64,000 nucleotides of DNA from Balanoglossus misakiensis (Eukaryota; Animalia; Hemichordata): positions 2,082,760-2,146,759 of the forward strand of contig CM082576.2 of the NCBI GenBank assembly GCA_040954595.2, in the 5' to 3' direction. A program made the translations under genes and the position numbers. Within the stretch, counting starts at the first letter, position 1. Each line of letters starts with the position of its first letter. Shown one piece after another: positions 1 to 64,000 of this stretch. Below the pieces are notes generated by a model that was not told the DNA's origin, ran no database searches, and saw nothing but the letters and a program-made list of their open reading frames with translations.

Positions 1-3000
1 TTGACGGTTTTGTCCACAATAACACCGACTCTTCCAATTCACATTCTCCTTAGAAAGATATTGATGGCGGGTGAAGAGAATTTCTCTTCCAAGAAAAGAT
101 GAACTGTTGTTTTGTGGTACTTTCTGACTCATTGTCCATCATTATTTCATGAGTTGAAAGCTTTTGATGGTAATGGGGAAAATTTAATTTTCCATTTCAG
201 TCATTTGGTGAATTCCTGAGATGCTCCTTTAGACAATTATTCATAACGTTTATTCACCCAGGATCAGGAAAGGGGTTACAGTTTTTGCTGGCATAAGGTG
301 AACCCAACATCCATCATGACAAAAGACAGTGACGTCATTGGAATAGATACTAGCATAACACATTTCATATCCTGGGAATTTTTAAATGTCTCACGTGTAT
401 GGAAGAAACAGAGCTCAGAAGCTTTGTGGATGGAACGACTGAGTCTTTAAATTATTCATGCTCTTATTACAAGTGTTTTATGACAAATGTTGCAACGGTC
501 TGCCCTGCCATTAGCGCAGTCACGTTACTTTTAAAGCTTTGGACCATTAAAGTCCAGAACATTGTTTACAATGCAGCATGGTAGCAATTTATTATAATAC
601 AAAATCTCCACATTTGGATGAGATTATATTTTTATACTGCTTATATAATAATGTGAAAATGGCCCAAGAGTGGGGAAAATGATAATTGTGCTATTTCTTT
701 TTTCTGAAGTGCCATCCTACAATGAAAATGTTTTTCTTTCATTGTGAATATCCCTTGAGAGCATTGAGGTAGTGCAAATTGCAAATGATAGACTCTAGTG
801 TTTTAATATTTCATCATCTCAAGACAAAACGTGAGTGCAAGCTAAAATGCCCTAAAAACAAACCTATAATTTTATCAGCTGTATCAATTTCTGCTCAGCA
901 CAGGATTTATATTTAGAACTAATTTTACCAGGGCTCGATCAATGTGGAACGTACATAACAAAGGTTTCTATGTATCCCTGCAATTGTGTCTCTATGGCCC
1001 AACAATGGAAAATACTGCATGATGTGCAATTGCTTCATTTTGCATTACCCGCACCTGCAGTTGGACATCTGTACCACCAGATCACAAATAAAAACATAAA
1101 AGTGATTTTGTTTTCTGACAGTGCATTATCAACTAAATTGGTATCGGATGCACCACAAATAGCATGGACAAAAAATGCCAAATAACAGGAAGACGCCTTA
1201 ATAGTAAACTAATGGTTAAATAAGTGTTTTTTGTGACATATAATTGGATGCTTTGTATGGAGGAGGGGCTGCTATGGTCTTTGCAGACTCTGTTGTCAGT
1301 GATAGATTGCGAAGAAAATACAATTTTTGTTTAATGATATGACTGACCTTCTGTGCAATGCATGGTTTGAGATAATATTAGCCATAATACGCAGATGGTG
1401 GATATACCATTATGTTCAAACTAATGTAAAATTGTCAATTCACCTGCATGTAGCCACAGAAATGTCCATACGTCCACAATTATGTATTCGCAGCAGATCA
1501 GATGGAATCAGTGTTGCAGGTAATTCAAGTATCTTCAAATCTGCTCTTGGTTACGTCACATTATGACCCCTGAAGGTACCAGTATATATGTTTGAATAAT
1601 TTTGAGAGACATACCGGACCTTAGGTTTTTGCGTGGCATGAAAATGTGAAATGACATTTTACCCATTTATTCATAATTGCGGTGAGTTTTTAGCTTTTAT
1701 GATGTGTCAACCACATCACTACATGTAAAACTAATCGTCATTTGCAATTGGATAGTTATGACAAATACCACTGACAACTCTGAGCAGCCAGGCTTTAGGG
1801 CTTATTAAGGCATTATTCGCATATAGTTGCACTGTGCACATTGAAAATATTTTGTAAGCTGTAAAACTAAAACTGTGTTAGAAAAATGATTTATTTCCTG
1901 TATTTTAGCAATTTGAATTTCATATTACGTGAATATGTGGGAGTTAATGGTGAACAAAACACATAACTGCAACTATTGGCCTGGTGATCTCCACTCTTAA
2001 TGATGTGGAGCTTATCAGGTAGGTGGAATAACAATTCTCATTGGGCATTGGGCCAGTATTAAATTTCTTCTCAGCAATAATGTGTGAAATTCTTTCCCAC
2101 ATCACATTGACTTATGTCCACACTTTTGCAGACATGCATTGTCTGACAGCTAGCAGCTATTTTGAATATCACATACAGATAATTATATTACATGAAAATG
2201 TAGGTGTGACATAAATAATCTGGTGAGGACTCTTTTCAAGAATTTGCACTGTGACCTTTTTTCTTTGATGTCACATAAAAGTAAAGTATATACTTTATAT
2301 TAAAAAAAATGAAGATTAGTTTTTCAAGGGGTGTGCTATGTAAAGCAAACATTTAGCTTATTAGATCAGCTATTCATCCCTGTCACAATACCCAAGCCCC
2401 ATTCAAATAAAAACCCACAAATCTTTTCAATGGCGTTGATACAGTTAGTATCGATTCAGGGATTTTCAGATCCGTCTTTCCATGGTACGTTCAGTACTTA
2501 TTATGCAGCATAAAAAATACTCTGCATGGTCATTTTTGCAAGCCCTCCCAGGATGCAATTTGCCATCTGCACTGAGATATTGAATATGAAAATGCTGTTC
2601 TGTACATACAGTAAATCTGTGTGTGTGTTTGTGTGTGTGTGCACACATTACAGTGTTCACAGCAGGCCTGGTTCAGGACAGCATGCAGGGCTATAAGTTT
2701 TCAACACAGTTAGTGATGTTAGTGGTTCACATTTGCAATCCGTTTAGGACCTAGCCAAGGCTTAAAAATTAATTTTGTCTGGGGTTAGGTTACATGTAGG
2801 TCTTTGTTCACATTTGCATAATTGAGTCACATGCATGCACATGAGCATGTCCACATTATGGTTATTTTGCGCATGCACATGATGATAATTTATTCTGACT
2901 CGCATCCTTGGCAGAGATCATGTAGAGTTAATGGAATGGATGCAAAATCAATGATAGCTAGTACATACATGTAAATATACAAAACCCATGCATTACCCGG

Positions 3001-3054
3001 TATTCCTAGGTTGGGGTGTAGGTGGGGCTATAAGCATTAATTATGGAAGTTGAG

Positions 3055-3115
3055 TACCGGTTTTCTGCGCTCAAGGACACAAGTACACCACGCCCCTGCC
3101 AGTAGGGTGTGAACT
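3055..3115 (-). mobile_element. Second, more decayed copy of the same SINE-like repeat
   Basis: 14-mer gctcaaggacacaa (3069-3082) identical to 20120-20133, followed by a gaac B-box remnant. Confidence 0.4.
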
Positions 3116-4601
3116 ACATACATGTAGTCGTCTGATAGTGAAGCCATATCACCTGAACCTTGAGCCCTGATGCCTGTACTCAATAACCTGTCGCACAAAG
3201 TTGCAGATTAGTCTAATAAAGGGATGGAAGGAAACACACATCGTATCAACCTTATGAGACTGCATGCATGCCCTTGCCATGTATCTCAACCACCTGTTTG
3301 ATTATGATACATTTATGCAACCAATCGCAGCATGCATTCAATCCAGATGTACTTGTACATGTATATGTATTTCATCAGAAAGAGAACATATTTTAGATAA
3401 CAACAATGATGCTTTGCTCAAAAAGCATTTCATCCACATGGATAACTGTTTTGAATGATCATTACAGTACATATGTCCCCACTATTCTTGAGATATTACT
3501 TGACAACTTCTGGGAAAAGTCATGTTCAAACATATATGAATGGTGCACCATTGTTAAAGGGCTTGGGGTGGGTTGCAACCACATTTACCAACCTTGAAGC
3601 ATAGTATTTACCAGTACTTGAGCTTTTCTTTATCAAAACAAAATGTTTACTATTTTTCATTACATTACATGCATAAACATCACAGCTGGTACTTTCATTG
3701 TGTTCAAATGAATCAGTTACCTTCAAGAAACATGCAAGACACATACAAATATCGATCATGTGATGCATCGTAGTGATTGTGTCATGTATCATGTATAACC
3801 ATCATAGTATAATCCTGTTTAATTAAAGTCCGGATGTGACCCCTAAAAAACCAGTTTAGAGTTGCAGATAACCTCAAAAGTATCTCAAATAACCTGGCCT
3901 GAAATAGATATATATTTATAGAATTTATAGATATTGATAGATTTCTTGTAACAACAACTGCAGCTGTTCAAGTTCTCAGACTAAAGTTATTCCAGTCGAT
4001 ATGTGTGTCTAACATTGCACAGTCTCAATGGGATCCTTGATTTCTGTGCAGCTTGATATCCATGGCAACATGATTCTATCTTTGATTAGTTAGTAATATC
4101 ACCACCACTTGTTCGTCATGTGTTCCTATTTTGAGCCGCACCAGTGGCCCTCATGTTTATGTATGCGTAATTCAGAACCTATTTTTGGCATTTTTATGAG
4201 TGTGTGTGTATTCTGTGAATATGAAATGAGCAATATTCATGTACACGAACTATCAGTTTGTATAATGCTAACTGCTGATATACCAGTGCAGGAAGGAAGA
4301 AAAGACTATTGTGACGAAATATGTGAATACTATATCAATGGCGACAGCTGTTCTTGTCTGACTGTTCCCGTTTGGAAAGATTAATTAAGGCAGGAGATAA
4401 TAATACTGGGCATCATCATCGTGTGGCCAGACCTATCTGGATCTGCAGTGTGTGTATAAACTGCATGTTTGGCATATGCCAAACTTTCACGTCGCCGTAC
4501 AGGAGCCAAGCCCTGGCACATCGCTGTCACCGATATGATGCCAACCTGGCAGAAACTGAACGGATACCGTGTGACCCACAGGCTAAGTCTAAACTGCAAT
4601 T

Positions 4602-4767
4602 ATGGCTGGTTGTGTTTCAGAACATGCAAATGGTGACGCGACAAATAGTTGGCATGGCAAAGTGGTGATAGCTGACTACATTGAAGATGACAAACCAGTC
4701 ATATCAGGGCTGAATTTTAAGGCTGCTTCACTTGAGAAGCTATTGACCATCTGTGTGGATTCCTTTG
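4602..4767 (+). CDS. RASGRP: RasGRP coding exon 1 (MAGCVSE...[16 protein letters not shown])
   Basis: ATG in attATGg context with in-frame stops upstream; donor G|gtaagt at 4768. An alternative acceptor tgtgtttcag at 4620 is possible. Confidence 0.75.
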
Positions 4768-7700
4768 GTAAGTAGTCATGATTTGTATGCTCAAAATGTG
4801 GTTAACTTCTCTTTAATTTCCTATGCATGTATTTATACAAACATTATGCACATACCTACATGTATCACATACATATGTACCTACATGATGTATATGACAT
4901 ACATATACATGAATGTACAGTACACAGCAGACAGACAAATTGTTCTTTTGATGGATTATTTACATTGTTCTGCTTATACTGAAATTTGAGTCATCAGAAC
5001 CATCACAGATCAACTCACACCCTGCACAATGACATATTATAACATGGAAACACCCCCACAACATAATTTCTAGTATTGACCAAAATTGTACATGTATTAT
5101 TGCTACGAGAAGTCCAGTAATTACCAGTACTGCTGCAGTTTGGCTGGTACATCCATGAGTGTACAAACACTCCTGGAAAGTAGCATGTTTGACCTCAAAA
5201 TCTCCTGGAATATCATTTGCAAAGCTCTGGGAAAGCCAACGGAATTTGGAATGTCTTTGAGCATAGGAATGGGGCATTAATGTCACTGAAACTTGATGAT
5301 CGAAATATGCAAATTTGTATGTCACTCACAACAAAATAAGAATAAAAGAGTTACAGTTGGCAATTTTTTGGCGACGCAACATACAACCACCTGTTAGATT
5401 TCACATCATGGATCTGCACCACTACATGTAATATTACTTGTGCAGTGTCTATCAATAATCCCACCATAGTGTATTTGAAGAAAATTAAAACAAGCCCTTG
5501 CACTTGGTATTTACACAGTTGAAATTTAATTTTAAGTCAATTAACCAGCTCCCGTTAACTGTTAAAAACAGATGACATTAAAAGGTTAAAAAAGTATATG
5601 TCCCTGGAAATACTCTATTGTGGCAGTCCATTGAAATTCTGTGAGAAAACCAAATGGAAACGATAAATACAGCCAGATGGACTTTGACTCATTACACTCT
5701 GAAATTACTCTGTCAATGTTGATATTTAGCTGAACACTGTGTTACTTCGTTTTGCGTACATTGACAAATTCTAGGTCTTGTGTGCAAATCAACAAATTCT
5801 AGGTCAAAACCTGAAATTAAAGTTCATTTTTCTCAAATAGGAGTGCAATTATCAAGTGACCACACAAGAACAAACACATTGGAAAAGGTTTTATGACCAA
5901 TAATTTTCTCCAACTACTTGAGGAATTCAAACAAGGTTTAATGGGAAGGAAAAAGGCACTTTAGTCTGTTTGCGTTGCTCTCTCACTCAAACTAAACAGT
6001 GCGTCTGTTTTGGGCGCTAATTTTTTTTTATTCCATCAGTAGTCCTTTCACTGCATTTAAAAATAGCTTTGGCTCCACCCAGTTATCCAGGGTCTCTTAT
6101 CTTGGGATGAACACTTGCAGTAGAGGAACCACACCTCCTGTTTTTCCCATCTTCCCAGATTTTCAGGGATCCTCATGAATAATTACAGTATACATGTAGA
6201 AATTTCATTGTAGCAGAGTTCAGGATTTTATTAATTGGTAATAAATAATTGCCCTGTGTGTTTTAATTATTATGATGGAGATGTGCCTGTTATGACACGC
6301 CAGATGGCACTACAAGCATGATTTGAATAAGAGCCAGAAGATGCAGATAGCACCTATACCTAATTGACCCTTGACCCCATCATTTTTTATCAGCTACGTG
6401 CACTTTCTGCACTGAATTTTACAATTTCACAATTTTTTATCCCTCCATCTTATTTTTCCTGTTGCTAATCATTTCAGTGCAGTATACCAGTACAATATGC
6501 ACATTGGCTTCAAGATTCTTTTTCAACTCTGAGTTTTATCACAATTTAGATGAAAAAATTTACTGAATATCGTTTTTTTGGCAGACAATGTATTCTGAGT
6601 TTTATCATGAATTACATGAAAGGCTAACTGAATATAGCATTCTTGCCACTGTCAGTGTTGTATAAATGAAAGCATCTGTGTGGTTGGTATTTTCGAAAAA
6701 AAGCAATAAGTCCTTTGAAATGACGTGAAGCGTCATACCCTTGCACGACCTTGACCCCAGTGCCGGTTGCCCTAGCAACAAACGTGTATCCTAGGCTTTT
6801 GAACATTTCATTTTTGGCTGAACAAAAGGTGATGCATTTGTTTCGACGTGAAAATTACGTTGTCTTCTTTTCCATTCCCTGTGTTCAACAAAAAGCGAGA
6901 AAGACAGTTTGTTTCCACTGCAAAAAAAAAAATTCACACACGCACTGTTGTATTGCCGCGTAGTTGAAAAGATCATATTATAAAACACCATTTGCGGCTC
7001 TATGACATCAATGCAAAACGGTATGACGTTACACGCCGTACGTATGTATACGGCACAAGCATTCTCTGTTTGTTTACCCTCATCAGATATTAAGAGATGA
7101 ATGGGATTTTCAACCTGACACGAAATACTTGCGTAAACGAAACTGATTAGTTGTGCACACCCATGTACAAAGAGGGGTTGGCCGTTCGATGTGGTCACCA
7201 GGAAATTAGAATATTTATAGTAATAATGCGGAATAAATGGAGAGTTACTGTCGACCAGAATTGAGTCATTTACATCATTTTTTTCCATACACTGTTTTGA
7301 ACTGTGTGTGATGTAAATTTATAAAATACACAAAAGGTTTGCGTGTTAATTACGTAGTACATAATTACATTTATACGTACAAACAAGAGAAAGGTGGGAA
7401 TTAAAGTAAAATGGATATTGAGATATTTGATTTGTAAAAAAAAGCGAAAGCCTACCCGTGTTTGTATATTTGTAATACATAGATATCTTTGTATAAATTT
7501 AAGAGCTAGCTAGCATGACAGTTCAAGATGCATTTCAGCTCTCAGTTTCTATAAAAGGGCAATTTTAAGTCTCATATTTGTAAGAGCTAGTGTGGCATTT
7601 CTTGATGTCTATTACAGCTCTCACATTCATACAAAGTCAATTTTCTGCCTCTGCATTTATGTATTATAAAGAGCAGAGTCACTCCACATAGCTCAGCCAG

Positions 7701-10700
7701 CCATTGGCAGTTCATGATACCCTTCCATTTCAGCTCACAAGTTCATGCAAGGTCATGAATTGCATGACAGTGAAACACTTTTAAGGTCACCTGCTGATAA
7801 TGCTCTTCAGCAGGACACAGCAGTCAGCTAGGCCTTGCAGGATCTCATTTATAACCAGTACTCATCTGCGTTCACTTTAATTGTATCTTCTAGATGTCAA
7901 TGGAGACCTAGTGGAGAAATCACCGCTTCCCAGGGTATTTTTTCTCATGCACAAATGGTTCATCTCATCAGAGGAGCTGGCTACAAAATTTCTGGACCTA
8001 TATCCTTTATTTAACAACTACTTCAACAGATTTCAAATTATGGATGAAGTAGATGTGAGAAAGAAAAAAAAAGATCTCTAAACAGTAGTTACTGTATGTG
8101 CCTAGTAAGACCGGCAATCACGCATACTTAATTTTGAAAGTGCAACTGCTATTATTTGGTGTTAATTTGTCGATCAGATCTCGACATGTGGATTGTACAT
8201 TAATTGCAAAGCATATGGTCATGGTGCATCTTATAAGTGAGGTGCAGAGTGACTTTGTCATGAGAGTGTGGAAAATACTGCAATCAGCCCCATTCAGATC
8301 ACTAGATTCCATTTGCCCTAAAATTATTCAACTTAATGCAATGACGTCAAAGCCTGATATGTTTGTGTAGTTACAATGCCCGTAACAGCATAACAAGTCA
8401 GAGTTATAAGTGTATGAGCTCAGGTAGCAATTTAATATACTGAGGATGTCCTGTTGTTTCTGACTTGTCAATTTGTCTGTGTACTCTCTACAAGTTGTGC
8501 TATTTTTAGCCTAGATTTTTTAAGGTGACATAAAATAACCACAAATACGCATCCTTCACTTCAAACTCAGGCCACTTTGTTTCAGTTTAGTATTCGCAAA
8601 AAGATGGCATTTATGCATATTCATGATATATGTAAAACCTACGAAGATCACCATTCATTCGATGCCATCTTGTTCTGGTGAATACTAAACCGTAATTATG
8701 TCCACTTGACTGACTTAATTACAAAACAAAAACAGCAATTCTTCTTTGGCAGTGTTTTGTGACTTTACAAAAAAAAATGAAACAAAGCTTTTTATCTTCA
8801 ATGTCTGAAGATTAATGTTTATGTAGCTCTGTATCCTTAACTCTGACGCACATATAAAAATTGTCCAGGCATCTTGTGTAAGACGTCATGTAGCCATAAA
8901 ATAGACGATCCAAGCTGCAAGCGTTATCAATTCCGATGCCGTGTGTGCCAAGCAGTCAGGTAAGGGATCTCTTCAACTAGGGCTCTATTAAAAGTAATTA
9001 TATGTATCCAGGTTGTAAACTACTTCTTTGCTTATCTATTCAGAGCATGCAAGGACGGTTACCAGAAATATGGAGAGAAAAAAAAAGATGAAATGACACG
9101 TACGATTTGACCTCTCTGTATTCCCCATACAAGGTTATACTGGAATATTGCATTTAAATGTCATGCCTTGTTTGAGATCAAGGGAGAAAAAAACAAGGTT
9201 TCTTCCATTTTGTCTTTCATATCAAATCAGTTTTTGGTGAACTACAGTGGTCGTGTGTCAGGGGAGAAATTGTGTCTCTATCATTCTGTAACTGTTTACG
9301 TGTGCACAAAACAAATTTTAAATAAAAAATGTCCATCACTACTCTCTCTCTCTGACTCTCTCGCTCATGAATATGTGAATTAATCCTGTCATGTTGACAC
9401 TATAGTCTTTAGAAATTCTTCAAGTTTATAGAATTTCTGTGGATGACTATAGATGTCTGGGTTAGACTCTTTTTCTGATGAATTCTATAGAATATCAAAA
9501 TCTATAGAATGCTATAGAACTCAGTAGAGCATCCCTTGCATTTTTGTGTTCTTGCGGCACTGTGAATATCATGGATAACTGCTAATTCCTCCATAACTGA
9601 AAGTCATAAAATGCACATTAAAAAATACACATAAATCCAACTTGTCAAGGCAAGAGAATATGGATTATTTTTTACTATCAACAAGGGTTTCTTAAAAAAA
9701 ATTAATGCCAAGTATATAGGTCACAGAAGTTTCTGTGATGTATAATGAAAATTTCTGAAAATAACAAAAATGAAGTTAATAGCTTGGCACTCTCCAAATT
9801 CATAATGTAAGATTTTATTTCAAGTGAATCCAATATTTTGTTTGTTGTTTATTCCTCATCACAGATACTGGATCAGCCACTTTCCGGTGCATTTCGATTT
9901 GGATAAGAGTCTGTCCACTGTGGTTTGGACGTTACAGAGACATATCCAAGATGATGGGTTCACCAGACTCAAAAATGTGGTGGATATATCCAGTGTGTAA
10001 GTATCAAAATGTTTAATTGTGATCAAAACTCATATTGTATTGACTTAATGGTGCTGTTCGCATGCAAGTTCAAAATAAGAATTAAGTAAGATGCATTTTC
10101 TTCTTACATATGACAAAAGGTGATCACAGTCTCTTGTCAAAGTATTGCATCATCTTAATTAAACATTGCCATGTGACTGCCTTCCGATGCAAGATTCCTG
10201 CAATGAATAAATGTTTCTGTTGTAGCTGTAGCGTGTGAAATGACTAAAAAAATTGATGTGGGTGCGTAAAAGGTTTTATGTCCGAAAGAAATTATGTTCT
10301 GTGAAATAATAAAATAATGGTGGCACAAAGTGGGTCAAAGTTACAAGGATAATGTTTCTACCATGATACCAGCTTTAGTTATGGAAGCTGTAAAAGACTT
10401 GGAATGAGAGCATCAGCCTAATACACCAATTATACTTTGTTATTCCAGATTTCCAGAAATATGTATTGTTAAATGTAGTGATTATTTAAGATATAAAAAG
10501 TCCAAACAGGACACAGTCATTGGCGAGCTTGTCCTGGTGACGCAGGATTTCTTCCTGGAAGTCATAAAACAAAGAAACAGAAAAATTAGCGGAAAAGTCT
10601 TTTTTTCTTAGTCTATAAATTGTGCGTGTGAGCTTGGCAATAATCGATTTATTATCATTTTTATGAAGTTTAAAACTGTTTTTACAGTTGTTCTGTTTTG

Positions 10701-13700
10701 AGAAAAGGGTGCGCTGATAATAAATGCTGTCATAAATACGACATGTAAAAATATTCGGAGAAAAGTTCACATTTCTCCCAACAGTCACACGCAGGTTTGC
10801 CATGTATGCATGCAATATGAGATGATGTTCAAATCTCCAGACACTGGAAACTGTGACCTTTAATATACAACAAGTTAGCACTCAAGAGTTGATACGATTC
10901 GTATTTTCTAATGGATTCTCATCCATTTGGTGGTTGTTGTCATCATCGTACATCATGGGTGGCTTTTGTCTTCCAGGAAAATTAAGCTATACTAAGAAGA
11001 CTTGGCTTTCATGACTTATTTATAGCCAGTATGGTCTAAAAAGATCACCTCATGTGCTATAAATACATGTCAGCCACATTTAAGCGCTCTCAAATTAGAT
11101 AGGTTTCTTGATGCAAAAAGCTACTGACTACTTTTTCTTGAAGAGTCAGTCGATCGAGTTACCGGCTATTTATAGACAACCTTGTGTCTGAAGCACTTAC
11201 CTGGATGCTTGTTAGTGTTTCCTCCAGCGAAGGAGACAATGGCTTGTTTTCAATTTCATTACTGTCCAGGCCTTCCGTTTCCCGAAATACTATGTTGGAG
11301 GTAGACACATGCAACTTTGAAGCCCTGTTATCAAAACATGAGAAAGAAGACCTACATGCAGTGTAGAATATACATGTATCTTGATTAGGTCCCGACCTTT
11401 TGTGGAAACAAGAACAGCTTGTGATTGACTCCTTTACCCAGGTGGTCTTGAGGAAAACATTTTATTCCATCACTTGGTATCAAGATATCCTTGTTGGGAC
11501 AGCGTTTTGGAGCATAAATAATGATATATATTTTTTTGGTCTGTTGTGTTGTACATCTTGTTAGTCAGGGTCTGGCCATCTGTACTCTGGATGGGAATAG
11601 CTTTATTCCTCAGGGAGAGCGGTATATTACTGGGTAATTCCTTTTCTGTGCTAGTCCTGCCCAGCTGAAGGCTCCCCCCCTCCCCCATCTTTTAATCAGT
11701 GTCAACTTCCTGATCCCTTTTTGTCTCCTGAGGAAATGCTTTTCTCCTCTTCATGCCATCCAGTGTAGAGCCTGCCAATGTTCCACCAGCAAGGGTTGTG
11801 TCAAAATTTCTTTTTGACTGTGTATATATAAATCTTGTATTTACCCACTCATAGTGTGCATGATGAATGAAAAAAGATCCTCATGTCTCATCCCCAAATT
11901 CTCATACATTCATTGTAGTATATATCCTCCCCATCCCACTAATAATGAGAAGTTTTGATGGTGATGCTTTTGAAGAAATTGCCTGCAGAACTGAGAAAAG
12001 TAAAACATTTAATGTTTCCTTAAAAAATACCAGTTAACACCTCATCATTCCTTTTTACTGGAGTTCATTTTATTTGAATGTATAGCTGTGGTCGTGGGCA
12101 TTTTCACACTACATTTGTCAGATTTGAGGTTATACAGGCCTCTTGTTTGTGTATTACTGGTACATTACTTCTGCATGTATAGCAGCTTAGAAAACTGTGA
12201 GTGACTTTTGATCAGCAGAAAGTCTATCATGTACTGACTGTGGTGAACGGGACTGTCAGAGAAATTGTTACTGATTTTTCTAGGATGAGCTTACTGCAGT
12301 TTTTCCACTCCAGTTGGATCATGAGCACAAAACTGAAGTTAAAACACAAAAAGCATCTAGTTTTTACTAATAAATTGGACAGTTTGAAACAAGCTTGGAT
12401 ATGAAAGATGGTTATACCAAAAATAGAGGTTTTAGGTTTGAAAAATGGGTACAAGGCAAAGAATGGTACCGGTATAACTATAGTCCCAGTAAGGGGCTGT
12501 GACTTATAATATTAGTTATGATGTCCCAGATAATGCCACCATTGGACCAACAATCTTTCAGGCCTCACAGTCTGAGATAGTAGTCAAATGTCAACTTTTT
12601 TGTTTACTTTTCTTCACAGACCTTCATATGACTGGATGCGACATATATCTGTGCGCAACAGCTCAATTCGTCACAATCGTAAAGTTTCATTGGTCTTCAA
12701 CCACCTTGAACCCAATGAGCTTGCGGATCATTTAACATTCCTGGAATACAAAATATTCAGAAGGCTGACAGTAAGTTTTACATTGATCATATATTTGTGA
12801 AAAAAGTGATGTACGTACGTACGTATGAATGGACATGAAAGAGAAGAGGCTTATACATATATGCATTGTATTATTTAAAACCCCTTGAGCTACCACATTA
12901 GATGCATAGTTGTAAATTCATCTTCCCATAGGAGCGTATATACATGTATGCCATAGTGCTAAAAATTAGAATGAATCATGGGATAGCTCAGTCCTATGTT
13001 TTGGAAAGGTGATGGACCTTTTGAAATCCTTGCCCTTTTCAAAAAAAGGTTGACTTATTCACATGACATGTACCTTATCGTTTCTATATAATGCCAATTT
13101 CTCATTTCCTAGGTTCCTTCCAGGGAAAATAATTAATGGCTCTGCAATTGTTGAACCATTTAGAATTTCCACATCTGACGTCTCCTATAGAACAAAACAG
13201 CCATTTTTCATGTCAATGAAATCAAGTAGAATAGGCATCAATTGAAATTAGCTCAATTTGATTTTGACCAGTTTTCCAAACATCCATTTTTGAGCGCTAT
13301 GGTGAAGAAGGAGAATGAAACAAAACAAAATGGCTACTTTTTGTGTAACTTTAATATTTAATTCATTTTGAATGACATTAGAAAAGGACGTTAACTTTCG
13401 TGCTGGTGTTATTTTTCAAAATATAATTCAAAACACACACATATATATAAAACAATTCTGGTTTTCAGTAGGTTAGCTGGGCTGTAATAAAAATCTGACA
13501 CTTTGAAGCTCTCTGTAACTGTGGCATACCAGGGGCTTTCACATTGTCTTTGAAGAGAAATATGGCTTTGAAAAAAATGGTGCAGGAAACAACATTGACC
13601 AAATCAGAGTACCTTGGTAGAAAGTTAATGTTTACCAGTCTGGGTGCACTGTTGCTCAGGAAATAAGATGTGCACATACCAGTGAAATATGTACGAACTA

Positions 13701-16700
13701 TCCATTAGCCTTTGGATGACACCCCCACGTGTGTCCCAGAAATCATACAAGTGGTCAGACGATATGTGACCTTTTGTTGTTAATCACACATTCTCTGACA
13801 TTTTTTGTTTCCTCTTCTTCACAGTTTTCAGATTTCAAAAGCTATGCATCTCATACCCAACTTAAAGACAATCCCAAATTGGAACGCTCGATAGCGTTGT
13901 TCAACGGATTGTCCCAATGGATTCAGTGTATGGTGCTCAGTCGGACTACGCCAAAACAACGAGCTGAAGTTGTCGTGAAGTTTGTCGATGTGGCCAGAGT
14001 GAGTATATGTGGAATGTTGCTCGCGTTCTGGGGAGTTCCCACTACATGAGAGAGATCTGTAGACAGGGATGTCGGATTTACATGCTAAAACAGCGGGGGA
14101 TTCAGTTATGAAGTGGTGTGGAGATACACATGAATCATGCGAATGGAATGTATTTGTCCTGCAGTTGTTATCAAATGATTAAGTACAATCACAAGCATCA
14201 TGAAATTAAAATTTTCTGTAAAACAGTTGAGAAGTTTCACCCAAATAATTATAACAGTTCTACATATTCAGTGCGCAGTAGCAGATATGATATATGCTAT
14301 CTTTTGGGAATGATTTCGGGAACTGTCTATTTCAGAGGCTACGAACATTACAGAATTTCAACACCTTAATGGCAGTAGTTGGTGGTCTAACACACAGTGC
14401 ACTTGCCAGACTCGGCAAAACAAATGGCCATCTTTCATCTGAGATGCAGAAGGTGGGTGTTAGCTCATTGCACTCTGTACATTTGACATCTTCCCTACAA
14501 CAACAACAACAACAACAACAGAATATAAGACCTTGTCCTTAAAGGCACTCATCTGTTGGAATTGCACCTGTCTATTTTAATAAGGACAGATACTTTCAAA
14601 CAAATGCCTATTGAATTGATTGCATTCTAGTGAGATATCTGTTTATGGGCCAGCTGGAATGAAAATATAGGGTGACAATTATGCCATTACTGAATAGGAA
14701 TTCATTCCATGTCTACTTCTGGCTCCATCATGAATCCAATTATACTTTCTCAACAATTTGCCTAACCTGATTGTTTGTTTGTTTGTTTGTTTGTTTGTTT
14801 GTTTGTTTGTTTGTTTGTGGGTGTTTCCTTCCATCAGACATTGAGTGAAATGACTGAACTACTGTCATCTGGTGGAAACTTTTGCAATTATCGAAAGGCA
14901 CTTCAAGAAAGCAAGGGATTCAAAATCCCCATCCTGTAAGTATAAGCTCTCAATGTCAGGTGCCTTAAACGCTTTCGTACCCCCTCCCCCTCCCCTCCCC
15001 ACTCTCTTTTCTTATGTGGGCCCCCAATTGTACCAGTGAAATGAAATGAATATGATGGAAGTGGACCAAATCGTGGTGGTTAGAGGGGTACAGCATTTAT
15101 TAAAAATGTTCAGGACATGTATTTATGACATGTACATGTAGTTCAGACAATGCTTAAGGTCATTTAATCCTTGAAAGTATTTATAGCTTGACAATATTGG
15201 GCTTCTTTTAGGGTTTGGGGAGAAATAAAACTAAATATTACATGCTGTTTTCTGTTTTGATATACGGGTATGTTAAATATCATTCGATCTTTCTCATTGA
15301 ATGTATTTTCTTCTCCCTTTTTTTGTTCATGCTGACTTTTCCATGCGACATGTCAGAGGTAAGTTTTGTGTCTTTATATTTGCATAGACCAATACACCCC
15401 AACATTTGTTCTCTTTTCACTGAAATTCTATCGTTCCTTGCTGCCTCACAATATTATGCCAAATTCAGAATAGTCTATTCAAGTTCAAATTAACCTAGAA
15501 AACTGACTTCAGTGTAAGTTTTGTAGGTTACAGTACCCGCGTTGATGTTGCATGTATAAAAAGATACAGCAGTCGCAGCGAGGAACGATGTATATCATAC
15601 TTTTATGATATCGGGGCTTATTTGTAGACTACATGAGTCGTGACTTGTGATAACCAGTGCCATCTGGCCCATTTCTATTAAGTATTATATTTCCATACTC
15701 ATCTGTGAGAGCGGCAGATAGAATTGCGCCAAATATAGAACCAAGGAAATCACACTCTACTTTGTTCCTGTCAGTCAGTTTATCTCAACAAGGGTGTCCT
15801 AGATATTACCAGGACCCTTTTTTATCAATTTCTGCGATGGGATTAAAAACTCAGCTGATTTCTGTTCTTAGACCAAGGAGGGCCTACCATTCTAATCTGG
15901 GTAATGCTGGCCTGACTTTTTAGAAATGTATAGTTGTCCGTATAGCCTGGGGATAAGGGAAGGTGTTTATTTTCTGTAAACCTGTGAAGTTATAACTCAT
16001 ATTAAAGATGCATGTATATATCAGAACTGCACAAATCTCGGTTAAAGACTTTATAATGTGATTCAGTTGACACACTTTTGATGACGGAAATGATGTGTTG
16101 ACTACATTCTCATAAACCATTCTACACAGGAGTTCATCTGAAAGATCTCATCACAATCCACACGGCATTTCCGGATAAGTTAGACAACGACCTGATCAAC
16201 TTCCGTAAGATGGCTCAGTTGTCAATGACGATAGCCGAGCTCACCCAGCTTCAACATGCTACTCCACCAATAGAAGCCAACATGGATCTTGTCAATATGT
16301 TGAAGGTAAGGCAACGCATGGTAATATACGTCCCACCATACCATTCTAGCTAGCACGCAAAGTGCTCACCAGACTTGCATCCGGCAGTCACGTGGTAGCG
16401 TGTCAGTAATTAAGCTCCATCGGCATGACCCAGTGATGGACAGAGACATGCATTCAGTGATGTTTTGTTTCTGGTAGACTTCATTACTGATCAATCAAGT
16501 CACACGTGGCATGCTGGAATGTCACAGGCCAACCGTCACCATGTCACTACATCACACACACAGCAGGACCATTTGTACCGGTACATAACAAGACATGATG
16601 TACGGTATATACGCATGCAGTTGACCTGTTCTCTGAACATCTCTATTTGCTTGTTCTCTCTTGTACGAGCAGTGTTTCAGCTGTGGGGTTGTCAGTGTAC

Positions 16701-19700
16701 CGGTACATGAAAACCAAATTACGGGGGATGAATGAAAAAAATCTGTTCAGCTGTATAAGGAGGTGATGTGAAAGGCATTTATCATGATTATCTGCACAAG
16801 ATTGGTCCAGGGTTGGGGTTGGGGAAGAAAACAAATTATATCAATCAGAAAAAAATGGTTCTGGAGAACGTTGCATTAGAAGAACAGGCTATTTTCACCA
16901 CTTCCATTTCACGTGATTCCAGGAATTGTTATTTGGTTTGTGTCCTTTGAAAAAAGGAGCTTGAACCCGAAGTCATGCACACTCGAGCCTGCATGCTTAC
17001 TTCATGTTGAACCCAATGAACCAGACAGGTTTAAAAATGTAAATGCATACCCAGTAATTATTGTGTGTAAAATGTAAGCACACTGAACACAGGCTAAATG
17101 AGCCCCAAAAGGCCACAGAAATTCGCCTGTTTTGGAAGAGGATCGGTGCACTTTGTTAATTGCCGTATAATCAGCCGATCAATCAATCAAGTCAGTATGC
17201 TGTTTTTTGAGACATCATAATGATTTGCAATATCATAATTTTGCAATTGTGACGTACGTCACGTACCGTACGTATCCTTTTCATGTTTTTGTAACATACC
17301 CGAATACAACATGTACAACATTTGCCTGTGAGATGTTCACTTTTCCTGAGGCATCCTTACATCTACATGATCTTTACCATCACATCAGATTTTACCAAAG
17401 TGGGCATAATTTGGTTAAGAAATTAGTGTTGGTTATATGTTTATTTCTACAGTTTGTCAAAGACAAAAATTAAGGAGGTTAGACTGAAAAAAGGAAAAAA
17501 ACCTCAGTCGATTGTTCATAACTTGTTCATTATACTGACATACAAATCTTATTTCTGTTGTCCTTCTAGGCTTCCCTTGATCTACACTACACAGAGGATG
17601 AAATATACGAGTTGTCAATTGCCAGGGAACCTAGAACGTCTACAAGTTCTGTGAGTATACACCTGTGTAATTGTTGTGATATTCCAACAAAAAACTGTCA
17701 TCTTGCTTGGTGTGTTTCAACCATGTGTCAGTACATGATTGCCCTCAGACCCCCCCCCCCCCCATCCCCATCTCCTGCATGTTAACCCTTCCCATCATAC
17801 ATCACTGGTCACCTCACTACCAAAATGCCTCCTGCCACCAATCTCTGTAAATGAGGCCATATGATGTCTGGGCTCAACAAGGCTGGGGTGATACAGTTTT
17901 GATCTGGTTATGAAACTGACATTTGATATAATAAACCACCATTCAGTACAGATGATACACTTTTCACGATGTTGCAAAGTGCAGGAAACCAATATTCATA
18001 TCAATTGTAATACCTTTATTGATGATGTAATAATTACCATTAGGTAATGAGCCATAAATTTGGAAGAGAGAATTGTATTGTCAAATTTATTGTCTGTTTT
18101 GTACAGTGGGTGTTGATGGTGTAGTGATTTACTCTCATAGTAATTATGCCAACTTTGGTTGATTGCATCGTTAATGCAATTATCCAGAAACTGATAACCT
18201 TTGATGTGTCATATTGTCTCTATAATTGTAATCTTATTGTTTCTCAGTGAAATTTTCATCTTGCTTACTGTTTCAAGTTTCCTCTAATGATTATGATAAG
18301 GATTTTCTGAAAGTTTGCCTCAGAATTATTTCAAACAAACTGCGTGCACTCAGCACAGATGTCATATATCTCATGATTTTACAAAGTACAAGTAGCCATT
18401 ATTCATATATGTTGTATTATCTTTATTGATCACATAATATTACACCACAAATTGAGGATAATGTATACTTGTTAGACACACCGCCACTAAGCAATTTTAG
18501 AGTCTCTTAGAAGTTACATGTCAAAAACGGTCTGGCATCAGAAAAATGATGATACACATCAGAAGATGGAGTTGCTAATTTCAGCTCAGATTCCACACTG
18601 CATATAAAATAGCCAGTAAATGCCAACATCGATTGATTGCATCATTAATGCAATTATCCAGAAATTGATAAAACTTCTTAGGTGTGTCACTGTGTCTATA
18701 ATTGTAATCTCATTGTGTTGATGTAATTGTCATTTTATTTTCTGTTTTAAGTTACCCTAACGACCGGATTACGACAAGAATTTGCCGAGAGTTTTTATAA
18801 TATGAAAACTAGGCCAAATCATAAACCTTATATCTACACCCAAGTCCCACAATTAAGAGTACTTGGTAGTGTACTCATCACACTAAAATTGTTCCATATT
18901 TGAGATTGAAAGAACTCTTCCCAGATTGAACCAGCCAATCATGTAGTAAGCGTACTGAAAAAAATTGTGTGAGTCGATTGTCATGGTTCCACAGCGAATG
19001 ATTTTATTGAGTGGAGTAAAACATTGTTTCTGCAATTGAATGTTTAGTAAAGCTAAAGACATGTGTATTGATTTTAGAAGGGGCAAATGTCCTCCAGAGC
19101 TAAGAATTATAGATGGCTTAGAAATAGAATTCAAATTGGCTCATGGCGTGTTTGATTCCTATGTTGACAGCCTCCGACACCAACCAAGCCGGGAGTTTTT
19201 GCAGACTGGGCATCGGGGGTGAACACACCACCAGATCCAGAAACCATCAACAAGCATGTTCATGCTATGGTGGAGGTAAGTCATTCACAGTCAGTTCAAA
19301 AATATTGGCAGGGGTGTTACAGATTAACAGCCAGTATAAACCCAACATTCTTGCTCGGTATAAGCGTTTTATATGCGGGTATGTGCAACAACCATTGTTG
19401 CAAGTGATTTTGCAAGTCAGGACTTCAGTTTTCAACAATAACAGTGCTGGCTGTATACACATACATGTATGCAATGCATTTGGTAACCTTTCATCCTGCA
19501 ATTTCAAAGTCAAACATGAAACTTCAGTTAATGCACAGAACAAGAAAATACTGGAATTAAAAACAGGCATTTAATAGACACATCCTGTTCTGGGAAATGT
19601 TAAAACTGAAATGGCCACCATTTGCTTTTGTCAGACTTTCAAGTTCATCAGCTGAGGTGGAGTATGTACCTGTACGTGCGTCGACATGTAAAATATTACT

Positions 19701-22700
19701 CTTGTCATTGCAGGCAGTATTCAAGAACTATGATCATGATCGAGATGGTTTCATCTCGCAGGAAGAGTTTGAAGCGATTGCCGGAAATTTCCCATTCATG
19801 GACTCCTTCTGTGTTCTGGATGCAGACAAGTAAGTCAGTCTCACTCTTCTTGTTCATTTTGCCAACAGACTTTGAGAATCAGGTTAATCAGTAAATCTCA
19901 AGATTCTTCTTCAAATATGTAAGACCACGAAAAACAAAGCTTTTATGCAGATTTAAAACTCTACCTGAAAAATTTTAAAGTGCATTCAGGATTTTTTTAT
20001 CCATCATCTGATGAGAACACGACATCCCATTTACATGATGAGGTACCCACCACTCCTTGTTTAAAGTGTAAATAACATGATATATAGGATGAGAGAATCA
20101 ATGAGAAGGAAAGTGCTTTGCTCAAGGACACAACATTGTGGCCATGTCCTGGTCTCGAACCCACAATTCTCCAATGAGAGTCAGTGGCCTTGTCTGGGTC
20201 TTGAACCCACAATCGATAGTATGGTTGTTATACCCTTGCAATGTACCTTCAAAGTCAGCAGAAAATATACAAGACAGACACCACTTTGGGGGAGTGAGAT
20301 AAAATTTAAGAATCTTTGAATCTCAAGAAATTTTGCATTTGACAGTTCAACATTAATCAAAATATAACGTGAGAACTATTTCAAAATTGATTTGATCCCA
20401 GCTAGGCTCTGTGGTATTTGTTTGAAATATGATTGTACAAGAATAAATAAAACACTCAACCAGCAGACAGAGAAACACTTGAAAATCTAACTGGTAAATA
20501 AAACCATTCATCATGTTATTATATTTTTTTGCTCTATAAATGCACTTATTGTGTTATTGCTCTAATTTGAAAAAAAATGAGGTGTTGTTTTGCAAGAGTA
20601 ATAGCTCTTTCGTAATTTAAGTGTAAGGACAAGAGTTGGACCCTGGGAGAAAAGCTCCGCCCATCATTAAAATTGGATGAGAACATGAATTGATGTCCAT
20701 GGCCTGCTGTGTGTAGGTGGCTGTCAGCGACTGTACCATCTTTTCCCCGATGGGGTTGTTATTCAAATACAAAGAATTTACCCCATTAGGGGGCATTTGT
20801 TCAGATTAAGTCAGTTCAAAGTACAAGCGTATTCAGCCCTTCAGATTAACAAGATGATTGATGGCGAATTTTTTTCTGCAGCGCCATATTAGAGCGGGTC
20901 TTGCGTCGTCTTCATCATTTTTCCATTTTCCACAGAGATGGGATGATAAGCAAATCGGAGATGAAGACATATTTTATCCGAGCCAATTACCACGCATTGA
21001 GGAGCAGCTTCAAGCATGATTTCCATGAGCACACCTACTTCAAGCCCACGTTTTGTGTCCACTGCACGGGGTTGCTATGGGGACTGATCAAGCAAGGAGT
21101 CAAATGCAAAACGTGCAGCATCAATTCCCATAAGCACTGCAAGGACCTGGTCGTCATGGAGTGCCGATCAAAAACAAGTTCCTCTCACAGCCAATCAAAC
21201 GGCTCGGTTGATGGAGGTAGGATTCATTATCCAGTTGTCATATTCGCCAGATGGGCGCCCAGGGAAATCATAGTCCCTGCGACATTGAGAAAGAAAAAAA
21301 ATAGGATACTAGACATGTTTCTGTAATGAGGGCAGAGACACATTTCTGTTTGACAAAAAGAAAGAGCAGAAACGTGACTCAACTCTTTGTGAACTCTTCA
21401 GTTAGCTTTGTGCTTACCCTCCAGGTTAGTTTCCCCTTTGTTTGGGAGCTGCATCTTTGATGACGTCTCTGCGATGCTTCTGTTTGTCATCACACGCTGT
21501 CTCCATGGTGATGGGGAACAGCACCAAAACCAAAATATGTTTACATCTTAAGTGTACTCACTGGAACCTTTCACTTTAAGAAAGAAGGAAACATCACAGG
21601 GTTTCTATGTTTTTTAATTAAAGAAATAATATCAATCACATAATTGTCAACAAGACCAGGGTATTGATATATTTTCACAAATTTTGCTGCGGTGGAATTA
21701 ATCGTCATTTTTTTAATTTGGCCACTTTGGAACTACCCATGCTCAAGATTTGGAAGTACAGTGTATTTATTAATTATTTTCAACTAATTATTGGGTCACT
21801 GTACGAGATTTGAACATTGAAAGGTGACTGAAGTAGCTAGCGGGGTGTGATCACTGTAACGAATCAGGAGACAGGCTGGCTGTTGTGTACATGTACGTGT
21901 TGTTGCTGCAGTTGAATATGTCAGTAAGAGAAAACTGGGCCACCATGATAGCATAGAAGTGTCAAGGTCAAATGAAAAATCTTCAATGCCAAGAAGAGCA
22001 AGGACAATTTGATGTGTTTGCAGCGTTCAGGGGTAGGGGGTGGGGAGAGGTTTCATGGTACTTGGACATTTTAATGCAAACTTTGTTCCTCACTCCCTGC
22101 AGGCAGGAGAGACTGCATGTGTTTTAGTCATAGACTGATGTTGCAGACAATGGAAACATTGCTTAACATGTGTGTGTTGTGTGCATGTAATATGGAACGC
22201 GATCTGATCATGTGAGGATCGAGGGCGCACTCAAAAAGACTGATATCTTTACTTATGCAGTTGTTGAACCACGATTTTTGGAGAGGGGTTTTGTCTGCTG
22301 ACTTCCTTATTATTGTAATGATCACGAGAGGCAATTACTAAAAGCTCGGCTAAAATTATAACTTCTTGATTTTTTGCAGTCACGGCAAAGGACGTGACAA
22401 TGGACAGGAAGCGGAAAATGTCCATCCGGCAGAAACACACGCAAAGCAGCGCCGGCAACCAAGCATCAAGGCAGACCAGGGTGTCGGATACGCAGGATGA
22501 GAATAAAAAGGACAGTAGTGGCAACAGTGTGAGTGAAGAAGATGATGATATAGATAACTACGGAGAATCATATGAAGAAGAAACCGATATGCATGAAAGG
22601 CTTGTTAGAGCCGAACAGGTGAGGAATGAAAAACTGAAGAAGTGCAAAAACAGTTTGGCGTTTACATTGAATAGATGTAAACTGTGAGATTATAATGCTT

Positions 22701-24187
22701 TTCAACTTCTTGGAAGTCACGATATGATTGTTTTTGTCATATACATGTACGACTGTGTTGTGTGAGGAAACATTAATTTTCACCAGCAACCACATATAAT
22801 GCAGTTCCTCCTGAGTGACTCTTGTTGGACATCCATTTTGGGCGTCCTAATTAGTGCATGTATTTTTACAATTGTGTTTATTAAGCCAAACAAGCATCAT
22901 TTGTAGTCATTTCCATTCAAAGTAAAATTACCCCAAAAAATGTCACGATGCAGTGAAGTCCTTGTTATAAATAAAATTTAGACAAATATTGTGTTTATGC
23001 AGGTTTCGGCCTGAAATAATTGGGGTTGCCTATTGGTCAGATTCTACTGCATGATCACAGCAAGGACAAACATGCAAGGGGCATATGTTTTTCACCACTA
23101 AAATCAGCCTTCACCTACTGGACATACGGTACATGGATGCATGCGAAGGAACATATGTAGCATGCAACATGACAGCGACAGATGTTTTTCACTGTTTAAA
23201 AAATCAGCCTTCGCCTTCCTGGTACATGGTAGACATACATGCACGTGTGTACATATATACCAGGAAGGTGAAGGCTGATTTAGCATGCAGCTATATAACA
23301 CACATAGAAAAGAAACATAAAGAGACATGGATATTTCTCAACACTGTTTTACAATCTGAGCCTTCACTTTCCGGAGAGTTTGTGGTCTTTTGTCAAGACT
23401 GTTGGTTATAATTAACATGTGCAAATATTACATATTCTGTGACACACAAACAATGACAGGTATTCCCAGATTTTTTGTGATCACAAAATAAATTGTATTG
23501 TGTGGGCTTATCTGTTGTTCATTATGACTATGGGTGTTGCAAGCCATAGAAAAGTCCATCTGTCATTACGCCTAAAGTCCATTCCTAAAGTGGCCGACCC
23601 AAGCATTTATGTATTTAACATACAGGGAAAGTTTGGAGGATCATGACAATCCAGAAATGTAGATGGAATTGAAGAATTAATAGTTTCACAGTGACTTTAT
23701 CTGAAAAGTCAGTGAAATGACAAACGTGGGTAAAATTCATGTGGGTGTGTTTTTATGAGTAGCTGCTGTCACTGACTGTATGTGTTGAAAGCAGGTCATT
23801 TGTTCTACCCACTCATTGTGCACCTTGTACGTTTTCTGTTTTTTGGAAATTCCTCATCTTCATCAGCACTACAAATTAATGCAGTAAACGTCGGGAGAGA
23901 ATAGAGAAATAATTGACAAATGGCAGATCACACGGACTGTATATGTATTCCCTGAATTTTTTAATGATCACCAAAGAAAAACTTCAGTGTTTTCTTTCTT
24001 GTCTCGTTCATTTCAGGCAAGAGATTTATTGTCAACAGAAAACGAACGCCTGCAAAAACAGCTACATGCAGCTCAAGAGAAAATCAACACATTGCAGAGC
24101 CACATAGGAGTGATTCGTCAGCACACGATAACGTTTATTCTGGACCAGATGGACACTCTCCATCTGCAGAAGGACTCTGAGGTTTGA
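4602..24187 (+). CDS. RASGRP: RAS guanyl-releasing protein (RasGRP family), full spliced CDS, 740 aa: join(4602-4767,7894-7999,8852-8959,9865-9996,12620-12770,13825-13998,14336-14452,14838-14935,15357-15358,16130-16305,17570-17650,19171-19275,19714-19829,20936-21216,22380-22618,24017-24187)
   Basis: Hand-spliced exons total 2223 nt in one open frame. Motifs: REM ([41 protein letters not shown]), CDC25 GEF ([79 protein letters not shown]), two EF hands, a C1 domain and a C-terminal coiled coil. The start codon is the least certain part. Confidence 0.95.
6766..6779. promoter_or_regulatory. RFX X-box-like palindrome in RasGRP intron 1
   Basis: GTTGCCCTAGCAAC versus consensus GTTGCCATGGCAAC; lies in a CpG-rich patch with TGACGT half-sites at 6721 and 7024. 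Confidence 0.45.
7894..7999 (+). CDS. RASGRP: RasGRP exon 2 (REM domain)
   Basis: ttctag acceptor; [36 protein letters not shown]; ends at the U12 donor ATATCCTTT. Confidence 0.92.
8000..8851 (+). other. U12-type (minor spliceosome) AT-AC intron of RasGRP
   Basis: 5' end ATATCCTTT (8000-8008), branch site TCCTTAAC (8834-8841), terminal AC (8850-8851). Joining gives in-frame DL-YKNC...VRYWI. Confidence 0.95.
8852..8959 (+). CDS. RASGRP: RasGRP exon 3 (Cys-rich REM segment)
   Basis: [36 protein letters not shown]; donor AG|gtaagg. Confidence 0.9.
9865..9996 (+). CDS. RASGRP: RasGRP exon 4
   Basis: cacag acceptor; [16 protein letters not shown]...VVDISSV; donor gtaagt. Confidence 0.92.
12620..12770 (+). 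CDS. RASGRP: RasGRP exon 5 (start of CDC25 GEF domain)
   Basis: [13 protein letters not shown]...[27 protein letters not shown]; AG/GT boundaries. Confidence 0.95.
13825..13998 (+). CDS. RASGRP: RasGRP exon 6
   Basis: FSDFKSYA...[43 protein letters not shown]; donor gtgagt. Confidence 0.95.
14336..14452 (+). CDS. RASGRP: RasGRP exon 7
   Basis: [39 protein letters not shown]; donor gtgggt. Confidence 0.95.
14771..14818 (+). repeat. (GTTT)n microsatellite, about 12 units
   Basis: Perfect tetranucleotide run between a cctaac branch-like motif (14761) and the acceptor at 14837. Confidence 0.95.
14838..14935 (+). CDS. RASGRP: RasGRP exon 8
   Basis: [32 protein letters not shown](L); ends in phase 2 at CT|gtaagt. 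Confidence 0.95.
15357..15358 (+). CDS. RASGRP: RasGRP 2-nt microexon (AG)
   Basis: Polypyrimidine tract, gctgac branch-like site, then tgtcag|AG|gtaagt. It supplies exactly the 2 nt needed to join CT (14935) to GA GTT CAT (16130) as CTA GGA GTT CAT = L-G-V-H. Confidence 0.85.
16130..16305 (+). CDS. RASGRP: RasGRP exon 10
   Basis: (G)[31 protein letters not shown]...[10 protein letters not shown]; acag acceptor, gtaagg donor. Confidence 0.93.
17570..17650 (+). CDS. RASGRP: RasGRP exon 11
   Basis: [27 protein letters not shown]; donor gtgagt. Confidence 0.93.
18146..18795 (+). repeat. Diverged direct repeat, about 170 bp x2 (18146-18316 and 18620-18795)
   Basis: Shared atgccaac..ttgattgcatc(g/a)ttaatgcaattatccagaaa(c/t)tgataa..gtgtca..tctataattgtaatct.attgt. 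Confidence 0.85.
18940..19132 (+). mobile_element. Degenerate non-LTR retrotransposon (Rex1/Babar or CR1/L2-like) reverse-transcriptase C-terminal fragment
   Basis: Translation [21 protein letters not shown] / +1 frameshift near 19045 / [28 protein letters not shown] resembles the F..WC....LQLNV.KTK.M.IDFRR.....I.G..IE motif of these RTs. Confidence 0.75.
19171..19275 (+). CDS. RASGRP: RasGRP exon 12
   Basis: [35 protein letters not shown]; donor gtaagt. Confidence 0.93.
19714..19829 (+). CDS. RASGRP: RasGRP exon 13 (EF hand 1 and start of EF hand 2)
   Basis: [38 protein letters not shown](K). Confidence 0.95.
20111..20214 (-). mobile_element. tRNA-derived SINE remnant
   Basis: Minus strand reads B-box-like GGTTCGAGACC (duplicated as GGTTCAAGACCC), then TGTGTCCTTGAGCAAAGCACTT; shares gctcaaggacacaa with 3069-3082. 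Confidence 0.55.
20936..21216 (+). CDS. RASGRP: RasGRP exon 14 (end of EF hand 2 and C1 domain)
   Basis: [13 protein letters not shown]...[50 protein letters not shown] has the canonical His/Cys spacing of a C1 domain. Confidence 0.96.
22380..22618 (+). CDS. RASGRP: RasGRP exon 15 (low-complexity basic then acidic linker)
   Basis: tttttgcag acceptor, phase 1 matches the previous exon; ...[15 protein letters not shown]|gtgagg. Confidence 0.85.
23099..23375. repeat. Degenerate repeat cluster containing a 24-bp inverted repeat (23201-23224 / 23258-23281)
   Basis: aaatcagccttc(a/g)cct motif in direct orientation at 23101, 23201 and about 23355, and inverted at 23258-23281 (1 mismatch). Confidence 0.75.
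24017..24187 (+). CDS. RASGRP: RasGRP terminal exon (coiled coil, ends KDSEV*)
   Basis: tttcag acceptor; [29 protein letters not shown]...DSEV TGA. Confidence 0.88.
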   Translation, partial: ARDLLSTENERLQKQLHAAQEKINTLQSHIGVIRQHTITFILDQMDTLHLQKDSEV

Positions 24188-26330
24188 CAGCGACAAGCCT
24201 ATAATGAACTTCATTTTTTTTAAAGTACGTGTGTCAATTGGTGAACATGGAACAAGGATTCAGCAAAGCTGAAGTCCAACCAACTGCCGTATTCCTGTCT
24301 GTAGGATGTCAGCCCAGTTCAAAATCTAAATAAACTTTAAAGTCTTTGCCTGGCTTTTGCCCCCGAAGACTTGCCATGATTTTCCTCAAGCCGAATGCAG
24401 ATGTCCAGAGAAGTACATCTCAAATGTTTTTTGAAACAGCGCACACCAGTCTTACAAGCTGAATTTCAAGCTTTTTTTCATAAATTCCCGATTGGAAAAA
24501 GACAAATTGCCAAACTAATGTTACTGGGTGGAGTATTTAGTAACATACACCTGTAACAGAAGAGGATAATGCTTGAATCTCTTTATTCAGATGCTTGTAA
24601 ACTTAATTTCTTGGGAGATCTTGACAACTTTGGTGTTACCATGGTGACCCACCAACTGGCAATTGTAGAAAGGGGTGATAGATAATAAGATAATAAGACT
24701 AACTTGCTTGGATGAAGGCAAGAACCTACTACCGATTTTTATCATGTATAATTACAGCAAAACTGTTCATGTTATGTCTTAAAGGTGGAAACATCGATCA
24801 GCAGACATCCTCATAGTTTTCAGTGAAGGAATCGGTTCGTATTGCGAGGAACTGGCGTTTCTGCCAAGTTGGTGAGAAACCTCACTTCAGAAGTTGTCAT
24901 ATCCCAAGGAATGATTTCAATTAACTCTAGAAATGCTTGATGATTTTCAAAACAAGCATAGGATCATGTTGTGTTTTCGCTGCAAAACATTTTGGGTCAA
25001 TCAAAAAAGAAAATACATCCCCCAAAGTAATCTTCAAGTCCAATGTTGAAGCATATGAACCAGTCATGAGTTTTCTTCATATGTGTGGTGTCATGTAGTT
25101 TCGTACAAATTATTCTTTCATTTTGTCTTTTCAAAATGTTATAATGATTCATTCTGGTCGAACTCTTTAGAGTGATTTCGGTACGTAACTATTCAGCCAA
25201 GACAAGAAAAAAACCTGTAAAAATATAGTGTGGTTCTACATAACCTGGCCATCTGCAAGCCTAAAGTTCCTGGTGAACTGTCCAAAGTTTTTCTGTGAAT
25301 GCAGAAAAGAAAAGTGCAGAACTTCCTTTCCTACTTCAACTTATAAAAGCTACCAACTGCTAGTACATGAAGGATGTATAGAATTTAAAATGCATCTATC
25401 AAGAAAACTTTATATGAAATAAAATGTCAGTGCCATGCAGACCCTAAGTATAATTCCAATGCACAGAGAAACACTATATTTTTTCTTGGCCTTTACAAGT
25501 GCCAAATACCACAACAGTATTGATATTACAGGGGTTACAATTTTCAGTACTGGATTCAAGATATTAAAAACAAAGTTGGCATTGTTCCGACGATAAAGAG
25601 ATTTTCGATTTCTTTGGGGAGTTTTGGTTTTCGAGACATAAAACAAACAATATACAAATATTGTGCAATGTTTTTAGTCATTTTGTAGAGAGAGAGCACC
25701 TCAAAGATGCAACACCTTCCACCCCTTGATCCAGTGTTTGAGTGGACTGTCCCTACTTTATCAACAGCAGGGGCGTCTTTGCAAAACAATGCAGAATGGG
25801 AGGAGGGAGTGAAGATACCATTGATAAGAGCTTACACTCTGGTGCTTGTATTAACTCTTCAAGAAATACAAAATAATACTGCAACTTTGTGGATATTATT
25901 CTTATTTATTGGTGGACGTGTATCATATTGTTCTGTTCTTTAAACAAATCAACCAATTATTTTGAGAGAGCGTATAGACATTTTTTTTGTATATAATTTG
26001 TAAAGAAATTGACTTTTATTGCAATATTGGAAGTTTTGTTTGTAAATTTGTTGTGGGACGTTGTGGATAGTTTTATGTGGCTGTTTCATGTGTGCTCTTC
26101 TTCCTCTGGGAAGATTTGATCCCCTCAACATAGTGCAGTGTGATGGTGTAACTTTTGGATTACTGTTTAGTTTGAGTTTTTTCCTGCTCTTCTATTTGGA
26201 AGTTATTTAACTGTTTCAGAGATAATATATTCTTTTACCATTTATATTTGGAAGGAGTGCCACATAAACAGCTTATTGTTTTCAGCCTTTTGAAGGGAAT
26301 TGTAACAAGAAGCAGAACTATATACAATGT

Positions 26331-26398
26331 GTATATAGTTATATATATAGTTATATATGTATATAGTTATATATATAGTTATATATATAGTTGTATAT
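26331..26398 (+). repeat. TA-rich 12-mer minisatellite (TATATATAGTTA)n in the presumed RasGRP 3' UTR
   Basis: About 5 imperfect units seen directly. Confidence 0.85.
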
Positions 26399-29300
26399 TA
26401 CTTTTAACTCTGTGCACAGCCGGTCTGATGCAAAGCTCTTTAATTTTCAATGTTTTGGTCTGCAGATAAGAAAGAAGCATATGTTGTTATAGTTTATAAA
26501 TTTTAGCAATCAGCAGGATCTGACAAGTTTATTTGATACTGACAAAAAGCAACCCAAAATATTCTCCAATCACATGCTTTAGAAGGTGCAGCTATTGACC
26601 TTTGAACTTGAATTAGCATAATTAGAATGCTGTGACTCAGACTGTTGGTATAAAGTGCTTATACATGTACCTTGAAGGTAAAGTAATGCTTAAATTCAAC
26701 AGTGCTGTCTTTGGTTTCTTCTGCCTAAAATCAGCCAACATGGGATATCATGAGTTAGATCGTTTTCTTATGCAACAGTTAGTCTTAACTTTCAACCAAT
26801 CTCAGTTCAATAACATGTCATGCAGTAATAGCTGATATTGAGAGATATCAAGTTTTACTCTTTGTACAGCAACCGAGTTGTTGAAGGGCTTACAAGTACG
26901 GTAACTGCTGACATGTACTATATTACTGGGCATGTGTTGAAATCCTTCACCAGTCTCAACATAGCTCTGCAAATGTTGGATCAGTTTTGGTTTCCAAGAC
27001 ATTTAGAATAGTTATCAGATATCACAAATTTCACTGGAAAATTTCTACTATGTTTTTTTTTCTTAAGAAGTGCTATATTAGCCCAGAAGTCAGCTTCACA
27101 GCAAAGATATGTGTGTGAATCAACAAATTGGTTTAAGTCATTGGTCATTGGTGATTTTTATAAGTCGGTCTCTGATTGGATGATGGCTATGGTACCCTGT
27201 AAAGCCTGCCAATCAGTGGTGAGCTTCTTTTTGTGTAGATGCACTCCAAACCCAGTTCTTATTTGTTCATTTATTCACACTAAGCTAAAGATCATTTTCA
27301 AGCAAATTTTCTCAAATGTCTATGTCACTAATCCACCTTTCGTAAATTGGCATGGTGGGGCAATTAATATTAATTTTTTTGAAGAATCTGCATATTAGTG
27401 ATGATCTGTCCCGAAGTTCCATTTCTAGCTTACTTGAGACTCGAATCTGCCAACATCATGAAGTTCCGGGTTTAAGCAAGGAAGGTATTGGGGTCATCAT
27501 GTTTATAAACGGTTGCGTTGAAAACAAAGTGATTAGGGCAGGGAGAAGTATTTTCTGTTCTGAAAAATTTCTCAATTCAAATACCTAAACTTGACATTGG
27601 CTAAGTTAAGCATAATCTGACAAAAAAAATGGAGTACAGCAAAATGCCTCAAATCAGGTACATTTAGGGCACCCTATAAATGTCACCAAGCAGAGTAGTG
27701 CTGTTTTATAGAACATAGTGCCCGCATGTATAATTTATAAGATACCAATCAGACAGTATTTATAGTTCATGATATTTAGCACAGTGTATCACAAACCAAT
27801 TCTTTTACAATTAAAGAGATGAGTTTGACCATGTGACCAGTTTTTTCCAAGAAAGATACAGCAGTCGACTCTGAGAACTGACATCAGCAGCTGTGGCACG
27901 TACTTTATTTCAATTACGTTGGCCTCCCCCAAAATCCCCAACACATTGCAATCTGAAGTTTTTTTTTACGTTTTTTTCTTCCTCAATAGTTATAATAGAT
28001 TTTCACTACCAGATGCAGTGGGGCAAGATGTGATTTTATCCAATTAAAATAACGACAAGCCACAAAATTGAGCTTTTTATCAAAGCACTTCTTTTTTTTA
28101 ATTGACACTTGACAAAGTCTTCCATTTGCAGAGTTGTTTTTTATCTTTTTTTTTTAATTAAAGGAGTTAAAATTTTGAGTAGTTTTCAGCAAAACAAGAG
28201 AATACCGAACAGCACTGGGGTCAGAATAGATATTGATGTATTTGTTCTTTTTTTGAACTTTATAAAAAAAGAAGAGAAATTTACCAAGAGCACCAGAAGA
28301 CAAGAGATTATACAACTTAATAATTTGATGCCTGTTTTTCAGTCACAGTGGTCAATAGCTTTAATTAAAACAAATTGATAGGAATGTATAGAAGTGATCT
28401 TGTTTTCTTTTCCAGCGAGTAATTCCACTCCTCAGTGGTTTTGTATACTGTCAGTAGAATCAAAAGTTTTAAAGCACACGAGGATGATGTAACATTTCAT
28501 TTTCCTAAAAATACTTGGATTGGTATTTTCATTTTTTTTTCTCTCAGGCTCAGCTAATTTTTTCTCGAGCCTCTTGAAAATACTTTGAAAACATTTGTGA
28601 CAAACCCTTGGTGATGCTGATTTTGTTTTTGTTTTTTTAAACCTTTTTTTTGCCATTTCTGTCACATGATGTATCAAGCAGAGGATATTGCCTTGTATAT
28701 ATTACTTTTCTAAATCATGGGAAATTAAAAAAAATAAATGTGCAATTTCAGTATTGAGTCACAAATAAAACACAAAAGTAATATCAATAATTTCTCAGTT
28801 TCTCTGACTCATTTCTGTGAAGTTGTCTCTTCTGCTGGTTATTTTGAAATCAGATAAAAAGTTGTGTAGCCTCAAGATGACACCAATGGATTCAAAATCG
28901 CTGGGCAACAGTTGCTGAGGGGAATTCTCAAAAGCAAAAGTTCTATTGGTTTTCTTTGAATGAGCAAGAATAAAGGCCGACACAAACTTAATAAAAAGGT
29001 GCATTTTGTTCTGCCAATAGCTGGTGACATCACTGAAGTGCAAATGTTCACAGATTTATTTTAAAATGTGGGCCAGAATTTCCTGAAAATTCCTGAGTAC
29101 TATATGCCGTGTAATTTTATGAAAAATTAGAGGTTTTATGGCGATATCTCGTAAACTAGATTTCTAGATAAGAGTACTTCTCTTTATACTCCTACGTGAC
29201 GTGTATAATTACACCAAATTTCCACGAAATTGGTTTGGAATATTTTCGAAGTACAATGAACTGAAAATTCATGGAAAACAATGGATCTGTAAGATTTTGT

Positions 29301-31417
29301 GTCTTCTGCATTGCATGTTTGGAACGTTGCCAGTGATAGCTACCGACGTGCATGTTGAATAGGTTTGACATGGCCTTAACAAATAAGCAATTTTCAAAAT
29401 ACATTTGGCACCCATTTTCTGCATTATGATTCAGTGAATGTGATCAGTCAATCATTTTCCTTTTGAGTATTCCTGCCGCGACAGTCCATACATTGTCAAC
29501 ATTCAGAAGTGGGGTTTTGTGCCAAGGTTTTATGAAATTCAAGGTTTATTTGAGGTGAAATATGCCATATTCCCAGGAGTTATTGCACAGTAATTATTTC
29601 TATTTTCTTTCACGTTGACAGCTAGAATTGTTTTAAAGACAACACAGAAGTCAGTTTCATTTTTCTGGACTTTTCTGGAGCGTACAAAACTGTGCTAGAA
29701 GTCATCCCTGGCCAGGGCTTTAGAGAAGATACGCCGACCAATTTAGGTTAGTGCACATTTTTCAAAGCACCGGATTATCTCGCTGTTAATCCGACAGCAA
29801 TTAGATACAACTGTGCCATAAGGCAACTCACAATGGGTGTGAAAAATGAGAGGACAAGAGCAGCACTTTTGTCAGTGCAAAAGTGCATTTCATTCACTCC
29901 TCTTGCAAGTGTAGTAACTAAAGTACAGCTAACCTATCGAGGATGCCTTCCCAGGGGCCTTGAACCATATGCATTCATGTGATTCCGTTCAAAGATGAGC
30001 ACTGCATGCAGCCGAAAAAAACATTTCACAAACACTACTTGCAGTGAATGTAGACAGAGACTGCACATGGTGACAATAAGCAACATCTGTGCTCTGCATT
30101 GACTGTCAAACACCAACAATCATTTTCAGTTTCCATTTGAAACAGACAACATGGCAAATCTTGGCTTTCATGTCAATATTTATTTGTTATTACTTTTGAC
30201 CTTGATTTATTTTTCCCCAATGTGGTGTCAAAGCTCTAAGCTCGGTGGTCCTTATTTGTGACCTTAATGAATTTCCTCCGTGTGATGGTTACGTTTGATA
30301 AGTATTAACCATCTTCCGTTACAAAATTCCCCTCAGCAATATATTCCACAGATTATGAGTTCTGGGATTGTTTGTTTGTAAGTACTATTTTTTTTTACGG
30401 AACCTTGATCACATCCGTTATAAAAATTGTCATTCACAAGAGACATTCACTTGGCTTTTTTTTAGAAAGTAGTTCAGATCAAAACAAAATCAGGAAAGAG
30501 AGAGTCTTGAGAGAAACTGTCAATGCCCACAGGAAAGACAAGGGTTACAGTGTTGTTTAACTTTGTCAACAGCAAAGTTGGATATTGATGAAAGCTCACA
30601 CACACCAAAATGGAAAAACATCACAGCATGTCCATCGTCTCGCTGAACCTGTTCTCGTGCAAAGCAACAGAATTGATCCACGGAAGAGGAAGAAAATCCT
30701 TGCATGGTACGGTCGGACACCGCTGATCCCACAGCCGCTGCAAGGAAAACAAGCCCTCATACAAAGAGTGAGACCGCTTTAGATGACGTCATTACTTGTA
30801 AGAAATAAAGTACACGCCAGGTGAGAGCAGCGAGAACCAGTGACCGACTAATCAGCACGACTCAAATAAAAACAGAACCGAAAGCATGCACTTATGTGAG
30901 AAAAACACTTAAATGACTGACTGCTGTTGTGCATTGCATTATAATACTTAGGATCATCATGAAATTATTGGCCCATCTGCTCTCCTTGACTTGTCTGATC
31001 TGTGAGTTAACATAGGAGTGGCATTTGAGAAAGAAGGAACTCATATTACCGTACTGCATGATAAAGTCCCAATATGTCTGAGTTTCACTGGAGTGCCCTA
31101 CATATTTACATAAAATGTCAGGTTCCATAAAGAGGGAAACAGTTTTCATAAATTACCAATCACACATTTTGTGGTCTTTGTTACTTTCAAGTTTCTCTCA
31201 TAATTTACGGTTGTTAAGAACACAGCCACAGTCCACACATAACATTCACTTCCATGCATTGCATTCAATTTCCATGCACACACAACAGTATTACCATAAA
31301 TGCAAGTCCAAATTTAGTTATAATTTATTACAGGTACAATAAATTACATTGCATTTTTCCATTCGTGAAACAGTTCATTTATAATATGATGAAATACTAC
31401 CAAAAAGTTTTAATTAA

Positions 31418-32396
31418 TCACTTTTGGTCAGTTTTCTTTTGGAAAAACTGATCCAATGTACATGTACTACTGTTCGATGGTTTTGATTTCTTTTTCAATG
31501 GTTGGCCAACATTCTTCCCACTGACAGGGTGCTTCTTGCCCACAGCAGCCGCTGGGGGCGCTATATCACTTGCACCCATCAGGGGCTGTGCTGCTGTCGA
31601 GTTTATCTGTGCCTGCACATCCATGGCAAAGTGGAAGTCTAGATGCTCTGGCAAGTCCCACACTGAGATCATCTTGCTGCACTTGTCGCACATGACTACA
31701 TCAGTGTCACGCGGGACATCCTCAGCGCGGTCATTCTGCGTACCCTGACACTGTGGCTGCTGTTCAGATTCTGCTCCAACACCTTTGTTGATGTTTTGAT
31801 CAGTTCCAGTGTCCCTGACCTGAGAAGTACAGGGCAAATTTGATGCAGGATTTGATTTGAAATTACTGCTGCCTTTGAAATCAATCATGTTAACATCGTG
31901 TTCAGAGTCTCTGCTTTCGGAGACGAAAACAACTTTGTCTTCCGCATCTTTCTGTCGACTCGCCGAATCAACAAATAATTTCTCATCTTGCAGAGTCACT
32001 TGGGACTTGTCTTTGGTTGCGAAAAATCCCATTCTTCCATCGCTGCTATTACTGCAAATTGCTATTTTATCATCAGTGGAGTTGTTTGACCTGGCATCAG
32101 TACAACTACTCGTGGTGTTTTCTTTTACACTTGTTACATAGTTCTCTCTGACCTCCACCAAACGCTTCTTCTGAGACGGTCCAAAAAACGAATCAATGCT
32201 GCTCCTCTTCTTTCCCTTTCCTGTTTTGACACCGGCACTGCCCCTCCTGGATTGCGATGTACCTGCTGGATGATCTGAGTCCGAGCTCCCGGCGGCATCA
32301 CTTGTAAAGAAATTGCTAATGCTCGCTGAAGATGTACTCTCGGCTGGGTCATTGAACTTTGATGCTGCCAGATTCAGGGTCAGAATTGGTGGTGAC
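31418..32396 (-). CDS. POLH: POLH terminal exon (FF motifs, UBZ, NLS, PIP)
   Basis: SPPILTLNLAASKF...SISNFF...SIDSFF...CDKCSKMISVWDLPEHLDFHFA...KKKSK...TLDQFFQKKTDQK*. Confidence 0.95.
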
Positions 32397-35300
32397 CTGG
32401 GGATTGACACATGAAAAATTAAACTTAAGAACTATAATTTGTTACGGCAAGACAGATAAACATATTTCAGTGCATCTTTATGGCCAATGGCATTTTGACA
32501 AAAGTTTTCTTGTGTTAACAGTAGCAGTATGTTTGGCTTACCAAGCTTCTTGGTGAATTCCTGCTGCATTGAAGCACTGCATCACAGCCAGTGCATTATT
32601 GGCAACTGTCTCAGCACTTGTGTTGTGTAGCTTGAATGACCTGGACATACTCTGGGGTGGAGTTCCAACAGTCCTGATATTCACAGTCATCAGTCTGGCA
32701 GTGCGTTTGTTCTGTGAGACGAAGAAAGACAACAATTTCTGGTTGTGCTGTTTAAAAGTAATTTGTATACTTGTAAAGCAAATACTGGTACTTCAGATAA
32801 GGGTTGAAAAAAAAAAGCAGGCTGACATGCATGAGTTTGATAAAAATAATTGATAAATGCATTTCCCTCAGTCAATTACTGCAATTGTTGGGCAGGGCAC
32901 TGTCTGTCTGCATAAATCTGTCCTAAACTATAAATCTGGCCGAAACTATAAAATTGCTTGAAACTGTAAGAAAACCTCGCTGCCACATCATACTCACAGT
33001 GTCTAATTCCCTCTGAAGTCTTTCTTCGATTTCCGAAGCCAGCTGAAGTAACCAATGTTTTACCTGTAGAGGGCAGTATAGCACATGACTGAGAAGAAGT
33101 GACCATAGGCTTTTACACAAGTGGCAGATTGACAGAAATGGCCTGGTGCAAGTCAGTGTCTGGCACCATTGCTTTTTTTGTAAAGTTCATCATTTTGATT
33201 GAGTACATAGCATACAAACCCACTGTGTCAAAGCACTCTGATACATGTAGTTGGAGAGACACTACTGCCAATTTTAGAAGTGTATGTTGTACAAACAACT
33301 TCAGCTACACCAGTCAAACTATGACTGTTCAAACACTTTACCTGCTGTTTTGTGGCCAATGCATTTTTTCCAGGAAAGTTTTTGCCACATCCCACTGACT
33401 TGGACAATTGCCTTGGTCTTACTGGTTCGTGTTCAATGCCTCGACCAACCTCATACAGCCAGGCCCTGTCAAATAGCAGATAAATGAAAATAATAATTAC
33501 AATATTTACAATATGACTACATGTATATCACTTTTCACATCACTTGCCTTTCATCACATGTTTCCAAACTACCATGTTTTGTACCCATGGTATGCAAATG
33601 CAAGAATTTACTTTGAATTGATGAGAATACCTGTCATGTTCTTACCCCAATTTGTCTCCAAGTTGTGACTGCAGATGATTCAGTGTGGCTTTTGTGATGT
33701 CCGACATGTACTGCATCCCCAACTCATCTTGTAACTGCTGACCCAGCTTGCCTCCAAAGTGACGTCTATCACAGCAGTCAGGGAAAATGGAATTTTAAAG
33801 AAATTGCACCAATGAGACTATACTAGTTTAGAGTATGCATGCATTGGGTAACAGCTCTCAAAACCCCTTGGCACTGTCTCTGCAGATATAAATTTCAAAG
33901 CAAATACCAACGACATTTTGATTTGTAAAAGTAATACCTGGTACCCCTACTTACACTTTTCTGATGGGCATAGTTTGGTAGATTTTTTCAACTGATCTGT
34001 GTGGTAACACTGTCTGTTGGTTGGGTTTGTGAAGTCCACAGGCCAATTTGGCGAGCATCTGGAACAAAAATAAAGGGTTTAAAATTCCACTATTGGTGGT
34101 GCAAACATTAACTGGAAAAACTGTAGAATTTTCCAGAAAAAATATAAACAGAAATGAAATGTTCAGTTCTAGATTCTATAATATTCAGTCTTTCAATCAA
34201 AACACATTCTTGTAGAGGTTCCCAGATCAGGATGGCTTAAAATTCTGTTTGAAACTGGGTGTGTTTGCCATCATAGGATCTTAAAATCCATGATCAATTA
34301 CTCAGAACATTCCAGCAGTCATTATAGTTAGAATGTTAAGACTTATGTGAATGTTCAGTACCTTATTATACGCCACCCCAGCTGAGCAACGGAAACCCGT
34401 CTCTTGGAATACTGCAGCTCTCATCTCCTCTGCTATCAAACCTCCCACGGCCAAGCGTTTGTCATCTGTGTTGCCATAGCTATCCAACCAGTGGAACAAT
34501 CCTGCCACCCTCTCATCTGAAAATAAAACGAGAAATGGAACACAATCTATAAAGACACATGAAAGAGGATTATATGTATTTGTGTTGGAGACACTGACTA
34601 CCACTATTGCTTCAACACCGCATTTCAGACACTTTTCTACGGTAAAGTGGGACCAGCTCTGAGCTGGAGGGGTAAATGGGGGTGAAAGGTTTAAACATGC
34701 AAATCTATTGTACCCTGAACACTTTCATTTTTCTGGCCACCATTCTTATCACCGATTCTCCAATCCGCAACATGTGTGTTTGGTAACATGTCGGCAGATA
34801 CTCTCTCGTTTCCCAGTTCTTCCATTTTTCTGTGCACTTCATCCGTGAGATCAATATAAGCCTCATCCACACTGGCTTTCTCCACACTTTTACTAAACTT
34901 GCACAGGACGTCAATAACCTCTGCTCCTGCTTCTCGGTATCTGGGAAAAAAGGGTAAGGGTTCTGGAATTTAAAGAGTGGGTGCCGTCAAGTCTGCGATT
35001 GGGGGTATGGGTCCCATACAACACAGTTGCCAGCAAATCAAATATATTTAACATGAATTGGTTGGCAGAGCCTCCCTGAACAACGGGGACAATTCTGATG
35101 GTGTTTGATACAAGAATATGTATCAATCTCACTGATCAACAGGTGTATGTAAACTTAAAAGGCAAAGTTTGTAATACCTTGTAAGGTCTGCTTTGCCTCT
35201 GTTTTCTGGCACTCTCACCAGTGCTATATCTGGGCATATTTCTTTGGCTTCATCTCCTCTCATGCCCCCGCGTGTAACTCCACGTGCTCTAGCTTCATAT

Positions 35301-36093
35301 CCAACAGCTATGATTCTGCCAAAATAGCAGATTGTCATTGGTCAGTAAGTGGGTTTATAGATTTTGTGGCATATTACAAGATATATTGATCCAGTTGAAT
35401 TACCAAAATGACACTTTACAATTGTCCAAGTCTACTTTTATAAATCTTAACTTTTTAAAGAAATGTGTCACTGTTTATCAGATTTTTTCCATCTGTATTT
35501 AACTTTAAAAACAAATGTGGGAATATTATGACTCCATGATGTTTGGCGTTCTATCTATCTTTGTCTTTTATACTTTGGCAAGGCATTTTGGAAACCTACA
35601 ATTGCTATCTGGCACAACAGCCCTAGTATGGCAAGAGTGTACAACTTAATTTGGTTGTGCCACTGGACACTCTTGCAAATAGTATGGCTATCTAGTACTG
35701 TGTTATGTGTAAATTTCTTGAAATTAGATAAAGTTGCATTATGAATGTATATTTATGTTGAATTGAGGGTGATCATGTGTTACTGGGCTAGGCTGTAAGT
35801 AACTGCAATAATTGTAGCCTTGGTGGTGTCAGCAATCAACCAGCCCACCACCAAGGCTACAATTATTGCAGCTTAGGCTGTAAGCTGTGATGTCAATGAT
35901 ATGGCCTTTCCAGGCAGCTGTATGAAATGAAGGTCTCATGTTGATATTAGGGTAAATCTTACCCTCCACCCTTCCATGCATTGTACTGCACTACGGCACA
36001 TGGTTTACCCTTCAATTCGGGATTCCTACGTTGTTCAACTTGTACATAAAAACAATCCATGTCTACAAGGGCAACGACTCTGTCCATGGCCAT
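31418..36093 (-). CDS. POLH: DNA polymerase eta (Y-family translesion polymerase), 737 aa: complement join(35963-36093,35178-35315,34714-34940,34362-34516,33955-34058,33646-33765,33342-33465,32998-33063,32542-32711,31418-32396)
   Basis: 10 GT-AG exons total 2214 nt in frame. Motifs: RVVALVDMDCFYVQVEQR, CAVVQYNAWKGGGIIAVGYEAR, KADLTRYREAG, VEKASVDEAYIDLT, CSAGVAYNKMLAKLACGLHKPNQQT, RHFGGKLG, SVGCGKNFPG, UBZ CDKC..HLDFH, terminal PIP-like TLDQFF. Confidence 0.97.
32542..32711 (-). CDS. POLH: POLH exon 9
   Basis: NKRTARLMTVNIRT...QCFNAAGIHQEAW. Confidence 0.9.
32998..33063 (-). CDS. POLH: POLH exon 8
   Basis: VKHWLLQLASEIEERLQRELDT. Confidence 0.92.
33342..33465 (-). CDS. POLH: POLH exon 7
   Basis: AWLYEVGRGIEHEPVRPRQLSKSVGCGKNFPGKNALATKQQ. 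Confidence 0.93.
33646..33765 (-). CDS. POLH: POLH exon 6
   Basis: RHFGGKLGQQLQDELGMQYMSDITKATLNHLQSQLGDKLG. Confidence 0.92.
33955..34058 (-). CDS. POLH: POLH exon 5
   Basis: MLAKLACGLHKPNQQTVLPHRSVEKIYQTMPIRKV. Confidence 0.93.
34362..34516 (-). CDS. POLH: POLH exon 4
   Basis: DERVAGLFHWLD...LAVGGLIAEEMRAAVFQETGFRCSAGVAYNK. Confidence 0.93.
34714..34940 (-). CDS. POLH: POLH exon 3 (catalytic SVDE motif)
   Basis: YREAGAEVIDVLCKFSKSVEKASVDEAYIDLTDEV... Confidence 0.93.
35178..35315 (-). CDS. POLH: POLH exon 2
   Basis: IIAVGYEARARGVTRGGMRGDEAKEICPDIALVRVPENRGKADLTR. Confidence 0.95.
35789..35884. mobile_element. Small foldback/MITE-like insertion in POLH intron 1
   Basis: Perfect 26-bp inverted arms 35803-35828 / 35846-35871 with a 17-nt loop, flanked by the 11-bp direct repeat taggctgtaag (35789-35799, 35874-35884). 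Confidence 0.65.
35963..36093 (-). CDS. POLH: POLH exon 1
   Basis: MAMDRVVALVDMDCFYVQVEQRRNPELKGKPCAVVQYNAWKGG(G)|gtaaga. Confidence 0.95.
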
Positions 36094-36560
36094 AATGCAC
36101 TCGAAAACAAACTACTTCAAACACTGGACAAACTATTTATTTTTCCCGCTCGAAAAAATATAAAACGGACTCTAAGACGACGATTCTTCACGTCTTTGTT
36201 TCGAAAATGCAAAGCTGCTAACTCTGTGAGCGATGAGTTCAGTTAGGCTTCACCACCAACCGGACTAGCAACACAACAATCTTTTAGTTTCAAAATGGCG
36301 CTCCTTCACTTCCACGCGAGATTTCGCGAGATGGGGAATACTGCCCGAAAAGCACGGCGTTTTTTGTCAGAAATTTCAAAAAGTGAAATCTATAAATTGA
36401 TATTTGTATCCCTAATTGAAGCAATATAAAATCCACAAAATTTAGTCAAACCTTTTCATTTGAAAGATTTTATAACATCTAAGTTTCAACTTATTTAAAT
36501 ATCATGCAAATTATTTGTGAAAGGTCAAATTTCGGCAATCAAATGGCGTCCGGATGATTT
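36094..36560. promoter_or_regulatory. Putative bidirectional promoter for POLH (-) and ASPP (+)
   Basis: CpG-enriched gap of under 500 bp between the POLH ATG and the ASPP first donor; YY1-like AAATGGCG at 36293 and 36541; CGCGAGATTTCGCGAGA (36315-36331) contains a TCTCGCGAGA-like motif. Confidence 0.7.
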
Positions 36561-36567
36561 CCATCAG
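36540..36567 (+). other. Probable non-coding first exon (3' end) of ASPP
   Basis: Strong donor CAG|gtaagg at 36568 and matching acceptor ttttatacccag at 36891. The TSS cannot be determined. Confidence 0.55.
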
Positions 36568-37081
36568 GTAAGGTGTCGACTGCACTGTTATCGTCATGGA
36601 TGCTTTTTTTATAACAGCCCGACATTGTTTCATCTAACTTATACATTCGCATTGGAATATTGTAACTCTGTCGGTACTGTCTAGAAAACTCGTCGAGAGG
36701 GAAGCACTTCCCCGGCCCATGTCATCTCTGTTGTCGTCGGCACACACAATATTTATTTCTGTCGAACAGCTGTGTTGTTTACACTGTCGTCGCCGTCCGT
36801 ACTTGATGTTGACCGGTCCACACACATCAGTGGATGAATTTCGAGTGCATAATTATACCTCTTAACGCACTAAGTATCATTTTATACCCAGGTTTATGGA
36901 AAAACGCAAACCATTTCCAACCAAGCCGCCATTCGATTAGTGATGTGATGGATACAAATTGAGGCTTGGATTTTGTACACGCAGCTCAATCTAAACGCCG
37001 CGACGTGTTGTAAATATATAGTCACAGAAGAACACTTTTTGTATGATTCCGGTACCATCATCGCGTTTCTAGTGAAGTGAA

Positions 37082-37102
37082 ATGTCTGAACCACTTGTGC
37101 CG
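37082..37102 (+). CDS. ASPP: ASPP first coding segment MSEPLVP (in exon 36892-37102)
   Basis: ATG preceded by an in-frame TGA (37073); ends CCG|gtaagt in phase 0, like the short P-ending first coding exon of vertebrate ASPPs. Confidence 0.75.
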
Positions 37103-40100
37103 GTAAGTTCTGCTGAAACATTATCTTTTATTATTTTTTTCTTCTGAAAATTCAGACTGATGAAAACCTGCCTTTTCACACTGTTCCGTATTCCGTTCTC
37201 TTCCGTTTTACGTTAGTCGTCAGACTGACCATTGTTTATTACATTGTCTGGCTGTTATAATTACCCCTTCTGTGACAGCCGAGATCTTGATCAATCGGAC
37301 ATACCTCTGCGATGTGTCAGACATAACAGGAAACAAAACTAAGGGGAAAAAATGTTAATTTCATAAAATTGTAGTTTGTACTATCTGAGTGTACACATCA
37401 GTATTTGGCATTTGTCAAGACGTGACTTACATACATCATGATTTTTTTTATGACAAACACAACAGATGGCATGTGTCTAAATTTCAGTTTGTAGTAAGAT
37501 AATCATGAGTGGGTGGAGCAGCAGGGAATCTCTACATAGTCTTGGGAACATTATTAGTTTTACAAATGAATCCCATCAATGGGCATCAGGTCAGTCTTTC
37601 TTGAGGGACTCTGGTTCAAGTCACCTTCTTGAGGACTGTGTGCAGTTTCCTAGGTTACCACTCATTGTTTAAGTGGTTTCAGTTCCATAAATCTTGCCAT
37701 GTGTCTGGTTAGACTAGGAAAACCTGGCATCCGTTCAGATTCGGGGAACTACAATGAAGCATTAACCCACTTTTTAATTTATTGTTTCATATTGTCATGG
37801 CGGATCTGAAAAAATCACTTTAAATATGACTTTATACCAAAATTGCATTTGCCATAACCTAAGCTTTATCAAGAATCAGACTCATTTTGCCTGCAAATAT
37901 TTAATCAGGAAAGCATGCATGAACATGAAGTGTCCTCAAAGGTAATTTCACATTGTAAATGTTGACCATCCTGGGAGCATTCACCCCACGGGTATTAAAT
38001 GAAAATAAATGTGAACTTTTTATTAGCTTAATAGTGTTTGAGATCTTCACAGATCAAATACAGACAAGTTGACAGAAGGCAAGTTGGTTGCTAGGTAACT
38101 CACTCAGAAAATATCAGCAAGAATATTTTCTGATGTCAGAAGACTGGGCTGTAGATTAGCAATTCCGACTTTGAACTTGTTTAAAGGCAGTTAACTTAAT
38201 TTTATATAATTTCTAGAGTACACAAATGGCTTTGGCAATTATATTACCGGGTACAGTTAGTACATCTTCGTCCATTAATCACTGAAATGAAAGGATAACT
38301 TGCTTTAGAATTTATGTAACTGATATCATTCTTGAAACCAGGATAATTGAAACTGAGCATTTCCTCTTACTGACTTTTATTTTTACAATGATAAATTTTC
38401 ATAATGATCCAATACCAGTGATACCAATGTGAAAGTACTTCCATTATTTTTGTAACGGGAGAAGTGATGTCTTTTGTCCAGATCATAACTGATATGGTTT
38501 ATTCAGTTTTTCTGTTTGCTGGGGACAGCTGCAGAAATACTGACATCTTCACTTTGTTGCTGTCTGTCCATTAATCCCGGCTTCACTGGGTCTTTTGTGA
38601 GGCTTCATAAATCACATGCTGCTACAGGGAGAAATTTTACCCTGACATGCTCAGAAAAGATGGCCTTAGCAGCGCAGTTGGATATATGTGTCACACAACT
38701 TGATAGACAGCTAGTGTGTGTGTGGTTCATTGAACAGACTATGCTGTTCCATGCCTTAGATAACTCACTGCATTGCCCTACATCGTGAGCCCTGGCCTGA
38801 AGTATACATTTACATTAATTAAAAACAAGGTGTTAGAATTTGTGTGTCATTGCATCATAGGCAGTATTGTATTGTATATTGTTCTGTTCATGGTTGGTAC
38901 ACAATGGTTTTATTTGGTATTTATGATGTTCTTGTGTATATTGCTGTGTAGTTTTCACCCTTGTGTAAATGACGAAGTTGGTGTTATCGTGTGAAAATAT
39001 TGTTAAGTAACTTCTCTATACAGCATTATGGGAAAACCGAGTATTTCTTTATTTGCACACAAATCAATGTATTTGGGTTTGAGCCGACACCCACCCATGG
39101 GACACCCAAAAGGTATTAAGACATTCCAATCACAATGATCCATTGCCAGACCTGCAAAGAGGATTAAAATTCAGTCAATAATAACAAAGGCTTTGTGATA
39201 TGTAGCTGTCCCAGATATCTCAATAATTGATGATAATTCCTTGCCAAGATGTGATACTGAAGGTAACTACATTGACAATCCAATTTAAGGAAACAATAGT
39301 CCAGCAAACAAGTGAAGAATCTTCAACTGCTAATCACCTTATTTTTGCATCAGGGATCAGAAAACACTCCCCTTTTTTCACCCTTGGTTGGCTATGACAA
39401 TTTGATGGCGGAAATACGTCTCATACTGTTTTCCATTCTCATAATTCTTGGCTTTATCAAAAGGGCTGATATGAAGTCAGGGAAGTAAACATTTGAGTTT
39501 CCTAGTTATCAATGAGATTAGACTGTCAATGGTCATTTCGTGTATTTTTGATTAGCAGCACTGCTAAAAGTCGATAATAGTGCTAGAAGCTGGCTGGCAC
39601 AAGCTTGTACCCCACCTACACCACTCCTGACTGCATGCAAATTACATTTCTGCCAGTGTGAGATTATAAAAATATTGTACATGTAGACCAATTTAAAACA
39701 GATAAAGTCCCTGCTTAATGAACATCCATCTTGATTTGACACAGATTTAAAAAATGTAACTATCTACAAATTTAGCCAACACTCCCCGAGCTTCTTTAAT
39801 TTGGGGGAAGGTGCCAAATTTAAAACTTTTTTATTCTCGCATGTTACAATTAAAGTTGCATAGTGAACTTTGGACACACCAAGTTTTTCTTAACAGATGC
39901 AATTACAAGGTTTATGTGGGCATAAAATGGTGAATAAAAGTTGCATCTTATATACTGGGGGTTAATATGATACCTTTAATTCACAGATAAAAAATATGGT
40001 ATCTTTTACAATATCTCATTGAAATTGAGCCACTCATTGACTGGGGTTACAGTCAGTTTGTAAGTTAATTGCACTTGTGTGGCTTCCTTCAGTCTGTAGC

Positions 40101-43100
40101 CTTGAATTCCATTGTGCTGTTCCAGGGAAAATAATTGTAAAGCATTGGTAATTTTTATAAAATGAACACACGGACATTCAGGCGGAAACGCAAACAGAAT
40201 AGCCATAGCTGTTCCAACATCTGACAACAACTTTCCAAAGACGTTTATGGCTCACAGTTCACAAAAGAAGACAGGGAACACATTGGCACATGCAAGGTGG
40301 AATTCCATACCATAGTGAGGTCATGCATTGTGTACACAGAGTCATGGAATGAGGGAGGGAAAATACCATTGATGTCACACTGCTATGACATGGTGTACAT
40401 TGTGTAGCTGTGATTTGTAGTGAAATTGACCTCTTCATGCATGACTACCGCCCAACAAGCCTGAACTCTATATATTAAAATGCAAAAATAACAAACCACT
40501 CTTGCTCTACACGGGAGATTTTTACAGTTAAAGTCTATTACATGGCACAGTGTCTGGGTTAGGCTTGGGAGATGGGAGGCTAATTGGACAGAGTTCTTTT
40601 GCTTATAATTAATTAATGGTGATTTACTGGGATTTTTGTTTTAGACAACATTGGTAGTCATCAAGACTACGGAATATTACTAGTGATGTCAATGATCTGA
40701 GGGAGTTCCCTGATTTGATGTAATGTAAGAAACTTACATGTAGATGACAGTTAAAACTTGTACTGAGACACACAGCTATCTTGGCCTTTTTGCCACTGTT
40801 TGAAGTCCAGAAGAATGAAGAACAAAATCTGCCAGGAATTTCATGTCATGTATCTGAGAAATGTTATTGTTCAAAAGATGTGACAACAAGACAATAACGG
40901 GGTCAGTCTGGAGTGTCTGTCTAATGGAATTTGGCATGTGAGAATGAAATGTGTAGCTTTGTTTATTTTCATGTCACATTTTCAAATTAACATAGTTGAT
41001 ATTGTTTATGTTAATATGTCCTTATGGCCAGCATCGTGCCACAAGCTGTAAATTGTAGGAGTAGAGACAAATGCAAACACTTCTGGGATGGAAACAATAC
41101 ATCTCATTACATGTACTACAAAAGAGACCAGAACCATAACAAAGGATTACAAGTACATTGAATAGTGGAATTGCCATGGATTACAAATGAAGTCTGTCTC
41201 AATATACAATACATTCCAGGGAATCAATACAAAATAACAGAACACTACTGGTTAGTGCCACCATGAATAGTGAAATGTTTCTGATTAGTCATAAAATGAG
41301 CATTTTTTCCTGCTTGGGAGTACCAGTAATCCTAGTAGATTATGAAACGTCACTAATTTGGTAGCATGATTATGAAATTTGGTATTGCCTTATACACTGT
41401 TTGTATGAGTCATGGGGAATCAATGTATGAATTATAGCCCTAACTATGAATCCACATCACCTGCAGCCAGGGATATTTTTCTCTGCGCACGTGATGTGAA
41501 TAATGAAGGCGGGATTGATTTGAGCGTGAGTCGTCAATGAGATGTTTGAATTAATGCAAAGCCCTGCATGTTCACTTGGACATATGTCTGACATTAAGCA
41601 AAAGAATGTACTTGTACATCGTGTCAGAGTCAATACCAGTAATGATTTGTGCAATGTCCGAGCTCTCAGCGTTGAGGTCACTCTGACTTCATTACAGCCT
41701 CATTAGTCAGGGTATTCATTTTAGGAGAGGCAGGTGGCCACATCGCTTTGGTTTCATGGGGTATCTCTTCTTACAAATGATTGACAGCTATCATGGGTTT
41801 GATGGGAAAATGATCACAACATGATAGACCACATGGATTGCACTGTCATGTACATGTGCTTAGCTGAGCTATACCTACCGATCTGTGAGTGTCAGATATT
41901 ATGCGAACCACAGAACATGTACATTTGACATTTATATGAGGAATATGTAATGCATATTTTATCATTGATCATTCTGGTCTGATATGTTATGCAGGCATCT
42001 GTAACTATTAATACTTCATACTGTTATTAAAGAATGACATTTATTTTCATTCAGAGAGAACACGATTCAATATAAATGTGCTATTTATACATAGCTATAT
42101 ACAGCTACAGTATACATATGCAGATATCATCTTTGAAATGCTTCAAGTTTGGTAAGTAATAAAATGCCGCAAACTGGCATTATCTCAGCTACATTCCATG
42201 CCCCCACAGTTGGCAGTGTATAAAAAGAAAGACAATTGTCTTGTGGGTGATTCTGTCAGATTCCATCAGCCATATAATAACAGTACAAAAACAATAGGCA
42301 ATTGTTTCTGGTGCCAACTCGTGAAAGTGATGTGTGAATACAACCCTTTCACCATCATGGTTTGGTCCAAATCCATTGTTTTCTAAGGTAAAGTTGGACC
42401 TCTACAGAGGGAAACTGGGGTGAATGGGTTGAATCATATTGTCATGGAGGTTATAGAATGTTGATTGAATAAAACTGTTCACAGTTACCGCCCAATCTTG
42501 TCATCGGTGTTATGTAACAGGGCAAGGGATGTCTGCCTTTTATATGGAAATATTTCTAATTGTAGTATGAACAATGATGGAGGTCATTACTTCACACTGG
42601 ATCCATAAAGCTTCCCTCAAAGGGCCAGAAATAGTTCGGAAACAATCCAAGATACCCTGGTATGTCAGACTGTCAAGATGTGCTTAAAAGTTTAATGAAC
42701 GGAGAGTTCTGAATAAACAGTGGACAGGTAAAGTACCTGACAATGTCAAGAAGCTTTTGAACTGTATAATTGGCCGTTTGTCAGCCAGGAATTGACAGTT
42801 TCTGTTACTGTGTTCAGCTGTAGAACCGTGTGACAGTGAGTGATTACTTATTAGTCCCTACTTGCATCAAGGAGATGTGAATACTACAAGTTCTGTTAGT
42901 ACAGATACTCCATCCATAATAATCCTGCAGAAATGCCAAGTATAGACCGAGTGTGGTGGCACTCATGCCAGATGTTTGGTTAATGAAGGTTAGAAAGACA
43001 GTTTTGACCTTACTAAAACCATTTTACATTGACTTTCGTTGAGTGAAGTGCTACTAAAGCAGAAACGAATACACAAAACTACATTAAAATTTCTCAAAGT

Positions 43101-46100
43101 TTCACCCCCATGCCATTTTGCATTCTTTTGTGAAATGAAGGGGGAATGAATTACAGTAAACAAGGCCAGTGTAAGCTGCCTGGAACTGGTGCATACACGT
43201 ATGTTTGGATAGTTTCAATTTTTAGGTGTAGAGCCTTGTGCGACTATTGAAATTGTTTTGAATTTTACCTGGCCTGCTGTCTCTAATGGCAGATCTTTTG
43301 ATAGGAGAGGCAAAGCAACACATTTTTAATTTCTTAATGCAGAAGTAATTAAAAAGTAATTTTCCTCTCCTATTGTTGTAATTTTACCAAGGGAGGGTAA
43401 ACTATTGACTCTTTCAACATCATTTTATGAGCATTTCCCGTCATAAAGGTGGATCTTGTCTCCCAAATGACCATAAAATTCACCAAAGATGGTCACAGGG
43501 AGGCCATATGCCAGATATACAACATTTTAAAATGGCTGTAATTTATAGGCTTTGCTAGCGGCCATTCCCATGACAGCATTACCGGTTACCCTGAAGGCAA
43601 AGGTTACACAGGAGATCATGTTCGGCAAAATGTGTTTGCACTTCAAACTTTGGTGGTAATTATATACTTTTATGCATTTGAACTTCAAATACATGGCGGT
43701 CAGTTTCCCAGGCAAGTCATTTATGCAGGAAGTGTACTACCAATATCTTGGTCGGTTCCCTGTATTTCCAAATCATTGGTATTTCATTTAATATTTGTGT
43801 ATTTTCATGTAATGGATGTGAAATAAAGGTACAGTTCAATTTACAAGGACTGGGTCAGTTTATCCTGATACAAACATGCCATTCAGTCTGGACACCTAGA
43901 ATTTCACAGTAATTGCGTGGACCCCATGGATGATACTAGCCTATTACTGTTAGAACCAGCTTTAAACATGTATTTAGACAAAGCACTGATAGATCTACAA
44001 CAAATCAATGTGTCACAGCAGCATTCCTTTGTGTTACTTAACATTCCATGAGTCATTGTCTTTACCCCAATAACAATCACGGCATTGCAACTTGGAATAA
44101 ATCTGACGTCAAACTTGTTTGATATTGATCAGTGTAATTTTTTCAGTATTAAACACTGATGAAGCACACACCCAAAAGTATGAGTAATATCAGTCCCATC
44201 ACTGTGTGTTGTGTACTTGATTTTCAATAATTAAGAAATAATTCAAGTGTTAGTCAACCTTATCAATATTTGATGATGGCTCGAGTCAAAGAAGCACGAG
44301 AACCCACTCCACTGGACAAGCCACGACATCTGTTGTCTTGTTCAGTTCAAGACACAGCCCCTGGAAGTGTGCCAGTTTTTATGGGGAGGGAGTAAAAGTA
44401 TCACACAGTGTAGCACATAGTTACTGTACATGTTAATTCAGAAAGGCACCGGTTGACACTCTAAACCCATGCACGTGTAAGATCCAGTAAGCCTACACTG
44501 TGGTTTCCACCCTGTAGTGTTGAAAACAACCGTATAGGATGAACAAAATACTTGGTGTAGAGTGAACCAGACACTTGCCACACAAACTGTTCATTGTCAC
44601 ATTGCGTTGAATGGCAGATGCAGAACCAGTCATTGGTTCGTTCCTGTGTTTGTTATATTTTATGAATCATATCTGTGTGTGTTTGTCTGGAGTCTGGTGA
44701 AAAATCTCTAATCCAGTGATCAAGTGTGATAACATCAAAATCACATTGCTATGTCAAGTACCACATTGTCACCTCATCAACCCATCATTCCTATCCACAA
44801 GGTGTGTTGTCAGTCCCGCAGAAAGGTAATCCCTAGAGTATAAACATTCTTGATCATTTTTGCCAGTTGATTATTTCTTAAACCACACCCACTGTTGATA
44901 CAAGATGGAAGAGTATCCAACAGCATATGAGGTACCTGTGTCTGTGATATTTGACACTCCCAGACTTCATTCAACTGCTGAGTTGTTGTTCTTTTTTTCA
45001 AATTGCTGATTGACATTGTGTGCTTCGTCTTGTTTAATATTCCCAGATGATACTGAAGGTTTACCTTAGCAACAGTAACGACACAGGGGTTGATGTGCCC
45101 ATCACACCGGAGACGACCTGCAGAGATGTGATAGAATGCTGCAGACAACCTGGTGAGGAACAGTGCCACCTGGCTGAACTGTGGAGAGGCTGTGGTAGGT
45201 TGGAGAATTCATATTACCAGCACGTGTCATGCCGCATTCACAGTGCAAAAGGTGCAAGTGGAGAATGTTGGCATTTCAACATGTTTTAATCTGTGTTACA
45301 ACAGAGCAGATAAAAACCGTGCTCTGTCATACGCTTGTACACATTTTGCTGTGTCAAATTACTCACCATGATTTATTCATGTAATAGTGAGCTGCCGCAT
45401 TATGTCTGATTCCACTGAAAGCAATTTCAGCTTTGACTGTTGTATCTTATGTTATTAGGTGTCAGCTATCCACACTACAAATCCCCTTCACAACTCACTA
45501 CAAAACCAAAGCACATGTCTCCCTGGCCATTGATATTTAGCACTAAGTACTTGGGCTGCAACCACAGTCTTTTGTGACTTTGTGTTTTTGCTGTATTTAT
45601 CGAACATTACTGAAAAATTCACCCCCAATTACCTACTATGTGTGCAGGGTACATATCTAAAGTGAAAGCTATGAGCAGTCAAGCTGAACACAGGCACACA
45701 CACTCTCTCTCCGTCTCTCACAAACTACAACAGTTTTTTATGCCCTCAAGTGTAGTGTGTTCACTCAGTTGAAAAAGTGAAGAGTTACAGGGTATTCTAT
45801 TTGGCACTATAAATGGCCTATAAAAATCCTAACAGATGATTTATTATGGGAAAGTTCTGGCCAACTCATCATTTCACTCCTGTAACAAGAAAGAATTGTT
45901 TACAAGCAGATTACAAGCCAAATTCATTTTGATTTGCAGGTAATTTTCCAAGCGACCAACCCCAACCAATCGTGTTTTGATTAATTGGTGATTTTAATTA
46001 AAATTTACCAGTAGGTTTTTGCTATTTCCCCAAGGAGCAAAGTTATTTATCCAGTGAATCTCCTGTTTCAATTCTATTTTAATGAACAACAAACTCGTTC

Positions 46101-49100
46101 CAAGAAAACATTCAATAAACTGCATGGCTGGAGGTAACAGAAAGCCAAAGGTTTGAAAACACAGGAGGGTGTTTATCAGATTCAAATGAGTTATTTTCTT
46201 TCTACTTTTCTTCCTACCGTCCTGTTTTGACGACACACGCATACAGAGCGACCAATCGGTGATGAGGAGAAACCGTATGAGATTTTACAGCAGTGGGGAA
46301 TACACCGAGAAGAAGTGAAGTTTTTCCTTCGACACGAGAACGCTGTACCTCTGGGGAATGTGAATCCAGGTATGTTGGGACATTTGGTTGGTCTTTTCAT
46401 TGAAGTGCTACGTCTGTACAATACAAGCTTTTGCTCTTCTGTTCACATTCCGGCACACAACTCAGTCTGTGTGTGCTTTTACTGGAAAGTCACTCACTTG
46501 GAAAAGATTTTAACCTCCGGAGTGCTAATGCGTAAACAAAAATTCAGAGATTTTTGCTGTTATCTCAGGTTACCCAAATTGGGTGTTTTATCAGATCGTG
46601 TTATGCATTTAACTGAACCAGGATCTCAGCAATTATGCTGAATATCAATATTTTGGTTATGCAATGCTTCACGGTAATAACCTGAGGTCATCCAACAATT
46701 GGTCTGCGCCCCTCATGAATATTAAAGTTGTGTGTTTTGGCGTTCGAAGTATGCAACAACATCCTCAAGGAGTCTTTTAAAAGCAAATAAGAACAAATTC
46801 TTCCTGGTAAAACTGAAGCATTAGGATCTGATGCCCATGTAGAGGTAGGACGCAGACGATTGTCGAGTTTTATACTGTCTTATCTGTGGAGTCCTTGTGC
46901 CTGGGAAACCTGATTTTCATTAATTTCATGTGAGTTTCATTAATTTCATGTTGATTATTTCATCTATTTGCCCTGTCACCTGCTGTTTGGAAACATTCCT
47001 GAGTTTAATAGACCAGTGAAGTCTTTTCCCTTAGCAACGCTATTCATTATTGTGGCTGGGATAATGAACTCAGTGTCTGTATACGATACTTCCTGTGGTT
47101 GGAGTTGGTGGCATTCGTGAGTCACTATGGTGCATGAAGCACTTCCTCGTGGTGCCACAACAATCGGCTCACTGTTTTCAACCCACAATATACTCGCCAA
47201 CAAAAAAGGGGTCAGAGGGGAGTAGAAGAAAAGATACTTAGCGTCGCTAATGCTCTGTTCATGTTTTGTGACCGCTCGCAGTACACACGATGATTGAGGC
47301 GTATACATGTACTCACATGTGCATACACACACGCAGACACATACACAGACACACAGCTACACACCTGTTGTGTTGTGCTCACAGTATTGCTTTTACAATA
47401 AAGCCATTGCGTTTCAACACTATAAGTAAGATTTCAGTATGAAACTCCCTCCCCCCCCCCAACTGACCTCACGGCAACCTTCCAACCCTCCTTCCATCCC
47501 ATCTGTCCAATGTTGCTCTCATGTCACTCGTCATCCACGCAAATATCCATGTGATTGTCTGGATGATGGATCACTCAATACAACATGTGATGATAGGGTG
47601 TAGAGTAGCAGTAAAGTACACACAGCACAAGACTGACAATAAATACAAGTCATGGTTCCCTATCCTGGATGTAAATTTGAACAGCCAGGTGAACAGCGAC
47701 ATTGGATAGCCAGAGGGGGTCAATCTCCTGATGTGAATGGACTTGTTTACCAAATACGGAATACCCATGTCCAAGCATGTGTGGAGCTGGCAACTAGCTC
47801 TCAATTACCCTTTGCACGATCAGCAGTCTGTCCCCCTCCTCCTCCTTTTGCCTCCTTCCCTGTTTGGTGATGAATTTTTGAAGGAATTTGGTATTTTAAC
47901 AACAGATTTTGTGAGGCTCTAGAGAAGCTGTTTTGTATTTCAGTTGTAGTGGTATTTTGTTCCTGTTGGAACCTTGTAGCTTTTGTTGCCAGTTTAGTTG
48001 TGTCTAGGGAGCCCAGGAAGGTCACCATCTCTTGTGGTTTTATTGTACAATAAATTGGGATATTGACTTTGAACTCTGGATTCATCACACTGTACACAGT
48101 TGCAGGGTTAGACAATTACCTGATCATTGTCCATATTCTTTTGTGTTGAATTTATCGTGTTTTTGTATAGATGTGAGTGTGGAATGCTTTTAGCAGAGGT
48201 TTACATTGTGAAAATGAAGAAAAAAAGTAAGATTGTTTGCCTACGCTCAATCTGACTCTAATGTAAACAAGTCTGAATGGATGTTTTGTATGCACGTCTT
48301 GTGCTACGTTTTTTCTCCCTGTGTTGATCTCTGAGCAGAAAAAGAGCCAATCATCTAAAAGCTGTAAAAGGTATGAATCAATAGGTCCCCTCTGCTGCTG
48401 GGGTCACTTTCAACAAAAGAGAGAAGGAAGGTCACAAGAGATCAACCAACATCAGTGACCAGCCCAACCCAGCAGCTTTTAAACCCTGCTCTGAACGAAA
48501 GAAGGTTTCTGTCAGGCCATCAGCCATCTCTGTGTAGGACCAATTAAAATGGTACAGCGCCATCACAGTTCAGATACAGAAATGAAATGTTGGACTGTGG
48601 ATCTTGGCACACTTGTTCATGACGATGAGAAAATCAGCATAAAAAATCAAAACCATATCAAATGATTCTGAACTGACTGTTGAGTTGTTTCATAGAGACT
48701 ATCCTGGCAAATTCCAGGGTGTTATTACGGTGTGTTGTTCCACATGAGGTAGTAGAGGCGGCTGTCTTTGTTGCTGTTTAATCAATTTAAATTAGAGTCG
48801 ACCACCGCACTGCTGGTGCTAATTGGAATCCATTTAGTCGGAAGAATTCTGATTTGAAAAGCCATTGAGCAACAAACAACTAAACGGTTTTGTATATATT
48901 GTGCGATTAGTTGTTTTAAAACTGTCAAGGATTCACACGCTGAAGAGAAAAACAAAAGGCTTCCAACTATAGAAGGTACAAAATGTACATGTATGGTACA
49001 GACAAAAAAAGCTGTGTTCTGCATAACAGTTACACTAGTCTAAAATCCACCTTTGCCTTTGAACACAACTAATCGTCTTGATTTTGAAAACCTTTCAAAG

Positions 49101-49217
49101 GCACTCACCTCGTCAAGATACAGATTTTGATGCAGAACTTTTTTTGTGTACTTTGCAGGACGACGAAACAAGAAAAGAAACGGTGTCAACGAAATTGATG
49201 AGACTGAAGATTTGAGG
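37082..49217 (+). CDS. ASPP: ASPP family (PPP1R13B/TP53BP2-like) N-terminal ubiquitin-like/RA domain, partial: join(37082-37102,45047-45194,46247-46369,49159-49217); gene continues beyond the window
   Basis: [88 protein letters not shown] matches the ASPP N-terminus (M.L.V.LS...[12 protein letters not shown]...CHLAE.WRG.ERP...WG..[11 protein letters not shown]). Confidence 0.92.
45047..45194 (+). CDS. ASPP: ASPP exon, RA/Ub-like domain part 1
   Basis: ttcccag acceptor; MILKVYLS...[9 protein letters not shown]; G|gtaggt. Confidence 0.95.
46247..46369 (+). CDS. ASPP: ASPP exon, RA/Ub-like domain part 2
   Basis: [41 protein letters not shown]; G|gtatgt. Confidence 0.95.
49159..49217 (+). CDS. 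ASPP: ASPP small exon (GRRNKKRNGVNEIDETEDLR)
   Basis: ctttgcag acceptor; phase 1 in, phase 0 out; donor gtaagt; open frame. Confidence 0.75.
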
Positions 49218-51725
49218 GTAAGTACTTTGTTTTAATTGTATGAATGGTGTAGAACCCTGAGACATGAATGCTATGCAGGTCTAAATGTCACTTGCCCGTA
49301 TTCTTCTTTGCTTTGCATGGTCGATTCTGGGCAGTTCAAATTTGGACAAGTGTCTTTATTTATAGGTAAAAGTTCGGACGGGTTCCAAAAGATGCAGATG
49401 TCACCCTTGTTTGCAGGAAATGAAGTTATGGCACTGTTAAATACCCACTACTGCAATACCCCCAGGCTTTTGATAGTAACACATGACTGCATGGGAAATA
49501 TCCAACAGCTGTTTTTAGTTCCGCTTTGTGTGTTCATCATTTCCATCCCTCACTGCACTCTCAAGGTTTTCGGCAGTCTCTGATTCATTAAAGATAACCA
49601 CTGTCAGAATTTCAAAGTTTGGTGAACTTACTAAAACTTGTGCTTGAATCAGTTGTACATTCGCCACAGAGATTGCACTTACTAGTAATTTAATTTTTTT
49701 GATACCGGGATACTTCGCATTGATCAGATTCTATCATGTACAGTTGTTTATTGTATAGTATTTATTTCATCCCAGTGATGTTCTGTGTCTGTTTTGAACA
49801 GTGTATTCACTGTGTGACTTTGGTGGCAGTGTGGAATACAGCTTTTCACACTCGACCACATGGCTGGGCATCCAGGGAGACTAGACACGCCAACCTCAAA
49901 TGGGCCGCAGCTCTAAAGAATTTCTACTCCTAGTTGATGTTCACTTGCTTGTCTAACTTTTCCACAAAAAAATCAGAGAGTTTTAGGGCCACACAGAGAA
50001 CAACAAGAATGGAAAGTTTTAACGAGGATATCAATGCATGAAGGATATGTCACCAGTGAAATGAAAGGAGGGCTCCCCAATTTTTCCTTGGTAGATGGGC
50101 TTCTTTATTTTGTATATTACGAGCACCTGGGGACATCTGTTTGGCTTTCCATTTATTGTGAAATGCTGCAGTAAGTCTGTATTTGCAGATACTTAATTCA
50201 GAAGTCAATAAGGGTATTAGTCATTTAACATCCCTATATAATATCAAAATATTGGATGCTACTCCAATAATCCGTATAATTATTTAAATTGGTCCCGAGA
50301 CACCTATTAGAAGGTCCAACTTTGTTACTATTTGAAAAGACCATTGAGAGATAACCATGGCCAATATTGTTCATGTAGAACATCAATTCTAAAGATTAAA
50401 TCTCTTTGATTAATCTGTTTTATATTTTGGTAATTCCAATTCAGTGGCTTTTGTGGAAGAGACAAAAAAAATGTAAACAAGAGATTGTCCCTAAACAGAA
50501 GATTCAGTGTCGCAGAGAAAGATTCTTTTGTGGCGTAATAAGTTGATGTCTTCAGAGGCTTATCTCTCAAGACCATCAAACCTGGTCTTTTGAAAACCAA
50601 CAATACGAAGATGAAAAAGAAATCGAGAAAGGCAGTGATTTGTATCAAAGTAACATTATCATGCAGGACAGTGTGTTTCTATTCTTCTGGCGCCAGACCA
50701 AGAAAATGTACGATACCAAACGAATGTCGTAATTGTTGGTTTAATTCATTGTCATTCTAATTTCTGCAAAGATCTGTGACAAGTGTGTGGATTTGTTTTT
50801 TGGCCTATCGACCAATTGCTGGCTGTTTGCACTGGTATTGACTGCCCCCTGAAAGTTTGAAGCAGAGTTTCACATTCTATGGTATAGTCGCTATGCCGGA
50901 CACGTACATTGTGCGAGGGATTTACAAGTAGTACTCCATCAGTGAATTGAAGTGCAGCCAATGAGTTTCCCGATTCATCACAGGTAAAAAAAAATCTCTT
51001 TTTACCGTGAAAGTAATTAGTGCTGCTATTTGCTGCGCCTGTTTGGCATTTCTTTGGGGGGTTTTAATTCCTGAGGAAAATATGTTTGAAATCAATGACA
51101 ATGGGATTTAGCGAGTTCCTGCGTCAGGTGTTTGACTCTCAAGAGTGGCCATCTGGTTCTTTGTGTTTTTTAAAGCAGGATACCGCGCAATGGCATGTTT
51201 TTCTTCCTTGGATGTCGGATCGGTCAATCGGCATTTGTGTCAGCCAGTTGATCTTTCTGTGGGTGTTTGTTTGCTGTCAGCCAAGAGTTTAAAGAGATTT
51301 AATGTGTCATTTCTTTCTAAAACTGAAGTGACCTCCCCAATGTATTTGGGGTTGTTTCTGCTTTGGGCCGTTAGGACATGTTCGGTTTTACTATTTATTG
51401 AGCGGCAGTCAATTCAGGGAAAGAACACTCAAAGTGGCTTTTCAGCCTGTCCGCTGTGTCAACATTGGTAGCCTTTACTCTTCTATCCAGTCATTGACCC
51501 TCACTGTTTACATATTAATTATTCAGCTGGCCTTTGTGCACTCGCTCGCCCATCATCGAGTGACACTGCGTCTACCACTCCATTTTCTTGCCTGCCCCAA
51601 TCATGTCCTGTCCGAAACCCTCATGAGACGTCAGGGGTGTAGGATTTTCGGCAGTCCCTCTGTCTATCTCGTGAAACGTGAAATAGCCATTTGATTGTCA
51701 TACTGGACAGGGAGACACAGCAAAC

Positions 51726-51752
51726 ATGGATTACTTCAGCATTCGTGACTGG
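51726..51752 (+). CDS. Candidate ASPP alternative first exon A (MDYFSIRDW)
   Basis: aacATGg Kozak context, 9 codons, TGG|gtaagt, phase 0. Confidence 0.45.
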
Positions 51753-54700
51753 GTAAGTTCGGGACACCTTGTATTCAATTAATGGCATTCCACCGTGGTT
51801 GGTAATAGAGTACCTGCCCTTCACACTCTGCTAGAAGCCTTACCACTGAGATGAAAAGTGGAGGGAAACTGTCACTGAGACTGTACCACGTCTGGAAAAA
51901 AACACTCTGAGAAAAATTCTCAAGGTTACATAAGCTAAGTTATGGTTGTTTCGGAAATATGCTGGTAGCATGTTCTTACTACATATCGCAGCTTATGATG
52001 TTTTGAGCGTGTGTCTATTATAGGTCATATAAGGTGGCTGTGTGTTATTGCGAGTCTTCCTTTTTGTGAATATTATTACCATGTGATAGCTTTGGAGAGG
52101 AACCAATATTGCTCCACTGAATGTTATGGATGATATCATTGAAGTTTTTATGAGTACAGAAAAAAAGAATGTATGGTCAGTCGGAAGTACGGGATCAGGT
52201 CCGTGACGCCATGCCGGAATCACAAGCTTCATTAATGTAAGCTGCCCGTGAAAGTGCGGTGGTCTCACTTTACACGTTTGTGGTTGCTTGCCGTCCTCCT
52301 GGACATTCTGTCCATGTACTTTGTGAAGGCGCGTTAAATACATGGCCACAGTGTCGTCCACCACTCTCGTAAATGGTGAATAATGCCTTTACTTAGATCA
52401 GCACAATAGCTTTACAAAAACTCTACACGCACACACATACCAGACCTCTTTGTGAAAAACATGTTCTCCTTATAAACAGGAAATTCAAATCCAATTCAGA
52501 AGATTCCTTCTCAGGTCAAATGTGAAAAAAAAATAATCATCCTTGGTAGGATATTGCTGTAGTAATATAAAAAGCACATCATTCCCTACTATTAAGTCAG
52601 TGAAGTTCAAAGAAGTGAGTCTGGGCAATGGTCAAACCCACATGTGAATTTCAGACTAGATTGTCTACAGGTAGATTTCAAACATCAGAATCCATGCCAG
52701 AATGTGGCAGGCTTGAATGGCGTGAGAACAGGCATTTTTCTTTGAATTAATCATGTACGCCAGAAGACATTAACGTTAATAGCCACTGCAGGTGTACCCC
52801 ACCTCACTGAGTAACTCTGTGCGTTGGTAGAATCCCACTTAGTTTTTGAAATTAGACATAGTCGCCGATCCAAGATGGAATGCAATGTGTTACCCCTTTT
52901 GATGTTTATATCCATTGGCGCTGTATCTGTAAGTATGTGTGTTGGACAGTCATTAATCATTTAGCCACTCAATCAAGCTAACAACGCTGGCACCCAACTT
53001 CATGTTTGCAACTATTAAGTTAAGATCTGGGTGGATTGGATTGGGTTACATAAATGAGTCTTGCAGCAATGGGAAAACTATGCACTGACACTGACATGAC
53101 TTTTAGGTGTACCCTGCAGTTTTACCGTTTCCTTATGTCTCCCTTAACATAAAATTTATGATGCACTGGATACAGCATATTTTAAGAAATTGAAAACATG
53201 AGGGAAGGGGCTCTCTCCCTCTGGAATGAGTGTTTTCAAACATTATCCTTGTTGATAATTTGCATGAGGTGGTGACCTTGCCTAACCCCAGTCACTTGAA
53301 TTTGTTGACTGACCACAAGGGGCTTGTTGATAAATACAGCTTGGGATGTTACGGCCTCCATGAGACTAGTTGTATCAGTTGCCATAACATCATGCCATCT
53401 GGTTTGTGGTTGCCGTCTTTATACTATTTTGTAGGGTAGCTCTTTACATGTGGATAGACATGCTGGTGTATTAGGATGGGGCGAGGGGGGGGGGAGGCAA
53501 GACATTGTGATGTGGGCAGCAGTTCAGTAGCCTCGGTCTGGATTCCCGCCAGGCAGTTTGAGAGACACGGAGGAAAAGAAGTAACAAAGCAACCGCAAAC
53601 ATTACATTGTGAATGCCAACCCACCTAATATGAGATTCAATGGGTGATTCCTGTTGGGTAATCGTAGAAGTTAAGTCGTTGCTGTGAAATACACTGGGAC
53701 ACTGTTCGCTTGAGGAAAGCATGTCTGCATTTGAAATAACAGAATTGAGCCTTTGACTCTCAGTTGACATGTAGTCGATATACACCCTTAGTAGTTGGTT
53801 TTAATTAAAAAAACTCTTGCCAACTCTTGTCATTTCCCATAACAAAATGGTAGTTAGGACTGTCCGTCCATAGTTCCTGAGTTGATGCAGCGTGCTACGT
53901 CACACAAAAGAGTTTTTACAATCCTGTGAAGTGTACTGTTTTCGGCAGATAATTGTATGAAATGAAAGATTTGACCTTTTCAGTTACATGTAGGGTACAT
54001 TTTCTGTGTCATATTTTGGAATTAATTTATTTTCTACCTGCCCTATTATCACAAAATAATCATTAATGCTAGTAATAGTCGCTCAAAATAATCATCAGTT
54101 TTACTTCCAGAATGGTAATTAAACTGGGAAGTTCTGTTTCCATGAGGAAGTTGTGGTTGGTATCCATTGACTGTTACAGACACCAGTTGTAATGTTTTCG
54201 GCAGCCAGGGTGATTCTGATAAATAAAATACCCAGCATAACAAGCTGGATGGCTACATGCCTCTGCTATAGACATAAATCAGAGTGCATTGAAATAGGAC
54301 AATATGTTGCCGAGTTTATATTAATGTTGATGGCCGGAGTCAACAAGCTTCCTTTGGACACTCACAAACCGACAATTGGTTCCAGAGGGCATGGCAAATG
54401 CCCGCGTGTAAAGTTTCTGTGAAAATCATTTTGATTTAACAGTCTCCTCTGGATCACCTTTAATTGTTACAAATTGAGGAGTATTTTACTGGATCTTTGA
54501 AGGTGAGCCAGGAGTCTGTCAATCTTTTTACAGTTTTGAATTACCCTTTCTTCTCTGTGCATGGTTGCATTTCTATAGATGTCACTAAGCCATATAGGAG
54601 CAGTCCCCACCCCTTGCAAGTAGTCAAGGCGCAGCGTCCATTTACAGGAAAATAACGGTCGCTTTCTTGATGTAAACAAATGTGGGCAGTGGCAAGGATA

Positions 54701-55400
54701 TCATTTGAACCGTAAAATTTAATTTTTCCCGTGTTTATGTTATGACCATGTGCATCTGAACTGACAGGGGTGGACATGGATAATTCGAGTTTCAGAAAAA
54801 GTGGTTGTTGTGCACTTTTTTTTAAAGTTGTAAGAGTCACTGGTTGCCAAATAGCCATGCAGTGATTTGTTTTCTTTGGACATAAGGAATCCATCATGTT
54901 GTAGTGGTGAGGGTAAAACTGCATGAAGAATGTTTGCAAGAACTTTCTTTTCCCCTGACAGTGTTTAAAAAGGCCACAGTGTTTACCAATGTGTCCTGAC
55001 AGCAAGCAATGTCAAAGGCCAGTCATCAGGGAAGAGTGTCAGGTCATTATGTTTTATGGCAAATAAAGATAGGCACAAGTAGTTTGAATTAGAGTGACCA
55101 CACTGGGGTATTTTGGAGGCAACTTGTACCCGGGGACACAACTGGCTGACAGCTTCAGTGCTGTTATTGACTTCTATGGAATAAACAGCAGGCGTATGCG
55201 TTGGTGAAACCTGATATCTCCGATATCTGGCGTAGGCGCATACCATCTCGGCCCCGCCAGTCGCAGAGATCAGTAGTCTACTGGGTGTCTTGTGTGTGCG
55301 AGCTGTGAAAGCCTGTCCGCCGGCCTGCTGCCTTTGCCGCTGTCTTCAGTTCAACCAAATTCAGCCAACAAGTCGGATATCAGAAGATTTACTGATAGCC

Positions 55401-55433
55401 ATGGCAACTGCCGCACTTTGGCACCGGAGAATG
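55401..55433 (+). CDS. Candidate ASPP alternative first exon B (MATAALWHRRM)
   Basis: gccATGg Kozak context, 11 codons, ATG|gtgagt, phase 0; GC/CpG-rich upstream region with GC box GCCCCGCC at 55251. Confidence 0.55.
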
Positions 55434-58400
55434 GTGAGTCCGGTTTTTCAGTCCAAGCAGCAAATTCGGCGTTGGGATGACCCCGGAGTGTGAAAAACAC
55501 CCCACCCCTTTGACTGTCAATGTAGAACTGATGTGCGAGGATTCTCAACTTATACACACTCTTCTTTTTGTATGTCAATCAGTTTGAGGTCAGAAACAGA
55601 GAAATTTTGGTTGAAAATGAAAGAAGTTGATCTGGTAAAGTAGATGGTGTTTGGGGAGTGTGGTCTTCAGTTGTGCAAGTGATTAAGATTACAACTTCTC
55701 CTTATCTGCTTTGTAGTTGAAAGTGATTTATGCTCCTCCTCATTCCCAGAAGCATGTTTCCATTCTCTATATACTCACAGTATACTTGCCACAATCCTTG
55801 GAACAGTTGGTCAATTCATTCTGTGGCAGATTTGAGAGAGAGAGAAAAAAGAAAAATGTCCTCTTCAGTCCAGCAATCAATTCCAGTGTCTGGTTCTGGT
55901 GAATTAATCACAGCCCAACAGGAATGCTGGGTCTACTTGACCTCATAGAGGATCATTTTTTTGGCTTTCAAGTTACAGCAGTTTTCTAGACTTGTTTAGA
56001 TTAGATACACTCTTGTGATGTCAGTGTGTCTGGCTCTCTTTCCCTCCCACCAAAGGAAACCAATAAAACCTGTTCTAAAGCCGTCTTTCCGGCCATCTTT
56101 TCCTGTCTGGTTTACCCTGAAAAAGTGTATTAATAGCCTCTCTTTAAAGTGTCAAGTATAAACTCAGCAGTACAGTGGCTTTGTTGATATCTGTTGCTCC
56201 AGTTTATACGATTTTGTATCTGAAGTACAAATTGTCTGTGTCAGAGACAACAGAATGAGGAAATCAAAAGAAAAAGCATTGTATGAGTGTCTGGCTTTTA
56301 TAAGGAATTCAACTAAATCTGGTTTGCCTTGATGTCACTCAAGACCAGACTGTTTCCATCGGTGCACATGCAGTCTCCCTAATAACTACAAGCCTTCCAC
56401 TTGGAAACCGATACATGCGTAGCGTCCTCAACACTTCCCTTTGAAGTGTGCCGCCACTTGTATATGTTGGCACCCTGAGTCAATGAAACCTACGTAACGT
56501 GAACTTGTGGGTTGGAAATCAAACCATATCCATCCACAGTCAGGCATTTCGCCACACAGGTAATCTTGAATGGAGGGCGGGTCAGGTGAATTGATGAAAA
56601 GCAACTTTTTCCATCTCTGATTTGTAATTCAGACCTTACTGTACCCAGTTCTAATAAAAGAATTAACAAGATGGTGTTTCCAATTAGATCTCGCAGCCTC
56701 ACTTGTTAGCATTCCGTCTCTCTATCTGAAATGTCACTCCAGCCGTGACCTGCACACCAGAGCATGTATAAATGTAGCTTTCTGATAGTATATCAGAATG
56801 GAATATACACCTCTGAGGAAACTCGAAACATTCTCCGTGCCGCTGAAATAACACATTGTTTAAACTACTTTATTAGGGTCCGTTGTGAAGGATGCAATGA
56901 TTAATGATGGCCAGTAATTGGATTCAGAAGATAACTTCAAAATCAAAGTGCCGCTGTTTGGGTTTTCCCTGAAAAGAAAAGCAAAAAATCGCTGCATTGG
57001 TGAAATTCAAATAGCGTAAAGATAGCTTCATCCACAACGAGCTTTCCTGCAGAGAAGATGTAGATGTTTGCCTTCACATTACAGTCTTATTGGATAGAAC
57101 GTGGCCACTTGAAAACTTAACTTTTGATCTTTGACATTCACAGAAGAATTACTGCTTTGACATGTTAGAATTGATTTATTGCTCTGCCCTAAATTTGCCG
57201 GCTTCTTCTTCAAAGAAATGAAAAATAATGAAGTCAAAATTTGAGATTTAGAGTTCGCTCAAGATCCAAAGAGAACACCTGCATACAGCATGTCAGTTAG
57301 GCAATGCAGCGGAGAAGAATTGTTGATCTCTAGGAGTTCCAAAAGTATGCCATTTTAAAAATAAATGGTGATGATAGCATAGCTGATTTCCATATGCTGG
57401 CGAAGAATGCCCACTCTGGTATTTCAGTGAGCTCAGGTTAAGCTGTTGAGCCACAGCTGGTCTGCTCATCAGTTCACAACATCAGCTTGCTGTGGAATTT
57501 TTTGGTGCATCACTGGAATTTTTTTTTTTTTTAGGTGTCAATATGAACAGTTCATCATTTTCAGTTGTCATCAAGAACTTCAAAACAAGACTTGGTACTC
57601 ACAGCTCACACAAAATTATGGTGGCGTTATGTACTGGTTAGAGGCTAGCTTGTATAATTTATGCTTAAAGGCCTATATAGGTTGCTATGGGCAACAAATG
57701 TGGGCCTTTTAATAAGCATAAATTGTCTTGTATGTCACTCACATTTATTATGTCATATTTATCATGTCATAAGTCTCATAGAAGATGAAATTCTAGTACT
57801 GTAGTATGTAATAAAGATAAACGATTTTAAGGGTAAATGGAAATAAATTAGAAATGAGTAATGAAAAAGGACATTCAATACCGTATATTCATTTACCATC
57901 GACTGTTGAAATGAAATATCCTACAAATGTCATCACCAAGTATTTTAAAGTAGGCCATGGAGATAAAAAAAGTTTTATTTTGGGAGGTGGAAAGGTAGTA
58001 TTTCAATAGCGGGAGTCTGCTTACAACTGTGAAATATGGTTGTGATACCAGTGCCCAGATACCGAGAAACCACAGTATCCAAGCGTACTTGTATATGGTA
58101 CGTACTACTACTACATGTAAGACTTGAGTCTCGAAATATAAACTGTGTTGATCAGGAGTAGATGAATGGGGTCCAGAGTGTCAGTTTAAATGTTTCTTAT
58201 CAGCACGAGCAATGGTGATGTCCCTGGCGAACAGTTACTGTACATGGTATGCCATCGAGAGTCAACTGTCTTACACACACACCAAGTCAAGCCAGTGTTT
58301 CCTATGTCAATAGTGACCTGGTCAGTGGTGGTGAGTGTAACCATGGTAGATGTTGTCCAACCTACTTGTGGATGATTCAGTTCTTGGCAAAGCCTACTGT

Positions 58401-61400
58401 AGTCATCCACACTGCTGTTATGCTGTTGGGTGTATGTGCTTTTATAAAAAAGGAGAGTGAGTCATATGTTTGCAAAGATAGTGGTACAATACACAAACTT
58501 TGCAATAGGGCTAGACTGTTGCTGGCCTCAGTTGTTTTGAAATGTAGTATCACAATTTTGGGGGGAAATAACATTTTCTGCTCTGTTGGAGTTACAGTTA
58601 CACAGAGTGATATTTGCAAGGACTTTTATTTGTGTCAAAAATATTCTGCCTGAGATTTGTCCAGTAAATGATAGCAAAGGGAACACAACACATTTGCCAC
58701 CCAACTTTTCTATGGTAAGCCACAGATTACATGTTCTCCTTTATCCCTTCATGGTTCAACTACTCCTTCAAAACAAAGAAAAGAAGTGTTGTAGAACGCC
58801 AGGAGGCCACCCACGCATACACACTCACAACCATATGTTACTTCAAAATGCCAGAAAAAGTAGAAGTGAATTTAACTGTTCAGTTCCCTATATTTGCATC
58901 CTCATATGGGTACACACAATCTGCAGTAATTTGTGAATTTCAACAAAAATCTAGTGCATGGATAATGGCTAAGTGACCTCATAATTCCTTTGGCTATTCC
59001 AACTTTTGCATATTTGTGAAGGTTTAAAGAAGTCCAATGTTGTATGTTTAAGCAAAAGTGGCTGAGCCCTCTGAAATTTTTCAAGCATGTCTCAGATAGT
59101 ATTAGGCTTTCTTTTGACGTAATTTTGCAAAGGATATCTTCAGAGATTTATCGTGGCAAAGTTCCTAATCACAGCAAATATTTTAATGGGGAGAGTAGTT
59201 AAGGAGGAAAACAGTACGTGGTGCAATGCCTTTCGCCCCTGCTTCCCTCTGTAAAAATCCAGCTTGACTACAGAAAACATTGGATTTGGACCAAACCATG
59301 TTGGTGAAAGGGGTAAAAAGCTATGTGAAAGTGGTAATAATGGAGTGCATGAGTCTACGTGCCGCTGCTTGTCGAACTCAGTGAACAACTTGCCAGCTCT
59401 AGTGGTGGGCATGTAGAGGCATTTTCTCGTTGTCTAAAGAAAACATGATTGAGAAGCTGTAACTTTTCAGTTTGTGTTTCCAGTCTTACTTTCTTTCGTC
59501 TCCAAACGTTTGAATAGAAGGCACACGGTGTTATTTTAACTACACACATTGAGTGTGTCAACAGGTGAGGGGCATGCTGTGGCTGAAAGAGTGAAGAAAG
59601 AGACTCTGAAAGTTTGTCATTGTGTGTCCGTAGCATGCGACATGGGTTGGGTTGGATTTGATTTCAGATTACAAAGCGTGGCCACAGCTGCAGAGGATAT
59701 TGGGTTGAGATGCAGCATAAACAGTTCATTCAGTGGGTTACAAAAAAAAAACCAACATTGTGCTTGTTCAGTGCCTGCATTGCAGACTGAGATGAGGTCT
59801 GAAAGAAAGAGAGAGAAAGTGCTGGTTTCTCTTTAATTCCTCCTGAAAGAGGATAATTGTAAATCTACAGGCAGGCGTGTATTGATCTTAAAGTGTGTTG
59901 CCTTGAATGTGCAGGAAACCATGTAATCTCCCCATTTATTACCCAAGAATGCATCATTTTGGTGCATAGGCCGGAAAAGCCGGAAAAAGCACAGGACTCG
60001 CTCTGTGAGCTTCCCACCACAAGCGGATTGGACCAAGGATTTCAGAAGTACAGCATAGACACTCAGGGGTTTGAGTCTGAATGTTGTCTGTTGATAGTCA
60101 AGTTGTTTCTATGGTAAAGCTTCAGACTTCAGTGCTGTTGTCATGGTGACGAAAATCCCGACAGAACTGCATGGCTGGAACATCTGTCTTTCTGTGCATT
60201 TTCTGTTATTAAAACTTCATTGTAAACTTTAAATAAATTTACAGTCTGTTGACACTAGGAAACCTATAGGACAATGAAGTAAAGGGGGACGAAATACCTC
60301 TGAGGTCCTTGGTATGTTTTATATCCAGATACTGCTCAGTAAATTACAGATGAAATACAAAGAAGTTGGTGTTACTAAGTAGCAATGTTGGCCTATAAAG
60401 CAAAAGAGAGCAGCTGTTAACAATTGAAGTTTGTGTAATATCCTCTTGTCTTGATGATAGGTAGTAGATAATGCATTCATCAATATTATAGCAGCAACTT
60501 ATACCAGATCTACAGAGATCAGACATAAATGCACAGATTCAGGGGTCATAAAGGGGCTGGAGACAGTTCAAGGTTTTGTAACTCCTTTCTTACTACAAAT
60601 ACACAACTGTTGAAAACCTAAACTGGTATGTGTAAACTCTAAGTGAGGTCATCCTCATTCCTGTTGAATATGGGACAATGGATCCAGACTGATTTGCAAT
60701 GGCCGTGTCCATGAGCTTCTAATGTTAACACTGTAATGTCGGGTAATGTGTGCACTTGACTCTTTAGCGTTATCTTCTAACTTTTAACCAAACATCCAGT
60801 AACCTTCAAAACTAGAAAAAAGTGATATTCTGATAGGATAAACTGTGATTGTCCTACAGCAGACTGTCATGAATTTTGAGGTCAGTGTGAACAAAAATCT
60901 TCTAAATTTCCTGTCTGTTTGCTATCCAACAGCCAACACTTCCTAACTTTCTTCCAGGTTTTGGCGATATTGGCACTCAAGTATAAGTCCACCATTCATT
61001 CACTTGGTAATTAATTTGTCATATAATCCAAATCGGAAAATTTAATGGACCAAAACCTCTTAATGTGTTTTCAAAAAATAGGATGGAATCTGTCAGATAA
61101 CATGCACGTCTAATTTTAGAGTTTGATTTATCGGTGTCAGCTGTTGAGACCATTGGCTCTTTGCTGGATAGAATTCCCCCATGCAGTAAGTTTTACAACT
61201 TTTCCACCCTGATGGATTCAGCATTTGCTAAATTTAACAGCAGTAAGTTAATACTGCCATGGGGGCCATATTGGGACCGTGGATAATTCTGTGAAATTTT
61301 AATTATTTTGGAGGTTTTACATATAATTATCAAATAATTCAGTCTTGCTTTGACTGTCTGAAAGTCATGCCATACACTCCCCTTTCCAAACTGTTGTGGT

Positions 61401-62668
61401 GTCTCGAAAAAAATTTCAGGAGATACAGCTTTATGTAGGAATCCATACAGGTGCAAGACTTAACAAACAGGGTTTTTTTATATCCTCAATTACAAAGGCT
61501 CCCAATAGAGGCTGGGACATTGTAACTGAGCAATTGCCAATTTAGCATGATGGTGTTGAAGAGACCATTTTCAGTTGTTTATAGCGCTGACTTGCACTAC
61601 CAAGGCAGACCCATTCAGCTGAGCACATTTTGCAATTGCGTGTTATTAAGCTACATTGGAGCCACTTCTTATAGCTATCCGACAACAAAACAGCAATGAG
61701 ACATGCAGTTGTTCTCAACATGGAGACGCAATATTTAGTGTTTTTCCAGAGGTTGGACGTTGATGCCATAGTAACAAAACAGCAGTTAACGCTGCTTTGC
61801 TTGTCATTTGTGATGAATAACAATTTTGTGTTGATACCAGCTGCGTGTTAGCTCTTGCATATAGAGAAAAATTGTAGATATCTTATGGTCTGTGACACGA
61901 CTGTTGGTGGTATCCCTGGCGACAGTGCCACAGAAGGAGCATTAGTAAAACAATCTGTCTGGAGTCTCAAGCAAACTTCTGTTGGCCTTCAGTCACCAGG
62001 GGTAAATGCCTATTCTATCCATGAAGTGTTTCCTCAACTGTGTTGTCATCAAACTGAAAATTCGATTTGAAGAAAAGGTACTTTTTGTTGATTTCATGTT
62101 GTGTGTGTCCCACACCCACGCTTGCCCAAACCTCACATACATTTAGGAGATTTGATGTTTTGTTTATCGCACGGTTGCTAGAAATAAGCCTAATACCTGA
62201 ATGGAATCCTGTTTGTACAAGATGTTCTAGCTGGGGACAGAAACTCTTTGATTTTATGGAAGCATTGCTGTAAGTGGTGTCCACTTTGAGTATAGATGTA
62301 AAAATGATTGTTTTCCTCATCATAATTGTTCCCCTTCAAGTGTTTTGTAAGTTCAAAGTAATTAATACCAAGCGTTGCAAGGTTAGGAATGTTTCCACTG
62401 CAGAAACAGTGTGATTACAATTCATGGGTAGTCCATAGTTGCGGGGACTGTCAGCGGTTGTCTCTCACACACCATTGTCTCTGCAAAGAACAAAGCCTTC
62501 ATTTACATATCAGGGATAATGTCAGACATAGCTGTGGTCCTGTGCTTGGTTGCTGTTGCCAACTCTGTGGGTTCCGCATGTTTTTTGTGATTCCACCGAT
62601 TGTCTTCTGTTGCCTGCATGTGCGCTTCTCAAGAAGGGAAACGTGAGTGAGGAACAGAGAGACCAATC

Positions 62669-62800
62669 ATGGATGATTCGATTGTGTTTGCCATGAGTGA
62701 GGCCGAGTTGCGAGCCTTACAATACACAGACGCTCAGCTGGAACAATATCTTGACTCCGAGCAGCAGCAAGAGCCTGATCGGCCAGAGGGGACAGTAGAG
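62669..62800 (+). CDS. Candidate ASPP alternative first exon C (MDDSIVFAMSEAELRALQYTDAQLEQYLDSEQQQEPDRPEGTVE)
   Basis: atcATGg context, 44 protein-like codons, GAG|gtatta in phase 0, then T-rich intron-like sequence. Confidence 0.55.
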
Positions 62801-64000
62801 GTATTACAACCACTTCAGTCGCTCATTTTGTGGGAGATTTTATGTCTTTTCATTCTTGACTTAACTGTTTTTCATGTTCTACAAGTACTTCACTGCCGGC
62901 AGAAAATTGGCACACACAAAAAATGCTGAACGTAGACAAATCAGATCTATACAGGTATTGATTTACTATTGAGCACAGTGGTTCATGCTTGACAAAATAC
63001 TCCTTTCAGCGTCCTTTGTACAGTCCTGTCAGTTATTTGCTCCACTGTAACTTTTTTCTTCCATTCAAGCGTTGAAGTATCATTTATTTGAAAACATGTT
63101 TCCCCATCAATTTACCTTGTCTGTGTTTGTGTGCCTGCAGGCAACAAGACGTCTGTGTGTGCTAGCTATTCAGCGACCATGAACACGAAGTCACGTAGTG
63201 ATCTTACCCAATACTCACACTCTCCGTAATATGGCATTGCTGATTGATAATGAAACCGTGATACCAGATAAATGAAATTGGGAAAAATATTGACGCGCGT
63301 AAATTTGCAGAATGCGTCACTTGCAGTTGCACTTTGGAGAATGTATAAAGTAATTGCCCAAATGCATACTATGTGAAAGTTAAATTTACAGTCCTGGCAG
63401 TCAGATGAAAACTTCAAAAAGTCTTTGAATGTAGACATCATAGTTATGTGCACATAAACATCCTGTTATTCATCTACTGTGAGTCCCAAGCTACTTTCCA
63501 AATCCATAACATGTTTACCTATAAACCATTAGTAAAATTGTTGAGTTTACCTTTATTTTAAACACCAAGTGGGATGTGTACGATAATCTCAAAGTTTATT
63601 GGCTGTGAATATTTTCCGGAGTGACCATGCAGAGAGCATTCAAGATTCAAGCGTTGTATGTTGTTTGGTTGTAGCTGAAGCCATCTTTGCGTAAATTGTT
63701 TGTGAATCTTGTTTTTGTCAGAAAATGCACATAGGAAACTTTATGTGTGGTTTTCAGGTGTGTTAGTACACATTGTCTTCAAGTCATTGAAGGGTGCTAT
63801 TTGTAGGGTCCTACTGTTTCAAATTCAAAGTGTAGGAAAAACCACATTCCCTGGGAAGATTTAACCAAGTAGGATCAGTCCGGATTAAACCCAGAAATAA
63901 TGAAAAGCCTTTCTATCCATCGTCTGATAAAGGTTAAGTAGGCATTCTAATTGTTTCTGTCTACAGTTATGTCTAAATGCCCCATTATCATAAAGGTATG

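Follow-up and report, generated by a model that had tools for sequence, protein, structure and literature searches.

A predicted two-nucleotide coding exon at the start of the catalytic hairpin of a hemichordate RasGRP

The window analyzed here is the whole 64,000-nucleotide stretch of the enteropneust hemichordate Balanoglossus misakiensis (GenBank assembly GCA_040954595.2, contig CM082576.2, positions 2,082,760 to 2,146,759 of the forward strand), and the evidence comprises its sequence, homologous proteins and animal DNA within metagenome contigs. On the plus strand, at 4621..24184, it holds a RasGRP gene with REM, CDC25/RasGEF, EF-hand and C1 domains, delineated by tblastn, Pfam and splice sites. 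Fifteen ordinary coding exons were mapped in addition to the microexon described below, with the first coding exon or exons (residues 1–46) lying outside the map. Proteins of Ptychodera flava and Glandiceps talaboti were compared with the gene by tblastn, identity to the ortholog P0002 being mostly 80–100% per exon and the Glandiceps protein being the more distant from the window gene; the domain set was called by running Pfam on P0002, whose exons map to the window. The exon at 16129–16305 matches structures of human RasGRP1, 2 and 4, and its nearest protein is from Ptychodera flava (95% identity), followed by Saccoglossus (86%).

The part of the gene encoding the REM domain is interrupted by a U12-type AT-AC intron (8000..8851, plus strand), with the donor ATATCCTT, the branch site TCCTTAAC and an AC end. 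RASGRP genes are described as minor-intron genes (PMC6865273), with the minor intron of the family placed at Rasgrp3 intron 4 (PMC5224493), and the intron at 8000–8851 matches it; the window gene thus carries both the four domains and the minor intron by which the family is recognized. Like the junction considered below, this intron splits a Leu codon after two bases. Elsewhere in the window, pieces of a Y-family DNA polymerase lie on the minus strand (31421–32431 and 34305–34724), with a UBZ zinc finger and an IMS match too weak to reach the curated cut-off. An exon on the plus strand (46231–46638) encodes a Ras-association domain like those of RASSF8-10 and ASPP2, and so marks a second Ras-pathway gene near RasGRP.

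Within the catalytic domain, two neighboring exons on the plus strand do not fit together. The upstream exon (14838..14935, 98 nt) ends after the second base of a Leu codon, giving a phase-2 donor at 14935, and it faces a phase-1 acceptor at 16130, where the downstream exon (16130..16305, 176 nt) begins at the second base of a Gly codon. Joining the two directly leads to a TAA stop at 16176–78, 127 nt ahead of the next junction, as an earlier note on this DNA had reported and as re-reading the coordinates confirmed; outside this gap the gene is intact and conserved. The same note had proposed that the AG at 15357–58, in the context tgtcag-AG-gtaagt, is an exon of its own between introns of 421 and 771 nt, and these positions and lengths were reproduced. 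As a plus-strand exon (15357..15358), the AG would supply the third base of the Leu codon and the first base of the Gly codon in the motif IPILGVHLKD, and with it the conserved motif seen in relatives is restored: the 15 exons joined by coordinates together with the two bases give 679 codons without a stop, as against a first stop at codon 360 without them. The interval would thereby be divided into intron a (14936..15356, plus strand, 421 nt, GT-AG, U2 type), which is likely the older, and intron b (15359..16129, plus strand, 771 nt, GT-AG), whose donor outscores every other in the interval and which is likely the younger.

The site thus combines what is expected of a microexon, namely flanking phases that are incompatible without it, a motif that is restored with it, a canonical CAG acceptor and a strong GTAAGT donor. 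No in-frame AG acceptor that would rescue the 14935 donor was found in the interval. Alternative donors each delete 8–21 conserved residues, the other nine of ten internal-exon candidates turn the Gly into Arg or insert 6–63 residues, and NAGNAG acceptors and longer cryptic exons were likewise ruled out as a frame rescue. We consider it highly probable that a 2-nt exon at 15357–58 provides the bases that the frame lacks, with the major spliceosome removing the 421- and 771-nt introns successively. We found no published report of a 2-nt exon in RasGRP, and an entry for it may already exist in supplementary or database lists of microexons.

Splice sites were scored with small matrices, for which the same gene supplied 11 donors and 13 acceptors, and thresholds were set after the fact at the observed values. 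On this scale the donor at 15359 ranks first among the interval's 75 GT sites (11.3, versus 8.6 for the donor of the upstream exon), and the acceptor of the microexon is moderate (5.1, fifth among 62 AG sites); the true downstream acceptor scores only 2.5, so the acceptor model is crude. When the 1194-nt interval was shuffled 5000 times, the loose pattern YAGNGGTRAG arose in 63 shuffles, an AG-NG-GT site with an equally good donor in four, and a site matching both scores in none. Taken with the frame logic and the rank of the donor, this makes a genuine 2-nt exon, as the earlier note had argued, the best explanation of what the sequence contains. Across the whole window the loose pattern was observed four times against 1.33 expected, a count reached in 3 of 100 shuffles, and four of 89 AG-NG-GT sites passed relaxed thresholds. 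The pattern had no match in 11 control introns (23 kb), drawn from 11 of the 20 loci with both exons, in which no microexon is needed. Another AG-NG-GT site passing relaxed thresholds lies at 22031 (plus strand), inside the intron at 21217–22379, where the frame does not need it. At 15510–15524, 155 nt downstream of the microexon, there is also a look-alike of a 1-nt exon (cag-T-gtaagt), which shares 11 bases with the donor side of the microexon and whose donor (8.8) ranks second among those of the interval; the frame would not be mended by it, and it may be a decoy, a poison exon or the remnant of a duplication.

Upstream of the AG lies a polypyrimidine tract (15306..15328, plus strand), which stands some 28 nt back from the acceptor within a 132-nt AG-free zone. 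With 23 of 25 pyrimidines it is the richest tract among 15 acceptors, and the AG-free zone is the second longest of the 15. The earlier note had described both the tract and a branch-like site; both are present, with the differences that the tract begins at 15306 and not at about 15303, and that it lies upstream of the CTGAC branch-like site and not downstream of it. Candidate branch points of intron a are A15296, A15329 and A15335. Between tract and AG there are two TGC triplets (15330–32 and 15344–46), a position at which 12 of the other 14 acceptors have none and two have one. Microexons of the eMIC program are described as having a strong donor, a set-back pyrimidine tract and UGC before the AG (bioRxiv 10.1101/2024.09.17.613571; PMC10250204), and the RasGRP site shares with such SRRM3/4-dependent neural microexons the strong donor, the set-back tract and the UGC between tract and AG. 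The full layout is found at 15357–58, a weak support since TGC is a short motif. eMIC microexons are, however, mostly at least 3 nt long, frame-preserving and optional, whereas the RasGRP exon has 2 nt and is required for the frame, its skipping leading to a stop.

How this junction looks in other animals was read from outside loci. Among 58 of them, the acceptor is phase-2 in 54 (many near-identical, and hence not independent), two are intronless, one is unreadable, and one, L015, is phase-1. The donor sits at the window position in each of the 20 loci that possess an intron and whose upstream exon could be aligned as far as the Leu codon. Thus, the donor occupies the common position and it is the acceptor of the window that is shifted by two bases. 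L015 groups with echinoderms (support 88/83 in an exon tree of only 61 columns), and its 523 nt upstream, which end before the upstream exon is reached on the contig, contain no candidate for a 2-nt exon. Around its positions 260–298, a pyrimidine tract is directly followed by tag-gtatt, a site of zero-nucleotide type with a weak donor. Three other loci (L049, L056 and L058) have an extra intron within the downstream exon, near the NFRKM motif.

A second, indirect reading came from open reading frames that run from the intron into the exon, in which the residue preceding the Gly reports the phase, R or S being the phase-2 signature. R or S was found in 52 of 66 such ORFs (R in 42, 16 of them near-identical; S in 10), and T, P, A or L in 14. 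Both echinoderm-like ORFs have P or T, P0205 grouping with sea stars and P0190 with L015. The remaining 13 ORFs with T, P, A or L form one clade, most with GIQLKD and all with the phase-1 acceptor signature (P0244, P0257, P0258, P0266, P0295, P0314, P0316, P0318, P0280, P0322, P0327, P0328 and a further A-type ORF, P0300, which is outside the 66 and in the exon tree). At a guess this clade may be cnidarian; two protein-atlas searches with the GIQLKD variant returned only unrelated low scores. In mollusc-like read-through ORFs (P0014, P0015 and cluster members), the acceptor and the start of this exon occur as tandem repeats, and near introns can arise from duplications of this type. Further loci were also sought among prokaryote genomes and viral contigs, where none of the 64 and 89 pattern matches, respectively, was confirmed.

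Gene models and intron-free proteins complete the comparison. Two Saccoglossus models are faulty exactly at this junction; at one codon the first model has G where the second has C, which places a junction after the first base of that codon. Two models of the sea cucumber Apostichopus end at FKIPIL, which is phase-2 read-through. Among 22 named ambulacrarian gene models, 18 read through the motif intact, including a Holothuria model from outside RefSeq; this fits correct, transcript-based handling of a microexon and also fits an ordinary single junction in those species. The motif is also intact in all four intron-free, echinoderm-like Logan proteins, so the frame is restored in mRNA, by a route that such proteins do not report. 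Vertebrates have neither intron, and passage through the motif without an intron was seen in 44 short ORFs, mostly vertebrate-like, and in loci L052 and L054. Amphioxus contributed 14 intact models; the short model P0174, which starts inside the downstream exon, was left out of the counts given these 14.

Evolutionarily, we posit that the 2-nt exon is probably shared with echinoderms (starfish and kin). The second intron would have been gained at an AG-G proto-splice site, two bases into the exon and beside the older phase-2 intron, and this gain probably preceded the hemichordate–echinoderm split. Tandem duplication of AG-G proto-splice sites is a documented route of intron gain (PMC2891723), and the GT that follows the acceptor at the start of the L015 exon is what this route would need. 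The identity of the GIQLKD clade decides the age of the second intron, and should this clade prove an outgroup, the presence of two introns could be older still and have been followed by piecemeal loss. A younger history would have the microexon real in this window and not ancient, echinoderms and the GIQLKD clade each having a single intron, displaced by two bases through sliding, and enteropneusts alone keeping both. Near intron pairs are known to arise by intron sliding (PMC2891723), the 18 intact ambulacrarian models (the Holothuria model among them) would need no microexon, and none of the echinoderm sequences examined has both ends of the phase gap: the phase-2 donor is from a sea cucumber and the phase-1 acceptor from sea star-like sequence and L015, that is, from different species, with phases that are indirect where read from protein. 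Against sliding, the two Apostichopus models stop directly after FKIPIL, where a phase-2 donor is expected and not a slid one. We regard such a history as possible but rather doubtful, and it concerns age only, being compatible with the 2-nt exon here.

The eMIC-type layout of the acceptor also invites a bolder reading, in which the exon would date from the hemichordate–echinoderm ancestor or earlier and its inclusion would act as a cell-type on-switch for a catalytically intact RasGRP. An exon of that age implies two introns coexisting two bases apart for more than 500 million years. We hold the two parts of this reading, taken together, to be improbable.

The 2-nt exon itself is challenged by a single, non-canonical GT..AC intron spanning 14936–16127, which would leave the AG at 16128–29 exonic and the internal motif a bystander. 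The downstream acceptor reads ctacac-AG-GA, so that GT..AC splicing would give the same mRNA and protein as the microexon, whose two bases are identical to the AG of this acceptor. The earlier note had proposed the included versus skipped mRNA junction as a check; this is a trap, in that reads over the mature junction cannot separate the two and cannot prove the microexon. Such an intron would have some company: L015 likewise has AC preceding the AG, the window gene has a working AC-ending intron at 8000–8851, and non-canonical U12 ends are known in RASGRP4 (PMC1557818). However, the intron at 14936 has neither of the U12 signals of that other intron. The donor at 14936 reads GTAAGTAT and is not of the RTATCCTT type, as the one at 8000 is, and a branch site like TCCTTAAC, present before 8851, is absent before 16128. 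In phase-1 relatives the residue preceding the Gly is T, P, A or L, corresponding to AC, CC, GC or YT before the AG, with no conserved AC. Because U12 signals are missing and the bases before the AG vary as they do at ordinary acceptors, and with the strong internal site at 15357–59 left unexplained, we consider a GT..AC intron very unlikely. Conversion of a U12 to a U2 intron was ruled out as the origin of the junction, given that the minor intron of the family sits elsewhere (8000–8851) and that, at the old position, the introns of outside loci begin with GT and end with AG.

If the assembly were wrong at the acceptor or had captured a rare null allele there, through either a substitution at 16127 or a loss of two bases, the true gene would have a single phase-2 intron, and one base change would indeed make the junction resemble 54 of the 58 outside loci. 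Independent sources share the shifted acceptor, namely L015, P0205, P0190 and the Saccoglossus models, which makes such an error extremely unlikely, and under it the internal motif would have to be a chance event (0 to 63 of 5000 shuffles, depending on strictness). Just as hard to credit is a zero-nucleotide recursive splice site with the acceptor after 15358, or a frameshifted pseudogene, since, although the strong GT at 15359 is directly preceded by AG, this AG follows a G and scores –0.2 versus 5.1 for the CAG, a zero-nucleotide site would keep no bases in a gene that requires two and so would not mend the frame, the interval spans just 1.2 kb (1194 nt) where a long intron would be expected, and the intact, conserved remainder of the gene speaks against a pseudogene.

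Mechanistically, a 2-nt exon is too short for both of its splice sites to be bound together, so that one intron would be removed first, fusing the two bases to a normal exon, and either order of removal would yield a normal substrate for the second step. The earlier note had favored a recursive-like, upstream-first order in which the first splice regenerates the donor; the donor at 15359 is already present in the pre-mRNA, it is the stronger of the two (11.3 versus 8.6), and two bases are kept, so that the sequence lends this order no support. With two bases retained and a short interval, "recursive" applies only by analogy. Short microexons that combine a weak acceptor with UGC are reported to be spliced downstream-first more often (58% versus 26% for SRRM4-dependent ones; PMC10250204). 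Because the internal donor is the stronger and because short, weak-acceptor UGC microexons are more often spliced in this way, we lean modestly toward downstream-first removal here, with the donor at 15359 used first. The set-back tract would then direct splicing to the first of three tandem AGs, the sole CAG (5.1), and not to the two GAGs that follow (–0.2 for the next).

Structurally, alignment to 4L9M puts the split Gly opposite chain position 308, which would correspond to about residue 356 of RasGRP1, with the offset inferred from chain length. The helical hairpin of RasGRP1, which displaces the nucleotide from Ras, is given as residues 355–398 (PMC3728621). The Gly would thus stand at the start of the hairpin, and a protein made without the microexon would lack this element together with all that follows it. 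With the frame shifted at this point, transcripts that skip the microexon would likely decay through NMD, so that inclusion would be needed wherever RasGRP works.

The RasGRP exon probably adds to a rare class already known in humans, plants and fungi. RefSeq statistics tables give a 2-bp exon each for human SEPT7 (exon 2) and GRK6 (exon 16) (PMC5199132, PMC6549324), and like these the RasGRP case is an internal 2-base exon of an animal nuclear gene. Unlike them it lies in another gene and lineage, splits Leu-Gly at the start of a catalytic hairpin, does not occur in vertebrate RasGRPs, and is predicted from sequence. Exons of 1 nt are proven for plant APC11 and VPS55 (PMC4674806, PMC8831610) and reported for Fusarium CYP621A (PMC12940212), and 57 two-nt exons are given for Coprinopsis (PMC12230235). 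These share with the RasGRP exon their necessity for the frame, a GTRAGT donor, absence from annotation, placement in conserved motifs, and loss together with the flanking introns in some lineages; they differ in having RNA or mutagenesis support, where the RasGRP exon is a prediction. Calls of 1–2-nt microexons are said to have high false-positive rates, and standard tools to set aside calls below 3 nt (PMC7821500).

Two further systems offer partial parallels. Zero-nucleotide recursive splice sites, described in introns above 10 kb that are removed stepwise (PMC13149111), likewise place an acceptor and a strong donor almost adjacent and involve stepwise removal, whereas the RasGRP site keeps two coding bases within a 1.2-kb interval. 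Near intron pairs are old and new intron positions less than 32 nt apart, whose coexistence in one gene is held to be very unlikely (PMC2891723); the RasGRP introns resemble them in the closeness of an old and a new position and in the AG-G proto-splice context, and differ in that both would coexist, 2 nt apart.

If our interpretation is correct, the very short list of coding exons of 2 nt in animal nuclear genes would gain a member, one that comes from a non-vertebrate and lies where a catalytic element begins, and whose skipping destroys the protein. Such a microexon would also explain the broken public models of RasGRP in Saccoglossus and Apostichopus. Were it shared with echinoderms, near introns would coexist, contrary to the assumption behind the use of near intron pairs as a marker, and sea urchin and sea star data would make the order and fidelity of splicing at the lower size limit of exons testable.
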